Part shown: positions 1 to 64,000 of the stretch, one piece after another
Position numbering within the stretch: the stretch's first letter is position 1
Layout: the number at the start of each line of letters is the position of its first letter
Notes under the pieces: generated by a model
Database searches by the model: none
What the model was told of the DNA's origin: nothing
The model's input: only the letters and a program-made list of their open reading frames with translations
From: an uncultured Christensenellaceae bacterium
GTDB lineage: Bacteria > Bacillota > Clostridia > Christensenellales > Christensenellaceae
Reading direction: 5' to 3'
Length of the DNA stretch: 64,000 bases
Assembly (NCBI GenBank): GCA_934373295.1
Contig: CAKROK010000001.1
Location: 19,030 to 83,029, forward strand
Position numbers and translations under genes: made by a program

Positions 1-471
1 GTCGATCTCTCCGTCGATGAGCTTCTGCGCGGCTTTTTTCGCCGCAGCGACTATCTCCGCGCGCGAGCCGTAGTTTATCGCGACTGTCAGCTTTAAGCCC
101 GTGTTGTCCTTTGTCTTTTCCTCGGATTCCTCGATCGTTCGGCGAACCTCCTCGGGCAGCTCCTCTCTAAAGCCTATCGAACGGAAAACGACGTTCTTTT
201 CACATAATTCCGCAAGCTCTTTTCTCAAATACTCCACAAGCAGACTCATGAGCACACCCACCTCGTCCTTGGGACGCTTCCAGTTTTCAGTGGAAAAAGC
301 GTAAAGCGTCAGCGCCTCTATGCCTATATCGGAAGCGTATTGTACGATTTTATGCACGGTCTCCGTCCCCGCTCTGTGTCCAAAGCTGCGGGGCATCATC
401 CTCTTTTTCGCCCATCTTCCGTTTCCGTCCATTATTATGGCAATATGCCTAGGTATGGTTTTATCACTCAT
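1..471 (-). CDS. uppS: Undecaprenyl-diphosphate synthase (cis-prenyltransferase); 3' end cut by the window edge
   Basis: Absent from the ORF track because there is no stop in the window. My translation from ATG 471-469 gives MSDKTIPRHIAIIMDGNGRWAKKRMMPRSFGHRAG...LTLYAFSTENWKRP, which carries the DGNGRWA and FSTENW motifs. A GGAG RBS lies 7 nt upstream, and frr-uppS synteny fits. Confidence 0.85.
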   Translation of the reverse strand, partial: MSDKTIPRHIAIIMDGNGRWAKKRMMPRSFGHRAGTETVHKIVQYASDIGIEALTLYAFSTENWKRPKDEVGVLMSLLVEYLRKELAELCEKNVVFRSIGFREELPEEVRRTIEESEEKTKDNTGLKLTVAINYGSRAEIVAAAKKAAQKLIDGEID

Positions 472-472
472 T

Positions 473-694
473 TCAAATCTCCGTTAAAAATGCGGATACG
501 ACAATATGAGCGCCGCGCTCGTCCATCCTGACGCGCAGCACCCGCATGTCGTCCGCCCCCTCCACGCCGCGAAGCGAGGAATATATGTCTACATCGCAGG
601 GTATGCCCTGTTCATTAAAATGACAAAGCACCTCTTTTAAAGGCAAACCGAGGAATGCTCCTGCGTGAGTATCCTCGGTGTATCTTTCGATCAA
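473..694 (-). CDS. Small hypothetical protein (73 aa, TTG start)
   Basis: The ORF fills the frr-uppS gap exactly. Its TTG start overlaps the frr stop (TTGA) and its stop lies 1 nt before the uppS ATG. I recognised no family motif. Confidence 0.35.
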   Translation of the reverse strand: MIERYTEDTHAGAFLGLPLKEVLCHFNEQGIPCDVDIYSSLRGVEGADDMRVLRVRMDERGAHIVVSAFLTEI

Positions 695-1248
695 ACTTCC
701 ATTATCTCCTTTTCCTTATCCTTTACGGTATCATCTATCTTCTTGATGTACTTATCGGTAAGGTCCTGGATCTTCTTTTCGTAGTTTGCCGCGTCGTCCT
801 CGGTTATCGTGCTCGCCTTCTTATCCTTTTTGATCTGCTCATTGGCGTCTCTTCTTATGGAGCGGATGGCGACCTTCGTCTCTTCGCCGTATTTGCGGCA
901 GACCTTGACTAGCTCCTTTCTTCTCTCCTCCGTTACTTCGGGGAAAACCAGCCGTATGAGCTTGCCGTCATTCGTAGGGTTAATGCCTATATCAGAGGCT
1001 AAAATAGCCTTTTCAACGGCCTTTAACATGGATGCATCCCAAAGTGATATGGTGAGTACCCTAGGCTCAGGGACAGCCAAGTTGCCTATCTGAGGAATGG
1101 GCGTCATCGTACCGTAATAATCTACCATTATTCTGTCTAACAGCTTGGGGTTAGCTCTTCCGGCTCTTACTCCTCCGAGATCGTTTCCCAGCGCCTTTAA
1201 GGATTTCTCCATTTTATCGTTTGCTTTGCTAATAGGTTCGTATTCCAT
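691..1248 (-). CDS. frr: Ribosome recycling factor
   Basis: 185 aa with typical Frr sequence (VRAGRANPKLLDRIMVDYYG, IRSIRRDAN) and pyrH-frr-uppS synteny. Confidence 0.95.
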   Translation of the reverse strand: MEYEPISKANDKMEKSLKALGNDLGGVRAGRANPKLLDRIMVDYYGTMTPIPQIGNLAVPEPRVLTISLWDASMLKAVEKAILASDIGINPTNDGKLIRLVFPEVTEERRKELVKVCRKYGEETKVAIRSIRRDANEQIKKDKKASTITEDDAANYEKKIQDLTDKYIKKIDDTVKDKEKEIMEV

Positions 1249-1338
1249 AATATGACCTCCGTGGGTTTATAACTATATTTTACTAAAAAAATGTGATATG
1301 CACAATAAAAATTTGTAAGCGTTTTATGAACATTGCGC

Positions 1339-2040
1339 TCAGGATATGAGTGTGCCCATCTTTTCTCCCTTGACCGCGCGCACGATGCTGTTTTCCTCGC
1401 TCAGGCCGAACGCCAATATGGGGATGTTGTTCTCCATGCACAGCGTGACCGCGGTGGTGTCCATCGCGTGCAGCTCGTTCGTGATGAAGTCCATAAAGGG
1501 TATCTCATCCAGCTTCTTGGCATCGGGATTGATCTTCGGGTCGCTGTCATAAACGCCGTCCACGTTCTTCGCGAGCAGTATCAGCTCAGCGTCCATCTCA
1601 GCCGCTCTCAGCGCGGTCGCGGTGTCCGTAGTGAAGTAGGGGTTGCCCGTGCCGCAGGCGAAAATGACTATCCTGCCCTTTTCCAAGTGCCTTACAGCCT
1701 TGCCGCGGATGTACGGCTCTGCAATCTGGCGCATCTCGATGGCGGTCTGTACGCGCGCGCTGCCCCCGAGCGAATTTATCGCATCGGATAATGCGAGGGC
1801 GTTTATGACCGTCGCGAGCATACCCATGTGGTCGGCAGTCGTCCTGTCCATGCCCTTGCCCGCTCTGCCTCTCCAGATGTTGCCGCCGCCGACGATTATG
1901 CCGACCTGAACGCCCATTTTAGAGACCTCGACTATCTGCTCACATACGCTGTGGACGATGTCGAAATCGATGTTCGCCTTGTCGGAGGAAAGCGCCTCGC
2001 CGCTTATCTTTAAAATAACTCTTTTATACTTTGTCTGCAT
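1339..2040 (-). CDS. pyrH: UMP kinase
   Basis: 233 aa. It starts [12 protein letters not shown] and contains GGGNIWRG and FTTDTAA-like motifs of the amino-acid kinase fold UMP kinases. Confidence 0.95.
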
Positions 2041-2103
2041 GTTGAAATTATCCTCTCAAACCGAAGCATGAAAATATTTTGTTAAACACTTCTATTTTCT
2101 TTA

Positions 2104-2132
2104 ATGATACCAAAAATCACGTGTTTATGCAA
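2104..2132 (-). promoter_or_regulatory. Candidate sigma-A promoter for pyrH
   Basis: On the minus strand: TTGCAT (2132-2127), a 17-nt spacer, then TATCAT (2109-2104), about 60 nt upstream of the pyrH ATG. Confidence 0.35.
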
Positions 2133-2164
2133 GATAAAAAAGCGCACTCGGAAAATTCCTCGCA

Positions 2165-2199
2165 ACTCAAAAACGGGCTTTATTCCCTAAAACCCGTTT
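2165..2199 (-). terminator. Intrinsic terminator overlapping the Fic stop codon
   Basis: The minus strand reads AAACGGG-loop-CCCGTTT followed by TTTTGAG. The hairpin includes the last codons of the Fic ORF. Confidence 0.5.
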
Positions 2200-2953
2200 C
2201 ACTGACTTCATTTTTAGACTTGACATAGCCAAATACGTTCTCCATCTCCGCAAGCTCCGCCTTGCAGATGAGGTATACCATGCCGGATATATCCTGCTTA
2301 TTTTTAAAATCCCTGAATGACCTGCGGTATTTTGAAGTGCTTGATATATTCACGGGCAGAAAGCCGTTGTTTATGAGCTGCTGATTTAGCAGCATCCTCC
2401 CCGTTCTGCCGTTTCCGTCCATAAACGGATGGATATACTCAAACTCTATATGCCGCTTCGCCAGCTCTATGAGCGCTTCTTCCTTATTATAAATCTCATT
2501 GAGCGTCCGAGCATAGCTCCTCATAAGCTCCGGCACTTTTGAAAAATCGGGCGGATAATATACCGCATCTATTTTATTTGCAATATAGACATTTTCACCT
2601 CTGTACGCCGCCTTTTTGACGTTTAATATCTTCCTGTTTACCTCTTTTATCCATTCCTCGGTGATATCCCTGCCCCTCGGGTCGAGCAAGGATATCGCCG
2701 AAAATAGCCGCTTTGCTTCTTCGTATTCCGAGTACTTATGTCCCGCCCTCACCTCATCATAATCTATTAGCCAAACCGTTTCCTCCAAAGAAAGCGTATT
2801 TCCCTCAAGGTGGTTGGATGACCAACAGAACTGATAGCTGAAATTTTCATAGTACGGCTTGTGAATAAGAGGGTCTTTAAAATAACTCATCACTTCAGGC
2901 AGCTTGGATATAATTTGCTCAATATATTTTGAATTGTCAAACATCATTTTCAA
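2180..2953 (-). CDS. Fic family protein (class II, with an intramolecular inhibitory helix)
   Basis: It carries the canonical Fic motif HPFMDGNGRTGR (HxFx[DE]GNGRxxR, nt about 2400-2435). Upstream is SNHLEG, matching the [ST]xxxE[GN] inhibitory motif (nt 2802-2819). Confidence 0.9.
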   Translation of the reverse strand: MKMMFDNSKYIEQIISKLPEVMSYFKDPLIHKPYYENFSYQFCWSSNHLEGNTLSLEETVWLIDYDEVRAGHKYSEYEEAKRLFSAISLLDPRGRDITEEWIKEVNRKILNVKKAAYRGENVYIANKIDAVYYPPDFSKVPELMRSYARTLNEIYNKEEALIELAKRHIEFEYIHPFMDGNGRTGRMLLNQQLINNGFLPVNISSTSKYRRSFRDFKNKQDISGMVYLICKAELAEMENVFGYVKSKNEVSETGFRE

Positions 2954-3111
2954 ATCACCTTTTTCGCGGTTTCCAACGCTCGCCTTTCTCGGGCTTTTAT
3001 TTGCATCATGAATAATAACCCGGTATTTCAGCTATCTGATGCTATTAAGTATACCCTAAATGCTATAAAGTGTCCACATCGCAACGAACTTTTGAATAAT
3101 TCTTTTTTTAC

Positions 3112-3143
3112 ACAAAATCCCTCTCCAAACCGGAAAGGGATCC
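3112..3143 (-). terminator. Candidate intrinsic terminator of the GH2 gene
   Basis: The minus strand reads ATCCCTTTCC-GGTT-TGGAGAGGGAT (one mismatch) followed by TTTTG, about 20 nt after the stop. Confidence 0.45.
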
Positions 3144-3162
3144 TGTATTTTCATTTATTCGC

Positions 3163-3675
3163 TTATTTCTTAGTTGTAACCGTCTTTGCCTTGGACCATG
3201 CGGAGTAGACGTTATAGCTCTTTGCGCCTATCTTTGTGGTCTTATAGCTCCTGACCCTTACGTAATACTTCGCGGACGCCTTGAGCTTGGTCACCGTCTT
3301 TGAAGTCGTCGTGTACTTGGCTATCGTCGCAGTCTTTGTCGTCTTTGCCGTGAACTTGGAGGACGTCGAGTACTGTACCTGATAGCCCGTTACGTAGCTC
3401 TGCTTTGCCCATGTAGCCTTGAAGCCCTTGGAGAGCGCCGTCAGCTTGGATACGCTCATCTGCTTGCCGCGGATAGCGAACGTGAGCGTCTTTGTGCCGG
3501 TATAATTGCCCTTCATCGTGACTTTTACGGTGTACGTACCCGGGAGCTTTCTGCCGGAAGCATAGCTGACCGTGTAATTGGAGGAAGCGATCTTCTTGCC
3601 GTCGGCATCCGTCACCGTGACAGCGGGCTTTTTGACCTTGCCGTCATATGTATACAGCGTCGCAGCGAGCTTTAC
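3163..3675 (-). repeat. 513-nt direct repeat, copy 1 (shared C-terminal module of the two glycosidases)
   Basis: It aligns codon for codon and without gaps to 12209-12721, with 12 substitutions in 170 residues by my manual count. Long identical nucleotide runs include CCTTGAAGCCCTTGGAGAGCGCCGTCAGCTTGGATA. Confidence 0.9.
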
Positions 3676-6600
3676 GTTTAACGTATTGACGTTTATCTTT
3701 TCCGGCTCGTTTATCGTTATCAGCCTTAGCGCCGTCAAATCGCGATTCTGCGTACTCGTGACCTTTATTATCACCTTACCCGCGCTGATGGGGGTCAGTA
3801 AGCCGTTCTGGTCTATCGTCGCCTTGCCCGTGAAGTCGATGACCTCCCAAGCGACGTCATTATTGAGCGACTCGGGATAGGTCACGGCGGTATATTGCTC
3901 AGGCTTTCCTATTGTTGCAACGTCCGCGCCGTCTATGCCCTTTATCTCTTTCGCCCTGACGTCTATCTCGTGCGTCGCGGCGAGCTTGCCGTCCGCCGTC
4001 TTTGCGGTTATTACCGCGTGACCCACGCCGATGGCCTTTATCATGCCGAAAGAGCCTACCGTAAGCACGTTTTCATCTGAGCTTGACCAAACTATCTTTC
4101 CTTCATAGCCTTCGTCAGAAACCTTCGCAGTGAGCTTGGCTATCTGACCGAGATATATCTCATTTACGCCCGATATGCTCATCATGCTGTCCTCGGGCAG
4201 GTTTGCGTAGGGAATATATCTTATAGCATCCAGCGCGACCATATATCCCGTTGACTTGGGATTCTTAAACCCGAGAGAATCGCCCGTGACTATGCGCAGA
4301 GTATGCTTGCCCTGCTTGACTATGCCCGTATCAAACGCGATTACCTTGCTGATGAGCGTGCCCGAATACGTGTCCATATATCCTATGAACTCGCCGTCGA
4401 GGTATATCTTCGCCTTGCCCATCTCGCGGTTTGTCGATACGATTATCTGCGCACGGCTGCCGTTGAATGTGAACGTCGCTTCGGCGCTGTTAAGATATGT
4501 CTCATCGCCGCCAATGCACCTCGTTCCGCCGTAGCCCGTAGAAGAGCCCTTGATATACTTTATCTGCGCGGCGTGGTCGTTTACGGTTATCCAGTTGTCC
4601 TGCGTCTCCTCACCGATGTACTTTATCGCATCGAATGCGAGCATCGTGCCGGTAGAGGCGTCGTTCTTCTCGCCCTCGACCTTTAGGGTTATCTTGTGTT
4701 CGCCGTAGCCTATTATGCCCGAATCGAATCCTACAAACGCCCTCTTGATGGAGGGAGAATACGTGTCGGCATATCCCACGAACTTATCATCGAGATAGAC
4801 CTTGCCCTTTCCTAACTCGCTGTTCGCGGTGAATATGAGCTGTACTCTTTCACCCTTGAAGGTGTAGCTTAGCTCGCTTCCCGCGTTTAAGTACATCTCG
4901 TCGCCGTTCACAAGCTCCGTGGAATGACCGTAGCCGTTGGAGTAATTGCCCCAATAGGTGATGTCGTTATCGTGATCGTTCACCACGACAAAGCCGCCGC
5001 CCGCGCTTATCGTCTCAAAGCGGATGAGGGGGACCATCGTGCCGGTAGAAGCGTCGTTCTTGTCGCCGTTTATGACGAGCTTTACGTTATGCGTGCTGTC
5101 CGTCAGCTTGTCCGTGCCAAACAGCTCGACGTTCGGCTCATAGCTGGGCGCATATGCGTCCGCATAGCCTATCAGCTCGCCGTCTACGTATACCGCCGCT
5201 TTGCCCAGCTCGGAATTCTTGTTGCCGAATATCTTTAAGGAATAGCCGTCAAAGCTGAAAGTGACCTCGTTATCAGGATTCGTGAGCTTCGCGCCGTCGT
5301 AGTCGTATGCGATACCGGGGTTAGAGTACGTCACGAATTCGCTGTTCGCGGCGATGCTCCTCGACGTCTCATAGCCCTGGCTCTGTGAGTTGGAGGCTAT
5401 GAATCTGCGTAAAGGTACCATGCCCACGCCCGTCGAAGCGGGGTTCTTGTCGCCCTTTATCATGAGCTTTAAGGTATGCGTACCCTGCTCAAGCCCGTCT
5501 ATTCTGTAAAGCTCCGTGTCCAGCTCGAGAGATGCGGAATATGCATCCATATCGCCGTGCTTAACGCCGTCCACGTATACCTCTGCACGGCCGAGCTCGA
5601 CGTTCTTATCGCCCATTATGCGCAGACTCATGCCCTTGAATTTGAGCGTGACCTCGTTATCGGGATTAACGTACTTTCCGCCGTCAAAGTCATATGCCAC
5701 TCCGGGATTGGTGAAGGTCGCCTCGGATACGTAGTAGACCGTTTCCTTATCCGTATCCTCCTCCGGGTCGGCGGTTATCTCAAAGCGCCTTATCGGGACC
5801 ATGCCCGTGCCCGTGGACGCCTCGTTCATGTCGCCCTTTACCTCTATTCTGAGGGAGTGCTCCGCGTTTGCGAGTCCGGAAATTCTGAATATCTCTACAT
5901 CCGGCATGTACGACGCCGCATACGTGTCGATATCGCCCACGAAGTTGTTATCTACATATACCGCCGCCTTGCCGCACTCGGAATTCTTGTTTCCGAATAT
6001 CTTTAACATGCTGCCCGTAAAGCTCATTGTCACGATATTTTCGGGGTTAATGAGCTTCGCGCCGTCGTAGTCATACGCGATAGAGCCGTTAGAATAGCTT
6101 ACTGATTCATCCGATGCGGCTATCGTCGTCACCGTAGAATCCTTTATGCCGAGGTCGGATAAGCTCTTTTTGAGCTGCTCCTCATCCACCGCCGTGACTG
6201 CGGATGCGTGCTCATGGCCGTAATTCACGAGATTTAAGAGAAGTCTCTTGCAGTTTACGTTCATGTTATCCGTGAGCAGGTCGAGCGCATTTATCGTGTA
6301 ATAGCCGTTGAAGTACTTATAAGTACCCATGCCGATGCCGTTTGACGCGCCGCCCATCAGAGGCAGACCCTGCGCCATCATGACTAATACGTTAGTCTCC
6401 TCCGGCATGTCCATATCCACGAAATAGCCGTTGACGTCGCCGCTCTTATTAAACGAAGCCAACAGCTCCGTGCCGAACATCGCGGGGGATAACGCGCCCT
6501 GCTTCAATCCCGCAAAGAGGGTATCGCCCATCGCGATATGCTCCGCGTGATAAAGCGCGGACTGCTCACTGAAGCCGGTGTACTTCCTCCAGCTGCCCTT

Positions 6601-9456
6601 GTTCGTGCTGGGTATGCGGTTTAATCCCGCGCCTAAGCTGTCCTTATCGAGTATCGCGACATACGCGCCCGATGCCATCTTCTCATAAACCGCCTTCCAG
6701 AATGCGTCCGTCTGGGGTGCGTTCGAGCCGATAAGTATGACCTCGCCGTCCTTTTTCTCGGATGCGTTAAACTCGCTTACCGTCATGCCCTGCTCTTTAA
6801 ACAGCTCTGTGACGTCTTTCGGGAAATCGCCCGCGAGGGTGACCTCTTTTTCCTTAGCCGCGCCCGTATTGTCGATTATCTCAAATTCATAAGATGTGTT
6901 CGTGGGCTTATAGCCGTCGCTGTTGAGCTTAGCTTCAAAGGTATATCTGCCCGCAGCGAAATCCAGCTTGATGCTCTCGTCAAAGACCTCATACGCGAGA
7001 GGCGCTTTCGAGCCGCTCTCGACCTCAAACGCGACGTTCTTCTTCTCATAGACGGTCTTGCCGTCTGCGTCCTTTATCACAAAATCAGCAGAATAATCGC
7101 CCGCGGGGAGGACGTCCTCCGTCGCGATATTCGCCCTGAAGCGCTGTATGCTGCCCTTTTCCGCGGCAAATGAGGTGTTATCTAACAGATAAGCCCAGCA
7201 AAGCGGCGCGAACATGTCGGAGAATACCTCCTTTATACCCGTCTTCCAGTCGCGGAAGTTATCCATAAGGCCCTCGCCCAGGCTCTGCGCGTCCGAAAGA
7301 GAGGTCGCGCCCACACCGTTTAAGCGGCCATTTGCTCTGATGTAATTCATAAGAGCGTATCTCTGAAGAATGTTGTTGCTCTCAGAATCCTTGGTCACAT
7401 CCTCGGGCGTATCGTATATCTTATTTAAACCGTACTTATTATATATACTCGTTATTCCGTTAACTACATTATTCGAAAGACCTGTGGTCATGTAGCTGTT
7501 CGGGTCTGCCCCGTTGATCGTGCGCTTATAAGCGTCTAAGAATACGTTGGGCGTGTTGCCCGTTCCCGTTTCGCTTATAAACGTAGGCTGATCGCCGTCC
7601 TTGCCCAGCTTGTAGATGCTCTCATAGGCCTCATCCTCAGAGAAGGGATAGTTGGGATAGAAATGTACGTCACCAGGAGAATCGGCCTTTTCTCCCTCGC
7701 CGCCCAGCATGACGTCCCATGTAGTCGAGCCGGAGTTTGAAAAGCTGCCGTAGGAATAATCCCTGTCCCATCTTCCTGAGCTGAAGCAGACGAGCCTTGT
7801 CTCGTCGTATTCACGCAGCTCGGTCAAATACTTCCTCGCCTTGTTCGTCCTCGCGTCGGACGCGTTTACTTCGTTTAAAAAGCCCCAAATAGCCACTGAG
7901 GGGTGGTTTCTGTCCCTTATGACCATCTTGGTATACATCTCGCTGTCCCAGTGGTTCATGCCCAGCCAGCTCTGCGAGCTTTCCTCATAGGCGAGCATAC
8001 CCACCTCGTCACAATAGTCGAGCACCTCGGGCATTATGGACATCGCGATAGACCTGAAGCAGTTAAAACCCGCTGCTTTAAGCTGATCAATACCCTTAAA
8101 CTGATATGTCAGATCTCTCGGGCTGCCCTGGAAGGTTATCGGGTCATAGCAGTTCTGATGCGTCGTCTTAAGCATGAAGCGCTTTCCGTTGAGATAGAAA
8201 TAGCCGTCCTTCATCTCGATATGCCTGAAGCCCATGCGCTCGACAGAATACGTCTGTGTGTTTCCGCCCGTCACTGCGGTCACGTCAGCGTAATAGAGAT
8301 TCGGGTTTTCAGTATCCCACAGCTTGAAATTATCGATGGTATAGTCAAGCTCGACCACGCTCTTGCCCTTGGGGAGGTCCTTTGTTAGCTTGTCCGTCGC
8401 GCCTAACTTTGCGCCCTTAAACTCGCCGTATACTGCAAAGAGATCAGTCTGCGCCTGCGCGCCCGTGGTGTTATTAACCGTTATCTCCAGCGCGACCTTG
8501 CCCGTGAGCCAGTCCGTCTTTGCGTAAACGTCCTCGATAAACACGCCGCCGCGCGTCAGGAGATTTACGTCCTGCCAAATGCCGCCGGCGTCCCAAAACG
8601 CGGGATATTCCGAATAGGACGCGACCTTGCACATGCCCGCGGGGTTATAGACCTTAACGGCTAAGAAGTTCTCACCGTCCTTTAAGACGTCTGTCACGTC
8701 AAACTCAAAGGGAACGTCCGAATTGTCGTTTGAGCCCAGCTTTTCGCCGTTCAGATATACGTCCGCGAGGCACTGCACCGCGTCAAACCTTATGAACTGC
8801 TTCATGCCCTCGCCCGCTTTTTTCGCGGTAAACTCCTTGGCATACCACGTATAGCCGTTATAGCTCGGATATGTCTCATAGATGTTTCCGGGGACTAAAA
8901 TGAGGTCGGACTGCGCGGGATATTTTATCTTCGCGGAATAATCGGATTCACCGCCCGGATCCTTTACTATCTTCCACGCGCCGTTTAAGGTCATCTCCGT
9001 AAAATCGCCCGCAGAAGAATCAAACTTGACCTGTGCGACGTTTATGGGATGCTTGTCCCCCGCCGCCTTTGAGTTCACAAGGAAGGACTTGCCTACGCCT
9101 AAGATGTGGATGCCCTCATCGAGCTTTGTCGAAAAAACAAGCTCCTTTTCGCCCTGCTCGGCATAGAGGTCAATCTCTTTTGCGAAAATGCCGTCGACAT
9201 ACACCTTGACCTTGCCCATCTCGGGGCCGGTCACGGCGTAATACTCTACAGACGTGCCGGTGAACTTGCATTCAAAAAATGCATCCTGCGCATCTGCGGA
9301 GTAAACTCCGTCCTGTTCGCTCCAATCTCCGGTAAACGTGAAGTTTTCCGGCGTTGCATCTGTCGCTTCCGCCAAAACCGTCGTCATATTGGCAAACGCC
9401 GCTATGAACAACATCAATAAGCAGAGAACAAATGCGATCGATCGTTTTCTGTTCAT
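3163..9456 (-). CDS. Giant secreted multi-modular glycoside hydrolase, family 2 catalytic region (about 2097 aa)
   Basis: The signal peptide is MNRKRSIAFVLCLLMLFIAAFANMTTVLA. The GH2 sugar-binding region is RFDAVQCLADVYLNGEKLG...FEFDVTDVL, with barrel motifs IRDRNHPSVAIWGFLNEV and FISETGTG. Six copies of an unassigned beta-sandwich module, two Big_2-like domains and an MBG/Ig-like plus FN3-like C-terminus follow. I moved the start from GTG 9513 to ATG 9456, which has AGGAGG 9 nt upstream. Confidence 0.85.
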   Translation of the reverse strand: MNRKRSIAFVLCLLMLFIAAFANMTTVLAEATDATPENFTFTGDWSEQDGVYSADAQDAFFECKFTGTSVEYYAVTGPEMGKVKVYVDGIFAKEIDLYAEQGEKELVFSTKLDEGIHILGVGKSFLVNSKAAGDKHPINVAQVKFDSSAGDFTEMTLNGAWKIVKDPGGESDYSAKIKYPAQSDLILVPGNIYETYPSYNGYTWYAKEFTAKKAGEGMKQFIRFDAVQCLADVYLNGEKLGSNDNSDVPFEFDVTDVLKDGENFLAVKVYNPAGMCKVASYSEYPAFWDAGGIWQDVNLLTRGGVFIEDVYAKTDWLTGKVALEITVNNTTGAQAQTDLFAVYGEFKGAKLGATDKLTKDLPKGKSVVELDYTIDNFKLWDTENPNLYYADVTAVTGGNTQTYSVERMGFRHIEMKDGYFYLNGKRFMLKTTHQNCYDPITFQGSPRDLTYQFKGIDQLKAAGFNCFRSIAMSIMPEVLDYCDEVGMLAYEESSQSWLGMNHWDSEMYTKMVIRDRNHPSVAIWGFLNEVNASDARTNKARKYLTELREYDETRLVCFSSGRWDRDYSYGSFSNSGSTTWDVMLGGEGEKADSPGDVHFYPNYPFSEDEAYESIYKLGKDGDQPTFISETGTGNTPNVFLDAYKRTINGADPNSYMTTGLSNNVVNGITSIYNKYGLNKIYDTPEDVTKDSESNNILQRYALMNYIRANGRLNGVGATSLSDAQSLGEGLMDNFRDWKTGIKEVFSDMFAPLCWAYLLDNTSFAAEKGSIQRFRANIATEDVLPAGDYSADFVIKDADGKTVYEKKNVAFEVESGSKAPLAYEVFDESIKLDFAAGRYTFEAKLNSDGYKPTNTSYEFEIIDNTGAAKEKEVTLAGDFPKDVTELFKEQGMTVSEFNASEKKDGEVILIGSNAPQTDAFWKAVYEKMASGAYVAILDKDSLGAGLNRIPSTNKGSWRKYTGFSEQSALYHAEHIAMGDTLFAGLKQGALSPAMFGTELLASFNKSGDVNGYFVDMDMPEETNVLVMMAQGLPLMGGASNGIGMGTYKYFNGYYTINALDLLTDNMNVNCKRLLLNLVNYGHEHASAVTAVDEEQLKKSLSDLGIKDSTVTTIAASDESVSYSNGSIAYDYDGAKLINPENIVTMSFTGSMLKIFGNKNSECGKAAVYVDNNFVGDIDTYAASYMPDVEIFRISGLANAEHSLRIEVKGDMNEASTGTGMVPIRRFEITADPEEDTDKETVYYVSEATFTNPGVAYDFDGGKYVNPDNEVTLKFKGMSLRIMGDKNVELGRAEVYVDGVKHGDMDAYSASLELDTELYRIDGLEQGTHTLKLMIKGDKNPASTGVGMVPLRRFIASNSQSQGYETSRSIAANSEFVTYSNPGIAYDYDGAKLTNPDNEVTFSFDGYSLKIFGNKNSELGKAAVYVDGELIGYADAYAPSYEPNVELFGTDKLTDSTHNVKLVINGDKNDASTGTMVPLIRFETISAGGGFVVVNDHDNDITYWGNYSNGYGHSTELVNGDEMYLNAGSELSYTFKGERVQLIFTANSELGKGKVYLDDKFVGYADTYSPSIKRAFVGFDSGIIGYGEHKITLKVEGEKNDASTGTMLAFDAIKYIGEETQDNWITVNDHAAQIKYIKGSSTGYGGTRCIGGDETYLNSAEATFTFNGSRAQIIVSTNREMGKAKIYLDGEFIGYMDTYSGTLISKVIAFDTGIVKQGKHTLRIVTGDSLGFKNPKSTGYMVALDAIRYIPYANLPEDSMMSISGVNEIYLGQIAKLTAKVSDEGYEGKIVWSSSDENVLTVGSFGMIKAIGVGHAVITAKTADGKLAATHEIDVRAKEIKGIDGADVATIGKPEQYTAVTYPESLNNDVAWEVIDFTGKATIDQNGLLTPISAGKVIIKVTSTQNRDLTALRLITINEPEKINVNTLNVKLAATLYTYDGKVKKPAVTVTDADGKKIASSNYTVSYASGRKLPGTYTVKVTMKGNYTGTKTLTFAIRGKQMSVSKLTALSKGFKATWAKQSYVTGYQVQYSTSSKFTAKTTKTATIAKYTTTSKTVTKLKASAKYYVRVRSYKTTKIGAKSYNVYSAWSKAKTVTTKK

Positions 9457-9580
9457 TAAATGCTTCCTCCTGTTTATTTTTATAGCAATCATAATGCTAT
9501 GAAAACTTTTCACTGTGATTAAAGCTACTGTTAATAAAATACGATGCTGTTTTATTTCTTCTCGTTAATTTATATCAAAT

Positions 9581-9611
9581 ATTATACCCCCCCCCCCTGT
9601 TTTTTTGTCAA
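9581..9611 (-). promoter_or_regulatory. Consensus sigma-A promoter of the GH2 gene with a 19-nt spacer containing G11
   Basis: The minus strand reads TTGACA (9611-9606), AAAAAACAGGGGGGGGGGG (19 nt), TATAAT (9586-9581). Both hexamers are perfect consensus, and the ATG lies about 117 nt downstream. Confidence 0.7.
9587..9597. repeat. Homopolymer C11 (G11 on the coding strand of the GH2 gene)
   Basis: Read directly: ATTATA CCCCCCCCCCC TGTTTTTTTGTCAA. Confidence 0.95.
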
Positions 9612-9805
9612 TACGCTATGATTTAATTTTATTATACTATACAATTTCCCCATAAAACAAGCAGTCTTACCTATTTTTTCATTAAAATCTCCGTGAGCGC
9701 GCGTCATATCATGAGTTGTTAATTTTTTGACAATATCGCTCTTTTGAGGTCATGCCGGCATTACCGCTTATCACGCTTTTTCGTAACTTTTTAATACTAT
9801 CGCAT

Positions 9806-9835
9806 TTGTCGTTCGCCATAATAATGTGGTATAAT
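9806..9835 (+). promoter_or_regulatory. Candidate extended -10 promoter for the 698-aa gene
   Basis: TGGTATAAT (TG at 9827-9828, TATAAT at 9830-9835) with a weak -35 TTGTCG at 9806-9811 and an 18-nt spacer. Confidence 0.4.
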
Positions 9836-9894
9836 CCGTTAAAGGCATTTCACACCACATATCTAATGCCATAGTTCAAAAAAAGGAGCTTACT

Positions 9895-11991
9895 TTGACC
9901 ATGAAAATCAAATTCAAACAGCTTATAGCATTGACCGCGGCGTTTATCGTCCTTTTAAGCGTATTTTCCGTCGCATATGCCAAGACAGGCTATGAGAGCA
10001 TCAAGGATTGGGAAAAGCTGCGCGATGAATGCGGCAGTATAACGGCTTACAGGGAAGTTCTCGAAAGCCTCCCGAACGAATATAAGGACTATTTCGGCGA
10101 ATACTCCTTCTGGGTACTCGACCTCGATTCCGACGACATCGACGAGATGATAGTCGCGATGACCTCGCTTGAGGGCAGCGAGCAGCTTCTCGTATACACA
10201 TATAATAACGACGACGGCGCAAAGCTGCTCTTTAAGACCTCGCCGCCCGTCCCCATAAGATACGGCTTTTTCAAGACGGCTAAAGGCGCGCCCATGTATT
10301 CCATAGTGACCTCCACGGGAACGGGCGATATCGAGGAGGGCGAGCTCAGCCTCGCAAAAAATATAAAAAAGCTGCTATATAAAAAGACGAACACATACTC
10401 AATGGCCACGGGCGGCGGCTCTAAGTATAAAAAAAGGATCGAGGTCGATGGCTATTTCGGCGATGAAAAATACCTCGATTGGGGCCCGCTCGAATATAAG
10501 CAAATAGTAAATCACGACTTTAAGCTGGGCGTGGATAACTTCTCATTCGGTCACAACAGAAATCATGAGGTGAGCGCATTCACGGACATCGACTATAGAG
10601 AGGTCACGGACGAGCAATATGAGGACCTGACGAGCGGCAAGGGAGCATCTCATAAGGCGCTCATTGACGAGTATCTAAAGAGCGGCCCGGGCATCTGCTA
10701 CGGCACGAACACACTTATGGACATCGTCAAAAATGGCGACATGGCCGCTTCCGAGCTCGAGCCGGATGCAAAAAGCACGTTTGAGCTAAAAAAGCCCAAC
10801 GAGGATGAAAAGCTATATTGCTCTTTAAACTACCTCCATGCGTTTCAATACGATCCCGAGATAGAGTATGATTATTCGATGGATATCGGCAAGATTTTCC
10901 GTTTCGGTTTTAAGGACGATCTAAAGGCGCTCGTGAAGTCAATATCCCCTAAAAAGCAGCAGACGTTCAACTACCTGATGAGAGATGAGGGCGGACATTC
11001 CATACTCATCATCGGGCTTGACTATTTTAAGTCGCTCGGAGTGTACAGGATAACTCTATATGACCTCAACTCCATCTCGGACGGCACGCGCGAGGGCTAT
11101 TTCAGCTATATGTTCATAAACGACGATTTTTCGGAGTTTGTCCTAAAGGATGAAGGTAAGCTCAAAACCGAAGATGATTTAAGAGGGCTGTTTATTCAGG
11201 ACATGGGTCAGGTCATCAAGCTCGCCGATAAATCCCTCATAATAGGCGGCGGAGACCTCGATGAAGGTGAAAAGCACGATTCGACCGCGGATGACAAAAA
11301 CGACGAAAAGACCGAGAATACCGAGAATAAGGACTCGACGGACAATATCGCAACGGTGAGCTATTGCCCGAACAGCACCGATTTCAAGGTCGTTTCGGAT
11401 GCAGGCACGCTAACGGTTACGGACGGCATACCGACATCTAATGATTTTGAGGTTAAGAGCTATGCATCTCTGCTCTCGGGCGAGGGCATCACAGGTTCCG
11501 GATACATTTGCGCGCAGATACCCGCCGCAGACGGCTATACTATTGAATCATCCGGCGCAGTCGATATAAAGCTCATGACGGACGCCGAATACTACACGCT
11601 TAAAGCGGACAAGCTGACGAACGCCGTGCTGTCTGATGGAAGCATAGATGCAGACGGGCTTAACGGCAGCTTTGAGGCGGGCGCCCTCGCAAAGAGCGGG
11701 CTCGTGAAGCTGTACGGTCAAGCGGAATCCGACATTAAGCTGACGAGGCAGCACGACGATTTGACGTTCTCCTCCACCGCCGCGGCAAACGTAAGCACGG
11801 TGGAATTCTACGGAAACAACACGGTTAAAACTTACACCGATTTGGGCGATAAAAGCGAGCTGAAGCTCTCACAGGATGATATGAACAACACAGGCTTGCC
11901 CGTAATACTGCTTGTCGCCATAATACTTGCCGCCGCAGTCATACTCGCCGTCGTCATCCTGATAATAGTAAAAAAGAGACGCGCAAAATAG
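9895..11991 (+). CDS. Membrane-anchored extracellular protein of unknown function (signal peptide plus C-terminal TM anchor)
   Basis: The N-terminal signal is KQLIALTAAFIVLLSVFSVAYA. The C-terminus is a hydrophobic helix followed by KKRRAK. There is an acidic linker DSTADDKNDEKTENTENKDSTDN. GGAG lies 6 nt before TTG 9895, and ATG 9901 is an alternative start. Confidence 0.8.
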   Translation: MTMKIKFKQLIALTAAFIVLLSVFSVAYAKTGYESIKDWEKLRDECGSITAYREVLESLPNEYKDYFGEYSFWVLDLDSDDIDEMIVAMTSLEGSEQLLVYTYNNDDGAKLLFKTSPPVPIRYGFFKTAKGAPMYSIVTSTGTGDIEEGELSLAKNIKKLLYKKTNTYSMATGGGSKYKKRIEVDGYFGDEKYLDWGPLEYKQIVNHDFKLGVDNFSFGHNRNHEVSAFTDIDYREVTDEQYEDLTSGKGASHKALIDEYLKSGPGICYGTNTLMDIVKNGDMAASELEPDAKSTFELKKPNEDEKLYCSLNYLHAFQYDPEIEYDYSMDIGKIFRFGFKDDLKALVKSISPKKQQTFNYLMRDEGGHSILIIGLDYFKSLGVYRITLYDLNSISDGTREGYFSYMFINDDFSEFVLKDEGKLKTEDDLRGLFIQDMGQVIKLADKSLIIGGGDLDEGEKHDSTADDKNDEKTENTENKDSTDNIATVSYCPNSTDFKVVSDAGTLTVTDGIPTSNDFEVKSYASLLSGEGITGSGYICAQIPAADGYTIESSGAVDIKLMTDAEYYTLKADKLTNAVLSDGSIDADGLNGSFEAGALAKSGLVKLYGQAESDIKLTRQHDDLTFSSTAAANVSTVEFYGNNTVKTYTDLGDKSELKLSQDDMNNTGLPVILLVAIILAAAVILAVVILIIVKKRRAK

Positions 11992-12014
11992 CCGCGCAAA
12001 AAACTGACTAATGT

Positions 12015-12052
12015 AAAAAATCCTCCGTCGTAATTGACAGAGGATTTTTTCG
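12015..12052 (+). terminator. Intrinsic terminator of the 698-aa gene
   Basis: AAAAAATCCTC-loop-GAGGATTTTTT lies 24 nt after the stop. Confidence 0.7.
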
Positions 12053-12208
12053 TTTTTGTAGTAATAGTTTTAGCCTTTTGCCCCCATGTTCATCCACGAA
12101 AGAGGGGGAAAACACACCATATTTACTTATTTTTAAGTAGTAACGGCTTTTGCCTTTTACCACCGTGTTCACTCCCCCGCAAGGGGGAGTGAATCACATC
12201 ATTCTTAC
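12053..12208 (-). repeat. Two decayed tandem copies of the 3' end of the adjacent glycosidase gene, each followed by a hairpin
   Basis: Units at about 12053-12126 and 12127-12208 both resemble 12209-12255. Compare GTAGTAACGGCTTTTGCCTTTTACCACCGTGTTCAC with GTTGTTACTGCTTTCGCCTTAGACCATGCGGAGTAAAC. Each unit ends with TTA plus a GTAA(G/A)AATGATGTG-like spacer. Confidence 0.6.
12170..12191. other. Perfect 9-bp GC-rich hairpin with a GCAA tetraloop and no U-tract
   Basis: CACTCCCCC GCAA GGGGGAGTG lies 18 nt downstream of the GH36-like gene stop. Confidence 0.6.
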
Positions 12209-12721
12209 TTATTTTTTCGTTGTTACTGCTTTCGCCTTAGACCATGCGGAGTAAACGTTATAGTTCTTTCCGCTTATCTTGGTGGTCTTGTAGCTTCTAA
12301 CTCTTACATAGTACTTCGTAGAAGCCTTGAGCTTGGTTACCGTCTTAGAGGTAGTCGTGTACTTGCTTATCGTCGCAGTCTTGGTCGTCTTTGCCGTGAA
12401 TTTCGAAGATGTCGAGTACTGTACCTGATAACCGGTCACGTAGCTCTGCTTTTTCCACGTCGCCTTGAAGCCCTTGGAGAGCGCCGTCAGCTTGGATACC
12501 GTCATCTGCTTGCCGCGGATAGCGAACGTGAGCGTCTTTGAGCCGGTGTAGCTGCCCTTCATGGTGACCTTTACGGTGTACGTGCCGGGGAGCTTTCTGC
12601 CGGAAGCGTAGGTCACGGTGTAGTTGGAAGAAGCTATCTTCTTTCCGTTTGCATCCGTCACCGTAACAGCGGGCTTCTTGACCTTGCCGTCATAGGTATA
12701 CAGCGTCGCCGCTAACTTGAC
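12209..12721 (-). repeat. 513-nt direct repeat, copy 2
   Basis: See copy 1 at 3163-3675. Same orientation, about 9 kb apart. Confidence 0.9.
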
Positions 12722-15700
12722 CTTGAGCTTGCTTATATTCACCTTGGGTCTGACCGTTGCAGTAAACTGCTTTATCGCGCCTATCGAGCCGTTGTCCTTG
12801 GATATCGCCACTACTACGATAGTTCCCACGCTGTTCGCCTTTAACGCGCCGTCTATTATCGCCGCGTCGCCCGACATCACGAACGCCTCATATGCCTTGT
12901 TCGTGGCATTTTCGGGATATACGCCCACATCCAGCTTAACCGCCTCGCCAACGTATATATTGGGCGAATTGAGTATCTTCATGGATTCGACGCCTATGTT
13001 CTCGATAGTAACGGTTATCTCGTCAAAGACGTTTTCGTTCGCGTCGCTCGCCGCCCTGACGGTCACCTTGCCCGCCTTGACCGCCGTGAGCAGTCCGTTT
13101 TCGTCTATCGTCGCCTCGCCCGTCACGGGTGTGACAGACCAAACTATCTTCTGGCTCGCCTCCTCGGGGAGGATGGCCGCCGTGTACTGCGCAGTCTGCC
13201 CTATTTTAACGGTATCGGGGCCTTCGAGAACGACCGCCGCCGCTTCATAGTCCTTTAAGTACATAAATGCGTCAACTACGATCAGCGTACCCGTCGAAAG
13301 CGAGTTCTTGGTGTTTGTCGGGACGATCTTGATAGTGTGCTTGCCCGGGTCAAGCATTGCGCTTTCGAACACTACCTGCTGTTTGAGCAAGGAGGATGAA
13401 TACCAATCCGCCGTCGTTATCTTTTGCCCATCGATAAAGATATCCGCCATGCCAAGGTCGACGTTCGTAGCGCTTATCACCCTTACCATCGTGCCTTCAA
13501 AGGTAAATTCGGCATATTCCCTTATTATCGTCTCGTCGCCGTTGATATATCCGCCGCCGCCCGAGCCTGCGCCGCTGCCTGCGCCGTATTTTATGCTCTC
13601 GTCCGTGTCGTTTACGCAAATGAACGCGTCGTCGCTGACCTTTTCTGTGACCGTCACCTCGACGCTGCCCTCAATGCCGCTGCCGTCCGTCGCCCTGGCC
13701 GTTATAGTGACCTTTCCGGGCTTATGCGAGGTGATGTATCCCTGCGCATTTACGGACGCGATGCGGTTATCAGAGCTTAGCCAGATAACGTCGCAGTTTG
13801 ATGCGTTTATAGGCGTTATATCTGCTAAAAGCTTCGCGGTCTCCGCTAACTTCATGTTGACTGTTCCGCGAATTTCTATCTTTTCGACGCCTACGCCCTG
13901 CGTCTTTTCCTTTAACCAGACTATCTCGGAATCGTATTCCTTATCCATGCGGACGAGTATGCCGTCCTTCATGAGCTTTTCGCCCGTCGCGGTCACGTTT
14001 AAGTCGGTGTTGTCCTCAAAGGTCACCTCATATGTCGCGCCTGCCTTGAGGCCGTCGGGATATATCACCTTTTCCGTCTCGCTCTTTTTACCGGGGCGGA
14101 ACAGGACTATAGAGCCCATGCCTATCTTTTCATTATAATATTCAAGACCATCCCAGTTGACTCCATCGGGAGAGGGCAGTATGTGGTAAACGTCGCAGTT
14201 TCTTAAAATCTGCCTCTGCTTCGCGTTATATATCGCGTATGTCTCCTTGGCTACCTCTATCTGATGATCGGTAAAGCCGGAAAGCGTCGTCGACGGGCAA
14301 ACCATCATCGCGCCCATCAAACCCGTTCTTAAAGAATAATAATCCCATGCGTTCTGATCCGAATATGTTCCTTCAAGCGGCGGCCAGTCAATGGAATTAT
14401 CCACCTTTAATTGAACGGGGTTGATCATATAAGAATCCGCATATGCAACATTCCTGTGAGCAAGCGCCCTGCCGCTATCCTCCGTCGTCATGAACGTCAT
14501 GCGTTCAAGCGAGGTGAAGTCCTTTAACGCGCCGCCGCCCGAACAGTGCTCATAACGGAAGTTTGGCAGCTCGCTGTCGTTTATGAGCTGATCTAACACC
14601 CACATGAAGCCTTCATGAGAGGCGTAGTTGTTCGTTGCATCCGGCCCTTCAAGGTTGAAATCGCTTCTATAATAGTCGATATTCCACTCCTTGAGCCTGT
14701 ATTTGAGTGCTCCAAGGTTCTTACTCCTGCCGTTCCAATCCGCAATAGATGTATCCTCATATGTCTGGCACATATATAGCGTCATCTTCATACCGTATGA
14801 ATGTGCGAGATCACCCAAAATCATACCATTGGGCCATTTCGTGGGGTAAGGATTCCATTTTGACTGAAGCTCGGGTACAAAGCTGCCATCTGAGGGCGGG
14901 CTGTTAGGTACAGTCCACCAGTAATCCTGCTTTAAGAGTTGAACTCCCCAACTCGCGACATCATGCTCGGAGAGATAAGTCGTCCACTCCTCCTCGGAGT
15001 TAAATGGAAGGTGCAGCTCGACGAGCGGTTCATTCTCGTTTTCGCGCATTGTCTTTGTCATTCTGTGATTCCAATACCAGCTCTTCATCCTATTAGAGCC
15101 GTTATCTATCGAACCTTTGTACGCGCCGAAGAACATTCCGGGGATGACGAGATTATCGTCCGCATCCGCAACGCCGTCGCCGTCCTTATCGCCTGCATCT
15201 AACTTTCTCGTGACATTGCCACTGCTGCCCAGCGTCGCCTTGACCCTTATTTTGAGCGGGTCATCCTGCGTTTCGACAGTCATGTCGCCAAAGCTCCAAT
15301 AATAGCCGTAGTATAATCCCTGGCCGCTGCTCGTCTGCAAGAGCTGGAAGGGCAGCCTGTGATTTCCGTTCCATACGGACACGTTAGTCACGTTTGAGCT
15401 ATGCTCAAAGCCGCTGTCTATGACCTCCTCATACACCTTGCTCGTCATGTCAGACCCTGTATAGCTGCGCTTTTCAAAGTACGTGAGCGTGGTCTGGGAG
15501 TCCGCCGTGAGCACTATGTCACCCGATACTATGTCCGCATATTTGAACGTGAGCGTTTCACCCGATTTGTTCTCGATCTCCGCCCAATACTGTATGGGGC
15601 CGTTTTCGCCGGGATAAGCCTGCCAATATGCGGTCAGCTCCATCGCGGGGTCGGCGTTCGTGAACTTTATCTTTAACAGCTTGCCGTCCTTTTCGTCTAT

Positions 15701-17728
15701 CTCTTTTCCAGCATATTTCCAATCCGTTGCCTTGCCGTTGACGGCGCCCACTAAGGGCATCTCCTGCGCCTCGGCGGGGGTTATCCACTTATGACCGGTA
15801 TCAAGAGCTGTAAGCTCCTCAATATACTGTTTATCACCATCAATCGCAATGGTCATAGACGTATCGGCAGATGAAAGAACCGTGCGCTCGGCGTTTTCGG
15901 AGAGAACCGTTCCGTCCTGCTCATAGTAGTTGGACGCCTTGTCGAGATACAGCCCGTCGAATATCGCCGCGCCGCCCGTCGTGTTCAGCTTTATAGAAGT
16001 GGATCTCGCGCTGCCGCTGTTAAATACGGTGGAAACGCGCTCCCATTCGCCCTGTTTTGTCGTATTTATTTTAACGTCGCCGTCTAACGCGGATATCTGC
16101 GCCGTCGCTCCGGAAAGCGCCTTGACCCATCCCGTCAGAATGTAATCCGTGTTTGCGGCTATGGCAACGTTATCGGAGGTCGCCGCCGCGGCGTCATCCG
16201 AAAGAAGCAGAGCCTTTTTGCCAACATATGCGTCGTCCGTTATGCTCGCGCCGTTTTCTATCTTCCAGTTTTCAGCGTGATATGATGTATAATAGCCCTC
16301 AAAGGTTCCGTTTTTGACGAGATTATCGCCGTTCGTGGTGATAGCCGCCTGGCGCAGAGATACCTCGTCAATGTACGCCGTGTTTACCGTTCCGTCCGTT
16401 TCGGGATGCACCACCGCCCTGACGGTTATCTCTGTATGACTTCCACTGTACCAGAAACCGGACATCAATATCCAATAATCGTCTTTGTAGCCGTCGTGAT
16501 TATATGTCGTGCTTTCGAGCTGGACCTCGCCTTCAGCGTCGTTCATGTCGATATACGCCGTCGCCGTCTTGGGCGCACCTGTGAGGTAGACCCATGCGGA
16601 GAATACATACTGTGTATTTGGCGTGACCGCGATGGGCTTTCCACCGTTAGCCACGGCTATCGCATCGCCCGCAGTTCCCGCGCTCATTGCTGATTTAAAC
16701 GAGTATTTGTCGCTCTTTCCCTTGTTCGTCGCTATCGCCGCATTTTCGTTAAGCTCCCACTGGCCGAGCGAGAAATCCGGGTCGGGAATGAGATTTTCCT
16801 GAACGTCCGCCTTTACGAGCGAGACGTTATCCACCATCGCCTTGCTGCCGTCGTTTATAGAGGATGTGGCGTTGTCCCAGTTGCCCTCGGTGACTATTCT
16901 GACAGTCGTAGACGTGTTCGAGCCGGAGTACCATAAGCCCGCGAGGTGTTCCCACTCTTTTACCTTGTGTCCCCTCAATCTCATGTTTTCCGCCGTGGGG
17001 TACATGTCGATATAAGTCCACTTGCCGTTGCCGTAGCGATATATGTCAGCAGAATATATGTACCACGTGTTCTTTTCAACGGATACACTCTGGTTGATTA
17101 TCGCCGCATTGAGCGCCATTCCCTCGCCGCCGATAGCCGTCGCGTCCGATGTCGTGCCGCCGCTCCAGCCCGTCGTGCCGTTTTCAAAATCGCCGTTCTT
17201 TACAAGCTCTATCGCGGTGTCATACACTTCACAGATATTGACCTCGTCAAAAAGGACGTCTCCCTTTGCGGTCAATGTGATGGACGTTTTCTCGAGGTCG
17301 CCGGAGGAAAATTCCTTTGAATAATACACCCACGCTCCCGCGCCGTCCGCTTCTATAACGATATCCGTCCCGTCGAGCGCGATCTTTGCGACATCCGCCT
17401 GCGCGCTTTTCTTTATCCACGCGGAGACGATGTAGTTCTTCTTTTTCGCGAGCGCAATGTCGTCCGTCTTTGCTGTTCCCTCTGCGCCGCCCACGTATTT
17501 CAAGGCGTTTACGCCCTCTTTAACGTCGTCCGTTACGACCGTAAAGCCCTCGCCGAGCTGCCATCCGTCAAGGGATTTTGACGGCTCATGCGAGTCCTCA
17601 AAGGAACCGTTTTGCAGCAAGTTCTTCTGTCCGCCGGCCGCAAAGACCGCCGCTTCGCCCGATATCATAGCGGATATCACGAGAGCAAATGTCAAAAGAA
17701 ATGCAATTATACGTCTGTTTCTTTTCAT
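12209..17728 (-). CDS. Giant secreted multi-modular glycoside hydrolase, GH36-like (clan GH-D) catalytic region (about 1839 aa)
   Basis: It has a signal peptide MKRNRRIIAFLLTFALVISAMISGEAAVFA. Four CBM_4_9-like modules follow (NLLQNGSFED, LVKNGDFENGTTGW, NLVKNGTFEG). The core carries IDYYRSDFN, EHCSGGGALKD and TTEDSG, resembling the GH36 KWDMN, CSGGGGR and SDNTD motifs. It also has Big_2-like domains, one beta-sandwich module of the GH2-gene type, and the shared C-terminal module. I moved the start to ATG 17728, which has AAGGAG 6 nt upstream. Confidence 0.8.
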   Translation of the reverse strand: MKRNRRIIAFLLTFALVISAMISGEAAVFAAGGQKNLLQNGSFEDSHEPSKSLDGWQLGEGFTVVTDDVKEGVNALKYVGGAEGTAKTDDIALAKKKNYIVSAWIKKSAQADVAKIALDGTDIVIEADGAGAWVYYSKEFSSGDLEKTSITLTAKGDVLFDEVNICEVYDTAIELVKNGDFENGTTGWSGGTTSDATAIGGEGMALNAAIINQSVSVEKNTWYIYSADIYRYGNGKWTYIDMYPTAENMRLRGHKVKEWEHLAGLWYSGSNTSTTVRIVTEGNWDNATSSINDGSKAMVDNVSLVKADVQENLIPDPDFSLGQWELNENAAIATNKGKSDKYSFKSAMSAGTAGDAIAVANGGKPIAVTPNTQYVFSAWVYLTGAPKTATAYIDMNDAEGEVQLESTTYNHDGYKDDYWILMSGFWYSGSHTEITVRAVVHPETDGTVNTAYIDEVSLRQAAITTNGDNLVKNGTFEGYYTSYHAENWKIENGASITDDAYVGKKALLLSDDAAAATSDNVAIAANTDYILTGWVKALSGATAQISALDGDVKINTTKQGEWERVSTVFNSGSARSTSIKLNTTGGAAIFDGLYLDKASNYYEQDGTVLSENAERTVLSSADTSMTIAIDGDKQYIEELTALDTGHKWITPAEAQEMPLVGAVNGKATDWKYAGKEIDEKDGKLLKIKFTNADPAMELTAYWQAYPGENGPIQYWAEIENKSGETLTFKYADIVSGDIVLTADSQTTLTYFEKRSYTGSDMTSKVYEEVIDSGFEHSSNVTNVSVWNGNHRLPFQLLQTSSGQGLYYGYYWSFGDMTVETQDDPLKIRVKATLGSSGNVTRKLDAGDKDGDGVADADDNLVIPGMFFGAYKGSIDNGSNRMKSWYWNHRMTKTMRENENEPLVELHLPFNSEEEWTTYLSEHDVASWGVQLLKQDYWWTVPNSPPSDGSFVPELQSKWNPYPTKWPNGMILGDLAHSYGMKMTLYMCQTYEDTSIADWNGRSKNLGALKYRLKEWNIDYYRSDFNLEGPDATNNYASHEGFMWVLDQLINDSELPNFRYEHCSGGGALKDFTSLERMTFMTTEDSGRALAHRNVAYADSYMINPVQLKVDNSIDWPPLEGTYSDQNAWDYYSLRTGLMGAMMVCPSTTLSGFTDHQIEVAKETYAIYNAKQRQILRNCDVYHILPSPDGVNWDGLEYYNEKIGMGSIVLFRPGKKSETEKVIYPDGLKAGATYEVTFEDNTDLNVTATGEKLMKDGILVRMDKEYDSEIVWLKEKTQGVGVEKIEIRGTVNMKLAETAKLLADITPINASNCDVIWLSSDNRIASVNAQGYITSHKPGKVTITARATDGSGIEGSVEVTVTEKVSDDAFICVNDTDESIKYGAGSGAGSGGGGYINGDETIIREYAEFTFEGTMVRVISATNVDLGMADIFIDGQKITTADWYSSSLLKQQVVFESAMLDPGKHTIKIVPTNTKNSLSTGTLIVVDAFMYLKDYEAAAVVLEGPDTVKIGQTAQYTAAILPEEASQKIVWSVTPVTGEATIDENGLLTAVKAGKVTVRAASDANENVFDEITVTIENIGVESMKILNSPNIYVGEAVKLDVGVYPENATNKAYEAFVMSGDAAIIDGALKANSVGTIVVVAISKDNGSIGAIKQFTATVRPKVNISKLKVKLAATLYTYDGKVKKPAVTVTDANGKKIASSNYTVTYASGRKLPGTYTVKVTMKGSYTGSKTLTFAIRGKQMTVSKLTALSKGFKATWKKQSYVTGYQVQYSTSSKFTAKTTKTATISKYTTTSKTVTKLKASTKYYVRVRSYKTTKISGKNYNVYSAWSKAKAVTTKK

Positions 17729-17970
17729 CTTTTTCTCCTTTACATGTTTTTCATTATCCATTGGACAATATAAATTTCGAGTAATCGATTACATTTTAAC
17801 TTGACATTCAGAACGGCACTATAAAATGTCTAAAAACCCCGTTAAACATCAATGTTTCACAGCATTAAGTGAAATGTTATCGAATACATGTATTTATTCT
17901 ATTATATTCAATAGGAGAAGTAAAATCAACAACTATTTTAAAAAAATATTATGTCATTTATCGTTTGATG

Positions 17971-17997
17971 TAAAAAACCGCCCTTTTTCGAGCGGTT
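17971..17997 (-). terminator. Intrinsic terminator after the metallophosphoesterase gene
   Basis: The minus strand reads AACCGC-TCGAAAAAGG-GCGGTT followed by TTTTTT. Confidence 0.7.
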
Positions 17998-18003
17998 CAA
18001 GTA

Positions 18004-18696
18004 TTATAAAATTTTTCTCAGCTTAAAATCGAGATAATCACAGGACGTGAGCATATAGCACGCGCCGTCTATTATCGCGTCGCAGTAGTCTAAATGCTTA
18101 AACGCTTCGCCGTGGATATGCCCGTAAACGACCGTCTTAACGCCGTATTCCTTAAAAAGCGCGGTGAATTCGCTCGGCTTTTTGTTCGCGGCATAGGGCG
18201 GATAGTGCATCATGCCGATTATGGGCTTCTGCGCCTTTTTCGCCGCGTCGAGCGACATCTTGAGCCGTTCGAGCTCGCGGCGGAATATCTTTTCATCCTG
18301 CTCGTTAAAGCCCTTTTCCTCCCTGCCTATCCATCCGCGCGTCCCCGCTATGCAGAAATCCTTACCAATATAGCAGTCATTTTGAAGGAAAAACGCGCCG
18401 CCCCACAGCATCGCGCGCGTCTTGGTGAGCGAGTTATGCCAATAATCGTGGTTGCCCTTTATCAATACCTTTTTACCGGGCATGGCGCATATCAGGTCGA
18501 TGTCCGGCTTCGCGTCCGTCTCGTTCATCGCCCAGCTTATGTCCCCCGCGATAAGTACGGTGTCATCCTCCGTGACCTTTTCGTTCCAATCAGCCGCGAT
18601 CCTCTCCCAGTGATTTTGCCAGTTGTTCCCAAAAATGTCCATCGGCTTGGGGTTTACTGTCGAAAGATGCGTGTCGGATATGGCAAATACGCTCAT
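18004..18696 (-). CDS. Metallophosphoesterase (calcineurin-like)
   Basis: The motifs appear in order: SDTHL, AGDISW, KGNHDYW, MHYPP, YGHIHG. Confidence 0.85.
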   Translation of the reverse strand: MSVFAISDTHLSTVNPKPMDIFGNNWQNHWERIAADWNEKVTEDDTVLIAGDISWAMNETDAKPDIDLICAMPGKKVLIKGNHDYWHNSLTKTRAMLWGGAFFLQNDCYIGKDFCIAGTRGWIGREEKGFNEQDEKIFRRELERLKMSLDAAKKAQKPIIGMMHYPPYAANKKPSEFTALFKEYGVKTVVYGHIHGEAFKHLDYCDAIIDGACYMLTSCDYLDFKLRKIL

Positions 18697-19292
18697 GCTT
18701 CCTCCTCTTTATGTGAAAGATATGCGTCGAAAAGCTCCAAAAGCTCCTCCTTGCCCACGCCCTCGTTCGATAGCGCGACCATGGGATAGTCGTAAGACGT
18801 GGGGCACTCCCTCCTCAGCTTGAAAAGCTCCTGCTTGCGCTTGGATTTCGCGATTTTATCCGCCTTTGTCGCGCCGATCATATACGGAAAGCCGTATTCC
18901 TCGACAAAGCGCAGCATGAGCTTGTCCTCCTCCGTGGGCTTGTGCCTTATGTCCATCAATATGAGCACGAGCTTTAAGTTCTTCGCGCTCTCGAAATAGC
19001 CGTTCATCATGGTGTTCCATGACGCCTTTTCCTCCTTTGAGACGCGCGCAAAGCCGTATCCGGGAAGGTCGACGAGATAAAACTCCCTGTTTATGAGGAA
19101 GTAGTTTATGAGCCTGGTCTTGCCCGGCTGCTTTGAAACTCTCGCGAGCTTTGAGTTGCGCGTGAGCATGTTTATGAGCGAGGATTTACCCACGTTGGAC
19201 TTACCCACGACGGCTATTTCCGGCAGATCATGGTTGAAATAGTCCTTTTTGTTCTTTATGCTTCTGAAAAACTCGGCGTTTTTGATTATCAT
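18693..19292 (-). CDS. engB: Ribosome biogenesis GTPase YsxC/EngB
   Basis: It has the P-loop GKSNVGKSSLIN, DLPGYGFA and ATKADK (NKxD-type) motifs. It sits directly after lon with an ATGA overlap, as in Bacillus lon-ysxC. Confidence 0.9.
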   Translation of the reverse strand: MIIKNAEFFRSIKNKKDYFNHDLPEIAVVGKSNVGKSSLINMLTRNSKLARVSKQPGKTRLINYFLINREFYLVDLPGYGFARVSKEEKASWNTMMNGYFESAKNLKLVLILMDIRHKPTEEDKLMLRFVEEYGFPYMIGATKADKIAKSKRKQELFKLRRECPTSYDYPMVALSNEGVGKEELLELFDAYLSHKEEEA

Positions 19293-21598
19293 CAGTCAAG
19301 TGTCCTCTTTAAAACTTCTTCGATGTCCTTTACCGTCGTAAACGTGAGCTGTTCTTTAAGCTCATCCGGTATATCCCTTATATCCGCGGCGTTTTCCGCA
19401 GGGATAATTATATTATGCACCCCGTCGCGCAGCGCCGCCAGCGCCTTTTCCTTAAGACCGCCTATGGGCAGGACGCGCCCAGTGAGCGTTATCTCACCTG
19501 TCATTGCGACGTCACAGCGCACGGGCCTGTTCGTAAATGACGATACCATCGCGGTGCAAAGAGTTATTCCCGCAGAGGGACCATCCTTAGGCACGGCGCC
19601 CTCGGGGACGTGTACGTGTACGTCGTTTTCCTTAAAGAAAGCGTCGTCTATGCCCAGCTCACCCGCCCGTGAACGGATAAACGAAAGCGCGGTCTTTGCC
19701 GATTCCTTCATCACGTCGCCCAGACTGCCCGTCAGCTCGAGCGCGCCCGCGCCCGGCATATGCGTGACTTCTATGGGCATTGTGCATCCGCCTATGCTTG
19801 TCCACGCAAGTCCGCAGGCGACCCCCACGGTGGGCTGCTTGGGCAGATTGCTCTCGTTATGCATGGCAGTGCCTAAAAAGCTCTCGAGGTTCTTTTTGGT
19901 CACGGTTATTCTCTTTTTACCCTCGAGGTACTGCGCGGCGGCCTTCCTGCATATTGTCGCGATTCTCCGCTCAAGCGTCCTCACGCCGCTCTCCGCGGTA
20001 TACCCCGTTATGATACTCTCAATCGCAGCCGTCTCAAAGCGCAGTATATTTCCGTTAAGACCGTGCTTTTTGAGCTGCTTGGGGATTATGTGCTTTTTGG
20101 CGATATTTAGCTTTTCAAAGGACGTATATCCCGAAAGCTCTATTATCTCCATCCTGTCATAGAGCGCGGATGGGATAGCCGAGGCATCGTTCGCCGTAGT
20201 GATGAACATGACTGAGGATAAATCGAACTCTATATCGAGGTAGTTATCCGCGAACGTCTTGTTTATCGCGGGGTCCAAGACCTCGAGCATTGCGGACGCG
20301 GGGTCTCCCTTGAAGTCGCTGCCCATCTTGTCTATCTCATCTAACAGGAACACGGGGTTCATCGTGCCCGCCTTTTTGATATTGGTTATTATTCTTCCCG
20401 GTATAGCGCCTATGTACGTCCGTCTGTGTCCCCTTATCTCCGCTTCATCGTGTACGCCGCCCAGGCTCATGCGCACGAACTGTCTGCCCAGCGCGTGGGC
20501 GATGGAATGCGCTATAGACGTCTTACCTACTCCGGGCGGGCCGACAAGGCATATTACGCTGCCCTCGTTTTGATCCTGCGCAAGCTGCTTCACCGCAAGG
20601 GATTCTATTATCCTGTCCTTGACCTTGTCCATGCCGAAATGCTCGTCGTCCAAGACCTTTCTCGCATGGGTCAGGTTCAAATCGTCCTCGCTGTATTTTC
20701 CGAAAGGCAGGGACGTCACCGTTTCAAGGTAGTTTCTAAGCACGCTGTGGTCGGGCATCGTGGGAGATAGCCGCGCAAAGCGGTTTACCTCTCTAAGCAG
20801 CTTTTCGCGCGTCTGTTCGTTTATATCGAGCGCCTTGACCTTTTGCTCAAAGACCTGCGCCTCGCCCTCCTCGTCGCCTTCGCCCAGAGCGTTTTGTATC
20901 GTCCTCATCTGCTCGCGCAAAAATGCGTCCTTTTGAATCTTTTCAATGGAACGGCGCGTGGTTTGGTTTATCTGCGCGGTGAGCTCCGCAATGTTTATCT
21001 CCTCACAGATATAGTCGATGAGCCGCTTTATGCGCTGCTCAACATCGAGAATTTCCAGCATCTCCTGCTTTTTATCCACGCCCTGAAGGATGTTTTGAGA
21101 TATCGTATCCGCCAGCTTTTCGGGCTGATGGATGTCCCTTAACGCCAAAACAGCCTCCTGTGGAATCTTCCCGCTCGTCTCGCCGAATTTTTCGTAGCTG
21201 TCCAGCAGTATGCGCATATACGCCTCCGCCCTGTCCGCATCCTGTATGCGCACTTCGCCGGCATAGGCTATCGTCGCATTAAAGCAGCCCTCCGTCTCAC
21301 AGGCGAGCATCCTCGCGCGGGAAAGGCCCTCTACGAGCACGCGCATCCCGCCTCTTTCTGTCTTTAGGACGTGCCGCACCCTCGCGACCACGCCCATCTT
21401 GTATATATCCGCCGCACACGGCTCCTCCACGCGCATGTCGCGCTGCGCCGCTAAGAACACAAGGCGTTCATTTCTCTTCATCGCCAAGTCGACGGCATCC
21501 ATGGAGGGCTTGCGCGCCACCTCCAAATTGAGCAAAGTATAGGGAAACGCAACTATGCCCCTCAACGGGAGCATAGGCATTTTAACGGTATTTTCCAT
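19292..21598 (-). CDS. lon: ATP-dependent Lon protease
   Basis: 768 aa with an N-terminal LON domain, Walker A GPPGVGKTS and the protease motif PKDGPSAG. Confidence 0.95.
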   Translation of the reverse strand: MENTVKMPMLPLRGIVAFPYTLLNLEVARKPSMDAVDLAMKRNERLVFLAAQRDMRVEEPCAADIYKMGVVARVRHVLKTERGGMRVLVEGLSRARMLACETEGCFNATIAYAGEVRIQDADRAEAYMRILLDSYEKFGETSGKIPQEAVLALRDIHQPEKLADTISQNILQGVDKKQEMLEILDVEQRIKRLIDYICEEINIAELTAQINQTTRRSIEKIQKDAFLREQMRTIQNALGEGDEEGEAQVFEQKVKALDINEQTREKLLREVNRFARLSPTMPDHSVLRNYLETVTSLPFGKYSEDDLNLTHARKVLDDEHFGMDKVKDRIIESLAVKQLAQDQNEGSVICLVGPPGVGKTSIAHSIAHALGRQFVRMSLGGVHDEAEIRGHRRTYIGAIPGRIITNIKKAGTMNPVFLLDEIDKMGSDFKGDPASAMLEVLDPAINKTFADNYLDIEFDLSSVMFITTANDASAIPSALYDRMEIIELSGYTSFEKLNIAKKHIIPKQLKKHGLNGNILRFETAAIESIITGYTAESGVRTLERRIATICRKAAAQYLEGKKRITVTKKNLESFLGTAMHNESNLPKQPTVGVACGLAWTSIGGCTMPIEVTHMPGAGALELTGSLGDVMKESAKTALSFIRSRAGELGIDDAFFKENDVHVHVPEGAVPKDGPSAGITLCTAMVSSFTNRPVRCDVAMTGEITLTGRVLPIGGLKEKALAALRDGVHNIIIPAENAADIRDIPDELKEQLTFTTVKDIEEVLKRTLD

Positions 21599-21633
21599 AT
21601 CGCACCTCTAATATATGAAGCTTTCAATCACAT

Positions 21634-21662
21634 ATTATACTATACTTTTCAATTCAGGACAA
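21634..21662 (-). promoter_or_regulatory. Candidate sigma-A promoter for lon
   Basis: The minus strand reads TTGTCC (21662-21657), a 17-nt spacer, then TATAAT (21639-21634). Confidence 0.4.
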
Positions 21663-21705
21663 GACGACATATATTGTCAGTGTTACCATGAAAATCAACT
21701 ATATT

Positions 21706-22323
21706 TCATAATTCACTCTCACTTACCAATTCCACCATACACGCCGACAACTCATACGCCGTCCGCACTATCGTATGCCCCTCCGTGACCTTCTCGTATC
21801 TTCGGCTTTGCAGCCTGCCATGCACCGCAATTTTATCGCCCACCGCATAGTTTGCGCATATCCGCGCGTTTCTCCCCCACGCTATCACGGGGATATAGTC
21901 GGATTTGTTGTATGCGCGGTTTACCGCCAAAAGCATATCGGCGATCTCCCGCCCGAAAGGAGTCACGCGGTATATGGGCGTCTTACAGATATATCCGCAC
22001 AGCATAGCGTCATTTGTGCAGTTATCCTGCTCCGCGGGAAAGACATCCTTTATAAACAGCTTTATCTCAAGGCGGTTCGCGCCCTCGACCTCCCGATTAT
22101 AGCTGCGTATCTGTCCATAGACCTCTATCAGCTCACCCTCTTTTACGCCGGGCTTCAGCTTTTCGGGAATAATGCAGCATAGCTCATCAAACGCTCCGGA
22201 TAGGCGCTTTACCCTCAATGTGAACGCATAAAATCTCTCGGCATATACGCAATGGGAAAGCTGCGGCTCGCTTAGCGCTATTCCCGTCGCGCAGATGGTG
22301 TTCGTTACAATATTCTGCGTCAT
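21706..22323 (-). CDS. SSB-like protein with two OB-fold-like halves
   Basis: Two segments resemble the SSB core: IEVYGQIRSYNREVEG and IAVHGRLQSRRYEKVTEG. The function call is tentative. Confidence 0.45.
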   Translation of the reverse strand: MTQNIVTNTICATGIALSEPQLSHCVYAERFYAFTLRVKRLSGAFDELCCIIPEKLKPGVKEGELIEVYGQIRSYNREVEGANRLEIKLFIKDVFPAEQDNCTNDAMLCGYICKTPIYRVTPFGREIADMLLAVNRAYNKSDYIPVIAWGRNARICANYAVGDKIAVHGRLQSRRYEKVTEGHTIVRTAYELSACMVELVSESEL

Positions 22324-23045
22324 TTTGAGCTACCCCCTAATCGGGAGATGGTGACGCATTCGAGATTCAGCTCATAAAGCCCGTCGATTATCTGCTCAAG
22401 CGCCTCGACCGTCTGCTCATTGTTGTTCTGCATAACTATGATGCTCCCGTTTTTGGCGTTGTTAAGCACTCTGCCCGCTATGGCGTCCGCGCCGTCCGAG
22501 CGCCAGTCCTGTGAATCGATGCTCCATCCCACGGGCACGAACCCGCTTTCCACAAGCGCCGCAGTTATAGTATCGCTCCCCGCGCCGTAGGGCATCCTTA
22601 TGAGATCCGTCTCGACCCCGTGCTCTAACTTCAAAAACTCGCGCGCGGCTATCGCATCTTCGACCGCCTTTTTTGCGCCCATGTCGTCATAGCGCTCGTG
22701 CGTCATGGAGTGGCTTATGACCTCGTGACCGTCCTTTATGATGTTTTCGACCGCCTGCGGGTTTTCCTCCGCCCACTTGCCCATCACGGCAAACGTCGCC
22801 TTTGCTCCCTTTTTCTTTAAAATTTCGAGAATTTCATCCGTCTTATCCTCGCCGAACGCCGTGTCAAACGTGAGCGCGACGGCGCTGTCCGCATCGTCCA
22901 CATGCGTGAGCACAAGCCCATTATCGCTGAACGCGGTCGCCGCATCCCCCGCCGCACATGCGATATATATGCACGCGGCTATGAGCACCATGGCGCAGGC
23001 AGCTATCTTTATAAGCGTCTTTTTTTTCAAAATTAAAACTCGCAT
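22320..23045 (-). CDS. Polysaccharide deacetylase (NodB homology domain), membrane or secreted
   Basis: It has an N-terminal hydrophobic segment and the NodB motifs LTFDTAFGED, HSMTHERY and IRMPYG. Confidence 0.85.
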   Translation of the reverse strand: MRVLILKKKTLIKIAACAMVLIAACIYIACAAGDAATAFSDNGLVLTHVDDADSAVALTFDTAFGEDKTDEILEILKKKGAKATFAVMGKWAEENPQAVENIIKDGHEVISHSMTHERYDDMGAKKAVEDAIAAREFLKLEHGVETDLIRMPYGAGSDTITAALVESGFVPVGWSIDSQDWRSDGADAIAGRVLNNAKNGSIIVMQNNNEQTVEALEQIIDGLYELNLECVTISRLGGSSK

Positions 23046-23113
23046 ATTCGCACCTCATCCTGTATTAGTAAATAGATACGAATCGCGAGTTAAAATTATT
23101 CTATTTATTTAAT

Positions 23114-24364
23114 TTAGTGTGACGGAACGGCCTCCCCGACATCCGAAAGTATTATCTTATCGGATCCGCCCGCCTCGCCCTGCGGCGGCTCAAAGGTAGC
23201 CTGTTTTTCGGAAGTCACGTTCAATATTCCCGCCTTATAGCCCTGTTTTTGAAGAACAGGCAATACGGATTGTATCCACGTGACCTTCCTGCAAATATCG
23301 CTCGTGGACGCGATGTCCCCAAAGTGGACCTCTATCCCGTCCGAGGTTTTCATTTTTACCGAACCCATATCCGATAGATCGATAGATTCTATTTTATCGG
23401 TCAAGTAATGCGCCTCGATCTCCTTTAAGAGCATACACAGCTTTTCCGTCTTTGAAGAATCGTCCGTCCTCACGGCGTATGCGAGCGAATAATCCGTGAT
23501 ATTGAGCCCGCTTATCAGGGGCAGCTCCCTCGTGACGTCGGATTGCGCGATAGCCACGCCTTCGTCGTCTATTATCAGCTTTTTTCCGTCGGAAAGCTCA
23601 AACTGCGCGGCCTCGCTGCGCTCCTTGACCTTTATTATCAGCTTGCCGGGAAACTCGAAATCCAGCCCGATGAAATCCAGCTGAGGTACGCTCTCTATTT
23701 TCTGCTCACATGTTCCCTTGTCTATCGTGAAAAAGTGATCCCCGAGGTTTATGCCGGATATTTTTATAATATCCTCCGCAGAGACGGCCTTGTTTCCGTC
23801 GACCACGATCACCTCCGCGCGCACGAACCAATACGCCGCAAACACGATAAGCGATATCAGCATGAGCGTGAGCAGAAAAACGACGATTTTTAAAGTATTC
23901 GCCTTTTTCTTGGGCTTTGCTCCCTTGCTATCAGCTTTTTGCGGAGTATTCTGCGCGGCTTTTCGCTGGGACTGTTTGGCGTCCGTCCTCGTTTTTTCGC
24001 CTGTCGGTTTAGCCGTTTGTTTGGGCTTTTTAGGCGTATCAGATGTTTTTTTACCGTCTATCCTATCGCGGCTCGCGCTGCGCTGTGTCTGTTTGGCGTC
24101 GGTTTTGGATGAAGCGGTTGTCTTGCGGGCGCGCGGCTGTGACTTCTGCGATTTGGGCGCGGATGTGCTCTTTATATCCGCCGCAAACGCCGGCCAGCTG
24201 ACGTATTCCTCCTTTAAAACTGCCTTTTGACGCGGTTTTTTTGTACTCGAAGCCGAAGAGCGTCTTTTTGCGCTGAAATCCGTCAGCTCAAGCTCTTTAC
24301 TCGTCTCTTTTTTCGCTCCCTCGTTTAAAAGGTCGATGTTAAAGAAGTTTTTGTTGTCAGCCAT
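23114..24364 (-). CDS. FtsQ/DivIB-type cell division protein with a long basic low-complexity N-terminus
   Basis: A single TM segment (IVVFLLTLMLISLIVFAAYWFV) is followed by a POTRA-like segment (VIVVDGNKAVSAEDIIKISGINLGDHFF...LIIKVKER). Confidence 0.7.
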   Translation of the reverse strand: MADNKNFFNIDLLNEGAKKETSKELELTDFSAKRRSSASSTKKPRQKAVLKEEYVSWPAFAADIKSTSAPKSQKSQPRARKTTASSKTDAKQTQRSASRDRIDGKKTSDTPKKPKQTAKPTGEKTRTDAKQSQRKAAQNTPQKADSKGAKPKKKANTLKIVVFLLTLMLISLIVFAAYWFVRAEVIVVDGNKAVSAEDIIKISGINLGDHFFTIDKGTCEQKIESVPQLDFIGLDFEFPGKLIIKVKERSEAAQFELSDGKKLIIDDEGVAIAQSDVTRELPLISGLNITDYSLAYAVRTDDSSKTEKLCMLLKEIEAHYLTDKIESIDLSDMGSVKMKTSDGIEVHFGDIASTSDICRKVTWIQSVLPVLQKQGYKAGILNVTSEKQATFEPPQGEAGGSDKIILSDVGEAVPSH

Positions 24365-24424
24365 CTTGCTCTCCTCGCAAGCTAAGCTATCATACCGTTA
24401 AAATCACTTAATAAGAAAAACTCA

Positions 24425-24772
24425 TCAACCGGGCGGCCACTGCATAGATCTCCCGCCTATTACATGAAAATGCAGATGCGGGACGCTCTGCTGTCCGTTC
24501 TCGCCGATGTTCGAAACGACTCTGAAGCCGTCCTTGTCTATCCCCTCCTGCTTCGCGACGATGCCGATAACCTCGAAAATGCGCGATAAAAGCTCTTTAT
24601 CCTCGGATGGGGAAATCTCCGTAACGCTCTTTATGTGCTTTTTGGGGATGACAAGCACGTGCGTGGGCGCCTGGGGGGATATGTCCCTGAAAGCGTAGAC
24701 GAGGTCGTCCTCATAGACCTTTGTCGAGGGTATTTCACCCGCAGCTATTTTGCAAAATAAGCAATCTTCCAT
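24425..24772 (-). CDS. HIT family (histidine triad) protein
   Basis: It carries the HLHFHVIGG triad. I moved the start to the internal ATG 24772 (MEDCLFCKI), which has AAGGAG 6 nt upstream and removes the overlap with mtaB. Confidence 0.9.
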   Translation of the reverse strand: MEDCLFCKIAAGEIPSTKVYEDDLVYAFRDISPQAPTHVLVIPKKHIKSVTEISPSEDKELLSRIFEVIGIVAKQEGIDKDGFRVVSNIGENGQQSVPHLHFHVIGGRSMQWPPG

Positions 24773-24785
24773 ATCGTTCTCCTTT

Positions 24786-26072
24786 TTAATCGACACATCT
24801 TCCATAGAGCTTTCCGCCCTTTTGGGAGATGATGTGTACCGTTTTTATCTCGTTTGGCTCGCCGTCCGCTATTACGGTCAGGTGCCTGTCCGTGAGTCCT
24901 TCAAACATGCCCGCCTTTTCGGCGCTCGGCTGTTCGAACAACACCTTTTCGTCATGACCGACGAATTTTTCGGCGTACTCCCTCTCCAGCTTTTTGGAAA
25001 GCTCGCCGATTTGCGCCGCGCGGTGCTTCCTTACGTCCATGGGTACCTGCTTCATGGCAGCTGCGCGCGTCCCCTCCCGCTCCGAATAGGGAAAGACGTG
25101 TATGCGTGAAAAGCCTATCTGTTCAATGAATTTTAACGTGCTTAAATGCTCGCTCTCCGTCTCCTCCGGAAAGCCCGCGATTATATCCGTCGTCAGCGCG
25201 GGGTTTTCAAAATATCGACGCAAATTCGCGACATATTGCGCAAACTCCTGCGCGGTGTACTTTCTGTTCATGCGCTGTAATACGCTCGTGCAGCCGCTCT
25301 GTAGCGAGAGGTGAAATTGTCTGCACAGTTTATTTAATTTCGACGCGCGCCGGCAAAAATCCTCTGTCAGCAGGGACGGTTCAAGCGAACCCAACCTTAT
25401 CCTCTCTATCCCGTCGACCTTATCCGCCGCCTCCATCACGTCTATCAGCCCGATGCCGTCTAAGTCCTTGCCGTATGAGCCGATGTGTATGCCCGTAAGC
25501 ACGACCTCCTTAACGCCGCTCTCGGCGAGCGCGCGCTCCTCCGAAAGGATGTCCTCAAGCGACCTCGAGCGTACTCTGCCGCGCGCATACGGGATGATGC
25601 AGTAGCTGCAAAAATTATCGCAGCCCTCGCCTATTTTGATGTATCCGCGCGTCCTCTCGCCGCTCTTTGATATGGCGAGCTGCTCAAAATCGCGTTCGTT
25701 GTTCATGGGCAAAACGGCGTCCACCTTTTCGCCGGACAGCGCGCGCAGCGCCACGTCGTAAATATGCGCCCTGTTTTTCGTCCCGATGACCGCACTCACG
25801 CCCTCTATCGCGAGTATCTGCGCAGAATTTCTCTGCGAAAGACAGCCGCAGACTATTACGCATGAGTCGGGGTTCTGCCTGATGGCGCGGTGTATCATCT
25901 GGCGGGATTTTCTGTCCGCAATATTTGTGACGGTACACGTGTTTATGAGGTATATATCCGCCTTTTTAGAAAAATCCACCGTCTCGACGCCGTGGCTCTC
26001 CATGATCTCCTGCATCGCCTCGGTATCATATTGATTGACCTTGCAGCCGAGGGTCATATATGCCGCCTTCAT
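24786..26072 (-). CDS. mtaB: Radical-SAM methylthiotransferase, MtaB-type (tRNA t6A37 methylthiolation)
   Basis: It has the UPF0004 N-domain (TLGCKVNQYDTE), a radical SAM CDNFCSYC motif and a TRAM-like C-terminus. prmA-rsmE-mtaB synteny matches B. subtilis yqeT-yqeU-yqeV. I moved the start to ATG 26072. Confidence 0.85.
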   Translation of the reverse strand: MKAAYMTLGCKVNQYDTEAMQEIMESHGVETVDFSKKADIYLINTCTVTNIADRKSRQMIHRAIRQNPDSCVIVCGCLSQRNSAQILAIEGVSAVIGTKNRAHIYDVALRALSGEKVDAVLPMNNERDFEQLAISKSGERTRGYIKIGEGCDNFCSYCIIPYARGRVRSRSLEDILSEERALAESGVKEVVLTGIHIGSYGKDLDGIGLIDVMEAADKVDGIERIRLGSLEPSLLTEDFCRRASKLNKLCRQFHLSLQSGCTSVLQRMNRKYTAQEFAQYVANLRRYFENPALTTDIIAGFPEETESEHLSTLKFIEQIGFSRIHVFPYSEREGTRAAAMKQVPMDVRKHRAAQIGELSKKLEREYAEKFVGHDEKVLFEQPSAEKAGMFEGLTDRHLTVIADGEPNEIKTVHIISQKGGKLYGRCVD

Positions 26073-26073
26073 T

Positions 26074-26790
26074 TCAGCACCCCGTCTCATAGGAGACTAT
26101 CGCGCAAAGCGCTATCGCGGCGGTCTCCGCGCGAAGTATGCGCGTGCCCAGGCTTACGGAATGTGCGCCCAGTTCAATTATACGCTCTGCCTCCGCTTCG
26201 GTAAAGCCGCCCTCCGGCCCGATTATGAGCGCGATATCTTCATTTGTGCAGTTAAGCGCATCTTTAAGGCTGCCCTCGCTCGCCTCATATGCGAACAATA
26301 CATTATCATGCTTTGTGATATTTTGTTCGAGCTGTTTAAATGTCATGGGTAATAATACCTCGATTTGACCGGCTCGTCCGCACTGTTTCACCGCCTCAAA
26401 GGCTATGCGCTTAAAGCGTTCGTTCGCCTTTACCGCGCTCTTTTCATCTGGGACCTTTACACAGCGCGAGGATATGAACGGTCTAAACGAGCTTATGCCC
26501 AGCTCGACGCATTTTTGCACTACAAGCTCCATCTTATCGGATTTCGTATACGCCATGTACAGCGTTATATTCTTCTTCGGCTCGGCGTCACAGCCCCTGA
26601 ATTCCTCGGCAAGCGCGGTGCAGCACTCCGGGTCGACTTTATCCAAGGTGCATATCCACTCGCCTCTGCCCTCCGGCGCTATTATCTTATCGCCGACTTC
26701 CATGCGAAGCACACGCGCGATGTGTTTGGATTCCTGCGCACCGAAATACGCTCGTCCGTCCTCTATCCTGTCCGGAAAAAACCTTCTCAT
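26074..26790 (-). CDS. rsmE: 16S rRNA (uracil1498-N3)-methyltransferase
   Basis: 238 aa starting MRRFF, with HIARVLRM (PUA-like) and a C-terminal IGPEGGFT...LGTRILRAETA SPOUT knot motif. Confidence 0.9.
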   Translation of the reverse strand: MRRFFPDRIEDGRAYFGAQESKHIARVLRMEVGDKIIAPEGRGEWICTLDKVDPECCTALAEEFRGCDAEPKKNITLYMAYTKSDKMELVVQKCVELGISSFRPFISSRCVKVPDEKSAVKANERFKRIAFEAVKQCGRAGQIEVLLPMTFKQLEQNITKHDNVLFAYEASEGSLKDALNCTNEDIALIIGPEGGFTEAEAERIIELGAHSVSLGTRILRAETAAIALCAIVSYETGC

Positions 26791-27750
26791 TTACGCCTTA
26801 TGCCGCGCGGTTATCGCCGCCCAGTCGTCCTTCCTGCGAATGTCCATTATCCTGAAGCCCGCTCTGTCCAGCGCGAACACGACATCCTCCACCCGCTCGG
26901 TGATAATGCCCGAGGTTATGAGTGTTCCGTCGTGCGCGAGATACCTCTTAAACAGGCCGCTCATCGCTATGACGACGTCCGCGACGATGTTCGCCACGAC
27001 GATATCATACTTTCTCTTGCCTATCTCATCCGCAAGCGCATCGTCCTGCAAGATATTTCCCAAATACAGCTTGAAGTTATCGAGGTTTATGTCATTCATC
27101 TGCGCATTTTCGGTAGAAACGCGGATGGAATCCTCCTCGATATCCACGCCGGTGACGTCTCCCGCGCCAAGGAGCATCGCGCCCACGGACAAAATGCCGC
27201 TGCCGCAGCCCATATCCAGCACGCTGTCCCCCTCTTTCACGACGTCCTCGAGCGTCTCAAGGCAGAGCTGTGTAGTCGCGTGTGTGCCCGTTCCAAAGCT
27301 GGAGGAGGGGTCGATCTCAAGCACAATCCTGCCTTCCGCATCGGGCAGCTCCTCCCACGAGGGCTTTATCATTATATTTCTGCCTATTTTAATGGGCTTA
27401 AAGTACTTTTTCCAATTATTCGCCCAATCTTCCTCGCGCATACCAACAAATGAAAGCTCGCTTTCAATGGAATATTCCTCTTTAAGACGAGCCAATTGCG
27501 CCTTGACCGCGTTAAGCGTCTCCATACCCTGCGCGTTTTCCGGAAGATATATCTTCACGGACGCGGGAGCATCTTTAAGCTGCATGACGTCGTCCTCGAT
27601 ATAATCATAATAACATGAATTCTCCAAAAATTCGTCAAATTCCCGCGGATCCTCTATTTCAAAACCGGTAATGCCCGCCATGATGAGCGCGCCCATCACC
27701 GTGTCGATATTGCTTGCGTCAATTGTTATTTTTACCTGCTGCCACTCCAT
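26791..27750 (-). CDS. prmA: Ribosomal protein L11 methyltransferase
   Basis: It has the PrmA N-domain, FGTGTHATT and the SAM motif VLDMGCGSGIL. Confidence 0.9.
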   Translation of the reverse strand: MEWQQVKITIDASNIDTVMGALIMAGITGFEIEDPREFDEFLENSCYYDYIEDDVMQLKDAPASVKIYLPENAQGMETLNAVKAQLARLKEEYSIESELSFVGMREEDWANNWKKYFKPIKIGRNIMIKPSWEELPDAEGRIVLEIDPSSSFGTGTHATTQLCLETLEDVVKEGDSVLDMGCGSGILSVGAMLLGAGDVTGVDIEEDSIRVSTENAQMNDINLDNFKLYLGNILQDDALADEIGKRKYDIVVANIVADVVIAMSGLFKRYLAHDGTLITSGIITERVEDVVFALDRAGFRIMDIRRKDDWAAITARHKA

Positions 27751-27759
27751 AATTTCACC

Positions 27760-28542
27760 TCAATCAATTTTTCTAAGGAAGGAGATGTTTTCACCCTTCA
27801 GTTCGACTTCATAACGGCACCTATCGCCCCTTACGAGCATTATCGCCATTTCGAACACCACGCCCTCCGCATCCTCCGATACTCGTTGTACAAAAAACGC
27901 GCTGCTGCCCGTCCGCGTGTTTAAAAGCTCCGCTTCGTTTGCGTCTATTATTGTAACGTCGTAGCTCTCCACGGCGCGCGCGGGCTTTAACCCGCTCACG
28001 TTTTCCAGCGTGCTGTATAACGGCTTATCGCGCAGAACGTCCTTTGAAAGCTGCGGACACAGGCGCACAGGGACAAAATCCGTCTCCAGCATGAGCGGCT
28101 GACCGTTCGCCCGCCGCAATCTCACGAATTTAAAGACGTCCTCCCCCTCCTTGAGCTTCATCCTCTCTATTAGGTCGCCCGTCGCAGGGATAGTCTCAAA
28201 GGATAACAGCTCAGATGAGGATTCCAGCCCGAGCATACTCATCTCCGCTGAAAAGCTGTAAAGATTTTTTAAGGTGCGCTTCAGCTTGGGCGAGGTCACG
28301 AACGTCCCCTTGCCGCGGTATCTCGCGATGATGCCCTCCTGCTCAAGCGCGGAAAACGCCTGTCTGATGGTGGAGCGGGACACGCCGAACTTTTCGCAAA
28401 GCTCCATTTCCGCCGGCAGCATATCGCCCTCACGCAATGTGCCGCTGTCGATGGAGCGCTTTATTATTGTTATGAGCTGTTGATACAGCGGAGTCTGTGA
28501 ATAGTAATCCAGCTCGCTGTCCATTATAGAGCGCATGTTCAT
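27760..28542 (-). CDS. GntR/HutC-family transcriptional regulator (wHTH plus UTRA effector domain)
   Basis: The N-terminus reads PLYQQLITIIKRSIDSGTLREGDMLPAEMELCEKFGVSRSTIRQAFSALEQEGII, followed by a UTRA-like C-terminal domain. ATG 28542 is preferred over TTG 28545 because AGGAG lies 6 nt upstream. Confidence 0.85.
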   Translation of the reverse strand: MNMRSIMDSELDYYSQTPLYQQLITIIKRSIDSGTLREGDMLPAEMELCEKFGVSRSTIRQAFSALEQEGIIARYRGKGTFVTSPKLKRTLKNLYSFSAEMSMLGLESSSELLSFETIPATGDLIERMKLKEGEDVFKFVRLRRANGQPLMLETDFVPVRLCPQLSKDVLRDKPLYSTLENVSGLKPARAVESYDVTIIDANEAELLNTRTGSSAFFVQRVSEDAEGVVFEMAIMLVRGDRCRYEVELKGENISFLRKID

Positions 28543-28565
28543 CAAAATCTCCTGAATTTAAAGAA

Positions 28566-28588
28566 ATCCGCCGAAAAAAGCGGCGGAT
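28566..28588 (-). terminator. Hairpin (terminator or attenuator) between the BMC operon and the GntR gene
   Basis: ATCCGCCG-loop-CGGCGGAT is followed on the minus strand by TTTCTTTAAA. It ends about 9 nt before the GntR RBS. Confidence 0.55.
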
Positions 28589-28601
28589 ATTCGTCAATTA
28601 A

Positions 28602-29354
28602 TTACTTGTTTAACGCTTCCTGAGCGACGGACACAGATGCCGAAAGGCCGATCCTGTCCGCACCTGCGTCGAATAAGGTCATGGCAGTCTCAAGCGTCTT
28701 TACGCCACCATCGATCTTTATGCCGATGCCCCTGCCGAGAATCGAGCGGACGTATTTAACGTCCTCGACAACTGCCTTTTTGCCCGTGAGCGCGTTGCTT
28801 ATCTTACAAAACTGCACGCCGCTGCTGCGTATTATGAGCAGCGCCCTCTCTCTTTCGGAAGGCGTCAAAACGCCCTGTTCATATATCGCCTTTAGCTGAA
28901 CTCTGCCCTTGGCCGCGTCCACCATTGCGTCGAGGTCCCTTCTTGCGTCGTCGATGCGGCCGCTCTTTATGGCGTTTATGCTCAAAGAAACGTCAAGCTC
29001 ATCCGCGCCGTTTGCCGCACATTCGCGAATCTCCGCGACCTTTGCCGCGGTGGATTCACAGCCGTGCGGGAAGCCGACGGCAGAGCAGACCAGAACGCCC
29101 GAATCCTTTAACTGCCTTGAAGCAAAGGGAATAAAATAGGGGCTGACGACGATATTCGCAAAGCGATATTTCTTCGCCTCCTCACATCCCTTGATGATGC
29201 GCTCAAGCGCAGTATCGGGGTTTAAAAGAGAATGCTCGAGCTTGCCCGCGACCTCGTCCGGCCTTATGGAAAAACGAGCCTCCTCGATCTTCTGGCTTTC
29301 GACCTCGGCTAAAACCTTCTGCGTGACCTCGGCGATGATCTTATCTATATCCAT
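28602..29354 (-). CDS. DeoC/DERA-family class I aldolase with an N-terminal amphipathic extension
   Basis: It aligns by eye to DERA blocks: VCSAVGFPHG, ELDVSLSINAIKSG, LKAIYEQGVL, FCKISNALTGK and IKIDGGVK, so both lysine-bearing blocks are present. An extra N-terminal helix MDIDKIIAEVTQKVLAEVESQKIEE is present. Confidence 0.8.
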   Translation of the reverse strand: MDIDKIIAEVTQKVLAEVESQKIEEARFSIRPDEVAGKLEHSLLNPDTALERIIKGCEEAKKYRFANIVVSPYFIPFASRQLKDSGVLVCSAVGFPHGCESTAAKVAEIRECAANGADELDVSLSINAIKSGRIDDARRDLDAMVDAAKGRVQLKAIYEQGVLTPSERERALLIIRSSGVQFCKISNALTGKKAVVEDVKYVRSILGRGIGIKIDGGVKTLETAMTLFDAGADRIGLSASVSVAQEALNK

Positions 29355-29367
29355 AGTATTTCTCCCG

Positions 29368-29658
29368 TCAAGTCGTCTTTATAATCTTTCCGTCAAGGCT
29401 GTAATGGTCGAGAACGCCGCAGATGGTTATATCCGAAATCAGCCCCTTGTCCTCAAAGAGCATTTTTGCGGAGCCACCGTCCCTGCTCGTGAGGACTATG
29501 TCGCCTATGCCCGCATCAGCCGCGTCTAAGGCGATATCTCTCGAGCCGATGGGCTGCATGTTGAGATCAAGATATTCTATTATCATCATTTTGCGTCCGT
29601 AATGCGTCTCCTCTTTTATAGTGGAGACTACATTGCCGACAACTCTCGCAATTCTCAA
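29368..29658 (-). CDS. BMC-P pentameric vertex protein (EutN/CcmL/PduN family), paralog 4
   Basis: 96 aa. It reads MRIARVVGNVVSTIK...DAADAGIGDIVL...ICGVLD, a typical EutN pattern. Confidence 0.9.
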   Translation of the reverse strand: MRIARVVGNVVSTIKEETHYGRKMMIIEYLDLNMQPIGSRDIALDAADAGIGDIVLTSRDGGSAKMLFEDKGLISDITICGVLDHYSLDGKIIKTT

Positions 29659-29677
29659 ATCAATCGCCTCTCAATAA

Positions 29678-29953
29678 TTACATCGTGGGAAGAATGCCCT
29701 CGACGTCGTCATGCGGTCTGGGGATTACGTGTACGCCGTAGAGGTCGCCCACTCTCTTTGCGGCAGCCGCGCCTGCTTCAACAGCAGCCTTAACAGCGCC
29801 GACGTCGCCCCTTACCATTACGGTAACGAGACCGGAACCGATCTTTTCCTTGCCGATGAGGTGTACGTTAGCCGCCTTGACCATAGCATCCGCAGCTTCG
29901 ATAGAGCCGATGAGGCCCTTTGTTTCTACCATTCCGAGTGCCTGCTTTTCCAT
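29678..29953 (-). CDS. BMC-H hexameric shell protein (PduA/EutM type), copy B
   Basis: [26 protein letters not shown]...[17 protein letters not shown] is the canonical BMC domain. Confidence 0.95.
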
Positions 29954-29974
29954 TTTAAAAAGTCTCCTCTCAAA

Positions 29975-30241
29975 TTATAATACTTCGTTGTAATCGTCGA
30001 TAAAGCCTATGATAGCTAAATCACAGGGGACAAGCCCGTTCCTGAACACCAAAGAGCCTTCCTTGGAGGCGATCATATATACGAAATCTCCCACACCGGC
30101 CTGACGCGTCGCATCCCCGGCGATCACCCTCTTTGAGGGCTTGCCGTTGACGATTGTCTCAACCACTAAGAGCTTCACTCCGGTGAGATTTTCATTTTTT
30201 ACAGTGGACACGACCGAGCCGATAACTCTTCCGACATTCAT
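29975..30241 (-). CDS. BMC-P vertex protein, paralog 3
   Basis: 88 aa. It reads MNVGRVIGSVVSTVKNENLTGVKLLVVE...AGVGDFVY...IIGFID. Confidence 0.9.
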   Translation of the reverse strand: MNVGRVIGSVVSTVKNENLTGVKLLVVETIVNGKPSKRVIAGDATRQAGVGDFVYMIASKEGSLVFRNGLVPCDLAIIGFIDDYNEVL

Positions 30242-30257
30242 TTAACGCACCGTCTTT

Positions 30258-30548
30258 TTACGCTTCTTTTGCTTCCATGGAAGGAAGGATGCCCTCGACG
30301 TCGTCATGCGGTCTGGGGATTACGTGTACGCCGTAGAGGTCGCCCACTCTCTTTGCGGCAGCCGCGCCCGCTTCAACAGCCGCCTTGACTGCGCCGACGT
30401 CGCCCCTTACCATTACGGTAACGAGACCGGAGCCAATCTGCTCCTTGCCGATGAGGTGTACGTTCGCCGCCTTTACCATTGAATCAGCCGCTTCGATTGC
30501 GCCGATGAGACCCTTGGTTTCTACCATTCCGAGTGCCTGTTTTTCCAT
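30258..30548 (-). CDS. BMC-H hexameric shell protein, copy A
   Basis: Near-identical to copy B. By eye, the first roughly 90 nt of the aligned 3' portions match exactly. Confidence 0.95.
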
Positions 30549-30590
30549 TTTTGATTCTCCTTTTAAACTTTTATAGCTCTATATTCGTTA

Positions 30591-31136
30591 TTATACAAGT
30601 GATGCGAAAAGATCCGCATGGGGGGAAGGAATGACGACGCTTTCCGCCATGAGACCGGATATCTCCTCAAGACCCTCAGCAGCTGCCACGGATGCACGAA
30701 CCGCCGCGACCTCGCCCGTCATGGTGATGAACGCCTTGCCGCCTAAGCCTCTGCCTAATCTTATCTCGATGAGCGTGATGTCCGCCGCCTTGACCGCCGT
30801 ATCCGCCGCCAATATAGCCGCGGAAAGGGAGAACGTCTCCATAATGCCCACCGCGTTCATGTTTTCGACCTCGGTGCAGGAGGCGACCGCCGTAACGACC
30901 TGCGGATGAACGTTGGGGATGACTATCGTATCGACGAGCTTTTCCGCCGCCGTATTCACGCCCGCATCCACCGCCGCGCGCACCGCCGCGACCTCGCCCG
31001 TGACCACGGCAATATACTTGCCCGCACAGACGGAATGCGCTGCGCTAAGGCTGACATCCGCCGCTTTAAGCATAGCGTCCGCCGCCTCAATGCCCTTGGG
31101 TATGCTGTTTAATTCTACCATGCCTAATGCAATCAT
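30591..31136 (-). CDS. BMC-T tandem-domain shell protein, PduT-like
   Basis: It has two BMC domains (ALGMVELNSIPKGIEAADAMLKAADV and AVGIMETFSLSAAILAADTAVKAADI). A Cys in VCAGKY sits where the PduT pore Fe-S ligand would be. Confidence 0.85.
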   Translation of the reverse strand: MIALGMVELNSIPKGIEAADAMLKAADVSLSAAHSVCAGKYIAVVTGEVAAVRAAVDAGVNTAAEKLVDTIVIPNVHPQVVTAVASCTEVENMNAVGIMETFSLSAAILAADTAVKAADITLIEIRLGRGLGGKAFITMTGEVAAVRASVAAAEGLEEISGLMAESVVIPSPHADLFASLV

Positions 31137-31137
31137 T

Positions 31138-32457
31138 TTACTTTACCTCTATCGTTATGGAATCGTTGGTCACAGCAGTGACAGTTCCGCTGATGCTCGC
31201 GTGGATCTTTGCCCCCAAAGCACCTTCCTTAATATCCGCAATAAGGTCGCCTCTTGAAACGGCCTGACCCGCCGACACGACGGGGACCGCAGGTGCGCCT
31301 ATGTGCATTTTGAGCGGTATCTTCACGCAATCAACGCTCATCAGCTCGTCGTTGAGAGGAGCGGGAACGTCATATTGCTTTATGCCCAGCCTGCCTATCA
31401 TGCGCGATACGGGGACTCTCTTGTTTTCGATGCCCTTATCGACCGTCGTATAAACCTCTTTTTTGGGCTTGATGCCCGCCTGCGCAAGACCCTGCTTCAT
31501 CCTCTGCATCATGCGCGAGGGAGCAAGACCGAAGTTGCATGCGAAGTAGGTACATACGCCGCAGTCACAGCAGGAGAATATGCCGTTCACATCACCTAAC
31601 AGCTTTCCGTCGTTCTGCGCCGACGCACGCATTGCGAGATGCGGCTGAACGTTTAAGCCAAGGGCGTTTCTCGGACACATCTGCGTACACATAGAGCATT
31701 GACAGCAGACCGCCTTGGCGAGCTTCAGATCCCTCGCCGGGTCGTTCGTCTTTGCCATGATGACGTGAGAATCCGTCTTGAAAACGAGTATGCCGCCCGT
31801 GGTCTTGGTGACGGGTGTGTTTATGTCCTTAGTCAGCTTGCCCATGCACGGGCCGCCGAGAACTATCGTATAATCGGAAAGATCTGCGGGAGCGCCCGCC
31901 GCCTTTAACAGAATGCTTATCGGAGTACCGATGGGAACCTTGAGCGTGATGGGGTTTTTGACCTCGCCGCCCACGGTCACATACTTGTCTATAACAGGCG
32001 TGCCGTCTATCGCCGCAGCGATGTTCATGAGCGTAGAGACGTTATCCACCACGCAGCCGACGTCCAGCGGAAGTCCGCCCGTGGGGACGACTCTTCCCGT
32101 GACCTCATATACCATCTGCTGCTCATCGCCCGCCGGATAATAGCTCTTAAACAGCTTGAGCTCGACATCCGTTCCCTTGACGGCCTCTGAAAGCGCGGTT
32201 ACTGCATCATGATAATGCTCCTTTAGGCATATCACCGCGTGCTTTGCGCCCGTCGCCTCTTTGACCGCGGTTATGCCCTTTACGACCATATCCGCGTGTA
32301 CTGCCATGAGCTGCTGATCGACCCTCAAAAGGGGCTCGCATTCCGCGCCGTTGGCGATAATGTATTCCGCCTTGCAGTTTACCTTGACGTGTGTGGGAAA
32401 GCCCGCGCCGCCCGCGCCGACTATACCCGCATCACGAATGTTATCAATTAAGCTCAT
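31138..32457 (-). CDS. PduS/RnfC-like Fe-S flavoprotein
   Basis: It has the GAGGAGFPTHVK NADH/FMN motif, an SLBB-like middle region, two ferredoxin-type cysteine clusters (CCQCSMCTQMCP and CCDCGVCTYFAC) and a C-terminal barrel-sandwich-like segment. Confidence 0.85.
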   Translation of the reverse strand: MSLIDNIRDAGIVGAGGAGFPTHVKVNCKAEYIIANGAECEPLLRVDQQLMAVHADMVVKGITAVKEATGAKHAVICLKEHYHDAVTALSEAVKGTDVELKLFKSYYPAGDEQQMVYEVTGRVVPTGGLPLDVGCVVDNVSTLMNIAAAIDGTPVIDKYVTVGGEVKNPITLKVPIGTPISILLKAAGAPADLSDYTIVLGGPCMGKLTKDINTPVTKTTGGILVFKTDSHVIMAKTNDPARDLKLAKAVCCQCSMCTQMCPRNALGLNVQPHLAMRASAQNDGKLLGDVNGIFSCCDCGVCTYFACNFGLAPSRMMQRMKQGLAQAGIKPKKEVYTTVDKGIENKRVPVSRMIGRLGIKQYDVPAPLNDELMSVDCVKIPLKMHIGAPAVPVVSAGQAVSRGDLIADIKEGALGAKIHASISGTVTAVTNDSITIEVK

Positions 32458-32476
32458 CTTTAAATCCTCTCAAAAA

Positions 32477-33880
32477 TCAGATGATCCTGAAATCGCCCTT
32501 TACTACGCATCTTCTCTTTCTCGTGAAGGAGCGAGCGGAGGTCAGGCCCTCGCCCGTAGGCGTCGCTATGGTAAGGGTGGAATAGCCCTCACCCGTGAGA
32601 CCCAGACCTGCATAAGAGGGGCCGTTCTTTACGAAGATGGTCGTGTTCATGACCTTTGCGGCTCTTGAAAGTCTCTTGATGTTGGTGGAGTGTATCATCG
32701 CGGAATGCCAGCAGCCGTTCTCCGCTCTGAACGCCTCCGCAAGGCACTCTTCAAAGTCAGCCACTCTCGCGATACCTAAAATGGGCATCATCATCTCGGT
32801 GTGGATGAAGGGGTGATCCTTGTCAACCTCACAGATTATCAGCCTAGGGTCGCCGGTGTAGGATACGCCCGCAGCGTCCATGATGAAGGAGGGGCAGTGA
32901 CCGACGAACTTTCTGTTGATGACCCACTTGCCGTTCTTCTGCATGAGGACGGTATTCTTGATCTTTTCGATGTCGTCGCCGTATACTCTCATAGCGCCGT
33001 TCTTGGTCATCTCGCTCATGAGCTGATCGGCTATGGATGCTACCGCGAAGCACTCCTTTTCCTCAAAGCACATCACGTTGTTATCGAGCGACGCGCCGTC
33101 GACTATGTCCTTAGCCGCCTTGGGGATATCCGCAGTCTCGTCGACCATTACGGGCGGGTTGCCGGGACCTGCGCAGATGGCCTTCTTGCCGGACTTCATA
33201 GCAACCTTGACGATGCCCTCGCCGCCCGTTACCGCGAGCAGCTTGATGTCGGGATGGCTCATTATTATGTTGGAGGATTCGAGGTTGGGCTCCTTAGCCG
33301 CAACGACGAGGTTCGCGGGGCCGCCCGCCTCGATGATAGCCTCGTTCATTATCCTCATGGCCTCCTGCGAGCATCTCTTTGCGGCGGGATGGGGGTTGAA
33401 TACGACCGCATTGCCCGCAGCTATCATGCTCATGGAGTTGTTTACGACTGTTGAAGTCGGGTTTGTCGAAGGGGTTATTGAGCCGATAACGCCGTAGGGC
33501 GCAGATTCAACGATCGTAAGTCCGTCGTCTCCGGAGAACGCCTCCGTCTGAAGATCCTCGATGCCGGGAGTCTTCTGCGCGGTCAGGATGTTCTTCTTGG
33601 TCTTATCCTCGACTCTGCCGTAGCCCGTCTCCTCGTGAGCGAGCTTCGCAAGGTACTCTGCATTTTTGATGGCCGCCGCTCTCATAGCCTCGACGAGCCT
33701 GCCCCTCTCCTCAAGGGTCATGTTCATCAGCTTAAACTGAGCCGCCTTTGCCGCCGCGATGGCGTCGTTGACGTCGTCAAAGAGACATCCACCGTCGGAA
33801 ACCTTGCTGCTTTCCTGCGCCATCAGCTTTGAGACTGTGTCGCGGATGATTGTACGGATTTGTTCATCTGTAAAGCTCAT
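32477..33880 (-). CDS. CoA-acylating aldehyde dehydrogenase (PduP/EutE type) with an N-terminal encapsulation-peptide-like helix
   Basis: It has ALDH-fold motifs GAGNPP-like (CAGPGNPP) and a catalytic Cys block LDNNVMCFEEKE. The N-terminus is MSFTDEQIRTIIRDTVSKLMAQ. Confidence 0.9.
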   Translation of the reverse strand: MSFTDEQIRTIIRDTVSKLMAQESSKVSDGGCLFDDVNDAIAAAKAAQFKLMNMTLEERGRLVEAMRAAAIKNAEYLAKLAHEETGYGRVEDKTKKNILTAQKTPGIEDLQTEAFSGDDGLTIVESAPYGVIGSITPSTNPTSTVVNNSMSMIAAGNAVVFNPHPAAKRCSQEAMRIMNEAIIEAGGPANLVVAAKEPNLESSNIIMSHPDIKLLAVTGGEGIVKVAMKSGKKAICAGPGNPPVMVDETADIPKAAKDIVDGASLDNNVMCFEEKECFAVASIADQLMSEMTKNGAMRVYGDDIEKIKNTVLMQKNGKWVINRKFVGHCPSFIMDAAGVSYTGDPRLIICEVDKDHPFIHTEMMMPILGIARVADFEECLAEAFRAENGCWHSAMIHSTNIKRLSRAAKVMNTTIFVKNGPSYAGLGLTGEGYSTLTIATPTGEGLTSARSFTRKRRCVVKGDFRII

Positions 33881-33926
33881 TTCAATTACCTCTTTCTCTG
33901 CTTATGCCAAAATGTTTATATGTTTC

Positions 33927-34604
33927 CTATTTATCTTCTTTAGGCTTGTTTGCCTTTGTCTGCTTTTTAGGTGCGGCTTTTTTCGCGCTCTCCTCATCAT
34001 CTAACTTTTTGATGATCTCCTCGACGATGCGCTTTGCCTCGTCCTCCTCGCCCGCCTTGGGCTTGGGCGCCGCCTTCTTTGAAGCCTGCTTTTTAGGCTT
34101 GGTCTGCGTCATTTTAAGCTCGGTCTGCTCGGGCTTTGCCGCAGCCTTATCCTGTGTTTTGGGCTGTTCCGCCGGCTTTTTCGCAGGGGCTTTCGCCGTT
34201 TTATCGGGCTTTTCGATTTTCTCCTGTTTTTCCTGCTTTATCGGCTCGGGCTTGCTCTCCGGCTTCTTTTCGGCTTTTTCTGCCTTTGCCGCGGCGGGCT
34301 TTACGCTCGGGTCGGCCTTGTCAAAGCACCTTTCGCCCAGTATATCCACGCTGTCGATTATCGCGACTATGCAATTATCGACGGGGCGCGCGTCCGTGAG
34401 GGCTGTCTGTCTGGAGGACGAACCGGATACGCACATGACCAGCTCTCCGTCGCCCGCGCCCACGCTGTCTATCGAGACGAACGGCGCGCCCTTTTCCTCA
34501 AATGTCACCATATCTATCGGCTGGCAGACGAGTATTTTAAAGCCCATCAGCTTTTCAGCCTTTTTTGTGCTTATCACCTGTCCGCAGACTCTTGCTAACT
34601 GCAT
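33927..34604 (-). CDS. BMC-P vertex domain fused to a roughly 130-aa K/A/P/E-rich low-complexity tail containing an encapsulation-peptide-like helix
   Basis: Residues 1-95 are EutN-like (MQLARVCGQVISTKK...GAGDGELVM...IVAIID). Residues 96-225 read ADPSVKPAAAKAEKAEKKPESKPEPIKQEKQEK...EEDEAKRIVEEIIKKLDDEE...KANKPKEDK. Confidence 0.85.
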   Translation of the reverse strand: MQLARVCGQVISTKKAEKLMGFKILVCQPIDMVTFEEKGAPFVSIDSVGAGDGELVMCVSGSSSRQTALTDARPVDNCIVAIIDSVDILGERCFDKADPSVKPAAAKAEKAEKKPESKPEPIKQEKQEKIEKPDKTAKAPAKKPAEQPKTQDKAAAKPEQTELKMTQTKPKKQASKKAAPKPKAGEEDEAKRIVEEIIKKLDDEESAKKAAPKKQTKANKPKEDK

Positions 34605-34607
34605 CTT

Positions 34608-34913
34608 TTAAACCTCCGTGGGATATTTTTCATATACCCTGCGTCCTTTTATGTCTATTGAATCGAGGATCCCCAAAAGGGTCATGTCGGCGGGAGCTGT
34701 TTTAGTCTCCTCAGCCTGTCTGGATGAGCTTCCTCCGACGCACATCACTATCTCGTCCTGTCCCGCGCCCACGCCGTCCATAACGACTACCGGGTCGCCC
34801 GAATCCTCCATTGTCTCTATGTTAAGGGGCTGTACGATGAGCAGCTTCCAGCCCTCCAGCGCACGCGCCTTGGTCGTGCTGACCGCCGTTCCCCTTACTC
34901 TTCCTATCATCAT
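34608..34913 (-). CDS. BMC-P vertex protein, paralog 1
   Basis: 101 aa. It reads MMIGRVRGTAVSTTKARALEGWKLLIVQP...GAGQDEIVM...LLGILD. Confidence 0.9.
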   Translation of the reverse strand: MMIGRVRGTAVSTTKARALEGWKLLIVQPLNIETMEDSGDPVVVMDGVGAGQDEIVMCVGGSSSRQAEETKTAPADMTLLGILDSIDIKGRRVYEKYPTEV

Positions 34914-34925
34914 AAGTCAGTCACC

Positions 34926-35624
34926 TCAAAAATCGATGCTCACTCCGAGCTCGCTCGCCCTGTCTCGCGCAAGCGGCGTTATTATGGCATCCTTTTCGCA
35001 CAGCACGCGCATTGTGCCGTTCTCGGCCGCCTCGTTGACCTCGTTTTCCGTGACGAGCGCCGCGCGGCAAACTTCGCCGAACTCCTGCGCCGGGCGGTAT
35101 GCTATCACGCGCACGCCCATGCCCGTGAGTATGTCTATCGCGTCCACGACCTTTGCGAAGAACGTCGAGCGCTTGAACTTGGGCGTTTCAAAATCGAGCA
35201 GCAGCGTGACCCGCCTGCCCCACAGCAGCGGGCGTAAAAACGCCTGTTCTATAAAGCCCTCGTCATCGCCCTCCGCGAGCTTATAAAGCTGCGTGAGCTT
35301 GGGCGTCACGAGTACGATATCCGCCGCGCCGGCGATCATCTGAAACAGCTCCGCCTCGTCGTGCTCGTCCTTTACCTCAAACGCAAAGCATCCGGGCGCG
35401 CAGAACTCCACCCCGTTAAACAGCGCGCATTGTATGCCCGTGCCGAAGTGCTTTTTAAGGTATTCGCCGCAGGTCTTTTTTGAAGGCACAAAAGACGTAA
35501 ACAGAGCCACCGTCCCGCTTACGTTTTCGTTCTTTTCATCCTGATATTGTATTGTCTTAACGACCTCCTCGACTATCTTTGAGATGAGCGCCTCGAGATC
35601 GATATTACCAAGGTCAAAAGCCAT
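34926..35624 (-). CDS. BMC-associated protein of unknown function (first gene of the operon) with an N-terminal encapsulation-peptide-like helix
   Basis: The N-terminus is DLEALISKIVEEVVKTIQYQ. The C-terminal roughly 45 aa read LVTENEVNEAAENGTMRVLCEKDAIITPLARDRASELGVSI, which recalls the xITxxDv...IITPxAR...G segment I remember from EutQ-type N-termini (from memory, unverified). I saw no catalytic motif. Confidence 0.75.
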   Translation of the reverse strand: MAFDLGNIDLEALISKIVEEVVKTIQYQDEKNENVSGTVALFTSFVPSKKTCGEYLKKHFGTGIQCALFNGVEFCAPGCFAFEVKDEHDEAELFQMIAGAADIVLVTPKLTQLYKLAEGDDEGFIEQAFLRPLLWGRRVTLLLDFETPKFKRSTFFAKVVDAIDILTGMGVRVIAYRPAQEFGEVCRAALVTENEVNEAAENGTMRVLCEKDAIITPLARDRASELGVSIDF

Positions 35625-35660
35625 AGCTACCCCTATTTAAGCATTTGTTCTTACAATACA

Positions 35661-35689
35661 ATTATAAATGTACGCACAATGTTTGTCAA
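35661..35689 (-). promoter_or_regulatory. Perfect-consensus sigma-A promoter of the BMC operon
   Basis: The minus strand reads TTGACA (35689-35684), a 17-nt spacer, then TATAAT (35666-35661). The ATG is about 35 nt downstream with an AGGGG RBS. Confidence 0.7.
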
Positions 35690-35747
35690 CCACATCAAAT
35701 GTACTTTAATTTATACCATTTATGCGCACACATTTTTCCAAATGTAT
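35666..35747. promoter_or_regulatory. Three copies of AAATGTA(C/T) bracketing the BMC promoter (candidate operator half-sites)
   Basis: AAATGTAC occurs at 35666-35673 (overlapping the -10/spacer junction) and at 35697-35704 (8 nt upstream of the -35). AAATGTAT occurs at 35740-35747. The spacings are 31 and 43 nt. Confidence 0.4.
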
Positions 35748-35754
35748 CATACAT

Positions 35755-36255
35755 TCACTTACAACTAAAGCCCTTCTCGCGTGCAATATTTTTGAGCTGC
35801 TCCGCCGTTCCCTCGACTATATGCTCCGTGTTTATTATCATCGCGTGGGTTTTCGATACATATATATAAATGTACTTTCCGTTTGTACGTACCTTTTTCA
35901 CATCATCCCACTTGCTCGAACCGAACTTGCCCGTGGTCTTGTTGTTCCAGACGATCTTCTTTTCGTTTATCTCATATTTAATGTCTATGGAAAATCTGTT
36001 CAAGCCGGACTGCTTGAGGTTGTTAAACATCTTCATGAAGAACTGTATCACCCACAGCACGATTATAATAACGCCCAGCGTGAGCGCCGTATCGCGGAAC
36101 ACCAGCTCATGCATATACTGGCAGACTCCCGCCCCCGCTATGCACACGATAGCTATTATCATAGCCATCCTGAACTTAAAATCCTGCGTTATTCCGTCGA
36201 AAATATAGTAGTCCGTGTAGGTCTTTTTATCGAACTTCGTGTCAACAACTATCAT
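35755..36255 (-). CDS. Small membrane protein (two TM helices plus a C-terminal domain; YcxB-like by recollection)
   Basis: The hydrophobic pair is FRMAMIIAIVCIAGAGVCQY and LTLGVIIIVLWVIQFFM. The family call is tentative. Confidence 0.6.
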   Translation of the reverse strand: MIVVDTKFDKKTYTDYYIFDGITQDFKFRMAMIIAIVCIAGAGVCQYMHELVFRDTALTLGVIIIVLWVIQFFMKMFNNLKQSGLNRFSIDIKYEINEKKIVWNNKTTGKFGSSKWDDVKKVRTNGKYIYIYVSKTHAMIINTEHIVEGTAEQLKNIAREKGFSCK

Positions 36256-36316
36256 ATTATACCCCTTTAAATTTATTCATTTTTATTATAGCACACATCT
36301 TTAAATAAATGAATAA

Positions 36317-36344
36317 CAAAAAAGGGTGGTTATATCGCCACCCA
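36317..36344 (-). terminator. Intrinsic terminator after asnA
   Basis: The minus strand reads GGGTGG-CGATATAA-CCACCC followed by TTTTTTG. Confidence 0.7.
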
Positions 36345-36350
36345 TTAAAA

Positions 36351-37358
36351 TTACAGTAAAACTATTCCCGCATCCGCGCACTTCTTCATGGTATCTTCAC
36401 CCCAAACGCTCGCCTGAACCTCGCCGATATGCGCGCAGCCCATCATGAGCATACACAAACGCGATTGACCTATGCCGCCGCCGATGGTCAGCGGAAGCTC
36501 GCCGTTTATCAGCATCTTATGGAAGGGAAGCTCGAGGCGCTCCTCACAGCCCGCCTTTTTGAGCTGGCTTTTGAGGGAAGTCTCATCCACCCTTATGCCC
36601 ATCGAGGATACCTCAAATGCGCTGCCTAAGACCTCGTTATAGAAGAGTATATCGCAGTTTAACGCCCAGTCGTCATAGTCGGGCGCTCTGCCATCGTGGC
36701 GCTCGCCGCTCTTGAGGACATCGCCTATCTGCATTATGACGGCCGTTCCGTGCTCCTTTAAAAACGCATTTTCGCGCTCCTTGGGCGTCTTATCGGGATA
36801 CATGTCCTCAAGCTCCTGAGACGTTACGAACGCCGCATCTCTCGAGAGCTTTACGTGCAGCGGAGGAAACTCCTCCTTGAGCGCGTCATTCGTGTCACAC
36901 GCCGCGTTTATTATCTTCTGCGCGGTCGCCTTTAAGAAGTCAAGCGTCCTGTCCTCGCGCGTGATTATCTTTTCCCAATCCCACTGGTCGACGTATACGG
37001 AGTGGATGTTGTCCACCTCCTCGTCGCGGCGGATGGCGTTCATGTCCGTATAAAGCCCCTCGCCCACCGAGAACTCATATCTCTTTAGCGCGAGTCTCTT
37101 CCACTTTGCGAGCGAATGCACGACCTCGCCGTTTAAAGACATATCGGGTATGTCAAAGCTTACGGGGCGCTCCACGCCGTTTAAATTGTCGTTAAGGCCG
37201 GAGCTCTGCGTGACGAAAAGGGGCGCGGACACCCTTTTAAGGTTGAGCGCGCTTTTCAGATAATACTGAAACGAATGCTTGATATACTCTATCGCCCTCT
37301 GTGTCTCGTATACGCTGAGCGAGTTTTTATATCCTTTGGGAATCATTGAACGATCCAT
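36351..37358 (-). CDS. asnA: Aspartate-ammonia ligase (asparagine synthetase A)
   Basis: 335 aa. The sequence ETQRAIEYIKHSFQYYLKSALNLKRVSAPLFV...GGGIGQSRLCMLMM is the AsnA class II synthetase-like signature. Confidence 0.9.
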   Translation of the reverse strand: MDRSMIPKGYKNSLSVYETQRAIEYIKHSFQYYLKSALNLKRVSAPLFVTQSSGLNDNLNGVERPVSFDIPDMSLNGEVVHSLAKWKRLALKRYEFSVGEGLYTDMNAIRRDEEVDNIHSVYVDQWDWEKIITREDRTLDFLKATAQKIINAACDTNDALKEEFPPLHVKLSRDAAFVTSQELEDMYPDKTPKERENAFLKEHGTAVIMQIGDVLKSGERHDGRAPDYDDWALNCDILFYNEVLGSAFEVSSMGIRVDETSLKSQLKKAGCEERLELPFHKMLINGELPLTIGGGIGQSRLCMLMMGCAHIGEVQASVWGEDTMKKCADAGIVLL

Positions 37359-37376
37359 AATAACCTCCGAAAAAAC

Positions 37377-38336
37377 TTATTCCAATCCGCGAATAAAACG
37401 GGCAATGGCCTCGTCGTATTCGGGTAGATTACTTACTCTAAGATGAGAATGCGCACCCTTATCAAACCATACCATCTGCTTTTTCTCGCTGCCCAGGCAG
37501 TCAAAGAGCTGTCGGCACTTCTCGGGCAATGATGAAATGTCCTGCTTTCCACAGATGAACAGTACGGGAATCTTTACATTCTTTGCGCGTTTCAATGGCG
37601 TATATTTCTTTATATCTGTGCCTGAATGTTTTTTTATGAGATAGCGCAGCTCGTCACGTACGGGAAAAGCCGGCTTATTGAGCGTTTTCATACGCTGTGT
37701 TAGTACGTCGTAGAATGAAGAAAACGGCCCCTCACATATAATCGTTTTAAGCTCCTGTGGACAGTTTTCATTTGCTGCGACGTATATCGCCGTCGCTCCG
37801 CCTATGCAAAGCCCATGAATAGCGAATTCCTCCACTCCGTATTCGTCGCGCAAAAGTCCCATCCACTTTATCACGTCATATTGTTCGTGATAGCCGACGG
37901 AATCGCATATACCCTCACTCATGCCGTGCGCACGGATGTCTATCACAAGTACGTTATAGCCCATGTCTTTATAGGGAAAAGCAAAATAATAGCTGTATCT
38001 CAATCCCTCGTTTTTGCCGGGGATGATGATGACGGCTTTTTTGAATCCAAAGTCATAGTATTCGCCAAAGAGCTTGAGACCGTCATTTTTAACAGACAGC
38101 TCTATCATACAATTCATATTATCGTTCGCCCATTTAACTCCATCGAGATACATGCCGTAATGCTCCTCATTTTCCGGGGCGGAGCATTCTCTCGACCACT
38201 TATTCGGCGAAGTTCTCACAAGAAGATCATTATATAGCCCGCGGGCGATGTTCATAGTGCTGAATATCAAGCCCATAGCGCCCACACCCAAAAAAGCTAA
38301 TATTACTATTAACCACCAATACCACTCCATAAACAA
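37377..38336 (-). CDS. Membrane-anchored alpha/beta-fold hydrolase with a Cys in the nucleophile elbow
   Basis: It has an N-terminal TM segment and the elbow HGLCIGG (Cys codon at 37806-37808) instead of GxSxG. It is probably co-transcribed with asnA across an 18-nt gap. Confidence 0.8.
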   Translation of the reverse strand: MFMEWYWWLIVILAFLGVGAMGLIFSTMNIARGLYNDLLVRTSPNKWSRECSAPENEEHYGMYLDGVKWANDNMNCMIELSVKNDGLKLFGEYYDFGFKKAVIIIPGKNEGLRYSYYFAFPYKDMGYNVLVIDIRAHGMSEGICDSVGYHEQYDVIKWMGLLRDEYGVEEFAIHGLCIGGATAIYVAANENCPQELKTIICEGPFSSFYDVLTQRMKTLNKPAFPVRDELRYLIKKHSGTDIKKYTPLKRAKNVKIPVLFICGKQDISSLPEKCRQLFDCLGSEKKQMVWFDKGAHSHLRVSNLPEYDEAIARFIRGLE

Positions 38337-38491
38337 ACCTCAACAAATATGCTGGCACGATTATATCACATATCGGATAGCATGAAAAGAGAAAAATGGT
38401 CGAAGGAAGCCATTCTGCGCAAAAAAGGTCGAAAAAGCGCGGGAAGTTACACTCTGTATGTATGCGTTTTCCCGAGAAATACGGCATAAAA

Positions 38492-39316
38492 TCATCTATC
38501 TACAGGGATGAGTATCTCCGTCACGAACTTTTCCGTGTCGCTCGTGATGCCGTAGTCTATCATAGTGACCTCGCGCGATGGGCCGCATATTTTAAGCCCA
38601 TTTTCGTGGGCAAAGTCCATCAGCCGCGAATACTGCTCGGGCGCCTCCGTGTGGCTTCCGCGAAAGCGAACGCGCATACACAGCGTCTCGCCTAAAGTGC
38701 GCGTCTGTCCGTCATAGTTATCCTCTTCATCTAAAATCAAGAAAATGCTGTCGTATCGGGCATATTGTCCGGAAATAAGGTGGTCTTTTGATATGCTCAA
38801 GCCCACCTTTCCCAAAAACACGACGGGCTCGGCGTCCGATTTTTCCAGCCTGCGAATGGGCGCCTCCATGTCCAAAAACTCGCTTATGTTGAGCGAATCG
38901 TCCATCCATACCATTCGACACGCGCCCGCGCGCACTGTCTCCACGCAGTTTATCTTCGCGTTTTGCGCCTCATTGAGCTGCTTTAGACGGTTATCTATCT
39001 TGCGCTCGATGCGCTTTAACTCCCGCTGCTTTTCCACCACCGCCGCCTTTTGCTGCCTGAGCTTTTCCTCGATGCGCCCGACCTCTCTGTTCTTTAAAAA
39101 ATCGGAAATCTCATAGAGCGGCATGTCCAGCGCGCGCAGGTATCTTATCGTATTCAACACCTCAAATTGGCGCGTGCTGTAATATCTGTAGCCCGACTCG
39201 GGCGAGACGTACTCCGGCGTGAGCAAGCCCTCTTTTTCGTAATGCCTAAGACTGCTCACGCTCAAATGAAACAGCCGCGCAACATCGCCTATCGAAAACA
39301 GCTTTTTATCATCCAT
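38492..39316 (-). CDS. MerR-family regulator with a GyrI-like effector domain (BmrR type)
   Basis: The HTH is FSIGDVARLFHLSVSSLRHYEKEGLL, followed by a coiled coil and a GyrI-like C-terminus. I moved the start to ATG 39316 (MDDKKLF), which overlaps the MATE stop by 8 nt. Confidence 0.85.
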   Translation of the reverse strand: MDDKKLFSIGDVARLFHLSVSSLRHYEKEGLLTPEYVSPESGYRYYSTRQFEVLNTIRYLRALDMPLYEISDFLKNREVGRIEEKLRQQKAAVVEKQRELKRIERKIDNRLKQLNEAQNAKINCVETVRAGACRMVWMDDSLNISEFLDMEAPIRRLEKSDAEPVVFLGKVGLSISKDHLISGQYARYDSIFLILDEEDNYDGQTRTLGETLCMRVRFRGSHTEAPEQYSRLMDFAHENGLKICGPSREVTMIDYGITSDTEKFVTEILIPVDR

Positions 39317-40679
39317 ATGCGGGTCTGTCCCCCTTTTTAAGCCTGTCATTGCGCCTTATGAGCACGAACGCTATGACGCATATTATAACGGATAACAAAG
39401 ACCCCGTCGCCGTCGCCAGCCCCATGGGAAAGAGCGTATCCGCGAACAGCTTTGACGTGAGGTATACCCCCGGTATGCGCACGAGCGCGATAGCGACGAT
39501 GTTATGTAAAAAGGACAATCCCGACTTTCCGCACGCGCAGAAATACCCGCTGAAGCTGAAATGCACGCCCGCAAAAATGCAGTCCCAGATATATCCGCGC
39601 ATATACTGCCCACCCATGCGCACGACCTGCGCTCCCTCCGCAGTGGCCGAGTCCGTAAACAGCGCCACGATGGATTCCGCACAGAATTGTATCGCGACGG
39701 ACACTATTATGCCAAAGCCGACCGCGATAAATATCGCATATCTGAGCGTGCTTATCGCGCGCTCGGGCTTTCCCGCGCCGATGTTCTGCGCGCCCAGCGC
39801 CGAAACCGCGGACAGCATGGAGGATGGGACGAGGAACACAAAGCTCATGAATTTTTCCACTATTCCCACCGCCGCGGCATCGTTAAGCCCTCTGTGGTTC
39901 GCGATAATCGTTATTATTATAAATGCGACCTGAATTAGGCCGTCCTGCACGGCCACGGGCACGCCTATTTTTAATATCTGACTCATGACTTCCCGCTTAG
40001 GCTTAAAATCATCTTTTTTGATATCGACGCTTTTTCTTTTTATTATGACTATCAACGAGACTATCACGCTTATAGCCTGCGCGAGCGTCGTGCCCAGCGC
40101 CGCGCCCGCAGGGCCTAATCGAAGCGCGCCCATGAACAGATAATCCAGCCCTATATTAGCAAGGCAGGCCAATGCGATAAAGTACATCGGACTCTTGCTG
40201 TCCCCCATCCCGCGGAATATCGAGCTTATTATGTTGTATGCCGTTATAAACGGTATGCCGATAAAGCATATCGCGAGATAGCTGACCGTCCCCTCGACCG
40301 CCTTTTGCGGCGTGGACATCACGGAAACTATCGGGCGCACAAGCACGAGCAGAATTATGGTTATAACTACGGAAAGGGACATGAACAGCGTAACGGTGTT
40401 TCCCACATCCTGCGCCATGCGCTTTTTATTCCCCGCGCCCACGGCACGTCCTATGCTCACCGTCGCGCCCATAGCGAGGCCGACTATCATCACCGTGAGC
40501 ATGTGCATCACCTGAGAGCCTATCGAGACGGCGGTCGTGCTCGCGACCTGCTCATACTGCCCGATTATAAACAGATCCGCCATGCCGTAAAGCGTCTGCA
40601 AGAAATATGAGAGCAGATAGGGCAGGCTGAACACTATTACGTTTTTAAATACACTTCCCGTGGTGAGATTTTTTTCCAT
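39309..40679 (-). CDS. MATE-family multidrug efflux transporter
   Basis: 456 aa with about 12 hydrophobic segments and a typical MATE N-terminus (FKNVIVFSLPYLLSYFLQTLYGMADLFIIGQ). Confidence 0.9.
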   Translation of the reverse strand: MEKNLTTGSVFKNVIVFSLPYLLSYFLQTLYGMADLFIIGQYEQVASTTAVSIGSQVMHMLTVMIVGLAMGATVSIGRAVGAGNKKRMAQDVGNTVTLFMSLSVVITIILLVLVRPIVSVMSTPQKAVEGTVSYLAICFIGIPFITAYNIISSIFRGMGDSKSPMYFIALACLANIGLDYLFMGALRLGPAGAALGTTLAQAISVIVSLIVIIKRKSVDIKKDDFKPKREVMSQILKIGVPVAVQDGLIQVAFIIITIIANHRGLNDAAAVGIVEKFMSFVFLVPSSMLSAVSALGAQNIGAGKPERAISTLRYAIFIAVGFGIIVSVAIQFCAESIVALFTDSATAEGAQVVRMGGQYMRGYIWDCIFAGVHFSFSGYFCACGKSGLSFLHNIVAIALVRIPGVYLTSKLFADTLFPMGLATATGSLLSVIICVIAFVLIRRNDRLKKGDRPAYG

Positions 40680-40713
40680 TTTATATCCCTCTTTGAAATT
40701 ATTCCATGGGTAT

Positions 40714-40744
40714 ATTATAAACTCTATATCTATTGTAGAGTCAA
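40714..40744 (-). promoter_or_regulatory. MerR-type promoter: consensus hexamers, 19-nt spacer, centred inverted repeat
   Basis: The minus strand reads TTGACT (40744-40739), a 19-nt spacer, then TATAAT (40719-40714). The inverted repeat ACTCTA-N9-TAGAGT (40721-40741) spans the spacer. Confidence 0.7.
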
Positions 40745-40832
40745 GGATTTTATTTTTATCACATCAAGATGTATCCAAATTGTAAACGACCCTAAAAAAT
40801 GTATACAAGTAGTAAATTCTTGTTCATTTGTA

Positions 40833-40861
40833 TTGAGCAACCGCAAAAAAAGATGTAAAAT
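40833..40861 (+). promoter_or_regulatory. Candidate promoter of the Dlt-like operon
   Basis: TTGAGC (40833-40838), a 17-nt spacer, then TAAAAT (40856-40861). Confidence 0.35.
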
Positions 40862-40908
40862 ATACCTTGTGAATTAAAAGACTAAATGCAACCACGGAAG
40901 GTAATCAA

Positions 40909-42414
40909 ATGTTTAAAAACGTGCTTGACTGCTTCGAAAATACGGCGGATAAATACGCGGAAAGGCCCGCGGTCACGGACGAAAACACGACCATCAGCTA
41001 CCGCGAGCTTAAAAACCGCGCGCAAAAAATGGGCGGCGCTTTGGCGGGCATGATATCCCAAAGGCAGCCCGTCGCGGTTTACGGCGATAAGAGCATCTCC
41101 GTCCTATGCGCATTTTTGGGCATAGCCTATGCGGGAGGGTGCTATACCTTATTAAACCCCGAGCTTCCCGAGGACCGCTTAAAGACGGTCTGTACTCTCA
41201 TAAATTCCGACTTCATATTGACGGACGACGAGCATTTTAAAAGAGCGTCCGAGCTTTTTTGCGATAAAAAAATAATACTCATAAGCTCCCTTTTGGATAT
41301 GCCGGCGGAAAATTCGGCGCTTCTTGTTGAGCGGCGCAGACGCTCGATAGACACCGACCCGCTCTACATCAACTTCACATCCGGCTCGACGGGCGTGCCC
41401 AAGGGCATAGTCGTGAGCCACCGCAGCGTGATGGATTTCATATCCTGCTTCACCGAGCTTTTTGACATCGGCGATACAGACGTCATCGGCAATCAGGCGC
41501 CCTTTGATTTTGACGTCTCCGTTAAGGACATATACTCCGCGCTGTTCACAGGCGCAAGGTTGGTCATTATACCGCGCAGACTGTTCTCCGCCCCCACCGC
41601 GCTAATAGACTATATCTGCGAAAACGGCGTGACGACTATGATATGGGCGGTCTCCGCATTAAGCCTGTTAAAGACGTTCCACGCGCTGGAATACAAAAAT
41701 CCCGCGAACGTGCGCAAGGTGCTTTTCAGCGGCGAGGTCATGCCGAATAAAGTGTTAAATTATCTTCGCCGCTTTTTGCCAAATGCGCTTCTCGTCAACC
41801 TATACGGCCCGACGGAAATAACCTGCAACTGCACCTACCATATCCTCTCCCCCGAAAGGGATTACGCGGACGGCATACCCATCGGCATACCATTCCCCAA
41901 CGAAGATGTCTTTTTACTGGACGATGAAAACCGCGAGATAACGGAAAAAGATGTTTCAGGCGAGGTATGCGTGCGCGGGACGGCGCTCGCGCTGGGGTAT
42001 TACCGCGCGGACGACGAAAATGAAAAACACTTCACGCCAAACCCGCTCAATGGCTGCTATCCCGAAAGGATATACCGCACGGGCGATCTCGCAAAATACG
42101 ACCAAAACGGCGAGTTGGTATTCTGCGGCAGGAAGGACTTTCAGATAAAATACATGGGGCACCGCATTGAGCTGGAGGAGATCGAGCGCAGGATGGCCGA
42201 GACGAACGGCGTCGAGCAATGCTGCTGCATCTTTGACGATAAAAAGCAGCGGTTAAAGGGCTATTACATCGGCAGCATCGACAAGGCCGAGCTTCATTCG
42301 ATATTAAAAGGCTCACTGCCCGCGTTCATGGTACCCGGAATACTGCATAAGCTGGAGAGCTTCCCGCTCACCAAGAACGGGAAGACGGATCGCAAAAAGT
42401 TAGCGGATTTATAG
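40909..42414 (+). CDS. DltA-like carrier-protein ligase (stand-alone adenylation enzyme)
   Basis: 501 aa with AMP-binding core motifs FTSGSTGVPKG, YGPTE, YRTGD and the C-terminal PLTKNGKTDRKKL. Size and layout match DltA. Confidence 0.85.
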   Translation: MFKNVLDCFENTADKYAERPAVTDENTTISYRELKNRAQKMGGALAGMISQRQPVAVYGDKSISVLCAFLGIAYAGGCYTLLNPELPEDRLKTVCTLINSDFILTDDEHFKRASELFCDKKIILISSLLDMPAENSALLVERRRRSIDTDPLYINFTSGSTGVPKGIVVSHRSVMDFISCFTELFDIGDTDVIGNQAPFDFDVSVKDIYSALFTGARLVIIPRRLFSAPTALIDYICENGVTTMIWAVSALSLLKTFHALEYKNPANVRKVLFSGEVMPNKVLNYLRRFLPNALLVNLYGPTEITCNCTYHILSPERDYADGIPIGIPFPNEDVFLLDDENREITEKDVSGEVCVRGTALALGYYRADDENEKHFTPNPLNGCYPERIYRTGDLAKYDQNGELVFCGRKDFQIKYMGHRIELEEIERRMAETNGVEQCCCIFDDKKQRLKGYYIGSIDKAELHSILKGSLPAFMVPGILHKLESFPLTKNGKTDRKKLADL

Positions 42415-42423
42415 GAGAAACAT

Positions 42424-43596
42424 ATGGAAAGAAACGTCTTTGCGTCCTCCGGCGCGTATTATACATTCGACATACCCGCCTTAAAGCGCAGGATTGCATA
42501 TTTGAGAAAAAATCTTCCCGAAAACGTCGATCTATGCTACGCCGTCAAGGCGAACACGTTTATCGCGGGCGATATTGCGGATGAAATCGACCGCTTTGAG
42601 ATATGCTCCCCCGGCGAAAGCCTGATATGCGATAGATCAGGCATTAGCGCGGATAAGACGGTGATATCGGGCGTATATAAAAGCCCCGAGCATATAGAAT
42701 CGCTCGTTAAAGCGGGCGGCGGGCGCATATATACCGCGGAATCCCCGCGTCAATTCGACCTGCTCCTCGCATTATCCCAAAAATACGATTCCACCATTCC
42801 CGTTTTGCTTCGTATAACCAACGACAGCCAGTTCGGCATGGAGCAAGCGGACATCGAGAAGATAATAAGCGAGAGAAAATCGCATAAAAACATCGATATT
42901 TTGGGTATACAATTCTTTTCGGGAACGCAAAAGACCTCCCTTAAAAAGCTAAACAGGGAGCTTAAAATGCTGGATGAATTCATCGCCCGCCTATATGAAG
43001 AATACCGCTTTACCGTGCGCGAGCTGGAATACGGCACTGGCTTCCCCGTGAGCTACTTCACGGAGGACGAGTTTGACGAGGATGAGTTTTTGAGGGGATT
43101 TAGCGAGCTTTTAGCCAACCTCAATACAGACGCCAAAATCACTCTCGAGCTGGGCAGGAGTATCGCCGCGAGCTGCGGCTGCTACTACACCGACATCGTG
43201 GACATAAAGCACAACAAGGGACAGAATTACGTCCTCATAGACGGCGGTATGCACCAGCTTGTCTACTTCGGTCAGCACATGGCCATGAAGCACCCGTTCA
43301 TGCACGTCGTCGGAAAGGAAAACGCCCAGCCCACCGCGCTTTGGAACATATGCGGCTCGCTGTGCTCGATGAACGACATCGTCTCAAAGCAGGTCCCGCT
43401 GCCCGACATAGCCGTGGGCGACAAGCTGTGCTTTAAAAACACGGGCGCATACTGCCCCACCGAGGGCATATCCCTCTTTTTGAGCAGAGACCTCCCCGCC
43501 GTATACAAGATATATGAGAACGGCGAGACCCGGCTCATAAGGCCCAACATCGAAACAGCGCAATTTAACATGTTATATAATGAAAGGAGCTTTTAA
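42424..43596 (+). CDS. Fold-type III PLP enzyme of the Orn/DAP/Arg decarboxylase family (divergent)
   Basis: It has CYAVKAN (PLP lysine), ELGRSIAA (for EPGR), LIDGGMHQL and CGSLCSMNDIV. The usual HxHIGS and GGG blocks are altered to IQFFSGTQ and YGTGF. Confidence 0.8.
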   Translation: MERNVFASSGAYYTFDIPALKRRIAYLRKNLPENVDLCYAVKANTFIAGDIADEIDRFEICSPGESLICDRSGISADKTVISGVYKSPEHIESLVKAGGGRIYTAESPRQFDLLLALSQKYDSTIPVLLRITNDSQFGMEQADIEKIISERKSHKNIDILGIQFFSGTQKTSLKKLNRELKMLDEFIARLYEEYRFTVRELEYGTGFPVSYFTEDEFDEDEFLRGFSELLANLNTDAKITLELGRSIAASCGCYYTDIVDIKHNKGQNYVLIDGGMHQLVYFGQHMAMKHPFMHVVGKENAQPTALWNICGSLCSMNDIVSKQVPLPDIAVGDKLCFKNTGAYCPTEGISLFLSRDLPAVYKIYENGETRLIRPNIETAQFNMLYNERSF

Positions 43597-43597
43597 C

Positions 43598-43825
43598 ATG
43601 GAAAACCTCATAGAGATACTCGAAAACATTCAGCCGGACATCGATTACGATACCTGCACCGACCTTATAGACGGTCATCGTTTTGACTCTCTTTCCATCA
43701 TCTCGCTTATTTCGGAGTTAGAGGATGAATTTGACATAACCATCCCCGCCGTGGATATAATCCCCGCGAATTTCAACTCCGCGCAAGCTATCTGGAAGAT
43801 GATCTGCCGCCTTCAGGAGGATTAA
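43598..43825 (+). CDS. DltC-like acyl/peptidyl carrier protein (75 aa)
   Basis: The phosphopantetheine site is FDSLSIISLISELEDEF. I moved the start to ATG 43598, which has GGAG 9 nt upstream and lies 2 nt after the preceding stop. Confidence 0.8.
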   Translation: MENLIEILENIQPDIDYDTCTDLIDGHRFDSLSIISLISELEDEFDITIPAVDIIPANFNSAQAIWKMICRLQED

Positions 43826-43828
43826 AAG

Positions 43829-45475
43829 ATGTCCTCTACCGCTGCTGCTGAAACTACGCTTTTGACCGGCAAATTCAGCGATCTGACCTCGTTCTTTTCG
43901 CTCATATATTTGGCGGTCTTTCTTCCCGTATGCATTATTGGCTATTCGCTCATGCCAAAAAAGCTCAAGAAGTACTTTTTACTCGTCGCGAGCTTCTGTT
44001 TTTATTTTCTCATAAGCGGAAAGCTGCTGGTATACCTGCTTTTGGCGATAGTCGTCACATTCCTTTTTGGATTATGGCTCGATAATGTCGGCTCAAAGCG
44101 GGATATCATATTAAAGCAGACGGAAAAGAGCGAAAGAAAAGCGGTAAAAAAGCGGTTTTTACACTACAGCAGATGGATACTCGCCTTTGCGGTGACGCTT
44201 TTGGCGGGCGGTCTGCTCGTCTTTAAGTACTCCGCATTCGCGCTCTCCAACATAAATGTGCTTTTCAGGGCGATGGATGTGTCATTTAGGCTGAAGGTTC
44301 CGTCCTTCATCATGCCCATCGGCATATCATTTTTCTCACTGATGGCGATATCCTACCTCGTGGACGTATACCGCGGCGTGATCCCCGCCGAGAAAAAGCC
44401 CTTTAAGCTCGCGCTGTGGCTCTCGTATTTCCCGCAGATAGTCGAGGGCCCTATTTGCAGGTATTCTCAAACCGCGGACGCGCTTTGGAGCGTGGAGAAG
44501 ATAAAGTTTGATAACCTCACCCTCGGATTGCAAAGAATACTATTCGGCCTCATGAAAAAGCTGGTCGTCGCGGACAGGCTAAACACGCTCGTCTCCGCCG
44601 TTTTTGAAAATTACAGGGAATACAGCGGCGGCATAATCGCGCTCGCGGCAATTTGCTATACGATACAGCTCTACATGGACTTTTCAGGCTCGATGGACGC
44701 GGTCGTGGGTACTGCGCAGATATTCGGCGTGACCATGCCCGAAAACTTCAACCACCCGTTCTTTTCAAAGACCATTTCCGAGTTCTGGACACGCTGGCAT
44801 ATCTCGCTCGGCGCGTGGTTTAAGGACTATATCTTCTATCCGCTGACCATGTCAAAGCCCTTAAAAAAGCTCACGTCAAACGCGCGTAAGAAGATAGGCA
44901 ATCACTACGGCCCGCTGCTTTCGGGCAGCATAGCCCTGCTGTGCGTTTGGTTCTTAAACGGCCTCTGGCACGGCTCGGATTGGAACTACATTTTCTTCGG
45001 GATGTATCATTTCGTGCTCATACTCTGCGGCAGTCTCATATCTCCCCCGTCGAAATGGCTATGCCATAAGCTGAAGATAAAGACGGACTCATGGCCATAT
45101 AAGGCAATGCAGATAGTGCGCACCATCATTTTCGTCATAATCGGCGAGCTGTTCTTCCGCGCGGAGGGACTCAATAACGGTCTCAACATGTTCTCTAAGA
45201 TGGTAGGCTCGTTTAGCTTCACGGCGCTCACCCCCACCCTGCTCGAAAAGCTGGGCGTGGACATAGCCGATCTCATAATAGTCGGCGTTACGGTCGTCAT
45301 AGTTTTGGTCGTGAGTATTTTAAACGAACGGGGCATATGCATACGCACGTCCTTAAAGAAGAAAAACGTCGTGCTGCGCTGGGCGATATGGTATGCTCTC
45401 ATATTGTTCATAGTGATTTTCGGCGCATACGGCCGCGGATATATCCCCGTCGACCCGATGTACGCAAACTTTTGA
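43829..45475 (+). CDS. MBOAT-family membrane O-acyltransferase (DltB/AlgI-like)
   Basis: It is polytopic, with MBOAT blocks FWTRWHISLGAWFKDYIFYPL and FLNGLWHGSDWNYIFFGMYH (conserved His). Confidence 0.9.
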   Translation: MSSTAAAETTLLTGKFSDLTSFFSLIYLAVFLPVCIIGYSLMPKKLKKYFLLVASFCFYFLISGKLLVYLLLAIVVTFLFGLWLDNVGSKRDIILKQTEKSERKAVKKRFLHYSRWILAFAVTLLAGGLLVFKYSAFALSNINVLFRAMDVSFRLKVPSFIMPIGISFFSLMAISYLVDVYRGVIPAEKKPFKLALWLSYFPQIVEGPICRYSQTADALWSVEKIKFDNLTLGLQRILFGLMKKLVVADRLNTLVSAVFENYREYSGGIIALAAICYTIQLYMDFSGSMDAVVGTAQIFGVTMPENFNHPFFSKTISEFWTRWHISLGAWFKDYIFYPLTMSKPLKKLTSNARKKIGNHYGPLLSGSIALLCVWFLNGLWHGSDWNYIFFGMYHFVLILCGSLISPPSKWLCHKLKIKTDSWPYKAMQIVRTIIFVIIGELFFRAEGLNNGLNMFSKMVGSFSFTALTPTLLEKLGVDIADLIIVGVTVVIVLVVSILNERGICIRTSLKKKNVVLRWAIWYALILFIVIFGAYGRGYIPVDPMYANF

Positions 45476-45486
45476 GGTGAACGTCA

Positions 45487-46404
45487 ATGAAACAGTTTTT
45501 TAAACATGTATGCACAGGCGCAGTATTTATAATAATACTCGCAATTCTGCTGGGCGCGGCATCCTTCGTCTTTAACCCCAAGGATAACTCAAAAAAAGCC
45601 GGGATGCAAGACCCCACCGCACATGGCTATCTCGCCGAGCCGGAAAACAGCATAGACGTATTGTTCGTGGGCGACAGCGAGTGCTACAGCGCATTTTCAC
45701 CAAAGGTCATTTGGAAACAGCAGGGCATAACCTCATACGTATGCGGCACGCCCGGTCAAAAGCTGTATTATTCGCTTGAAATGATAGAAGAAGTCTTTAA
45801 AAGGCAGTCTCCCAAGATCGTCGTATTGGAGACAAACGCCATATACAGAAAATTCGCGAGAAAATCGGTAGCAGTAAACGAAGTCGAGCTTGCGCTGCCC
45901 ATATTCAGATATCACGACCGCTGGAAGACTTTAAGCGCGGACGACCTCAATTTCAATACGCAATACACGCATATCGAAAAGAACAGAGGCTATCGCGTCA
46001 ATAAGGATGTTCGCTCGGTCTCCCCCGGAAAGTACATGAAAAAGACCAAGATTCGAGAGACCATACCGAAAATCAACCTCGATTATATGGATAAGATAAT
46101 CTCACTTTGTGAGGAGCACGGCGCGCAGCTCATTCTGGTGAGCACGCCCAGCACCAAGAACTGGAGCTATAAGCGACATAACGGCATAAAGGAATATGCC
46201 GAGGAAAAGGGGCTTAAATACATCGACCTCAACACCGCCAAAAAGCTCAAAATAGACTGGACAAAGGATACCCGCGACCACGGAGACCACCTGAACCACT
46301 CGGGCGCAAAAAAGGTCTCAAAGTACATGGGAAAGTACTTCAAAAAGACAGGGCTTTTTGAGGATAAGCGCGGACGCACGGAATATGCGTCATGGGACGA
46401 GTGA
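45487..46404 (+). CDS. Membrane-anchored SGNH/DHHW-type protein in the DltD position
   Basis: It has an N-terminal TM segment, a block I-like LFVGDSECYS and a C-terminal DHGDHLNHSGAKK (DxxH-like block). Confidence 0.65.
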   Translation: MKQFFKHVCTGAVFIIILAILLGAASFVFNPKDNSKKAGMQDPTAHGYLAEPENSIDVLFVGDSECYSAFSPKVIWKQQGITSYVCGTPGQKLYYSLEMIEEVFKRQSPKIVVLETNAIYRKFARKSVAVNEVELALPIFRYHDRWKTLSADDLNFNTQYTHIEKNRGYRVNKDVRSVSPGKYMKKTKIRETIPKINLDYMDKIISLCEEHGAQLILVSTPSTKNWSYKRHNGIKEYAEEKGLKYIDLNTAKKLKIDWTKDTRDHGDHLNHSGAKKVSKYMGKYFKKTGLFEDKRGRTEYASWDE

Positions 46405-46451
46405 AAAAATCCCGCAGCGGGCGAAAACGCCGTAACTGCGGGAATTTTTTC
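46405..46451. terminator. Bidirectional intrinsic terminator (Dlt-like operon and glyQS converge)
   Basis: AAAAAATCCCGCAG-loop-CTGCGGGAATTTTTT. Confidence 0.75.
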
Positions 46452-46465
46452 GTGTATTTTTAAAA

Positions 46466-47857
46466 TCAGAACATTACCTTTTCATCGAGGAACGCCTTTA
46501 AGTCCGCGATGGGCATCCTGACCTGCTGCATTGTGTCTCTGTCTCGTACCGTCACGCAGTTGTCCTCGAGCGTGTCAAAGTCGATAGTGATGCAGTAAGG
46601 CGTGCCGATCTCGTCCTCTCTCCTATAGCGCTTGCCGATGGAGCCGTTCGCGTCCATCTCGATGTTGTGATATTTGATAAGTTCGTCAAATACCTCCTCC
46701 GCCTTATCCGAGAGCTTTTTGGAAAGGGGAAGTATGGCAGCCTTATAGGGCGCGAGCGCGGGATGCAGGTGAAGCACTGTTCTGACGTCGCCGCCCTCCA
46801 GCTCCTCCTCGTCATATGCGTCGCAAAGGAACGCAAGCGCGACTCTGTCCGCGCCGAGCGAGGGCTCTATGCAGTAGGGAACGTACTTTTCGTTGGTGAC
46901 GGGATCCTGATACTGGAAGTTTTCACCCGATGCGTTCATGTGCGCGGAGAGGTCATAGTCCGTTCTGTCCGCTATGCCCCAAAGCTCTCCCCAGCCAAAG
47001 GGGAACAGGTATTCGATATCCGTGGTCGCGTTGGAATAGAACGAAAGCTCCTCCGGCTCATGGTCGCGCAGGCGGATGTTCTCCTCCGTCATGTTGAGGC
47101 TCAAAAGGAACTTCTCGCAGGTGTCCTTCCAATACTTGAACCACTGCATCTCCTCCTTGGGATCGCAGAAGAACTCGAGCTCCATCTGCTCAAACTCGCG
47201 CGTTCTGAAGGTGAAGTTGCCGGGGGTTATCTCATTTCTGAAGGACTTGCCTATCTGCCCGATACCCATGGGCATCTTGTGGCGCGTGGAGCGCAGCACG
47301 TTTTTGAAGTTTACAAATATGCCCTGCGCCGTCTCGGGACGAAGATAAACGGTGGATGCGGTATCCTCGTTTACACCCTGGAACGTCTTGAACATGAGGT
47401 TGAACTGCCTTATGGGCGTGAAGTTCTTCGCGCCGCAGGAGGGGCATACGATGTTGTCCGCGATGAACTTTTCCATCTCGTCCTTATCCATCGCCTCGAC
47501 GACAACGCCCTCAATCTTATTGTCAAAGAGATACTGCTCGATCAGCTTATCCGCTCTGAAGCGCTCCTTGCACTCCTTGCAGTCCATGAGCGGGTCGTTG
47601 AAGCCGCCGACGTGACCGGACGTGACCCATGTCTGGGGATTCATGAGAATTGCGCAGTCCAGACCGACGTTATATTTACACTCGGTCACGAACTTCTTCC
47701 ACCACGCCTTTTTAACGTTGTTTTTAAATTCAACGCCCAGCGGACCGTAATCCCACGTGTTCGCAAGGCCGCCGTAAATCTCCGAGCCTGCGAAGATGTA
47801 GCCCCTGTTCTTACACAGCGCGACTATTTTATCCATTGTCTTTTTCTGCTGATCCAT
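46466..47857 (-). CDS. glyQS: Glycine-tRNA ligase (single-chain dimeric type)
   Basis: 463 aa. It reads [33 protein letters not shown]...[25 protein letters not shown]. Confidence 0.95.
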
Positions 47858-47888
47858 AGCTGATCCTCCTAATAATTTGCCTTATAAT

Positions 47889-48025
47889 CAAAAAAGCTCC
47901 CGTCCCGATCAAGGGACGAAAGCTAAACTTCCGTGGTTCCACCCTTATTGACGGGGAAAAACCCGCCCGCTTTAGGTATGCCGTTGTTTTCATGGGATGC
48001 CAACCCCAAACGGCCCGTATTCACT
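47889..48025 (-). promoter_or_regulatory. T-box riboswitch leader (short glyQS type) with terminator
   Basis: The minus strand carries the T-box sequence AAGGGTGGAACCACGG (47931-47946). The terminator is CGTCCC-TTGATC-GGGACG plus a U-run (47889-47923). The candidate specifier is GGC followed by A (47982-47980). It is compact, which fits glycine T-boxes lacking stem II. Confidence 0.8.
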
Positions 48026-48031
48026 TCTATT

Positions 48032-48060
48032 AATATACTTTATTCCCGCCGAAAAGTCAA
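48032..48060 (-). promoter_or_regulatory. Sigma-A promoter of the glyQS T-box leader
   Basis: The minus strand reads TTGACT (48060-48055), a 17-nt spacer, then TATATT (48037-48032). Confidence 0.6.
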
Positions 48061-48106
48061 CTCGTTTTTTATATACAATTTGTTCATTTCAATAATCCGC
48101 CCGATA

Positions 48107-48115
48107 TGATATAAT
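48107..48115 (+). promoter_or_regulatory. Extended -10 element (TGATATAAT) for the PBP gene
   Basis: TG at 48107-48108 and TATAAT at 48110-48115. It overlaps the first ATG of the ORF track, which argues for the downstream start at 48144. Confidence 0.4.
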
Positions 48116-48143
48116 GAAGCTTATAAAACTCAAGAGGGAAATT

Positions 48144-50213
48144 ATGAGGCGTTACAAGTTATTATTCATACTGTTGGCTATATTCATCGTCATTTGCGGC
48201 TGTTCATCCTCCCCTACCGCGGGGCTGAACACCGACGTCACCGAAAAATACATAAAGAGCATAGAGAGCATGGATTTTTCCGCAGCGCACAAGTGCTTTT
48301 GGAAACATGCCGAATACGTTAAAAAAGAGACGTATATCGAGGACTGCGAGTATATTTTGGAAAAGCTGGGCGTCACGTCCATAACCGTCTCGGACGCGGA
48401 CACTACTGCCAAAAAGGAAGGCGGCGGGACGTTTTCATATACCGTCACGCTGCATACAAAGGAGGCGGGCGACATCGTCTCCTCCTGCTCGACGGACCTC
48501 ATAATCGAAAAGGGAAAGACATACATCGCATATTCATCCGACCTACTGCTCGAGGATTTTGAGCATAACGACGTGATAACGCGCGTGACCCTCGCGGGAC
48601 AGAGGGGCGAGATATTCACGAGCGACGGCACAGTCGTTGCGCAGAATTCCTTTGCAGACACGGTATATATCGAGGTCTCGGAGGAGCTCGATTTTAAAGA
48701 CACCATCACGCGCATAGATTCTCTTTTGGACCTCTCCGAAAAGCAGCTTTCGCGCATAAAAAAGGACTATGACAGCGCCCTTGAAAACGGCTACGGCTCG
48801 GTAAAGGTCGAGGAATTCTCCCGCGGCTCGATCGATAAAAAGCTGGAAAAGCAGCTTTTGAACATAGACGGCGTGGGGATAGACTCCGAAAAGATGACCT
48901 ATCAGCGCTATTACCCCTATGACAACTACTACTGCCACGTCGTGGGATATGCTAACTCCCCCAACGAGGATCAGCAAAAGGAGCTTTCCGCAGGCGGCTA
49001 CTCCCAAAACTCCGTCTGGGGAAAGGAGGGCATTGAAAAGGAATATAACGAGCAGATGCTCGCATATGACGGATATGCCTATCAGCTTAGAAAGGATACC
49101 TATGAGATAAAGCGCACGCTGTATACCGAGGACGCAAAAAACGGCAGCGACGTCATCTTGACGATAGACTCCCAGCTTCAAAAGCAGGCCAACGAGCTCT
49201 TAGCCGAAAAGCTGGATGACGACCAGGCGGGCACGGCGATAGTGCTAAACGGCAAGACGGGCGCAGTCCTCGCGCAGGCGAGCAACCCGAGCTTTGACGC
49301 GAATCTCTTCGCCTTCGGCATAAGCGAGGCAGATTATAAAAAGCTCACGGAGGACAAGAGCGCGCCGCTGTTTAACCGCGCGACGCAAGGATTATATCCC
49401 CCCGGCTCGACCATAAAGCCCTTTACGGCGACCGCCGCGCTGAACGCAGGCACGGCGAGCTTTTCCTCCGTATTCCCGTATACCGTAAGCAACAACAGCT
49501 GGACGCCCAAAAATTGGCACTGGCTGCCCGTAAAGAGGGATGAATACGTCTCCCCTCCCCTCACGATGTATAAGGCGATGGTCCATTCCGACAACATCTA
49601 CTTCGCGTGGCTGGGTCTTGAGGCGGGCTATAAGAACGTCGCGGACTACTTCTCATCGATAGGCATCGGCGAGGCGGTAAAATACGACCTGCCCACGGCG
49701 AAATCCAACCTCATAAACGACGATGCGGAGAAAAACGGCACCATGCTCGCGGATATGAGCTTCGGCCACGGTCAAATACTCATCACCCCCATACAAGCGG
49801 CATCCATGTATACCGCGTTTCAAAACAACGGCGACATGCTCACCCCCTATCTCGTGGAAAAGCTGGGCGTGACGGATGGTGAGGACTATTCAACAAAGGA
49901 CGTCGGCGAGCGCACCGTCTTAAAATCGGGCGCGGTCGATTCCTCATATATCGACAATTTTAACCAGATGTTCGCGGGCGTCGTCAATGAAGGCACCGCC
50001 ACCCAGCTAAAAAGCTCAAAAGCAAGGGTATACGCAAAGACGGGCACGGCGATAAAGGGCGACGATAAGGAAAAGAGGATTTCATGGATAGTCGCATGGC
50101 TGCCGGACAGCGATGACGGCCGCATAGTCGTGGTCGTGATAGAAACCCCCGTGAATAAGGGCAACGTCAAGTTCGCCGTCGCGCGCCCGCTTCTGGGGTT
50201 GGACGATAAATAG
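48144..50213 (+). CDS. Class B penicillin-binding protein (transpeptidase), probable lipoprotein with an NTF2-like N-domain
   Basis: It has STIKP (SxxK), HSDN (SxN) and KTGTA (KTG). The signal/lipobox is MRRYKLLFILLAIFIVICGC. The start at ATG 48144 has a GAGGG RBS. Confidence 0.9.
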   Translation: MRRYKLLFILLAIFIVICGCSSSPTAGLNTDVTEKYIKSIESMDFSAAHKCFWKHAEYVKKETYIEDCEYILEKLGVTSITVSDADTTAKKEGGGTFSYTVTLHTKEAGDIVSSCSTDLIIEKGKTYIAYSSDLLLEDFEHNDVITRVTLAGQRGEIFTSDGTVVAQNSFADTVYIEVSEELDFKDTITRIDSLLDLSEKQLSRIKKDYDSALENGYGSVKVEEFSRGSIDKKLEKQLLNIDGVGIDSEKMTYQRYYPYDNYYCHVVGYANSPNEDQQKELSAGGYSQNSVWGKEGIEKEYNEQMLAYDGYAYQLRKDTYEIKRTLYTEDAKNGSDVILTIDSQLQKQANELLAEKLDDDQAGTAIVLNGKTGAVLAQASNPSFDANLFAFGISEADYKKLTEDKSAPLFNRATQGLYPPGSTIKPFTATAALNAGTASFSSVFPYTVSNNSWTPKNWHWLPVKRDEYVSPPLTMYKAMVHSDNIYFAWLGLEAGYKNVADYFSSIGIGEAVKYDLPTAKSNLINDDAEKNGTMLADMSFGHGQILITPIQAASMYTAFQNNGDMLTPYLVEKLGVTDGEDYSTKDVGERTVLKSGAVDSSYIDNFNQMFAGVVNEGTATQLKSSKARVYAKTGTAIKGDDKEKRISWIVAWLPDSDDGRIVVVVIETPVNKGNVKFAVARPLLGLDDK

Positions 50214-50219
50214 CACAGC

Positions 50220-50255
50220 ACGCCGGAAAGGCTCACATCTCTCCGGCGTTTTTTA
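50220..50255 (+). terminator. Intrinsic terminator after the PBP gene
   Basis: CGCCGGA-loop-TCCGGCG followed by TTTTTT. Confidence 0.75.
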
Positions 50256-50440
50256 ATACGGTAATATCAGGATGAATTGACTTTTGCTATTGTCTTTTGT
50301 GAAAAAATGAGCTAAAATTAATCTTAACATAGTTTGTATGCATATATCCTTAACTTTAGGCGACACATGCATACTTCACATCAGCGCAGCGCTTATTTTA
50401 TAAGCTCAACGCAGAATTCCAAAGAATTGGAGGAAAATAA

Positions 50441-51328
50441 ATGAACGGATATGTAAGCAAGCTGTTTGACGTAGACAGCCTCACAATCCCCAACGAAAGG
50501 CTGGAAACAAACGTCGATGAGCAGCGCATCGACGACGAGATCACGCAGCTTTCCCGCCGCTATGCGGATGAAATGCCCGCGGATATCGTCGCAAACGACG
50601 ACGTGGTGTACTGCATCGCCGATGAAAAGAGTTATCCCGATAAGAGGACGATAATCCTCTACCCCGGCGCGGATATGCCGGGCGCGCAGGAGGCCGCAGC
50701 CGCCACCGTCGGCAAAATACACGGCTGCAAATTCACCGCCCAACTCGCGGGAAGACCGGTCAACCTGAAGATAATAAATATCATCCGCCGCATTCCCGCC
50801 GAAGTAAACGACGCGCTCATCAAGAAGATGGGCATCGAGGGCGTGGGCACGCTTAGCGAGTATAAAGACTACCTATATAATAAGATAGCCGCAGAAATGC
50901 GCATGGAAAACGAAAAAGCGCTCATGCGCTATTACATGGAGCAGCTCGAGCAGAACAGCGAATACGCCTATGACGAAGCCGAGATGCAAAGCTTTATCGA
51001 CTCCGAATACGATAAGGCCGTTAAGGATTACGCGGCGGAGGGCATCGAAGCGTCCCCCGAGGAGATAAAGGATGCGATAATGGGTCAGCAAAAGCAGACG
51101 TGGCTCGCACAGGCGTTTTGTAAGGAGCATGGAATAGATATCGACGAGCAGGCTGTCGAGCAGAACGCAGACCAGATGCAGGAGATGATGAGCCTCATGG
51201 GTGAGGACGTCCCCGAAAGAGAGGAGCTTCTCAACATGGCGCGCACGGACGAGGCGTTAAACGCGCTGTTCGGCCATATTAGCGAGCTTATCGACAAAAA
51301 GACGGAGGTTTCAAATGGCAACGGTTGA
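50441..51328 (+). CDS. Acidic cytoplasmic protein, possibly trigger-factor-like (no ribosome-binding domain)
   Basis: 295 aa. The C-terminal half is helical and acidic, like the trigger-factor C-domain. The function call is weak. Confidence 0.5.
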   Translation: MNGYVSKLFDVDSLTIPNERLETNVDEQRIDDEITQLSRRYADEMPADIVANDDVVYCIADEKSYPDKRTIILYPGADMPGAQEAAAATVGKIHGCKFTAQLAGRPVNLKIINIIRRIPAEVNDALIKKMGIEGVGTLSEYKDYLYNKIAAEMRMENEKALMRYYMEQLEQNSEYAYDEAEMQSFIDSEYDKAVKDYAAEGIEASPEEIKDAIMGQQKQTWLAQAFCKEHGIDIDEQAVEQNADQMQEMMSLMGEDVPEREELLNMARTDEALNALFGHISELIDKKTEVSNGNG

Positions 51329-51632
51329 ATTAAAGGGAAGTGAATGGAGGGATTTTATAAAATCCGAATATGCCGTGATAGACTGCTACGGTGATAACTG
51401 CGTGGCCTGCGTCATATTGGAGCCCATCTATGACGCCATCGCGGACGACCTTTCGGGCATCGATTTCGGAAGGATAAATATTTCACTTTATCCCGAGATA
51501 GCGGACGAATTCGGCATCAACGCAATGCCCACCCTGCTGTATTTCAGGAACGGCAAGCTGATCGATAAGACCATCGGAAGCATGGAGCGCGCCGAGCTCA
51601 TGCAGCACATTTCACACTTGCTCTACGAATAA
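51315..51632 (+). CDS. Thioredoxin-fold protein with a CVAC active site
   Basis: It has the CxxC motif in DCYGDNCVACVILEPIY and the cis-Pro region INAMPTLLYF. Confidence 0.8.
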   Translation: MATVELKGSEWRDFIKSEYAVIDCYGDNCVACVILEPIYDAIADDLSGIDFGRINISLYPEIADEFGINAMPTLLYFRNGKLIDKTIGSMERAELMQHISHLLYE

Positions 51633-51649
51633 AAAGGAGGCTCGATATT

Positions 51650-51850
51650 ATGGGAAAGATACGCCTGAACAGCGACCGCGAGATAGTCGCGCGCGTGAAG
51701 GAAGGATTAAAGCGCACGGGCGGATACTGCCCATGTCGACTGGAGAGAAAGCCGGAGTATAAGTGCATCTGTGAGGAATTTAAGGCACAGATAGCCGACC
51801 CAAATTTTGAAGGATACTGCCACTGCCTTCTCTACTACAAAGAAAAATAA
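51650..51850 (+). CDS. Ferredoxin:thioredoxin reductase catalytic-subunit-like mini protein (66 aa)
   Basis: The Cys pattern CPC-x11-CxC-x19-CHC (GGYCPCRLERKPEYKCICEEF...GYCHCLLY) matches the FTR catalytic-chain signature as I recall it. Confidence 0.6.
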   Translation: MGKIRLNSDREIVARVKEGLKRTGGYCPCRLERKPEYKCICEEFKAQIADPNFEGYCHCLLYYKEK

Positions 51851-51884
51851 TTAATTTTATTATATTATAAAGGAGTCCCCCGCT

Positions 51885-52967
51885 ATGAAAAAAATCATCT
51901 CAATCGTTCTCATTTTTGCGCTTCTCATATCCGTTTTCGGATGCAGCCTGTTCAGCAATGATTCCATCGTCAAATTGGGCGACTATACGCACAACGACCC
52001 TTCCGGTCTTTCTTATGACGAAAGGATCATCTTAAAGGGCGACAATTTCGGAAGCACATTAGAATCCTTCGTGAATTCTGCTGCGTATCCGGACACTATG
52101 ATATATGATAATGACGGAAACCTCATCGGCATGTACAATTATGACGAAAAGACGGGCATGGCGATCGGTAAGACTGACATTGCTACCGGCGAATACACCC
52201 CGTTCTCCGAAAGTGAACAGATTGACCTCGGTATGCCCGATGAATCAAAGCTCATCTCCATCCCGGGCGACACGACCCTATACTTCGTAGTCTACGGCGA
52301 AAAGGAAGCGGCCGTTTCGGCATATATGTACGTATTTCTCACCGACGCATCCGCGGCTGATACTATCATCGCGAACACCTCAAGCATATTCGGCATCGAC
52401 TTAAAGAGCGAGAGCGACACCGTCCTCACCGCCGTAATAGACTCCAGCATGATAGCTGCGGATTTTGCGAACTACGAAGCACAGGGCGAGACCTTTGAAA
52501 AGAAGGACGCCGCGACGTATGCCGAAATTCTCTCCCAGACCTATGGCGTAAGGGAAGACATGGGCGTCAATCCCTATAAGCCCTATGAAGGACATGAGGA
52601 CCCCGATGACATCGAATACGATCAGAGGGTAGTTCTCACCGGTTCTGGCGAGGCCGCAGTTACCGAGGAATACACCAAGGACGTATCTTCCATGACCGAA
52701 TACGTCTACGGAAAGGACGGAGAAGTCGTCGCGATGTACACCTATCTTGAGACTCCTTCAAAGGAGGCTGCCGACGAGCTGATGGACAATAAGGTTTATC
52801 CCACAGCGGAGCGCGTATCCGACACCGTCATCTTAGTGGCCACAACCGGTCAGGATATGCAGGATGAATTGACGGCGTATATGGGCTATAACGTAATAAA
52901 GGATAAATCCGTCGATGAATTTGTGAGAATGCTACAGGAGACATTCTTCACATCCGTTTGCGAATAA
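51885..52967 (+). CDS. Lipoprotein of unknown function
   Basis: It has the signal MKKIISIVLIFALLISVFGCS with a lipobox, and an acidic mature part with an internal repeat (the motifs AMYxY and the E/D-rich blocks recur). Confidence 0.75.
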   Translation: MKKIISIVLIFALLISVFGCSLFSNDSIVKLGDYTHNDPSGLSYDERIILKGDNFGSTLESFVNSAAYPDTMIYDNDGNLIGMYNYDEKTGMAIGKTDIATGEYTPFSESEQIDLGMPDESKLISIPGDTTLYFVVYGEKEAAVSAYMYVFLTDASAADTIIANTSSIFGIDLKSESDTVLTAVIDSSMIAADFANYEAQGETFEKKDAATYAEILSQTYGVREDMGVNPYKPYEGHEDPDDIEYDQRVVLTGSGEAAVTEEYTKDVSSMTEYVYGKDGEVVAMYTYLETPSKEAADELMDNKVYPTAERVSDTVILVATTGQDMQDELTAYMGYNVIKDKSVDEFVRMLQETFFTSVCE

Positions 52968-52979
52968 ATTAAACAGGCA

Positions 52980-53014
52980 AGGCGCCGTAAATTACTGCGG
53001 CGCCCACTTTTTTA
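52980..53014 (+). terminator. Intrinsic terminator after the lipoprotein gene
   Basis: GGCGCCG-loop-CGGCGCC followed by CACTTTTTT. Confidence 0.75.
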
Positions 53015-53045
53015 TATCAGCGTTTCCCTATACAGGAGAATACAA

Positions 53046-54791
53046 ATGAAAAACAGACCTAAAGAAAAAACGAAAACCGATAGCTGGCGAGCGTTGTTCC
53101 GAACTATCGGAAAATTGAAGCTACCCTGGATATGGATAATAGTGGCAGTGGCGCTCAATATCGTATTAAACGACCTCCTGCTCGACCTTCCCGACATGAC
53201 TGCTGACCTTTTAAACGGAAATCTCGAAGGCGCGGCGCTCACAAAGGCGATAATGTTCTACGTTATGTTCGGAATATTGTCGTTTATAATGGTCGCGGGA
53301 CAGGTTCAGGCGCAGTCCTACGGCGTTAAAAAGTCAAGGCAGAGCCTCTGGAACAAGATGCTGGGCATGAAGATGAGCTTTTTTGACAAAAACGACCCTT
53401 CTGACCTCATGAGCACCATAATAACGGACGCAAGCACAGCCATAAACGACTTCATAAACGTGCTCATATATTTAATACCCTCAATATACTACGTCGTCAT
53501 GGCACTTCTAAGGATAAACGAATATCACTGGATATTAGCGGCATCCTGCTTCGCAATGCTCCCGTTAAAGTATTTATATGCTCTTTTTATGGGAAAGCAG
53601 TTCCAGAAGAACACCGCAAAGGTCTATATTAAGATAGGCACTTTGACGAGCTACCTCGCGGACAGGATAAGCCACCTTCCCCTCATAAAGACTTATACAA
53701 ATGAGCAGGTCGAGAGAGAAAACGGCAGCCGTACCGCAAAAGAACTGTTAAAGGCGAACATGAAGCTCGTCCACTTAGACAATATCGCGACAGCTGCGGT
53801 ATCCGTGCTGGATATATTTCAGAAGTTCATCGTAGTAGTCATCGCCGTTATCCTCTTACAACAGAAAAAAATAGATGTCGCAATGTGGCTCGCGTTCTTC
53901 CTGTTTGCCCAAAACCTCTTCCCGCAGATGGATCAAATTTTTGACATGTGGATAAGGATAAAGGGTATGCACGGATCATTCCATAGAGTCATTGAGATAA
54001 TGGACGGCGAGGGCGAAGGCAGTGAATCCGCCCTCCCCTTCCCCGAAACGGGCGACATCAGGTTTGAAAACATCAGCTTCACCTATCCCGAAACGGACAC
54101 ACCCGCGCTTGATAAAGTGTCCTTTACCATTCCCCGAAGCGGCAACGTCGCAATAGTGGGCCTCTGCGGTAGCGGCAAAACGACGTCCCTAAGCCTGATA
54201 GAGCGCTTCTACGAGCCCGACAAGGGCGATGTGTTCATAGGCGACGTGAACGTCAAGGACATACGCCTCGACGAATTCAGAAAGAATCTCGCATATGTTC
54301 AGCAGAACGCCGACGTTTTTAGCGGAACGCTGCGCGAAGCGCTCACCTACGGCATTGAGCGAAACGTAACTGATGATGAAATACTCGAGGCGGCCGAAAG
54401 AACGGGCTTTAACGAGTATATCGATCAGTGCGGCGGAAACCTCGATTCCGACATATCCGCAGGCGGAAAGTCCATGTCCGGCGGACAGAGCCAAAGGCTC
54501 GTACTGACGCGCGAGCTGCTGCGCGGCGGCGACATAATCCTCATGGACGAGCCGACGAGCGCGCTCGACGTGCGCATATCCGCAAAGATCCAGGACACCA
54601 TGGACACAGTTTTTGCCGGTAAGACGCGCATACTTATCACTCACGACCTGAATTTGGCGAAAAAATACGACAGAATAATCGTGTTGGAGGGCGGCAAGCT
54701 CGTGGGCGACGGCTCCCACGAAAGCCTGCTCAAAAGCTGTGAGACATACATCAAAATGAACGAAAATGCTAAGGAGGAGGCAGCGGAATGA
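53046..54791 (+). CDS. ABC exporter, fused permease/ATPase, subunit 1
   Basis: It has six N-terminal TM segments, Walker A GLCGSGKTT, signature MSGGQSQR and Walker B IILMDEPTSALD. Confidence 0.9.
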   Translation: MKNRPKEKTKTDSWRALFRTIGKLKLPWIWIIVAVALNIVLNDLLLDLPDMTADLLNGNLEGAALTKAIMFYVMFGILSFIMVAGQVQAQSYGVKKSRQSLWNKMLGMKMSFFDKNDPSDLMSTIITDASTAINDFINVLIYLIPSIYYVVMALLRINEYHWILAASCFAMLPLKYLYALFMGKQFQKNTAKVYIKIGTLTSYLADRISHLPLIKTYTNEQVERENGSRTAKELLKANMKLVHLDNIATAAVSVLDIFQKFIVVVIAVILLQQKKIDVAMWLAFFLFAQNLFPQMDQIFDMWIRIKGMHGSFHRVIEIMDGEGEGSESALPFPETGDIRFENISFTYPETDTPALDKVSFTIPRSGNVAIVGLCGSGKTTSLSLIERFYEPDKGDVFIGDVNVKDIRLDEFRKNLAYVQQNADVFSGTLREALTYGIERNVTDDEILEAAERTGFNEYIDQCGGNLDSDISAGGKSMSGGQSQRLVLTRELLRGGDIILMDEPTSALDVRISAKIQDTMDTVFAGKTRILITHDLNLAKKYDRIIVLEGGKLVGDGSHESLLKSCETYIKMNENAKEEAAE

Positions 54792-56509
54792 AAGAGAAGA
54801 AGTTTTCAATTAAAAACATGACCCGTTATTTCACCATCCTCAAAGGCATAAGGCTGCCCTGGTGGCTCATCATATTGAGCTGCGCCTTCGGCATAGGCAT
54901 GATAAACGCGGAAATGCTCGTCGCGACGCTCACCGCGGATATCATCGACACGAGCCAGAACGCGATCAACGCCAAGGAGCTAATAACATATATCAGCACG
55001 GTCGCGCTTTCCGCAGCTCTGAGCATATGCGAAAACTACTTCACCCGCAAGATGGAGGAGGTCGTCACGCTGCGCGTAAGGACAAAGCTGTGGAAAAAGA
55101 TAATGTATCTGCCCACGAGATACTACGACGAGGACAACGGCGACGAGCTGATAACGAGGGTCACCTCCGATGCATCAGCCCCCGCGGGTCTGTTCACGGT
55201 AGTCATATCCTGCATAGTGTGCGTAATCACTACCGTTCAGGCGTTTTTAAGGCTGTTTGAGTATAACGTGACCCTCGCGAGATATTCGCTCATCATAATT
55301 CCGCTCACACTTATAATAAGCGTGATTTACAGCAAGCTCATGTTCAAGCTGGGCGTTTATTCCACGACGACCATGGCGGGCAGCCTCGGCTATTTAGCGG
55401 AGCGCGTGCGTAACTTCCGCCTCATTAAGAGCGCGGTCGCGGAAAAATACGAGCTGAAAAAGGGCGATAACTCCTTTAAAAAGATGTATAAAGCGGAATT
55501 TTTGAGCTGGCTCATGGTGGCGGGATATCAGCTCGCCTCTGGCATGTTCTCAATAATGTTTATCGTTATAGTTTTCGTCATCGGCGGACAGCTCACCAAG
55601 ACGGGCGAGGTCACGATAGGCGACCTCACCGGCTTTTACATGATAACTGGCATAGTCGGCCTTCAGCTCATGCAGCTGTTCATGAACATCGGCTCCGTAT
55701 CAAACACATTCGGCACGATGAAGAAGATCGCGCAGGTCATGGACACGCAGTCCGAAAACGCCGAAGGAAAGCCCGTCCCCAAGCTCTGCTCGGATATAGT
55801 CTTTAAGGACGTCTGCTTCAGCTATGACGGCGAAAACGAGACGTTAAACAACTTAAACCTGAAAATACCCATGGGCAAGGTCACCGCGGTAATAGGCGGA
55901 AACGGCGCGGGCAAATCCACCATGTTCAAGCTGATAACCAGGCTCTATGAGCCAAAGAGCGGTCAAATACTCTTTGGGGATGAGAACATAGCCGATTTTA
56001 ACCTGACGCAGTGGCGCGATGAATTCTCCTACGTATTTCAGCGCAGCCCGCTCATCGGCGGCACGGTGAGGGATAACATCACCTACGGACTTGACAGCGA
56101 GGTCAGCGAGGACGAGCTTATAAGCGTCGCGAAAAAGGCGAACTGCTATGACTTCATAATGGAAAAACCGGGCGGCTTTGATGAAGAGGTGGGTCTGGAC
56201 GGCTCGAACTTCTCGGGCGGTCAGGCGCAGTGCATCTCCATCGCGCGCGCAATGCTCAGAAACTCGGATTATCTTCTCTTAGACGAAGCCACGAGCAATC
56301 TGGATGTCGTGAGCGAGGCGCTCGTCACGCAGGCCATGGATAACCTCATGGAAAACAGGACGACCGTCATGATAGCGCATAACTATGCCGCGACCAAAAA
56401 CGCGGATTACATTATAGTCATGAAGGACGGCGCTGTCGAGGCGGCGGGCACTCCGGACGAGCTATCCCAGACGAACGACTACTATAAGATGTTTATAAAG
56501 ACATTATAA
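54788..56509 (+). CDS. ABC exporter, fused permease/ATPase, subunit 2
   Basis: It has Walker A GGNGAGKST, signature FSGGQAQC and Walker B LLLDEATSNLD. It overlaps subunit 1 by 4 nt, so the pair is probably a heterodimer. Confidence 0.9.
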   Translation: MKEKKFSIKNMTRYFTILKGIRLPWWLIILSCAFGIGMINAEMLVATLTADIIDTSQNAINAKELITYISTVALSAALSICENYFTRKMEEVVTLRVRTKLWKKIMYLPTRYYDEDNGDELITRVTSDASAPAGLFTVVISCIVCVITTVQAFLRLFEYNVTLARYSLIIIPLTLIISVIYSKLMFKLGVYSTTTMAGSLGYLAERVRNFRLIKSAVAEKYELKKGDNSFKKMYKAEFLSWLMVAGYQLASGMFSIMFIVIVFVIGGQLTKTGEVTIGDLTGFYMITGIVGLQLMQLFMNIGSVSNTFGTMKKIAQVMDTQSENAEGKPVPKLCSDIVFKDVCFSYDGENETLNNLNLKIPMGKVTAVIGGNGAGKSTMFKLITRLYEPKSGQILFGDENIADFNLTQWRDEFSYVFQRSPLIGGTVRDNITYGLDSEVSEDELISVAKKANCYDFIMEKPGGFDEEVGLDGSNFSGGQAQCISIARAMLRNSDYLLLDEATSNLDVVSEALVTQAMDNLMENRTTVMIAHNYAATKNADYIIVMKDGAVEAAGTPDELSQTNDYYKMFIKTL

Positions 56510-56561
56510 CCAACGGACCGCAGCGCGCGGCCTTACTACTAATAAACAAGGATAATAAATT

Positions 56562-59441
56562 ATGGATAAAAAATTAAAATTGACGCCCATCGCCCCCGGT
56601 GAGACGCGCCACGGCTTCAAGCTCATAAAAAAAGAGTTTGTCAAATCTAAAAACGCCGAGCTTTATACGCTATCGCACCTCAAGACGGGTACAGAGCTTT
56701 TGTATTTTGACCGTGACGACGAGAACAAGACGTTCTCCATCGCGTTTACCACCCTGCCCGAGGACAACACGGGCGTGTTCCACATCTTGGAGCACAGCGT
56801 GCTGAACGGCTCAAAAAAATACCCCGTGAAGGAGCCGTTTGTGTCCCTGCTTCAAAGCTCCATGCAGACGTTTTTAAACGCGATGACCTTCAGCGACAAG
56901 ACGGTCTACCCCGTATCGAGCAGGAATGAACAGGATCTTTTCAACCTCATGAGCGTATATTTGGACGGCGTTTTTAACCCGCTCATATACACCCGCCCCG
57001 AGATATTCATGCAGGAGGGCTGGCATTATGAATTTGAAGATGAGGGCAAAATGCCATATTATAACGGCGTGGTCTACAGCGAGATGAAGGGCGTGTATTC
57101 GGACGTCGACAGCCTCATAATGGACGAGACGCAGCGCCTGCTCTTCCCCGACAACAGCTACGGCTACATTTCGGGCGGTCACCCCGAGAACATCACCGAT
57201 CTGACATATGAAAAGTTCATAGAAACGCACAAGAGATTCTATCACCCCTCCAACGCGAAGATATTCTTAGACGGTCATATGGACATAGATACTGTGCTCG
57301 AGTACATCGACGGCGAATATCTCTCAAAATACGACTACCGCGAGGCAGATTTCGCGTTCAAGGCGCAGGCTCCGAAGAACGCGCAAAAGACGCTTTACTA
57401 TGAGGCACAGCCGGATGAGGGCGGGCTTTCGCACATGGTTTTCGCAAAAATACTCTGCAAGCATGATGAAATTGAAAAGATATATGCCGCAAAGATATTG
57501 GCGGATTATCTCACCGGCTCAAACGAAGCTCCCCTAAAGCGCGCGTTCCTCGAAAAGGGGCTTTGCCAGGACGTGACCTTAGAAGTCGCGGACGACGAAT
57601 TTCAGCCGTTTACCGCACTCGTCATAAGAAATGCGGATAAGGACAGATTTGATGAGATCAAATCATTCATAAAGGACGCGGTCAAGGATATCTCCAAAAA
57701 CGGAATAGACGCCGACGCGCTGAAGGCGTCCATCGAGAGATTTGCGTTTAAAAATAAGGAAATAAGCGAACCCTACGGCCTTGAGCTTGCGATACGCGCG
57801 CTTAACGGCTGGCTTTACGGCGACGACCCGCTCACGCATATCGACAACGCGGCTGTATTCGATGCGCTGCGCGAAAAGTCCTACACGGCGTACTTTACCG
57901 ACCTCATGCTGGATATCTTCACAAATGACGAGGGCGCGTCCTATCTCTACATTTTTCCCTCGCTGACAAAGGGCGAGGACGACGCCAAAAAGGAGGCGCT
58001 CAAGCTGGAAAACTCCGTTTCCAAATGGACGGAGGACGATAAAAAGCGCATATTTGACGAGTTCACAAAGATGGTCGAATGGCAGCGCAGCATGGACACG
58101 GACGAGGCGCTTTCCACCCTGCCCCACCTCGAGCTGAGCGACATCCCGGAAAGCGTCGAGCCTATCCGCACAGAGCTTGAAAGCATCGCAAATACGCGGG
58201 TTTTACACGTCGATACGCAGACAAACGGTATAGTCTATCTCAACATGTATTTTGACATATCCGATTTCACGACGGACGAGCTTTGCGAGATAAACGTGCT
58301 GTCCTCCTGCTTCGGCGAGCTGAGCACCAAAAACTACCCCGCAGATAAGCTACAAAGCGCAATAAAGGGCACGTTCGGCTCGCTGTATGCGTCGCTAAAG
58401 CTGTTCTCCAAGCCGGCCGAGCTTGACAGCTGCACGCCATATTTGCACGTGAGCGCAAGTATGCTCGAGGAAAACGCCCAAAAGGCGGCTGCTCTTATAA
58501 GCGAGCTGTTGTTAAACGGCAAGTATGACGAAACGGACAGAATAGGCGAAACCGTGCTGCAAAACGAGTATTTCTTAAAGCAATCGCTCATAAGCAACGG
58601 ACATATGTACGCCATAACCAAGGCGTTGAGCGCATTTTCCGCAGAGGGCGCATTATCCGAGCTGACCTCCGGCGAGAGCTTCGTGCGCTGGTACGGCGAC
58701 TATGCCGAGAGCTTTAAGGATGACGCGCAAAATTGCGGCGAGCGCCTTGCATCGCTCGCGAAAAGGGCGTTCAGCAAAAAACGCCTGTTCGTGGGCGTGA
58801 GCGGCAATATCGACTCACACATCCTGTCAGGCATCATATCCGCCCTTCCCGAGGGTAAGATGGGTAAAATGGCCGAGCATCCCAAGTTCGATACGTCGGA
58901 TGCGGCGATAACAATTCCCTCGGACGTGAGCTACAGCGCCATAGGCGGCAACCTCTATGCCGCGGGCGGCAAGTTTACGGGAAGCTGCTCCGTTGCGGCG
59001 TCCCTCATAACCTACGGATACCTCTGGAACATGGTGCGCGTGCGCGGCGGCGCATACGGCACGGGCATGAGCGCCCGCACGAACGGCGACATCTTCTGCT
59101 ATTCATATCGCGACCCGAACGTCAAAAACTCGCGCGAGGCATTTTACGGCGCTGCGGATTTCCTCGAGGATGCGCTGGGTCAGGGTATGCCCATCGACGA
59201 TATCATAATAGGCACGGTGAACACCACCGACCCGCTTTTAAGCCCCTCGAACGTCTGCAAGGTCATGTGTGAGAGGTTTATAAAGGGCACGACCGACCGC
59301 ATAGCCGAGATACGGCGCGAAATTCTGAGGACTACACCCGACGAGCTGTTAGCTTTAAAGGACATAATCGCCAAAAGCATTTCGGACGGAAAGTTCTGCG
59401 CCGTAGGCGGAAAGGACGCCGTAGCATTTTTGGAAAAATAA
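56562..59441 (+). CDS. M16C insulinase-family zinc metallopeptidase (PreP-like)
   Basis: 959 aa with the inverted zinc motif HILEHSVLNGS and a downstream YSEMKG segment typical of M16C. Confidence 0.9.
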   Translation: MDKKLKLTPIAPGETRHGFKLIKKEFVKSKNAELYTLSHLKTGTELLYFDRDDENKTFSIAFTTLPEDNTGVFHILEHSVLNGSKKYPVKEPFVSLLQSSMQTFLNAMTFSDKTVYPVSSRNEQDLFNLMSVYLDGVFNPLIYTRPEIFMQEGWHYEFEDEGKMPYYNGVVYSEMKGVYSDVDSLIMDETQRLLFPDNSYGYISGGHPENITDLTYEKFIETHKRFYHPSNAKIFLDGHMDIDTVLEYIDGEYLSKYDYREADFAFKAQAPKNAQKTLYYEAQPDEGGLSHMVFAKILCKHDEIEKIYAAKILADYLTGSNEAPLKRAFLEKGLCQDVTLEVADDEFQPFTALVIRNADKDRFDEIKSFIKDAVKDISKNGIDADALKASIERFAFKNKEISEPYGLELAIRALNGWLYGDDPLTHIDNAAVFDALREKSYTAYFTDLMLDIFTNDEGASYLYIFPSLTKGEDDAKKEALKLENSVSKWTEDDKKRIFDEFTKMVEWQRSMDTDEALSTLPHLELSDIPESVEPIRTELESIANTRVLHVDTQTNGIVYLNMYFDISDFTTDELCEINVLSSCFGELSTKNYPADKLQSAIKGTFGSLYASLKLFSKPAELDSCTPYLHVSASMLEENAQKAAALISELLLNGKYDETDRIGETVLQNEYFLKQSLISNGHMYAITKALSAFSAEGALSELTSGESFVRWYGDYAESFKDDAQNCGERLASLAKRAFSKKRLFVGVSGNIDSHILSGIISALPEGKMGKMAEHPKFDTSDAAITIPSDVSYSAIGGNLYAAGGKFTGSCSVAASLITYGYLWNMVRVRGGAYGTGMSARTNGDIFCYSYRDPNVKNSREAFYGAADFLEDALGQGMPIDDIIIGTVNTTDPLLSPSNVCKVMCERFIKGTTDRIAEIRREILRTTPDELLALKDIIAKSISDGKFCAVGGKDAVAFLEK

Positions 59442-59454
59442 TTAGAATAACATC

Positions 59455-59495
59455 AAAACAGCGTCGAGATAAATGCGTCTCGGCGCTGTTTTTTG
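59455..59495. terminator. Bidirectional intrinsic terminator
   Basis: AAAACAGCGTCGAGA-loop-TCTCGGCGCTGTTTTTT lies between convergent genes. Confidence 0.75.
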
Positions 59496-59500
59496 CGTAG

Positions 59501-60364
59501 CTATTGTTTTTTGACGAGCTTTATTATGACGACCTCCGGCGGGTTATAAAAGCGCGGAACACTCAAATTTTCCTTCGCGAGTCCCCTGCTCACTATCATC
59601 GTCGTGTTGTCCCTGACGTACAGACGCCCACCGGTATATCTCGGCAAAATCCCCTGATCCGGCGCGTAAAAGCCGTTTATAAACGGCGGCAGACACCATT
59701 GCCCGCCGTTCGCGTGTCCGCTCAGCACGAGGTCAAAGCCCTTTTGCGCATAATCCGCAAAATACTCCGGTCTGTGCGAAAGAAGGACCGTGAAATTTCC
59801 GTTATCCGTTGCTTTTTTTACCTGTTCAAGCTGATTTTCAAAAGACGTCACGCCATCAAGAAGCGAGGCATCGGGGTCATCCACGCCGCAGATGTTTATC
59901 GTCTGTCCATTTATCGTCACGGACTGCGCATCACCCGAAAGGCGCGTCACGCCGTACTTTTCGAGCATTTTCATACGCTCGTTAAATGCATCGGCGCCGT
60001 TCGCATACTCGCTGTCTCCCGTAACGTAAAAACAGCGCTCCCTCTCGGTTATTTCCTTAATGAAAGTCTCCGCTTTGCCATCCGAAAGCTCGGAATCGAA
60101 AATATCGCCCGTGAGCATGACCAAATCAGGCTCCTCATAAACCGTCGCCGCGAGCAAGCTGACCTGACGCTCGCCGTAATCGCAGGAATGGAGGTCGGAA
60201 ATGAGCGCCAGCGTGATCTCGTGGCTTATCTTGTCCGACTCGACCTCGTAGCGCTGCACGTCCAAGTCGTTTTTAAATCCGTTTGAGAAGAACAGCACCG
60301 CATAAATAAGCACTAATACGGCCCATTCTACTATTAATCTTCCCTTTTCTTCGTTTATCTTCAT
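59501..60364 (-). CDS. Membrane-anchored metallophosphoesterase (YkuE-like)
   Basis: It has an N-terminal TM segment and the motifs LISDLHS, LTGDIFD, LLSHRP and LSGHANGG. Confidence 0.85.
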   Translation of the reverse strand: MKINEEKGRLIVEWAVLVLIYAVLFFSNGFKNDLDVQRYEVESDKISHEITLALISDLHSCDYGERQVSLLAATVYEEPDLVMLTGDIFDSELSDGKAETFIKEITERERCFYVTGDSEYANGADAFNERMKMLEKYGVTRLSGDAQSVTINGQTINICGVDDPDASLLDGVTSFENQLEQVKKATDNGNFTVLLSHRPEYFADYAQKGFDLVLSGHANGGQWCLPPFINGFYAPDQGILPRYTGGRLYVRDNTTMIVSRGLAKENLSVPRFYNPPEVVIIKLVKKQ

Positions 60365-60375
60365 TTTTCCCGAAT

Positions 60376-61152
60376 TTACATGTACAGCAGTTTTTTATAC
60401 AGCGCCGTCTCGTTTTGCGCAGAAGAATAGAACTCAACCTTGCCCGTTCCGCTGTCATTAGCAAGCCCCGTTTCGTCGAGCGTGTGCTTTAAATATCTCA
60501 CCACGCCGTACATCCCGTCGAATATCTCCGCCTTGCCGTCAACGTATTTCAGCGCAGTATTTCTGATATGCTCGCTCACGAACGAATAATGCGTGCATCC
60601 CATTACGATGGCGTCTATGCGCATACCCTTTAGCGGCGCGAGTTTTTTTTCAAGGTAATCTTCCAGCTCAGGTGCGTCAAAATCGCCCTTTTCGATGAGC
60701 TCGACCAGCCCGCCGCACTTCATGTTTATGACCTTGTCCTTGCAGTTAAGGCGCTCCAGCAGCAGGTTATACCTCTTTTGGGATATAGTCGCGGGCGTCG
60801 CCATTACGAGCACCTTTCCGTCCCCCTCAAGCGCAGTCAAGGCGGGCTTTACCGCAGGCTCCATGCTCAAAATGGGGATGTTGTAGATGTCCCTCATCTC
60901 GCGGATAGAGACGCTTGTGGCGGTGTTGCAGGCAACCACGATGAGCTTCACGCCCTTGTTATACAAAAACTCGCCACAGTTTAAGGACAGACGGCGTATC
61001 TCGTCCTCCGTCTTTTCGCCGTAGGGCGCGTTTTTATCATCGCCGTAGTATATGAAATCCTCTTTAGGCAGCTTTGTGAGCGCGTGTCTTAAAACGCTCA
61101 GACCGCCCACGCCCGAATCGAAAAAGCCGATGGGACAGTGTTTTTTATCCAT
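60376..61152 (-). CDS. murI: Glutamate racemase
   Basis: It has IGFFDSGVGGLSV, VVACNTAT and VMGCTHYSF (two catalytic Cys). Confidence 0.95.
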   Translation of the reverse strand: MDKKHCPIGFFDSGVGGLSVLRHALTKLPKEDFIYYGDDKNAPYGEKTEDEIRRLSLNCGEFLYNKGVKLIVVACNTATSVSIREMRDIYNIPILSMEPAVKPALTALEGDGKVLVMATPATISQKRYNLLLERLNCKDKVINMKCGGLVELIEKGDFDAPELEDYLEKKLAPLKGMRIDAIVMGCTHYSFVSEHIRNTALKYVDGKAEIFDGMYGVVRYLKHTLDETGLANDSGTGKVEFYSSAQNETALYKKLLYM

Positions 61153-61199
61153 AATTGCTCCCTTATCATTTGTTCACACTAATTATATAACAAATATTC

Positions 61200-62114
61200 C
61201 TATTTTTCAACAGAAACGACCTTCGAAAGCGCCCGCGCGAATATGACCGCGGAGTTCTCCGCCTCCTCGAGCGTATTCATGTTATGCCCTATCTCTATCA
61301 GGCAGTTCAGATCGCCCACATGCTGATTATACCTGCCCTTTTTTATGCAGATATTGCGCACGAGCGCCTCATCCACCTTTACGAGCTGCGCATTGATGCT
61401 CTTTGCAAACGAGTAGTTGCGCTTGAAGTTTGGCTTCTTTTCAAACCCCTCTCCCCTTCCCACGACGAACATCATCCGCGCGCATTTCTTGCCGTTCACA
61501 TTCACGTAATCCTCCGTGCTTTCGGACGACGTCGCGTCGCGGTGCAGATCGATGAAAATGTCGATATCCGGATATTTTTTCAGATATTTTTCCATCGTGA
61601 CCACGCTTCTGTCATACGCCGTGGTGAGCTTGGGCGGCTCGTGGTCCGTCGTATCGTGAATTACGTTAAAGCCCTGCGCCTCCAGCTCTTTTTTCATCAC
61701 CTCTCCCACCGCGACTATGTTCTTGTCGTTATCGTGCGTGCGCCAGCTTCCCGATTCATCGTATTCATCTCCCTTGACCTGCCTATACGCCTCCGTAGTG
61801 TGCGTATGATATATGAGTATATTCGGGCTGCCCGAGATGGTATAATCGCCCGTTTTGTCCTCCTGCTGCGGCTGTGAGTTTTCTATTGGCAGTAAAAAGT
61901 CCGAAAGCTCACCATCCGCCGTGACCGCCACCGTGTTCTTCTCGCTCGGGAGCATGAGCCTTATCATGTCCCACGCGGACGCATCCTCACCCGCGCCCGT
62001 CAGCTGTGCATTTTCCCCCGTACACGCCGCTATCGCCGCAAACACGAATATCGCCGCCGCAATGACGCAAATGACCTTTATCGTTTGTTTCATAGGCATA
62101 CCTTCTTCCATCAT
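61200..62114 (-). CDS. spoIIP: Stage II sporulation protein P
   Basis: It has ILIYHTHTTEAY and FIDLHRD motifs and gpr-spoIIP synteny. The true start is probably the internal MKQTIKV at 62093. Confidence 0.85.
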   Translation of the reverse strand: MMEEGMPMKQTIKVICVIAAAIFVFAAIAACTGENAQLTGAGEDASAWDMIRLMLPSEKNTVAVTADGELSDFLLPIENSQPQQEDKTGDYTISGSPNILIYHTHTTEAYRQVKGDEYDESGSWRTHDNDKNIVAVGEVMKKELEAQGFNVIHDTTDHEPPKLTTAYDRSVVTMEKYLKKYPDIDIFIDLHRDATSSESTEDYVNVNGKKCARMMFVVGRGEGFEKKPNFKRNYSFAKSINAQLVKVDEALVRNICIKKGRYNQHVGDLNCLIEIGHNMNTLEEAENSAVIFARALSKVVSVEK

Positions 62115-62146
62115 TCTTACTAATAATATGATGGAGTCGGGTGGGT

Positions 62147-63052
62147 TTAGTCCATGTAATCGCGAATATCCTCATACGGCACATGCGGATTCACGGCATA
62201 GTTAATCGCGTCTGATAAAAGCTGCGCGGCGTGGTCTGTCAGCTTATCGATGTTCGTGGGCGTTATGACGAGGTCGTCCGGCTTTTCGCTCATGCGGCGA
62301 ACGGCTCGCTTTATGGTCTCGTCGTCACCCGTCACGCCTTCGAGGTAGTCCCGCGCGACAGTCGAGGCATACGCCACTGTAGGCACGCCCACAGCGATGA
62401 CCTCCGCGCCCGTCGTGCTTCTGTCTATGGCGTTTCGATTGTTTCCCATTCCCGCACCCGGCTGTATCCCCGCGTTTGATATCTGTATACTCGCGCCGAT
62501 CCTCCTTATTTCACGCGCCGCCAATGCATCCACGGCGATTATGACCTGCGGATTTAGCCGCTCGCAAAGCGCGCCTATGACCTCCTCGCTCTCTATGCCC
62601 GTGACGCCCAAAACTCCGGGAGCTATCGCCGCGACTGTGGACGCGCGGTCGTCTATCGCGTCTGGGATGTGCTGCTTGATATGCCGCGTGACGAACACCC
62701 CGTCGCACGTCTTTGGCCCCAACGAATCGGGCGTGACCATCCGGTTTCCCAGCCCTATCACGAGCACATTTTCATATTGCCCGACGAGCCTGCCGATCTC
62801 CTTCGCGCAGCACCTCGCGAGGCTCCTCCTCTTTTCGGGGAGCAGCGCCGCAATGCTGCCCATATCCAGCGTGACGTACGTTCCCTCCGGCTTTCCCAAC
62901 CGATCAGCCGCAGTTTTCCCCGTGACCTCTATGCGCGAGACCTCTATCCCGCACTCGTTTAAAAAGCTCTCGCTCGATACTCCGTCGATTTTTCCTAAAT
63001 TCGCGGCTAATTCCGCCGCCATGTCCGTCCTTATCTGCATATTCCACCTCAT
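62147..63052 (-). CDS. gpr: Germination protease (GPR endopeptidase)
   Basis: It has IRTDMAAELA, VIGLGNRMVTPDSLGP and AVDALAAR, as in Bacillus Gpr. The start may be ATG 63040 (MQIRTD). Confidence 0.9.
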   Translation of the reverse strand: MRWNMQIRTDMAAELAANLGKIDGVSSESFLNECGIEVSRIEVTGKTAADRLGKPEGTYVTLDMGSIAALLPEKRRSLARCCAKEIGRLVGQYENVLVIGLGNRMVTPDSLGPKTCDGVFVTRHIKQHIPDAIDDRASTVAAIAPGVLGVTGIESEEVIGALCERLNPQVIIAVDALAAREIRRIGASIQISNAGIQPGAGMGNNRNAIDRSTTGAEVIAVGVPTVAYASTVARDYLEGVTGDDETIKRAVRRMSEKPDDLVITPTNIDKLTDHAAQLLSDAINYAVNPHVPYEDIRDYMD

Positions 63053-63098
63053 TTTTGAAAATATATGAGGATTATATGCATTTTTCTATAAAAATCAC

Positions 63099-63127
63099 TT
63101 GCAATTCCTGGCTTATTATGATAATAT
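63099..63127 (+). promoter_or_regulatory. Sigma-A promoter of rpsT
   Basis: TTGCAA (63099-63104), a 17-nt spacer ending in TGA, then TAATAT (63122-63127). Confidence 0.6.
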
Positions 63128-63162
63128 CGAAATGTTGAAAATATCTATTTGGGGGTGAAAAT

Positions 63163-63414
63163 ATGCCTAACATTAAATCCGCTAAAAAGCGTGTCAAGGT
63201 TATCGCTAAAAAGACCGCAGAGAACAGAATGGCTATGTCCGCTCTTAGGACTCAGCTCAAGAAGTTCAACGCCGCTGTCGATGCCAATGACAACGTTGAA
63301 GCTGTTTACACCGCTACCGTTAAAAAGGTAGACGAAGCTGCTTCTAAGGGTCTTATCCACAAGAATAAGGCTAACAGGACAAAGGCACAGCTCGCTAAAA
63401 AAGTTCAGGCGTAA
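63163..63414 (+). CDS. rpsT: 30S ribosomal protein S20
   Basis: 83 aa starting MPNIKSAKKRVKVIAKKTAENR. Confidence 0.95.
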   Translation: MPNIKSAKKRVKVIAKKTAENRMAMSALRTQLKKFNAAVDANDNVEAVYTATVKKVDEAASKGLIHKNKANRTKAQLAKKVQA

Positions 63415-63483
63415 GCTCGGGCTTTGAGCAATGCAGATATTTTTGATCTTCCCCGGGTCACAAATATCCAAGGAATAAAGAAT

Positions 63484-63516
63484 TCCCTTTCCAACACCCT
63501 CGGAATGGGATTTTTT
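63484..63516 (+). terminator. Candidate rpsT terminator
   Basis: TCCCTTTCC-loop-GGAATGGGA (one T-T mismatch) followed by TTTTTTATTTT. Confidence 0.55.
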
Positions 63517-63533
63517 ATTTTAGACAAACAATA

Positions 63534-63565
63534 AACCGCCGAGAAGTGATTCCCGACGGTTTTTA
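63534..63565. terminator. Second hairpin, possibly a bidirectional terminator (rpsT and recR converge)
   Basis: AAACCGCCG-loop-CGACGGTTTTT with one mismatch, and A/T runs on both sides. Confidence 0.5.
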
Positions 63566-63582
63566 TGCTTTTAGCGCTTATT

Positions 63583-64000
63583 TTAATAATTGGTTCTGCC
63601 CTCAAACGCCTTTAAAAGGGTTATCTCGTCCGTATACTCAAGCTCCCCGCCGACGGGCACGCCGTGGGCTATTCTCGTGACCTTTACGCCCGTGCCGTTT
63701 AGCAATCGGGATATATACACCGCGGTCGCCTCTCCCTGAACGTCGGGGTTCGTCGCGAGGACAATCTCCCTCACGCCGCCCTCACGCACGCGCGCTATCA
63801 GCTCCTTTATGCGGATATCGTCCGGGCCGATGCCGGAAAGCGGGGATATCGTCCCGCCCAAAACGTGATATACGCCCTTATATTCGCGCACGCGCTCAAA
63901 CGCCGCGACGTCCTTTGAATCCTTCACGACGCATATCAGGCTGTGGTCGCGCCTGTCGTCCGCGCATATGGGGCAGACCTCCCTATCCGTTATGCATCCG
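63583..64000 (-). CDS. recR: Recombination protein RecR; 5' end cut by the window edge
   Basis: It has the Toprim region VVKDSKDV...[10 protein letters not shown]...[13 protein letters not shown]. The reading frame stays open to nt 64000 and encodes the Zn-finger residues CPICAD. Confidence 0.9.

Follow-up and report, generated by a model that had tools for sequence, protein, structure and literature searches.

A G11 tract in a promoter spacer as a candidate slippage 'dimmer switch' for a giant, predicted secreted glycoside hydrolase of an uncultured Christensenellaceae bacterium

Between the two perfect consensus hexamers of a promoter that precedes the gene for a 2097-aa GH2-family glycosidase in an uncultured Christensenellaceae bacterium of the human gut lies a homopolymer of 11 G's, and this arrangement makes the locus a credible candidate for a slippage 'dimmer switch'. 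We read the tract as a slippage-prone spacer element that would set the strength of the GH2 promoter, with G11 as a low state and G10 and G9 as stronger ones, and we give this reading an even chance. Because the run sets the distance between the hexamers, the gain or loss of a single G would, in our proposal, alter promoter strength.

The proposed mechanism starts from a putative sigma-A-type promoter serving the monocistronic gene of a giant secreted GH2 enzyme, with G11 as the slippage-prone part of its spacer. Single G's would be gained or lost at replication, and promoter strength would shift heritably and reversibly. G11 would give a 19-nt spacer and a weak, low state, G10 (18 nt) and G9 (17 nt) would be progressively stronger, and tracts longer than G11 would be weaker still. 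Such a locus would work like a rheostat, a contingency switch with graded output, as does porA of Neisseria meningitidis, and the sampled populations would mostly be in the low state. That the hexamers are in use, how fast the tract slips, how this affects expression and whether populations switch internally are matters of inference.

Promoter layout and spacer length

All positions refer to the window, by which we mean the whole 64,000-nt stretch of DNA that was analyzed, and the features are collected in Table 1. Read on the minus strand, the tract promoter is catagcgta-TTGACA-AAAAAACA-GGGGGGGGGGG-TATAAT-atttgatata, and script-derived coordinates place 19 nt between TTGACA and TATAAT, made up of AAAAAACA and the G11 run, with the tract supplying 11 of the 19 positions. 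The sequence, the coordinates, the two perfect hexamers and the 19-nt spacer given in a first-pass annotation of this DNA were all reproduced in detail. From the tract promoter to the GH2 ATG there are 124 nt, within an intergenic region of 444 nt, and the predicted 5' UTR contains a dyad (TTTTTATAGCA/TGCTATGAAAA).

Table 1. Features of the GH2 promoter region and other sites named in the text, in window coordinates
Feature	Position	Strand	Remark
-35 hexamer of the tract promoter, TTGACA	9611-9606	minus	perfect consensus
Spacer, non-repeat part, AAAAAACA	9605-9598	minus	
G11 homopolymer (C11 on the plus strand)	9597-9587	minus	proposed slippage-prone element
-10 hexamer of the tract promoter, TATAAT	9586-9581	minus	perfect consensus, without TG extension
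Predicted transcription start	9572-9575	minus	about 7 nt past the -10 hexamer; inferred from hexamer positions
Predicted 5' UTR	9574-9457	minus	about 118 nt
Dyad within the predicted 5' UTR	9477-9505		
Ribosome-binding site, AGGAGG	9471-9466	minus	ATG 9456 follows after 9 nt
GH2-family glycosidase gene	9456-3163	minus	2097-aa product; Pfam
Likely intrinsic terminator, hairpin and T-run	3143-3112	minus	after the GH2 stop codon; read directly, missed by a simple scan
P2, second promoter-like site, TTGTTT-18-TATAAT	9660-9631	minus	50 nt upstream of the tract promoter
Arms of the 11-nt inverted repeat	9428-9438 / 9799-9809		
Predicted promoter of the divergent gene, TTGTCG-18-TATAAT	9806..9835	plus	with TG
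Divergent orphan gene	9901..11991	plus	696-aa product
Second giant glycosidase gene	12209-17728		1850-aa product
TTGACT-19-TATAAT before MATE efflux gene	40744	minus	
TTGACA-19-TATAAT before dltB-like gene	43731	plus	

Evaluating the run against its genomic background revealed how unusual it is. In the 64-kb window, with a G+C content of 51%, G/C runs fall off steeply with length (1 nt, 19640; 2 nt, 4348; 3 nt, 1098; 4 nt, 188; 5 nt, 42; 6 nt, 3; 11 nt, 1), such that G11 is the sole run longer than 6 nt, with 0.038 runs of at least 11 nt expected under an iid model. Across 1.295 Mb of related Clostridia and Christensenellaceae loci, retrieved through pyrH, just two runs of at least 8 nt were found (a G10 and a C8). 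The tract stands apart from the repeat spectrum of its own genome and is a homopolymer placed between -35 and -10 hexamers, these being two features by which porA/opc-type loci are recognized. Perfect TTGACA-N14-21-TATAAT pairs are rare as well, with 3 on both strands of the window (128 kb), and it is very unlikely that the tract fell between perfect hexamers by chance.

These figures bear on the reading in which GH2 would be transcribed from P2 or from an activator-dependent site while the G run, a neutral or mildly deleterious product of slippage in leader or upstream DNA, had no regulatory effect. P2 is present and conserved, its hexamers being kept throughout the five aligned strains apart from a single change in L006, and it could serve as a source of tract-independent GH2 transcription. 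Conservation of TTGACA among the aligned strains is not specific because the whole intergenic region is 91% conserved, and the start site of the tract promoter is predicted from hexamer positions. Set against this, the GH2 promoter is, among the very few perfect pairs, the one correctly placed and oriented before a large gene, and the window's sole long G/C run, also the longest in 1.3 Mb of relatives, sits exactly between its hexamers. The leader RNA, moreover, has no structure that involves the run: its fold compared with shuffled sequences gave z = 0.23 with the G run unpaired, and an Rfam search returned no family, either here or anywhere else in the window. An RNA element in the leader was rejected on these grounds, and a tract without any regulatory role strikes us as distinctly improbable.

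To place the 19-nt spacing, we surveyed the window together with 14 Christensenellaceae loci, 286 kb in all, for hexamer pairs that agree with the consensus at 11 or more of 12 positions. Near-consensus pairs numbered 19 at 17 nt, 6 at 18 nt and 7 at 19 nt, with 1-3 at each spacing from 13 to 16 nt and 0-3 at each from 20 to 22 nt, and most of the 17- and 18-nt pairs sit just upstream of a ribosome-binding site and an open reading frame. Because the pairs peak at 17 nt, the usual 17-nt optimum appears to apply in Christensenellaceae, which agrees, in silico, with the first-pass view that a 19-nt spacer is off-optimum. Three gene-proximal promoter-like sites with 19-nt spacers occur in the window (the GH2 site and those before the MATE efflux and dltB-like genes), so promoters with this spacing may have low activity instead of none; judged by the two sites other than GH2, the spacing need not equal OFF in this host and may even be reasonably active.

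Tract length among assemblies and strains

That the tract is real is supported by its recurrence. G11 with identical flanks is present in five other metagenome assemblies from five samples (L001, L002, L003, L009 and L010; ERZ4560875, from Hadza, and ERZ28615101, ERZ28615318, ERZ27287066 and ERZ28615210), one of which may share its source with the window. The contigs follow three naming styles (NODE_, k141_ and scaffold_), which suggests different assembly pipelines. Over 5-9 kb they are 99.98-100% identical to the window (0-1 SNP) and therefore represent one near-clonal lineage, in which every assembly that spans the tract, across at least five samples, carries G11.

All tract lengths discussed here were taken from assembly consensus sequences, and homopolymer length is error-prone, as the first-pass annotation had cautioned; many contigs, in addition, end nearby. 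A sequencing or assembly artefact, whether a poly-G artefact or a miscounted homopolymer, is nonetheless so improbable that we reject it, given the same G11 in five other assemblies of three naming styles, the position of the tract inside contigs of 40-120 kb and its presence in divergent strains. The existence of the tract thus withstood comparison with other metagenome assemblies, and its exact length could be off by 1 everywhere only through a systematic bias across all of them.

Divergent strains, fetched by anchoring on variants of the 696-aa protein encoded next to GH2 (93-98% nucleotide identity), revealed longer runs. Two strains at 95% identity keep both TTGACA and the tract on Logan contigs that start within the run, reading C12-AGCTTTTTTGTCAATACGC in L014 (SRR30938691) and C13-GTTTTTTTGTCAATACGC in L015 (ERR10101783). 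On the GH2 strand these correspond to TTGACA-AAAAAGCT-G(>=12) and TTGACA-AAAAAAC-G(>=13), the run in L015 being lengthened by an A-to-G substitution on that strand. Because the two contigs hold at least 12 and at least 13 C's, the tract differs from strain to strain, and their spacers would be at least 20 nt provided that TATAAT still abuts the tract. The comparison across strains that the first-pass annotation had proposed hence yields, in assembly consensus, lengths of 11, at least 12 and at least 13, the longer values being read at contig ends, and tract length accordingly appears to vary among strains. That an uninterrupted run of 11-13 nt has persisted over about 5% divergence does not, taken alone, argue strongly for selection. 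Among all assemblies there was no G9 or G10 allele, which would give a 17- or 18-nt spacer, and every state seen gives at least 19 nt.

Variable spacer length is also informative for a different kind of regulation, in which an over-long 19-nt spacer is realigned by a spacer-bound, DNA-twisting activator of the MerR type. Strong hexamers set 19-20 bp apart are the hallmark of that class, as at the merT, copA, zntA and bmr promoters; the GH2 promoter fits it, and one of the two further 19-nt-spacer promoters in the window precedes a MATE efflux gene. The spacer itself (A6-CA-G11), however, contains no dyad or inverted repeat in 9587-9605, and the product of the divergent neighbor has no HTH or any other known domain. 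A fixed operator is, furthermore, incompatible with a spacer whose length varies among strains and reaches at least 20 nt in others. With no spacer dyad and no adjacent gene for a MerR-family regulator, we rejected this type of promoter as very improbable.

None of the six divergent-strain contigs spans the tract. L006 and L008 end at 9609, 12 nt short of it, with L008 keeping just the last 3 nt of the -35 hexamer at its contig end; L011, from the same sample as L006, begins at 9557, 24 nt past the -10 hexamer; and L102 and L013 begin at 9626 and 9769. Such endings fit heterogeneous or hard-to-sequence tracts, as weak evidence. Breaks also occur 20-240 nt from the tract in contigs of the clonal lineage (at 9619, 9664, 9679, 9684 and 9824), so they are partly a low-coverage or AT-rich effect rather than tract-specific, and they can be used only weakly as a sign of tract heterogeneity. 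Scans of JGI metagenomes gave 0 matches, both with a pattern spanning the tract and with a tract-independent pattern from conserved intergenic sequence. A search for N-terminal GH2 fragments, aimed at the -10 side of the divergent strains, likewise gave 0 matches and also missed the known full-length cluster, and exact-protein look-ups (pyrH and the remaining cluster members) found no further contig spanning the tract.

Contig breaks of this kind could also be explained by an invertible promoter segment, with inversion rather than slippage as the switch. A perfect 11-nt inverted repeat encloses the GH2 promoter together with its leader and start codon; the arms of the repeat are kept in those divergent strains that reach them, with one mismatch in L015, and several contigs break inside the bracketed segment. 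About 0.1 such 11-nt repeats are expected per 1 kb, though, which makes chance plausible, and the left arm lies inside coding sequence. The inverted junctions (AAGCAGAGAACAAATGCGATAGTATTAAAAAGTTA and AACAGAAAACGATCGATCGCATTTGTCGTTCGCCA) occur in none of the fetched loci, contig ends are scattered over 9557-9824 instead of falling at the arms, and no recombinase is encoded among the neighboring ORFs tested. Lacking both an inverted junction and a recombinase, inversion was rejected as unsupported, and we regard it as extremely improbable.

The main rival to slippage switching is a static one, in which the tract is fixed or slowly drifting, holds a consensus promoter low and shifts in length on evolutionary time, without frequent reversible switching. 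This would agree with the invariance of G11 in the clonal lineage over at least five samples and with the off-optimum spacer of at least 19 nt at every length seen, and the other 19-nt-spacer promoters in the window suggest that such spacing is tolerated. A homopolymer is, on the other hand, needless for lowering promoter strength, G/C runs are otherwise purged from the host genome, and two Logan contigs end within the tract. In all bacteria tested, even those proficient in repair, a run of G11-13 is also intrinsically prone to slip: in repair-proficient cells, porA length variants arise at about 2e-5, and unselected cultures show the parental length only (PMC3639595). Because porA cultures behave in this way, the invariant consensus of the clone does not refute switching. 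We judge a static tract to be unlikely, while giving it more weight than any other alternative.

For the phase-variable promoter that the first-pass annotation had proposed, the evidence is accordingly mixed: the layout, a real and rare tract, the length difference among strains and the 17-nt peak speak for it, whereas the lack of any 17- or 18-nt allele and the uniform G11 of the clone speak against it. A stronger form of the slippage reading would make this a true contingency locus, with most cells near-silent for GH2 (spacers of 19-21 nt) and rare G10 or G9 slippage variants expressing it strongly; this we hold tentatively, leaning somewhat against it.

Host lineage and gene neighborhood

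The first-pass annotation, made blind to the source of the DNA, had taken the host for a gut-type Clostridia, and pyrH matches bear this out by placing it as an uncultured Christensenellaceae. Against GTDB species representatives, the best pyrH match (89% aa) was a different Christensenellaceae MAG from Hadza samples, followed by other Christensenellaceae and Christensenella MAGs at 70-76%. The window also carries genes fitting Gram-positive-type Clostridia, namely lon, mtaB, dltA/dltB and a PBP2-type penicillin-binding-protein gene.

The glycosidase region has a much narrower distribution. A search of the GTDB species representatives with the 696-aa neighbor returned no relative, the locus being absent there, and the species is rare in public data. 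Among 80 related loci, none has the GH2, 696-aa, 1850-aa or Fic genes beside pyrH, and because of this 0 of 80 the glycosidase island is taken to be lineage-specific. The protein clusters are correspondingly small, with 8 sequences for the 696-aa protein and 6 for GH2, the next GH2 homologue being just 47% identical.

For GH2 itself, the best start is ATG 9456 (2097 aa), while gene callers elsewhere chose ATG 9492 (2109 aa). The Pfam domains Glyco_hydro_2_N (PF02837), Glyco_hydro_2 (PF00703) and Glyco_hydro_2_C (PF02836) follow in order at residues 196-566, and beyond this catalytic core come CE2_N, Big_2 and fn3 modules. Searches of PDB and NCBIfam matched beta-galactosidases and beta-glucuronidases, every match falling under equivalog cut-offs. 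The N-terminus (MNRKRSIAFVLCLLMLFIAAFANMTTVLAEA) is signal-peptide-like, and from this together with the Big_2 and fn3 modules the product is predicted to be secreted or of a surface type. The combination of a signal peptide with Ig-like and fn3 modules typifies phase-variable factors that are secreted or displayed at the surface. A hairpin and T-run after the stop codon make it probable that the gene is monocistronic.

On the other side of the intergenic region, the divergent 696-aa product carries a TM segment at its C-terminus and either a signal peptide or a TM segment at its N-terminus, with no Pfam or NCBIfam match. The predicted promoter of its gene lies about 210 nt from the G tract, without overlap. 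Beyond it, the 1850-aa glycosidase gene has no such tract upstream, as the first-pass annotation had observed; its description there as a paralogue of GH2 applies to the C-terminal ~170 aa, which the two giant enzymes of the window have in common, while their catalytic parts differ (Pfam).

Known repeat-controlled promoters and biological meaning

The closest likeness is to porA, and also to the opc poly-C tract: a tract of G or C, about 9-13 nt long, sits between the hexamers, its length sets the spacer, and expression in porA and opc is graded. The porA product is surface-exposed, as GH2 is predicted to be secreted or of a surface type. In N. meningitidis strain 8047, the run between the porA hexamers is 11G, and variants with 10G and 9G cut surface expression 2- and 13-fold (PMC3639595). 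There, 11G is thus the optimal high state, whereas G11 here gives a 19-nt spacer and a predicted low one. The two systems differ further in that porA and opc encode a porin and an adhesin of a proteobacterial pathogen, in contrast to the 2097-aa secreted glycoside hydrolase of a Gram-positive-type gut anaerobe, and in that switching and its effect on expression are, at our locus, predictions from sequence. The locus can plausibly be added to the homopolymer promoter-spacer contingency loci of the porA/opc class, from a host and a gene class that are new to it.

Other repeats act in a related manner. Mycoplasma hyorhinis vlp has poly-A in its -35/-10 spacer and Haemophilus influenzae hifA/hifB has TA repeats in its own, such that, as proposed here, a simple repeat in the promoter spacer governs transcription via spacing. 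These repeats are A or TA rather than G, and that of hif drives two overlapping divergent promoters, in contrast to the ~210 nt between tract and divergent promoter at our locus. Helicobacter pylori sabA offers another homopolymer promoter tract. Among promoters known for their geometry, those of the MerR class share strong hexamers 19 nt apart and differ in their spacer dyad, in an adjacent merR gene and in a length that is not variable.

Among Firmicutes, the T tract upstream of GBS bca is cited beside that of Streptococcus pyogenes M28 Spy1336/R28-Spy1337. In the latter, there are three transcript states, one each for 9T, 10T and 11T; natural strains differ in tract length, and the effect of the tract is experimentally proven (PMC7098570). 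That system resembles ours in its Firmicute host, in a homopolymer between divergent genes and in 1-nt indels altering the transcripts of a large surface protein; it differs in that the T tract shifts the spacing of direct repeats or a regulator site and does not lie between perfect -35 and -10 hexamers.

Most switches known from gut commensals are invertible promoters, of Bacteroidales and Clostridioides, and descriptions of simple-repeat phase variation come chiefly from pathogens. The G tract of the pilus locus of Bifidobacterium breve UCC2003 lies within a coding region and acts by frameshift. It differs from ours in its actinobacterial host and in this coding position, as opposed to a promoter spacer. 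The likeness lies in a gut commensal using a poly-G slippage switch for a surface structure, which the B. breve study describes as a replication-slippage ON/OFF switch detected by deep sequencing (PMC9187656). A review asks whether the restriction of simple-repeat phase variation to pathogens is real or a database bias (PMC11868660). Our literature searches found nothing linking Christensenellaceae with phase variation and no glycoside hydrolase of gut Clostridia under the control of a promoter-spacer repeat. What is new is therefore the host and the gene class, the mechanism being already known.

Without switching, the locus would simply be an unusual, down-tuned promoter. If switching is true, it would mean stochastic and heritable control of a giant extracellular glycosidase in gut Christensenellaceae, such that glycan-degrading capacity would be uneven among the cells of one strain. 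Metagenome CAZyme inventories would then exaggerate expressed function, and homopolymer length would be worth calling in metagenomes. The tract would represent bet-hedging on a costly glycan-degrading enzyme that is maybe exposed to phage or IgA, and GH2 would be the first carbohydrate-active enzyme of gut Clostridia described with a simple-repeat promoter switch, extending simple-sequence-repeat phase variation beyond pathogens.

Nineteen-nucleotide spacers and long G runs

Inspection of the window for promoters like that of the 2097-aa GH2 gene revealed two further near-perfect ones with 19-nt spacers, both lying directly 5' of genes, and visual inspection of these two spacers found no obvious dyad in either. 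Judged from these promoters of the MATE efflux and dltB-like genes, 19-nt promoter spacing may be in use in this organism. Across 1.3 Mb of relatives, the sole other long G run was a G10 in L078 (20604-20613), a locus from a rabbit-gut Clostridia MAG in which the run sits at the edge of the fetched sequence. This tract is likewise preceded by TTGACA (TTGACA-aaaattcccac-G10-caaagg), and no -10-like hexamer was found at a usable distance from it.

Features of the window discussed in this section
Feature	Position	Strand	Location
Near-perfect promoter TTGACT-19-TATAAT	40744-40714	-	34 nt upstream of MATE efflux gene
Near-perfect promoter TTGACA-19-TATAAT	43731-43761	+	67 nt upstream of dltB-like gene
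11-nt perfect inverted repeat, ACAAATGCGAT / ATCGCATTTGT	9428-9438 / 9799-9809		
Dyad TTTTTATAGCA-7 nt-TGCTATGAAAA	9477-9505		GH2 leader
696-aa orphan protein gene	9901-11991	+	Divergent from GH2
517-nt terminal repeat	3162-3678 / 12208-12724		Ends of GH2 and 1850-aa glycosidase genes
146-nt repeat	5183-5328 / 5951-6096		Inside GH2 gene

Repeats around the GH2 start

An 11-nt inverted repeat encloses the promoter of GH2 together with its leader and first codons, and the right arm of the repeat shares bases with the -35 in the promoter of the divergent gene. Both arms are kept in other strains, and no inverted form of the segment between them was seen among the strains compared. Within the leader, a dyad about 10-40 nt 5' of the GH2 RBS overlaps the alternative ATG at 9492 chosen by gene callers; this element may serve as an operator or form a small hairpin.

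The glycosidase block and its variation

Upstream of GH2, the divergent gene encodes an orphan protein with a signal peptide or TM segment at its N-terminus and a TM segment followed by KKRRAK at its C-terminus. It had no match in Pfam or NCBIfam and no relative in GTDB species representatives, and just 8 sequences were found among the 15 billion proteins of the searched collection. When the N-terminal 250 aa of GH2 were used as query, the word-index search returned nothing and missed even P0009, the full-length cluster with 100% identity that another search had retrieved; this zero reflects a limit of the search and not biology.

The two giant glycosidase genes share their terminal 517 nt at 87% identity, a stretch encoding a common C-terminal Ig/fn3-like module that ends in ...AWSKAKTVTTKK, and GH2 additionally carries an internal 146-nt repeat (76% identity). 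These shared ends and the internal repeat are possible substrates for recombination between both genes. In the divergent strain represented by L011 (ERZ28759333) and L006, contigs from one sample, the Fic-domain gene is missing between GH2 and pyrH (compared with window 2140-3158), GH2 is broken into ORFs of 697, 174, 1087 and 117 aa, and the 1850-aa gene into 488 and 1266 aa; the split ORFs are either pseudogenes or indel errors of that assembly. In each of the 80 related species representatives (L016-L095), the entire block of Fic, GH2, 696-aa and 1850-aa glycosidase genes (2180-17761) was missing beside pyrH; the block has the appearance of a glycosidase island specific to this lineage.

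Follow-up and report, generated by a model that had tools for sequence, protein, structure and literature searches.

An SPU4-Type Microcompartment Operon Without PTAC and With a Divergent DERA-Like Aldolase in a Christensenellaceae Bacterium

Organization of the Operon and Its Putative Regulator

The window, that is, the whole 64-kb stretch of DNA analyzed, contains eleven co-directional minus-strand genes (Table 1) in the 5'→3' order U, BMC-P, BMC-P, AldDH, PduS, BMC-T, BMC-H, BMC-P, BMC-H, BMC-P, and aldolase, with intergenic gaps of 1–46 bp as calculated from the coordinates. The ORF check placed these genes where an earlier sequence-only reading had located them, and the promoter, hairpin, and domains that it had described were recovered from the sequence and from the Pfam and NCBIfam scans. 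The promoter architecture recurs in the homologous operons of related loci L084 and L004. The hairpin between the aldolase and GntR genes is not present in L084, in which these genes are spaced by 6 bp.

The GntR/HutC-family protein is probably the regulator of the operon. This gene scores best, though below every cut-off, against models of the HutC subfamily (UTRA-type), among them PhnF, HutC, and the trehalose repressor. The flanks had been considered unrelated to the operon, which is incorrect for this gene: it directly follows the aldolase in L084, L088, L090, L092, L004, L010, L046, and L077, and since the genomic contexts of these loci differ, it is a companion of the module. The inverted repeat upstream of the promoter (AATGTAT-G-ATACATT), a palindrome read by eye, may be a GntR/HutC-type operator. 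Upstream of the L084 and L004 operons lie similar TGTA..TACA elements together with a promoter conserved as TTGACAAA-N9-ATACATTTAxAAT. In addition, some relatives carry SorC/DeoR-type sugar-phosphate-binding regulators, in agreement with a sugar-phosphate inducer.

Table 1. Genes and sequence elements of the microcompartment locus.
Feature	Position	Strand	Evidence
GntR/HutC-family regulator, winged-helix and UTRA	27760..28545	-	PF00392, PF07702; likelier start ATG at 28542 (RBS/start reading)
Terminator-like hairpin, aldolase/GntR intergenic	28566..28588	-	8 pairs, 6 G-C; T-rich tail TTCTTTAAAT
Type-B DERA-like class I aldolase with N-terminal EP-like helix	28602..29354	-	TIGR00126, 183.5 bits (cut-off 117.3)
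BMC-P, 96 aa	29368..29658	-	PF03319, 71.6 bits
BMC-H, 91 aa, near-duplicate of the 96-aa BMC-H	29678..29953	-	PF00936, 101.6 bits
BMC-P, 88 aa	29975..30241	-	PF03319, 64 bits
BMC-H, 96 aa	30258..30548	-	PF00936, 100.8 bits
PduT-type BMC-T^s (BMC-T^SE)	30591..31136	-	two PF00936 domains; TIGR02526 eut_PduT, 130 bits (below cut-off)
PduS homolog (MNdh)	31138..32457	-	PF01512 (162 bits), PF13534, PF10531, PF13375; rnfC subfamily, 275 bits
CoA-acylating AldDH, EutE/PduP type	32477..33880	-	PF00171; NF011927, 654 bits
BMC-P (residues 1–~96) with ~129-aa Lys/Ala/Glu/Pro-rich tail	33927..34604	-	PF03319, 89.6 bits
BMC-P, 101 aa, extra BMC-P of the window lineage	34608..34913	-	PF03319, 87.7 bits
U, 232-aa eut_hyp-like protein	34926..35624	-	fold, C-terminal motif, position
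Sigma-70-type promoter TTGACA-17-TATAAT	35661..35689	-	12/12 match; sole 12/12 site of the region
Perfect inverted repeat, upstream of the promoter	35741..35755	-	read from sequence

Shell Proteins and Cargo Enzymes

Seven of the genes encode shell proteins (two BMC-H, four BMC-P, and one PduT-type BMC-T). The two BMC-H share 95.6% protein identity and ~92% DNA identity, including an 80-nt identical stretch. The tail of the long BMC-P (K36 A22 E18 P15) has a basic end and an EP-like amphipathic helix (EAKRIVEEIIKKLDDEE, residues ~188–203; top hydrophobic moment 0.77); among orthologs, tail length ranges from 0 to ~155 aa and sequence conservation is low. The domain of this protein is orthologous to the lone BMC-P found at that position in PTAC-containing relatives, and among the related loci compared, only the window, L084, L088, L090, L091, and L004 have two BMC-P genes between U and AldDH.

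N-terminal amphipathic helices resembling encapsulation peptides (EPs) were found on three cargo proteins, namely the aldolase, the AldDH, and U. In the AldDH, ~34 residues precede the Pfam domain, with an EP-like amphipathic window at 6–19, and the catalytic Cys271 is present (motif NNVMCFEEK). Protein U, previously listed as unknown, could be identified by its fold. The Pfam search of U gave no matches, and TIGR02536 matched only its C-terminus (28.5 bits; cut-off 152.6), which carries a ~40-aa motif also seen in the C-terminal part of eut_hyp and the N-terminal part of EutQ. Its AlphaFold2 model (pLDDT 82) matched PPC decarboxylase, UbiX, EpiD, and DmrB in Foldseek (E 1e-5 to 1e-3, TM ~0.5 on target). 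This predicted flavoprotein (HFCD/UbiX/PPC-decarboxylase) fold fits the eut_hyp-like protein of SPU4 loci. The EP-like helix of U spans residues ~10–28, with the protein's maximal hydrophobic moment at 13–26, and homologs occupy the same position in 51 related loci.

The PduS homolog comprises an FMN/NADH-binding domain, SLBB, two 4Fe-4S motifs, and an RnfC barrel-sandwich domain. The BMC-T has its pore cysteine in C-A-G-K, and VCAGKY is kept in nearly all BMC-T of the related loci, whereas the published pore motif of BMC-T^SE is CPGK/CSGK (PMC11275729). The published MNdh/BMC-T^SE module (PMC11275729, PNAS 2024) likewise combines an adjacent PduS and pore-cysteine PduT-type trimer with an AldDH and no ADH, and its role as the NAD+ recycler of ADH-less loci is biochemically supported; by analogy, the PduS homolog of the window would have the same function. 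The absence of ADH, which had been regarded as a novelty, is thus matched by a published alternative, a common design represented by 361 loci (PMC11275729).

Classification of the Locus

The operon had been proposed to be a DeoC-signature (SPU-class) microcompartment, and its domains together with SPU4 hallmarks bear this out; by gene content, it falls into the SPU4 type, a kind of microcompartment already catalogued (Sutter 2021; Dwyer 2024). SPU4 loci are marked by a eut_hyp-like flavoprotein with an EP at its N-terminus, a pair of near-identical BMC-H, three or more BMC-P, and a BMC-T^s associated with PduS; they lack BMC-T^dp, and their hosts are Clostridia (Sutter 2021, Nat Commun, Supplementary Data 2). 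The window has these in common with SPU4, as well as a pfam01791 aldolase with an N-terminal extension and an EP-bearing AldDH; the PduS-associated PduT-type BMC-T, present in the window, is found in part of the catalogued loci (Sutter 2021; Dwyer, Sutter & Kerfeld 2024, Commun Biol). SPU4 hosts are Firmicutes/Clostridiales, including the gut 'R-7' Christensenellaceae group. The catalogued 'Clostridiales R-7' loci encode a PduT-type BMC-T (181 aa) and a BMC-P (101 aa) equal in length to those of the window; two tag positions away from the BMC-T, they have a pair of neighboring BMC-P genes. However, the match to the catalogued subtype is not gene for gene, because PTAC (in almost all SPU4 loci), TPI (prominent), and RpiB (18/29 loci; Sutter 2021) are all missing, and the window has four BMC-P, one with a long charged tail, and an attached GntR/UTRA regulator. 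The lack of PTAC is not in itself new, since SPU2, SPU3, SPU5, and SPU6 loci, already catalogued, combine a DERA-family aldolase and an AldDH without PTAC (PMC11585597). Those loci occur in other phyla, usually include RpiB, and typically encode a BMC-T^dp, whose large gated pore is the proposed exit for acetyl-CoA; the window encodes neither RpiB nor BMC-T^dp.

Proposed Mechanism and the CoA Route

On balance, we favor the interpretation that the operon and the GntR/UTRA gene form a reduced SPU4-type catabolic microcompartment of a gut Christensenellaceae-like bacterium with a deoxyribose-5-phosphate (dR5P)-type mechanism. Inside the shell, the aldolase would split a 2-deoxy-sugar phosphate, most likely dR5P; glyceraldehyde-3-phosphate would exit and acetaldehyde would be trapped and converted by the AldDH, with CoA and NAD+, to acetyl-CoA and NADH. 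NAD+ would be regenerated by PduS without an alcohol dehydrogenase; the electrons would travel through the Fe-S clusters of PduS to the 4Fe-4S cluster that the neighboring PduT-type trimer would have in its pore, and from there out of the shell. The GntR/HutC-type protein would probably keep the perfect-consensus promoter repressed, with release on binding of a sugar-phosphate effector to the UTRA domain. Among the points against this interpretation, neither the locus nor the other scanned ORFs of the window include a substrate-supply gene (kinase, phosphorylase, mutase, transporter). Furthermore, published reasoning on PTAC-less SPU loci ties acetyl-CoA exit to the BMC-T^dp pore (PMC11585597), and with both BMC-T^dp and PTAC absent, the CoA/acetyl-CoA route is not evident.

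Neither PTAC, Pta, ADH, TPI, RpiB, kinase, canonical DERA, nor an extra shell gene was found in the Pfam-scanned ORFs of the window, and tblastn of the whole 64 kb with PTAC, TPI, and ADH seeds from relatives gave no matches. The absences from the operon reported earlier (PTAC, ADH, kinase, transporter, and isomerase, here TPI and RpiB) consequently extend to the scanned window ORFs. Among 49 related loci, 45 have PTAC beside the shared core, and both PTAC and BMC-T^dp are lacking in the window and four related loci (L084, L088, L090, and L091). Thus, on sequence comparison, the absence of PTAC is real and lineage-specific, and with the loss of this gene there is no locus-encoded CoA recycling. 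Under the favored dR5P-type mechanism, the shell could be slowly permeable to acetyl-CoA and CoA, or a PTAC from a gene outside the locus could be recruited. The latter idea can be taken further, with an EP-bearing PTAC, possibly accompanied by canonical DERA, TPI, or ADH, supplied from a satellite locus, so that a standard SPU4 metabolosome would be split over two sites. The adjacency of PTAC to most related cores implies that its function is usually needed, the part of the genome inspected is 64 kb, and split or satellite arrangements have been described among SPU types, including two SPU4 cases with one or two components elsewhere (Sutter 2021). However, SPU4 has 'generally no satellite loci' (Sutter 2021), and PTAC, ADH, TPI, canonical DERA, and extra shell genes are absent not only from the window but also from ~10 kb on either side of L084, L088, and L090 and from the region upstream of L091, which makes a split metabolosome unlikely.

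Divergence of the Aldolase and Its Possible Substrate

The aldolase gene is the final shell-core gene throughout the related loci. Its product exceeds the cut-off of the TIGR00126 deoC equivalog, with only 28 bits against PF01791; its nearest PDB matches are DERAs (E 4e-44), and alignment inspection gave ~40% identity to Gram-positive DERAs. Like canonical DERA (E. coli DeoC; TIGR00126; PDB 6d33, 1jcl), it is predicted to be a class I TIM barrel with a Schiff-base Lys and an Asp/Lys proton relay, and it keeps the catalytic D121/K184/K213. [quoted passage not shown] The deviation of the DERA KTSTGF block noted earlier (CKISNALTGK) is therefore real, and 30 homologs show no variation in the KISN and IKIDGG blocks. 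Comparison of related loci showed two aldolase types: type B (79 unique sequences), which includes the window enzyme, and type A (63), the canonical EP-bearing DERA also present in most related loci. D16E, T168I, T170N, G171→A/M/V, A/S203D, and A202I are fixed in type B relative to type A, while the catalytic D102, K137, K167, and K201 are retained in both. By these sequence criteria, the window aldolase belongs to a distinct, divergent DERA paralog class.

The presence of an additional canonical DERA in most relatives suggests that the type-B enzyme may do a different job, and its invariant T170N, G171A, K172L, A203D, and D16E changes, at substrate-contact or phosphate-pocket positions of E. 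coli DERA, count against dR5P as the substrate. The compartment could then be real and type B a neofunctionalized DERA paralog acting on another compound, e.g., a non-phosphorylated or substituted 2-deoxy sugar, from which acetaldehyde would still be released and which the GntR/UTRA protein would sense. Types A and B occur together in at least 32 loci, both with EP-like N-termini, which speaks against plain redundancy; type B scores ~100 bits lower on the deoC model (183 versus 268–290 bits for type A) and is the sole aldolase in the window's clade and in the PTAC-containing sister L092. The phosphate pocket of E. coli DERA is described as including G171 and K172. In that enzyme, G171A decreases retro-aldol activity on dR5P, extra negative charge close to the pocket reportedly makes phosphate bind less well, and both G171A and acidic substitutions there turn the enzyme away from dR5P (PMC8403123). 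On the other hand, type B still passes the equivalog cut-off and retains G204, G205, and Ser/Thr at 238, positions among the E. coli phosphate contacts. Position 172 also varies in bona fide DERAs, being Phe in B. halodurans (PMC8403123) and Phe/Tyr in type A, and the neighboring genes of type-B-only loci point to no alternative substrate. A substrate other than dR5P, suggested previously and strengthened here by the separate paralog class and its co-occurrence with a canonical DERA in most related loci, is accordingly a possibility of limited weight beside the dR5P-type mechanism. The position equivalent to C47, whose substitution in E. coli DERA results in fewer inhibitory aldehyde adducts (PMC8403123), is V in the window lineage. 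The SPU aldolase that has been assayed is an SPU6 DERA.

Related Loci and Maintenance of the Reduced Module

The PTAC-containing sisters belong to Christensenellales, Oscillospirales, Synergistaceae, and Treponema (e.g., Christensenella hongkongensis HKU16, L066; Faecousia intestinalis, L025; and metagenomic L092), with 31–96% protein identity to the window. They share the core order U, BMC-P, AldDH, PduS, BMC-T, H, P, H, P, and type-B aldolase, but have PTAC first and a single BMC-P before the AldDH, where the window has no PTAC and two BMC-P. In most of them a canonical, EP-bearing DERA is also encoded, with TPI, Fe-/Zn-ADH, SDR, GFO/MocA oxidoreductase, class II aldolase, or ribulose-phosphate epimerase as variable extras and, in some, DeoR/SorC regulators; L092 resembles the window in its terminal GntR/UTRA gene and in having type B as its only aldolase.

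Given the loss of PTAC, canonical DERA, TPI, and ADH compared with most relatives, the operon might be regarded as what is left of a once fuller SPU4 locus in decay, unable to form a working organelle. This is highly improbable, as none of the eleven ORFs is disrupted, the catalytic residues are present, the promoter has perfect consensus, and the reduced gene set occurs in at least four further lineages. L084, L088, and L090 each contain an intact copy of the 12-gene module without PTAC (U, P, P, AldDH, PduS, T, H, P, H, P, aldolase, GntR), and the 5' half of L091 is identical in arrangement up to the BMC-T, where the contig ends. The PTAC-less relatives show 56–97% protein identity to the window, three of the four in other genomic contexts and one syntenic, which argues that selection maintains the module and against an assembly artefact or recent decay; identities as low as 56% in some proteins would require long-term purifying selection. 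Within this catalogued type of microcompartment, the only unusual points of the locus are the loss of the CoA-recycling enzyme compared with most relatives and a divergent DERA paralog as its sole aldolase.

Gene Content and Transcription Signals

The operon, promoter and hairpin described in the sequence-only reading were all recovered, and a Pfam and NCBIfam scan of the operon proteins returned the same domain assignments. Eleven ORFs, spaced by 1–46 bp, follow one another on the minus strand, preceded by a perfect TTGACA-17-TATAAT promoter, the sole 12/12 site in the region, and followed by a hairpin of 8 pairs (6 G-C) with a T-rich tail. The acylating aldehyde dehydrogenase (AldDH) possesses the catalytic Cys271 and an N-terminal helix resembling an encapsulation peptide (EP).

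Features of the microcompartment operon and of other regions of the window
Feature	Position	Strand	Family or domain evidence
Operon, eleven ORFs	35624-28602	-	
U protein, 232 aa	operon gene 1	-	no Pfam family
BMC-P, 101 aa	operon gene 2	-	PF03319
BMC-P with long tail, 225 aa	33927-34604	-	PF03319
EutE/PduP-type CoA-acylating aldehyde dehydrogenase	operon gene 4	-	NF011927, 654 bits
PduS/RnfC-like Fe-S flavoprotein	operon gene 5	-	PF01512, PF13534, PF10531, PF13375
PduT-like tandem-domain BMC-T, 181 aa	operon gene 6	-	Pfam/NCBIfam
BMC-H, 96 aa	30258-30548	-	Pfam/NCBIfam
BMC-P, 88 aa	operon gene 8	-	PF03319
BMC-H, 91 aa	29678-29953	-	Pfam/NCBIfam
BMC-P, 96 aa	operon gene 10	-	PF03319
DeoC-family aldolase, 250 aa	operon gene 11	-	PF01791, TIGR00126
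Promoter	35689-35661		
Perfect inverted repeat AATGTAT-G-ATACATT	35755-35741		
Hairpin	28588-28566		
ORF, 2116 aa	3163-9513	-	GH2 glycosidase, CE2 esterase
ORF, 698 aa	9895-11991	+	no Pfam match
ORF, 1850 aa	12209-17761	-	CBM4/9, Big_2
Four-gene cluster	40909-46404	+	AMP-binding enzyme, Orn/DAP-decarboxylase-like PLP enzyme, MBOAT membrane acyltransferase, 305-aa protein without Pfam match

Classification of the Locus

Loci of the sugar-phosphate-utilising (SPU) class, divided into seven subtypes, are defined by a pfam01791 aldolase, usually accompanied by pfam02502 RpiB, an AldDH and at least three BMC-P proteins (Sutter 2021; Dwyer 2024). The window aldolase scores 28.3 bits with PF01791 (cut-off 23.8) and 183.5 bits with TIGR00126 (cut-off 117.3), and four operon genes encode PF03319 proteins with pairwise identities of 30–48%. 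No pfam02502 RpiB was detected in the operon or in the Pfam-scanned ORFs of the window; RpiB is present in 18/29 curated SPU4 loci and missing from the other 11/29 and from all SPU5 loci (Dwyer 2024, PMC11585597). [quoted passage not shown] The shell set of the window fits this description, with two BMC-H proteins 95.6% identical to each other, a single BMC-T adjoining PduS as a PduS-associated BMC-T^s, no BMC-T^dp and a Firmicutes host.

Among genomes, human-gut MAGs of Christensenellaceae come nearest (aldolase identity 83%). The SPU4 loci labelled “Clostridiales R-7” in published shell-protein trees correspond to the Christensenellaceae R-7 group and resemble the window in having a 181-aa PduT-type BMC-T, a 101-aa BMC-P and a pair of neighboring BMC-P genes, two locus tags away from the BMC-T, a likeness confined to protein lengths and locus-tag spacing. 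The locus is of SPU4 type, a kind already known, and SPU4 loci of gut bacteria are recorded in the literature; a literature search for Christensenella with microcompartments gave no specific match. Existing catalogues account for most of the novelty proposed earlier, since both the SPU4 kind and the design lacking an alcohol dehydrogenase (ADH) have been published. Three features are new: a clade-specific minimal architecture without PTAC, BMC-T^dp, TPI, RpiB and canonical deoxyribose-5-phosphate aldolase (DERA), a sole aldolase from a distinct and so far uncharacterised paralog class, and a tailed BMC-P.

Absence of PTAC in the Window Clade

The textbook metabolosome core, composed of a signature enzyme, AldDH, PTAC and ADH, is incomplete in the window, where PTAC and ADH are absent from the whole 64 kb as well as from the operon for which this had been claimed. 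A Pfam scan of the larger ORFs detected no PTAC, Pta, ADH, TPI, canonical DERA or extra shell genes in the 64-kb window, and tblastn with seeds from relatives likewise did not find PTAC, ADH or TPI. Genes supplying the substrate were not found among the scanned window ORFs. These results weigh against the system being completed from a satellite site, by a PTAC or canonical DERA encoded in another part of the genome, an arrangement that we consider unlikely and that would be compatible with our preferred explanation. TPI occurs in Oscillospiraceae and Synergistaceae relatives.

For comparison, 80 genomic loci with relatives of the aldolase, plus loci from protein look-ups, were analyzed by calling and clustering operon-strand ORFs and annotating cluster representatives. 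Their common core is PTAC, U, BMC-P, AldDH, PduS, BMC-T, BMC-H, BMC-P, BMC-H, BMC-P and aldolase. PTAC directly adjoins U in 45/49 loci having sequence upstream of U; among such loci, only the window, L084 and the Synergistaceae locus L019 lack it, the last with a 237-aa ORF of no family match in its position and no recognizable PTAC. The exact gene order of the window without PTAC was found in L088 (protein identity 80–97%, syntenic flanks), L090 (56–95%) and L084 (50–92%), and L091 repeats this PTAC-less arrangement over its 5' half, up to the BMC-T, where its contig stops. Because the arrangement recurs in these four loci, three of them (L084, L090 and L091) in unrelated genomic contexts, the loss of PTAC is an old state of one clade, stably inherited, and not decay. 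An intermediate is represented by L004, with PTAC, two BMC-P genes and GntR. That the operon is a non-functional remnant is highly improbable, as intact ORFs persist across deeply diverged relatives.

PTAC-less SPU loci have been reported to “typically encode a BMC-T^dp”, a possible exit for acetyl-CoA (Dwyer 2024, PMC11585597). The window clade differs from those loci in lacking BMC-T^dp as well as PTAC, and this joint absence is its main structural novelty.

Further peculiarities were observed among the related loci. In four from termite-gut Treponema MAGs (L041, L048, L050 and L069), PTAC is longer (280–304 aa) and BMC-P follows it directly, the separate U gene being missing; the long PTAC may be fused to a U protein or replace it. 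Two of these, L048 and L069, carry a Cys-rich C-terminal extension (CEKCGKCTSKCP) on one of two upstream DeoC-family genes. Typical Clostridia-type SPU4 cores were also found in L013 and L020, deposited as “Burkholderiales bacterium MAG137”, which is probably due to a mistake in binning or labelling and not to horizontal transfer.

Proposed NAD+ Recycling

The lack of ADH is real, but it is not the oddity it first seemed, as 361 loci combining AldDH with a PduS/PduT pair and no ADH have been published (PMC11275729). In this design, the PduS-type enzyme MNdh oxidises NADH and electrons exit by way of the 4Fe-4S cluster in the PduT-type BMC-T^SE, as indicated by structural, footprinting and activity evidence (PMC11275729). 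In the window, the genes of the PduS homolog and the PduT-type BMC-T lie 1 bp apart in the same operon as AldDH, and the PduS homolog possesses a Nuo51-type FMN/NADH domain and two 4Fe-4S motifs. The pore Cys of the BMC-T lies in a CAGK motif, which nearly all BMC-T sequences of relatives retain, whereas the published pairs show CPGK/CSGK (PMC11275729). By analogy, MNdh has plausibly taken over the role of ADH.

The Aldolase Belongs to a Divergent Paralog Class

The DERA domain of the aldolase begins at about residue 35, preceded by an amphipathic extension (MDIDKIIAEVTQKVLAEVE) conserved in 30 homologs; such an N-terminal extension is a feature of SPU aldolases missing from housekeeping DERA. 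The deviation CKISNALTGK pointed out earlier is genuine and is diagnostic of a paralog class. Instead of the canonical K-T-S-T-G block, the enzyme reads K-I-S-N-A-L, replacing F-V-K-T-S-T-G-F without gaps in an alignment to solved DERAs, and D215 replaces A/S203; the K-I-S-N and I-K-I-D-G-G blocks showed no variation in 30 homologs. The catalytic residues are retained, with D121, K184 and K213 corresponding to E. coli Asp102, Lys167 and Lys201 and invariant in 79 sequences of the same class.

The DeoC-family genes of related loci fall into two classes. Type A is the canonical DERA class, with KTSTG and VKASGG blocks, 268–290 bits on the deoC model, usually an EP-like N-terminus and a variable locus position. 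Type B, to which the window enzyme belongs (183 bits), likewise starts with an EP-like segment, and its gene closes the shell core without exception. The classes were compared over 63 unique type-A and 79 unique type-B sequences (table below). Numbering follows an E. coli DERA sequence that lacks a few C-terminal residues; it was verified at positions 16, 47, 102, 167 and 201, and the key Lys alignments were seen independently against PDB DERAs.

Residues distinguishing the two DeoC-family classes (E. coli DERA numbering)
Position	Type A	Type B
D102, K137, K167, K201 (catalytic)	invariant	invariant
D16	D	E
T168	T	I
T170	T	N
G171	G	A/M/V
202	A	I
A/S203	S/A	D

These differences may bear on the substrate. 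The phosphate pocket of DERA includes G171 and K172, the substitution G171A lowers retro-aldol activity on deoxyribose-5-phosphate (dR5P), and phosphate is bound less tightly when negative charge lies close to the pocket (PMC8403123). The replacement of G171 by A/M/V and of A/S203 by D could thus mean that type B acts on a substrate other than dR5P; however, G204, G205 and a Ser/Thr at 238 are kept in type B (numbering at 236–239 being unreliable), and K172 varies among genuine DERAs too, which leaves this alternative a tentative one. The most novel view, a rather doubtful one, is that type B is a neofunctionalised paralog for a different deoxy-sugar, the window then encoding a minimal, functionally new compartment without PTAC or large-pore protein. 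Should type B turn out to be a regular DERA, the locus is no more than a pared-down SPU4 member. Val occupies the C47 position in the window enzyme and its closest relatives, and C47V leads to fewer inhibitory aldehyde adducts (PMC8403123).

Both types occur together in at least 32 loci, and type B is universal in the Clostridia, Synergistaceae and Treponema loci of the family; as the only aldolase it was found in the window clade and its PTAC-containing metagenomic sister L092. In the literature consulted, the only SPU aldolase assayed is an SPU6 DERA (Dwyer 2024), and no mention of two DERA classes was found in that study. The aldolase always present in related loci is the uncharacterised one. 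Most related loci, such as L025 of Faecousia intestinalis (9995-11624), L066 of Christensenella hongkongensis HKU16, L020 and L013, encode two encapsulated DeoC-family enzymes, one of each type. Around the constant shell core, the accessory sets vary and include TPI, Fe-ADH and DeoR; two Zn-ADH and SorC; SDR, GFO/MocA and class II aldolase; or ribulose-phosphate epimerase and two SDR. The core has the appearance of a portable module for handling acetaldehyde that is fitted into various sugar pathways.

Shell Proteins

The two BMC-H genes, separated by a BMC-P gene, share about 92% DNA identity. An 80-nt stretch (codons ~61–87) shows no difference, whereas the flanks vary at synonymous sites, which suggests gene conversion between the paralogs.

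The tailed BMC-P carries a ~129-aa tail rich in Lys/Ala/Glu/Pro and probably disordered. The most amphipathic helix of the protein (EAKRIVEEIIKKLDDEE) lies near the tail end, is followed by a basic terminus and resembles the EPs of cargo enzymes. In orthologs the tail measures 0, ~85, ~120 or ~155 aa and its sequence is hardly conserved, and by eye each ortholog with a tail seems to retain a short helix-like segment and a basic end. The tail could tether cargo at the vertex. The charged tail or the extra BMC-P was also considered as a PTAC substitute and rejected, because L004 combines PTAC with two BMC-P genes, and L090 lacks both PTAC and tail.

The U Protein

The U protein was modeled with AlphaFold2 from 25 homologs (pLDDT 82). 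The model shows an N-terminal helix (residues 10–28) with the highest hydrophobic moment of the protein, an alpha/beta domain and a small C-terminal domain. Foldseek related the alpha/beta domain to the HFCD flavoproteins PPC decarboxylase, UbiX, EpiD and DmrB (E 1e-5 to 1e-3); no Pfam match to PF02441 was obtained for U. The match to TIGR02536 (eut_hyp) is confined to the C-terminal 37 residues and scores 28.5 bits (cut-off 152.6); the EutQ N-terminus matches the same residues more weakly. The eut_hyp-type protein of SPU4 occurs “in almost all” loci, is related to pfam02441 flavoproteins (Sutter 2021, Supplementary Data 2) and has a 30–40-residue N-terminal amphipathic extension taken as an EP (Sutter 2021). 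The modeled U protein appears similar to it in fold and N-terminal helix, the TIGR02536 match being below cut-off and limited to the C-terminus. The possibility that U is a diverged RpiB, the second SPU signature enzyme, was rejected because the model matches HFCD/UbiX flavoproteins and neither Pfam nor NCBIfam gave an RpiB match.

Regulation

The GntR gene, previously regarded as an unrelated flank, belongs to the module, because it directly follows the aldolase gene in eight loci (L084, L088, L090, L092, L004, L010, L046 and L077) whatever sequence lies beyond. Its product has the winged-helix and UTRA architecture of the HutC subfamily. The promoter form TTGACAAA-N9-ATACATTTAxAAT is common to the window, L084 and L004, and the perfect inverted repeat near the promoter is a candidate operator on sequence grounds; comparison of promoter regions revealed a conserved promoter and TGTA..TACA-type elements. 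DeoR- or SorC-type regulators are found in other branches of the family, consistent with sugar-phosphate inducers.

The GntR ORF was called from TTG 28545; the ATG at 28542, 3 nt downstream and 6 nt after AGGAG, gives 260 aa, matching the ortholog length. Its stop lies 9 bp from the start of prmA, and GntR may be co-transcribed with the prmA-rsmE-miaB-like genes in this genome.

Other Genes of the Window

Two very large ORFs with GH2/CE2 and CBM4/9/Big_2 domains probably encode surface-associated carbohydrate-active proteins, and the 698-aa ORF lies between them. The four-gene cluster recalls cell-envelope acylation of the Dlt/AlgI type, in which a decarboxylase-like member is unusual.

Proposed Function and Significance

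The explanation we favor, and hold to be reasonably probable, is a reduced SPU4-type compartment that most likely consumes dR5P, with NAD+ recycled by MNdh and control by GntR/HutC. The aldolase would split a deoxy-sugar phosphate, most likely dR5P, into acetaldehyde and G3P, AldDH would convert the acetaldehyde to acetyl-CoA, and the MNdh/BMC-T^SE pair would regenerate NAD+. CoA would be exchanged across the shell or supplied by an enzyme encoded elsewhere, and the operon would be under a GntR/HutC repressor.

Few bacterial organelles are as widespread as SPU compartments, of which, to our knowledge, none has been characterised in vivo. The window lineage, from a health-associated gut family, carries the smallest natural SPU version found here, with eleven genes, three or four enzymes and one regulator. 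Because it departs from the published pairing of PTAC loss with BMC-T^dp, the clade is well suited to testing how CoA and acetyl-CoA cross the shell or are spared. A compartment with a neofunctionalised type-B aldolase that runs without both PTAC and a large-pore shell protein would imply that CoA is moved or spared in a manner not recognised so far.

Follow-up and report, generated by a model that had tools for sequence, protein, structure and literature searches.

The DltXABCD pathway for teichoic-acid D-alanylation in Firmicutes charges a small carrier by means of a stand-alone adenylation enzyme. The aminoacyl group is then carried outward by an MBOAT that has a catalytic His, and a Tyr hexapeptide, borne there by the separate microprotein DltX, hands it on to an SGNH protein anchored in the membrane. 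The operon described here resembles this pathway in these respects, and a two-component system is adjacent in many genomes. PatA/PatB, which O-acetylates peptidoglycan, and AlgI-type MBOAT-SGNH systems use acetyl-CoA as donor, with no carrier or ligase, and NgPatA ends, after two extra transmembrane helices, in the FxYxxF acyl-shuttle motif, read there as FIYANF (PMC12148441). [quoted passage not shown] These modules occur in Actinobacteria, Burkholderia and Bacillus, and their products feed PKS, NRPS or aminoglycoside assembly lines, not an MBOAT-SGNH exporter. The Vin, FlvN and Bol modules are the closest precedents for the operon, besides Btr, which uses an ATP-grasp ligase where an adenylation enzyme is found here. 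The NCBIfam families TIGR03098 and TIGR03099 form an exosortase A system-associated ligase/PLP decarboxylase pair tied to exopolysaccharide loci, on which our literature search found no paper. Full-text literature searches found no paper describing the five-gene combination reported below, which an earlier note on this DNA had already considered uncharacterised.

A five-gene operon containing a PLP decarboxylase gene

The window analysed here is a stretch of 64,000 nucleotides from an uncultured Christensenellaceae bacterium, in which five co-directional ORFs on the + strand form an operon with intergenic gaps of 9, 1, 3 and 11 nt, in gene order. The order is ligase, PLP enzyme, carrier, MBOAT, SGNH protein (A-PLP-C-B-D), which differs from DltXABCD in its arrangement and in the additional decarboxylase gene. 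The features are as follows:

40833..40861, + strand: candidate promoter, weakly sigma-70-like (TTGAGC-17-TAAAAT), within the 229 nt 5' of the operon
40909..42414, + strand: stand-alone NRPS-type adenylation enzyme (aminoacyl-carrier-protein ligase), 501 aa, with AMP-binding and AMP-binding_C domains and a TIGR01733 match
42424..43596, + strand: BtrK/SbnH-like PLP-dependent decarboxylase (Orn/DAP family, fold-type III), 390 aa, with Orn_Arg_deC_N and Orn_DAP_Arg_deC domains
42547-42549, + strand: Schiff-base Lys42 of the PLP enzyme, invariant
43363-43365, + strand: proton-donor Cys314 of the PLP enzyme, invariant
43598..43825, + strand: aminoacyl carrier protein, 75 aa, with a PP-binding domain (Pfam); an AAGGAG Shine-Dalgarno (SD) motif precedes 43598
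43688-43690, + strand: phosphopantetheine-attachment Ser31 of the carrier, in an invariant (D/S/E)-S-L motif
43829..45475, + strand: DltB-like MBOAT acyltransferase, 548 aa (Pfam MBOAT)
44798-44800, + strand: catalytic His324 of the MBOAT, invariant
45158..45472, + strand: MBOAT residues 444-548, a C-terminal extension past the DltB core (the match to the DltB model stops at residue 443)
45455-45472, + strand: terminal hexapeptide P543-M-Y545-A-N-F548 (PMYANF) of the MBOAT, a fused acyl-shuttle motif of the DltX/PatA type
45487..46404, + strand: membrane-anchored extracytoplasmic SGNH-fold protein (AlphaFold, Foldseek), 305 aa, in the DltD/PatB position
45676-45678, + strand: Ser64 of the SGNH protein, in an invariant G62-D-S64-E block

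The earlier note had described five tightly coupled genes, and all five ORFs and their gaps were re-found exactly; its domain assignments for the ligase, PLP enzyme, carrier and MBOAT agree with Pfam and NCBIfam, and the motifs it quoted (CYAVKAN, LIDGGM, CGSLCSMND and FDSLS) are all present, their catalytic residues being invariant across 80 species. SD-like motifs stand before every start (GGAAGG, AGGAG, AAGGAG, AGGAGG and GAGGTG, in gene order), and an alternative in-frame ATG of the carrier at 43580 would give 81 aa, the 75-aa form being the one used by gene callers. The promoter candidate matches at 9/12 positions, which does not exceed shuffled background, and the operon leader holds no riboswitch or T-box. 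The carrier's nearest named relative is DltC, and all four Dlt family models fall well short of their cut-offs.

DltB is the only NCBIfam match of the MBOAT (159.9 bits; cut-off 375), and its PDB sequence matches are the DltB structures 6BUG and 8JEM only. Hydropathy places two extra hydrophobic helices in the extension, a likeness to the two added C-terminal helices of PatA, and 61/61 full-length orthologues end exactly in P-x-Y-A-x-F. No DltX-like small ORF lies in the 229 nt that precede the operon, as had been remarked before, and the fusion of the shuttle motif to the MBOAT, as in PatA, accounts for its absence. With both a carrier and a ligase present beside this PatA-like MBOAT end, the operon combines Dlt donor logic with PatA shuttle architecture.

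The fifth protein has one N-terminal transmembrane helix and, in its AlphaFold model (pLDDT 94.7), an SGNH fold, for which Foldseek matches SGNH hydrolases including PatB (7TJB, E 1.7e-5); a second invariant motif reads D264-x-G-D267-H268. It has no significant Pfam match and, in a difference from DltXABCD, no DltD family match. Of the 'SGNH/DHHW-type' label given to it previously, the membrane-anchored SGNH part is upheld by the model, whereas the DHHW type is not: none of 30 members gave a Pfam DHHW match at E<=1. The protein belongs with generic or PatB-like SGNH proteins.

A neighbourhood survey of the cassette covered 80 species-level loci out of at least 548 matches: the PLP gene was flanked by the ligase gene in 78/78 cases, by the carrier in 74/74, by the MBOAT in 68/70 and by the SGNH protein in 53/59. 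Hundreds of gut Clostridia species keep the cassette, Ruminococcus bromii among them. Since the same five genes stand together in about 80/80 of the species-level loci examined, they have not come to lie side by side by chance, and the cassette is strictly co-inherited; the earlier note would have given up its reading had the PLP enzyme been the genome's only, functional DAP decarboxylase and unlinked to the cassette elsewhere, and in all species examined it is linked. Linkage survives shuffled gene order in three distant relatives, with PLP enzymes of 33-38% identity: the order is MBOAT-X-ligase-PLP-carrier in L086 and ligase-carrier-PLP-MBOAT-X in L091, and in L087 the PLP gene is divergent from the remaining cassette genes.

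Substrate pocket of the ligase and identity of the PLP enzyme

The ligase passes the cut-off of the amino-acid adenylation model TIGR01733 (336.8 bits), scores 275-286 bits against the DltA models (cut-offs 560 and 476) and is a strong match of TIGR03098 (205 bits; cut-off 592). Its specificity code, read by alignment to GrsA (1AMU) and DltA (3E7W/3DHV), is DVKILSLCNK (D202, V203, K206, I245, L272, S274, L298, C306, N307 and K492), which does not vary across 80/80 loci and recurs in L086 and L087. The same alignment reproduces the published DltA residues D197, L198, C269 and V301 (PMC11253843) and gives the DltA code as DLMT(M/L)CTVAK, from which the ligase differs at eight of ten positions, the two in common being universal residues; Cys269, which selects D-Ala in DltA, is replaced by Ser. 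By its model scores and by this comparison of specificity residues, which the earlier note had proposed along with the view that an amino acid other than D-Ala may be loaded, the ligase is not a DltA and looks built for another amino acid.

Lys206 is invariant and occupies position 239, which we take to be the pocket-floor site that binds the side-chain carboxylate in Glu-activating domains; in L091, a variant cassette, Arg stands there. The conserved Lys suggests that the substrate bears an additional carboxylate, and a second carboxylate still present on the loaded substrate, as this Lys and the Arg of L091 would imply, is what a decarboxylase would need. Asp235 and Ser301 are kept as in VinN (alignment), whereas the beta13-beta14 loop is not shortened relative to GrsA, as it is in VinN, and Cys-Asn replaces VinN's K330/R331, so that the VinN-style signature of beta-carboxyl activation is only partly present. 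The ligase might instead activate an acidic amino acid at the alpha-carboxyl, which would leave an alpha-decarboxylase without an obvious on-carrier substrate.

The PLP enzyme shares with LysA its fold and its catalytic Lys, Cys and ExGR motifs, and differs in that its gene is always found inside the cassette. TIGR03099 is its best NCBIfam match (158 bits; cut-off 478), and it scores 150 bits against the LysA model TIGR01048 (cut-off 298). Across 80 species the Schiff-base Lys, ExGR, Cys314 and the Tyr of GAY are invariant. In the enzyme of this operon the blocks at the HxHIGS and GGG positions have diverged to GIQFFSGTQ and EYGTGF. The RPxxY positions of LysA are Y281/H285, with Y281 where LysA has the Arg, and the Glu position of CES, next to the catalytic Cys, is Ser/Thr315, where BtrK and SbnH have Thr and the LysA match 2p3e has Glu. 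With the LysA cut-off missed and LysA substrate residues replaced, the earlier opinion that this is unlikely to be an ordinary LysA has held. BtrK, which had been put forward as precedent, is the best match among solved structures (1e-29; profile 140.7 bits), followed by SbnH and LysA, with a small profile margin (119.7 bits for LysA) and none at fold level, where the top 50 Foldseek matches are decarboxylases only and LysA TM-scores are around 0.8. By analogy, the PLP enzyme probably decarboxylates an amino acid on the carrier.

Proposed mechanism and competing explanations

We favour, at a probability of about 0.58, a Dlt-like, carrier-dependent MBOAT-SGNH system that would put an aminoacyl group other than D-Ala on an extracytoplasmic envelope polymer via on-carrier decarboxylation. 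The ligase would activate a dicarboxylic amino acid, most likely L-Asp (beta-carboxyl) or L-Glu (gamma-carboxyl), and load it as a thioester on the phosphopantetheine of the carrier; the PLP enzyme would bind the tethered substrate as an aldimine at its free alpha-amino-acid end and take off the alpha-carboxylate, leaving beta-alanyl-S-carrier or 4-aminobutyryl-S-carrier, as BtrK, VinO and BolN do in antibiotic pathways. His324 of the MBOAT would then move the acyl group across the membrane to Tyr545 of the same protein, the PMYANF hexapeptide standing in for DltX, and Ser64 of the SGNH protein would accept it and esterify a glycopolymer of the cell wall or a polymer resembling teichoic acid, which would thereby gain a cationic amine; such an acyl-Tyr/SGNH relay has precedent (PMC12148441). 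The cassette thus points to an undescribed surface modification. The window's flanking genes (GlyRS, PBP, MATE, MerR and AsnA) hold no clue to the acceptor. The Glu/GABA version is weakened, since a GABA thioester is expected to cyclise readily, against which the Btr pathway guards with a protecting group, and the operon encodes no protecting-group ligase.

It is unlikely, in our estimate, that the PLP enzyme converts a free metabolite ahead of the ligase (for example meso-DAP to L-Lys, Asp to beta-Ala or Glu to GABA) and supplies the amino acid to be loaded, so that the carrier would never hold a dicarboxylic substrate and the MBOAT, Tyr-shuttle and SGNH steps would be unchanged. Most characterised Orn/DAP-family members do act on free substrates, LysA is almost as close to the PLP enzyme as BtrK, and gene linkage alone cannot separate on-carrier from off-carrier action; however, Lys206 (Arg in L091) is hard to reconcile with Lys, beta-Ala or GABA as the loaded substrate, and the DAP-binding residues of LysA (Arg/Tyr of RPxxY, Glu of CES) are replaced. 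In addition, beta-alanine feeding did not rescue the bolagladin decarboxylase mutant, which shows the on-carrier logic of the closest analogues (PMC7756342).

That the cassette serves to acylate a lipid of the membrane or to make a small molecule for secretion, with the MBOAT-SGNH pair as a lipid or metabolite acyltransferase, seems to us quite unlikely. Related ligase-carrier-decarboxylase trios without an MBOAT do lie in secondary-metabolite-like clusters with radical SAM, PALP, methyltransferase and KAS III genes (L089 and L090) or beside glycosyltransferases (L088), and in AlmEFG Dlt-like loading serves lipid A modification (PMC11253843), but the bacterial MBOAT-SGNH pairs with the FxYxxF shuttle treated in PMC12148441 acylate extracytoplasmic polymers, lipoteichoic acid and peptidoglycan. 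The SGNH protein, moreover, is membrane-anchored and PatB-like, and the L086 cassette is embedded in a glycopolymer locus with glycosyltransferase, UDP-GlcNAc 2-epimerase, AT3 and VanZ genes. Alginate and cellulose are further extracytoplasmic polymers acylated by bacterial MBOAT-SGNH pairs.

A racemase or epimerase that gives a D-amino acid, free or carrier-bound, to a DltA-like ligase is highly improbable, and the epimerised residue offered as an alternative in the earlier note found no support. Fold-type III enzymes include racemases, Ala_racemase_N matches weakly (38 bits), and several orthologues carry the NCBI name 'alanine racemase'; yet both decarboxylase domains match more strongly, the C-terminal beta-sheet domain among them, an alanine racemase C-terminal domain was not detected in the PLP enzyme, and the decarboxylase-only Foldseek matches and invariant proton-donor Cys, ExGR and GAY motifs point the same way. 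To our knowledge, the Orn/DAP-decarboxylase subfamily has no described racemase. An ordinary dlt D-alanylation operon into which a housekeeping lysA happened to insert, suggested by the dltABCD-like gene logic and by DltB and DltC as nearest named relatives, is largely refuted by the scores of all four Dlt family models and of the LysA model, all below cut-off, by the replaced D-Ala pocket and LysA substrate residues, and by linkage of the PLP gene in 78/78 species and across gene-order variants.

In line with a role in the envelope, 24 of 58 loci, that of R. bromii included, have an OmpR-type response-regulator gene directly upstream of the cassette, and a histidine-kinase gene accompanies it in those loci that were inspected closely.

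Organization and distribution of the cassette

The cassette resembles Dlt systems at the membrane and Vin/Btr systems in the cytoplasm, and its products reached none of the curated HMM thresholds for DltA, DltB, DltC, DltD, LysA or TIGR03098/TIGR03099. The five ORFs claimed in the earlier note were matched in position by the ORF check. They are co-directional, separated by gaps of 9, 1, 3 and 11 nt, and each has a Shine-Dalgarno-like motif ahead of it:

40909-42414, + strand, ligase (gene 1)
42424-43596, + strand, PLP enzyme (gene 2)
43598-43825, + strand, carrier protein (gene 3)
43829-45475, + strand, MBOAT (gene 4)
45487-46404, + strand, SGNH protein (gene 5)

An in-frame ATG at 43580, 18 nt 5' of the carrier start, would extend the carrier gene (43580-43597) into the 3' end of the PLP gene, and the Shine-Dalgarno motif and public gene calls favour the start at 43598. 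A riboswitch or T-box, which could name the amino acid, was sought in the cassette leader and none was found.

Relatives of the PLP enzyme were scanned for in one genome per species and are encoded at at least 548 loci; neighbours were counted for the best 80 of these, with contigs reaching far enough as denominators. Among these best 80 of at least 548 loci, the ligase gene lies immediately upstream of the PLP gene in 78/78 and the carrier gene downstream in 74/74, with an MBOAT gene neighbouring it in 68 of 70 and an SGNH gene in 53 of 59. Almost all of the 80 belong to Oscillospiraceae, Ruminococcaceae and other Clostridia, including Ruminococcus bromii ATCC 27255, Ruminococcoides intestinale, Agathobaculum, Pseudoflavonifractor, Catenibacillus scindens and one complete Oscillospiraceae chromosome. 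Cultured carriers of the cassette are R. bromii ATCC 27255, Agathobaculum, Pseudoflavonifractor, C. scindens and Acidaminobacterium.

The genomic surroundings of the cassette vary from locus to locus. Among more distant relatives, whose PLP enzymes are 33-38% identical, the same five components recur in other gene orders (X being the fifth component), namely MBOAT-X-ligase-PLP-carrier within a glycopolymer biosynthesis locus (L086), RR-HK-MBOAT-X-ligase-carrier with a divergent PLP gene (L087), and ligase-carrier-PLP-MBOAT-X (L091). Linkage that outlasts rearrangement argues strongly for a single pathway, and the prospect raised in the earlier note, that the PLP enzyme might be unlinked to the cassette in other genomes, fails on the same linkage, which holds with the ligase in 78/78 and in the shuffled orders. 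The ligase-carrier-decarboxylase trio was also found without the MBOAT in other cluster types, and thus behaves as a portable building-block module.

Several loci depart from the common arrangement. PLP relatives of 32-34% identity at L089 and L090 lie in a different cluster, with genes for a radical-SAM enzyme, a PALP enzyme, a methyltransferase, an 82-aa carrier-like ORF, and NAD-synthase-like, AMP-binding and KAS III proteins, which is probably a small-molecule pathway sharing the on-carrier decarboxylation module; at L096, a short contig with a relative in the same identity range, nothing beyond a methyltransferase and an uncharacterised ORF is visible. At L088 (7216-10155), a carrier-ligase-PLP trio follows genes for two GT2 glycosyltransferases and a heparinase-II/III-like protein, with no MBOAT up to the contig end, and may represent a cytoplasmic route to polysaccharide aminoacylation. 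Two MAGs (L007 and L011) keep ligase, PLP enzyme and carrier, and have neither MBOAT nor SGNH gene between the carrier and ThrRS genes, where the related L003 has both; the arrangement reflects either a deletion or a mis-assembly. Typical Clostridia-type cassettes at six loci titled Bacteroidaceae, Muribaculaceae, Bacteroidales or Phascolarctobacterium ('cleanbin' assemblies; L022, L026, L042, L046, L048 and L080) probably reflect taxonomic mislabels or contaminated bins rather than occurrence outside Clostridia. One PLP-enzyme homologue, P0273 (1046 aa), was considered as a Rosetta-stone fusion and rejected; it is joined to surface-protein and transglutaminase domains, not to a carrier or MBOAT, and is probably a gene-call artefact.

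Ligase specificity and the PLP enzyme

The gene 1 product is a stand-alone NRPS-type adenylation enzyme (TIGR01733, 336.8 bits, above cut-off) which, as is the case for DltA, is encoded beside its own carrier and an MBOAT. Both DltA HMMs were missed (TIGR01734, 274.7 bits against a cut-off of 559.85; NF003417, 286.2 against 476). Scores against PDB chains were 210 bits per domain for LgrA NRPS A domains, 222 for IdnL1 (5JJQ) and about 190 for DltA, such that, judged by sequence, the ligase is as close to NRPS A domains and to IdnL1, a beta-aminoacyl-ACP ligase (entry names from PMC11253843), as to DltA.

GrsA-PheA (1AMU) and the DltA proteins of B. subtilis and B. cereus, their sequences checked against the PDB, served as references for an alignment of the ligase family, which recovered the published DltA pocket residues D197, L198, C269 and V301. 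The ten-residue specificity code (GrsA numbering) is DLMT(M/L)CTVAK in DltA and DVKILSLCNK in the window ligase, and the two coincide only at the universal Asp235 and Lys517. The D-Ala pocket of B. cereus DltA is formed by L198, C269 and V301, of which C269 shuts out L-Ala (PMC11253843). In the window ligase these are replaced by V203, S274 and C306, and the comparison is in line with the suggestion of the earlier note that the loaded amino acid may be other than D-Ala. Across 80/80 species (best 80 of at least 548 loci) the code shows no or almost no change despite an overall identity of only 52-62%, and is also kept in the distant cassettes L086 and L087, which argues for one conserved non-D-Ala substrate.

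The sole basic pocket residue is an invariant Lys at position 239 (K206), on the pocket floor. In the Stachelhaus code DAKDLGVVDK, Lys239 binds the Glu carboxylate, and L-S-L at 299/301/322 is usual in pockets for small substrates. The ligase of the variant cassette L091/L092 (7219-8724) has the code IARGCSQASK, in which Asp235 is lost and Arg occupies position 239, suggesting another substrate or binding mode with the distal carboxylate retained. A basic residue at 239 in two decarboxylase-paired ligase lineages suggests a second carboxylate on the loaded substrate. VinN is distinguished by Asp235 and Ser301, a beta13-beta14 loop one residue shorter and basic residues at 330/331 (K330/R331) (PMC11253843, PMC7756342); the window ligase has D202 and S274, a loop of GrsA length and Cys-Asn at 330/331. 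Since this beta-amino-acid signature is only partly present, we did not file the ligase as VinN-type.

The PLP enzyme has both domains of the Orn/DAP/Arg decarboxylase family, and database names for it are 'alanine racemase', 'diaminopimelate decarboxylase family protein' or none. Its closest solved relative is BtrK, the L-glutamyl-[BtrI ACP] decarboxylase (E 1e-29; 140.7 bits with the family profile), followed by SbnH, which decarboxylates an amide-tethered diaminopropionate, and then LysA at 119.7 bits. The SbnH entry is 6KNH (PMC7139808), and the lead of BtrK over SbnH and LysA is modest, with a small sequence margin between BtrK and LysA. Foldseek, used to split BtrK-like from LysA-like enzymes, did not discriminate between them, fold-type III decarboxylases scoring alike. 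The LysA model TIGR01048 was not reached (150.2 bits, cut-off 297.9), and the top NCBIfam match, an uncharacterised exosortase-A-associated decarboxylase, was likewise below cut-off.

The catalytic residues, namely the Schiff-base Lys42, Glu242/Arg245, Cys314, Asp318 and Tyr343, are invariant in 80 species (best 80 of at least 548 loci). Counterparts of the diverged blocks noticed in the earlier note exist in BtrK and SbnH. In the HxHxGS block the second His is replaced by an aromatic residue, Phe165 here and Tyr in BtrK. Directly after the catalytic Cys, these PLP enzymes have Ser or Thr, BtrK (CTPED) and SbnH (CTPKD) have Thr, and LysA has Glu. In LysA, the Arg and Tyr of RPxxY and the Glu of CES grip the distal amino-acid end of DAP. 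Aligned to A. aeolicus LysA (2p3e), this Arg and Tyr become Y281 and H285 and the Glu becomes S315, replacements that are conserved among the orthologues, and the loss of DAP-gripping residues fits a neutral (thioester) distal end. As in BtrK/VinO-type systems, a fold-type III decarboxylase with intact catalytic residues is encoded beside a loading ligase and a free-standing carrier; the enzyme would likewise act on an aminoacyl thioester and not on a free amino acid.

Carrier, MBOAT and SGNH protein

The carrier (75 aa) has a detectable PP-binding domain with an invariant Ser31, scores 27.9 bits against the DltC HMM NF003464 (cut-off 68) and matches DltC PDB chains at E about 4e-5. The MBOAT has an invariant His324, and its sole NCBIfam and PDB sequence relatives are DltB, although the DltB model TIGR04091 was not reached (159.9 bits, cut-off 375). 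MBOAT-SGNH systems relay the acyl group via the Tyr of a C-terminal FxYxxF hexapeptide, as worked out for DltX and PatA, and this site is located on the DltX microprotein in Dlt, whereas in acetyl-CoA-using systems it is part of the MBOAT itself, carried by two additional transmembrane helices; N. gonorrhoeae PatA ends in FIYANF (PMC12148441).

A DltX-like small ORF was sought upstream of the ligase, and no credible one was found. The window MBOAT runs 105 residues past the DltB model, with two further hydrophobic helices after residue 470, and ends in VDPMYANF, in which Pro occupies the position of the first Phe of the motif; P-x-Y-A-x-F lies at the extreme C-terminus in 61/61 full-length MBOAT orthologues. 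Two extra C-terminal transmembrane helices and a hexapeptide with an invariant Tyr are features that the window MBOAT shares with PatA/AlgI-type fused shuttles, whereas the acyl-CoA donor of that type, with neither carrier nor ligase, does not fit a cassette with a ligase in 78/78 and a carrier in 74/74 (best 80 of at least 548 loci). Judged from these C-termini, the missing DltX is accounted for by a shuttle motif fused to the MBOAT. A ligase and carrier combined with an MBOAT ending in PMYANF make the cassette a hybrid of a Dlt-type donor and a PatA-type fused shuttle, a combination not covered by PMC12148441, since the other MBOAT-SGNH pathways described there lack a carrier protein.

The gene 5 product matches no Pfam family, and its AlphaFold model (pLDDT 94.7) shows one N-terminal transmembrane helix followed by an SGNH fold, with PatB, a peptidoglycan O-acetyltransferase, among the Foldseek matches. 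Its GDSE and D-x-G-D-H motifs are invariant. Neither this protein nor 30 orthologues matched the DltD family (PF04914), and its description in the earlier note as a DHHW type was not upheld, there being no DHHW family match. On the modelled fold, we regard it as a functional analogue of DltD and not a family member. At L001 (14070-14882; Oscillospiraceae, CP176394.1, complete genome), the cassette SGNH gene is followed by a second gene for a Pfam-recognised GDSL-family protein, which might serve, like Ape1, as a de-acylating esterase.

Predicted pathway, alternatives and envelope context

We propose, with a probability somewhat short of even (roughly 0.45), that R. bromii, a keystone degrader of starch, and hundreds of other Clostridia from gut and rumen bear a hitherto undescribed ester-linked omega-amino acid (beta-alanyl or 4-aminobutyryl) on an envelope polymer, derived from Asp or Glu decarboxylated on the carrier and exported by the first carrier-protein-fed MBOAT with its own DltX-type tyrosine shuttle, often under two-component control, as a new determinant of cationic charge or antimicrobial-peptide resistance in the microbiota. 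Asp or Glu would be adenylated and thioesterified via the side-chain carboxyl, and PLP-dependent alpha-decarboxylation on the carrier would give a beta-alanyl or 4-aminobutyryl thioester. His324 would then catalyse acyl transfer to Tyr545 of the MBOAT, from which the acyl group would pass to Ser64 of the SGNH protein and on to a hydroxyl of the envelope polymer. The first two steps are modelled on the experimentally established logic of Vin and Bol, in which decarboxylation requires prior thioester formation and free beta-alanine gives no rescue (PMC11284099, PMC7756342), and the last two on the DltB/X/D and PatA/B mechanisms.

Conversion of Asp to beta-alanine is slightly favoured over that of Glu to GABA because the pocket looks small, and because an unprotected 4-aminobutyryl product should lactamise and no protecting enzyme is present; on chemical grounds, a 4-aminobutyryl thioester or ester is expected to lactamise without a protecting group. 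The Glu route is supported by BtrK as the top match and by the parallel of Lys239 with the Glu code.

The PLP enzyme could instead decarboxylate a free metabolite ahead of loading (DAP to Lys, or Asp to beta-Ala), but the basic pocket residue in the ligase and the lost DAP-binding residues in the PLP enzyme count against this. A lipid or small molecule as the product is possible, although it fits the MBOAT-SGNH-shuttle architecture less well. A racemase is poorly supported, given an alanine racemase N-domain match of only 38 bits, no Ala_racemase_C match, and a Foldseek top 50 consisting entirely of decarboxylases, with no racemase structure among them. Equally poorly supported, on the 64 kb of this genome and the loci of up to about 21 kb from others that were covered, is an ordinary dlt operon with a hitch-hiking lysA, as chance insertion is at odds with ligase linkage in 78/78 (best 80 of at least 548 loci) and the missed TIGR01048 cut-off, and D-Ala loading with the missed DltA cut-offs and replaced D-Ala pocket residues.

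Regulation and genomic context bear on the acceptor. An OmpR-type response-regulator gene immediately precedes the cassette, in the same orientation, in 24/58 species loci (~40%), R. bromii included (as seen at L001, L003-L005 and L023), with a histidine-kinase gene between regulator and cassette in the loci read in detail. In a further three species a regulator gene lies 200-250 bp upstream in divergent orientation, and the cassette in the window has no two-component genes next to it. The upstream regulator suggests inducible modification of the envelope, as with dlt, and, together with the glycopolymer locus at L086, points to an envelope glycopolymer as the acceptor.

In Firmicutes, teichoic-acid D-alanylation is the textbook means of adjusting surface charge, withstanding cationic peptides and interacting with the host. 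The cassette suggests other chemistry for the same purpose in a large and little-studied section of the gut microbiota (Oscillospiraceae and Ruminococcaceae; at least 548 genome matches), uniting modules so far known apart, namely on-carrier decarboxylation from antibiotic biosynthesis and the MBOAT/acyl-Tyr/SGNH relay, and it indicates that a fused shuttle motif is possible on a carrier-protein-dependent MBOAT. Full-text literature searches found no description of the cassette or of the TIGR03098/TIGR03099 pair. Current annotations ('alanine racemase', 'diaminopimelate decarboxylase family protein', generic adenylation and MBOAT proteins) mean that lysine or D-Ala metabolism may be mis-assigned in metabolic reconstructions. 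Interest lies in the spread of the cassette through important gut anaerobes, the new envelope chemistry predicted and the existence of cultured strains.

Genes flanking the window cassette are unrelated housekeeping and transport genes, with a divergent MATE/MerR pair upstream (38492-40679) and a convergent glycyl-tRNA synthetase gene followed by a PBP gene downstream. An AsnA-type aspartate-ammonia ligase (36351-37358, - strand), 3.5 kb upstream, is probably unrelated, yet is an Asp-using enzyme close to a cassette that may also use Asp. The window's two very large ORFs, one of 2116 aa with GH2 and CE2-type domains and one of 1850 aa with CBM_4_9 and Big_2 domains, occupy between them 3163-9513 and 12209-17761 (- strand) and are carbohydrate-active surface enzymes with multiple domains, of a kind typical for Clostridia that degrade fibre and starch; together with a GC content of about 50%, such large GH2/CE2/CBM enzymes are consistent with the window's origin in an uncultured human-gut (Hadza) Clostridia genome.
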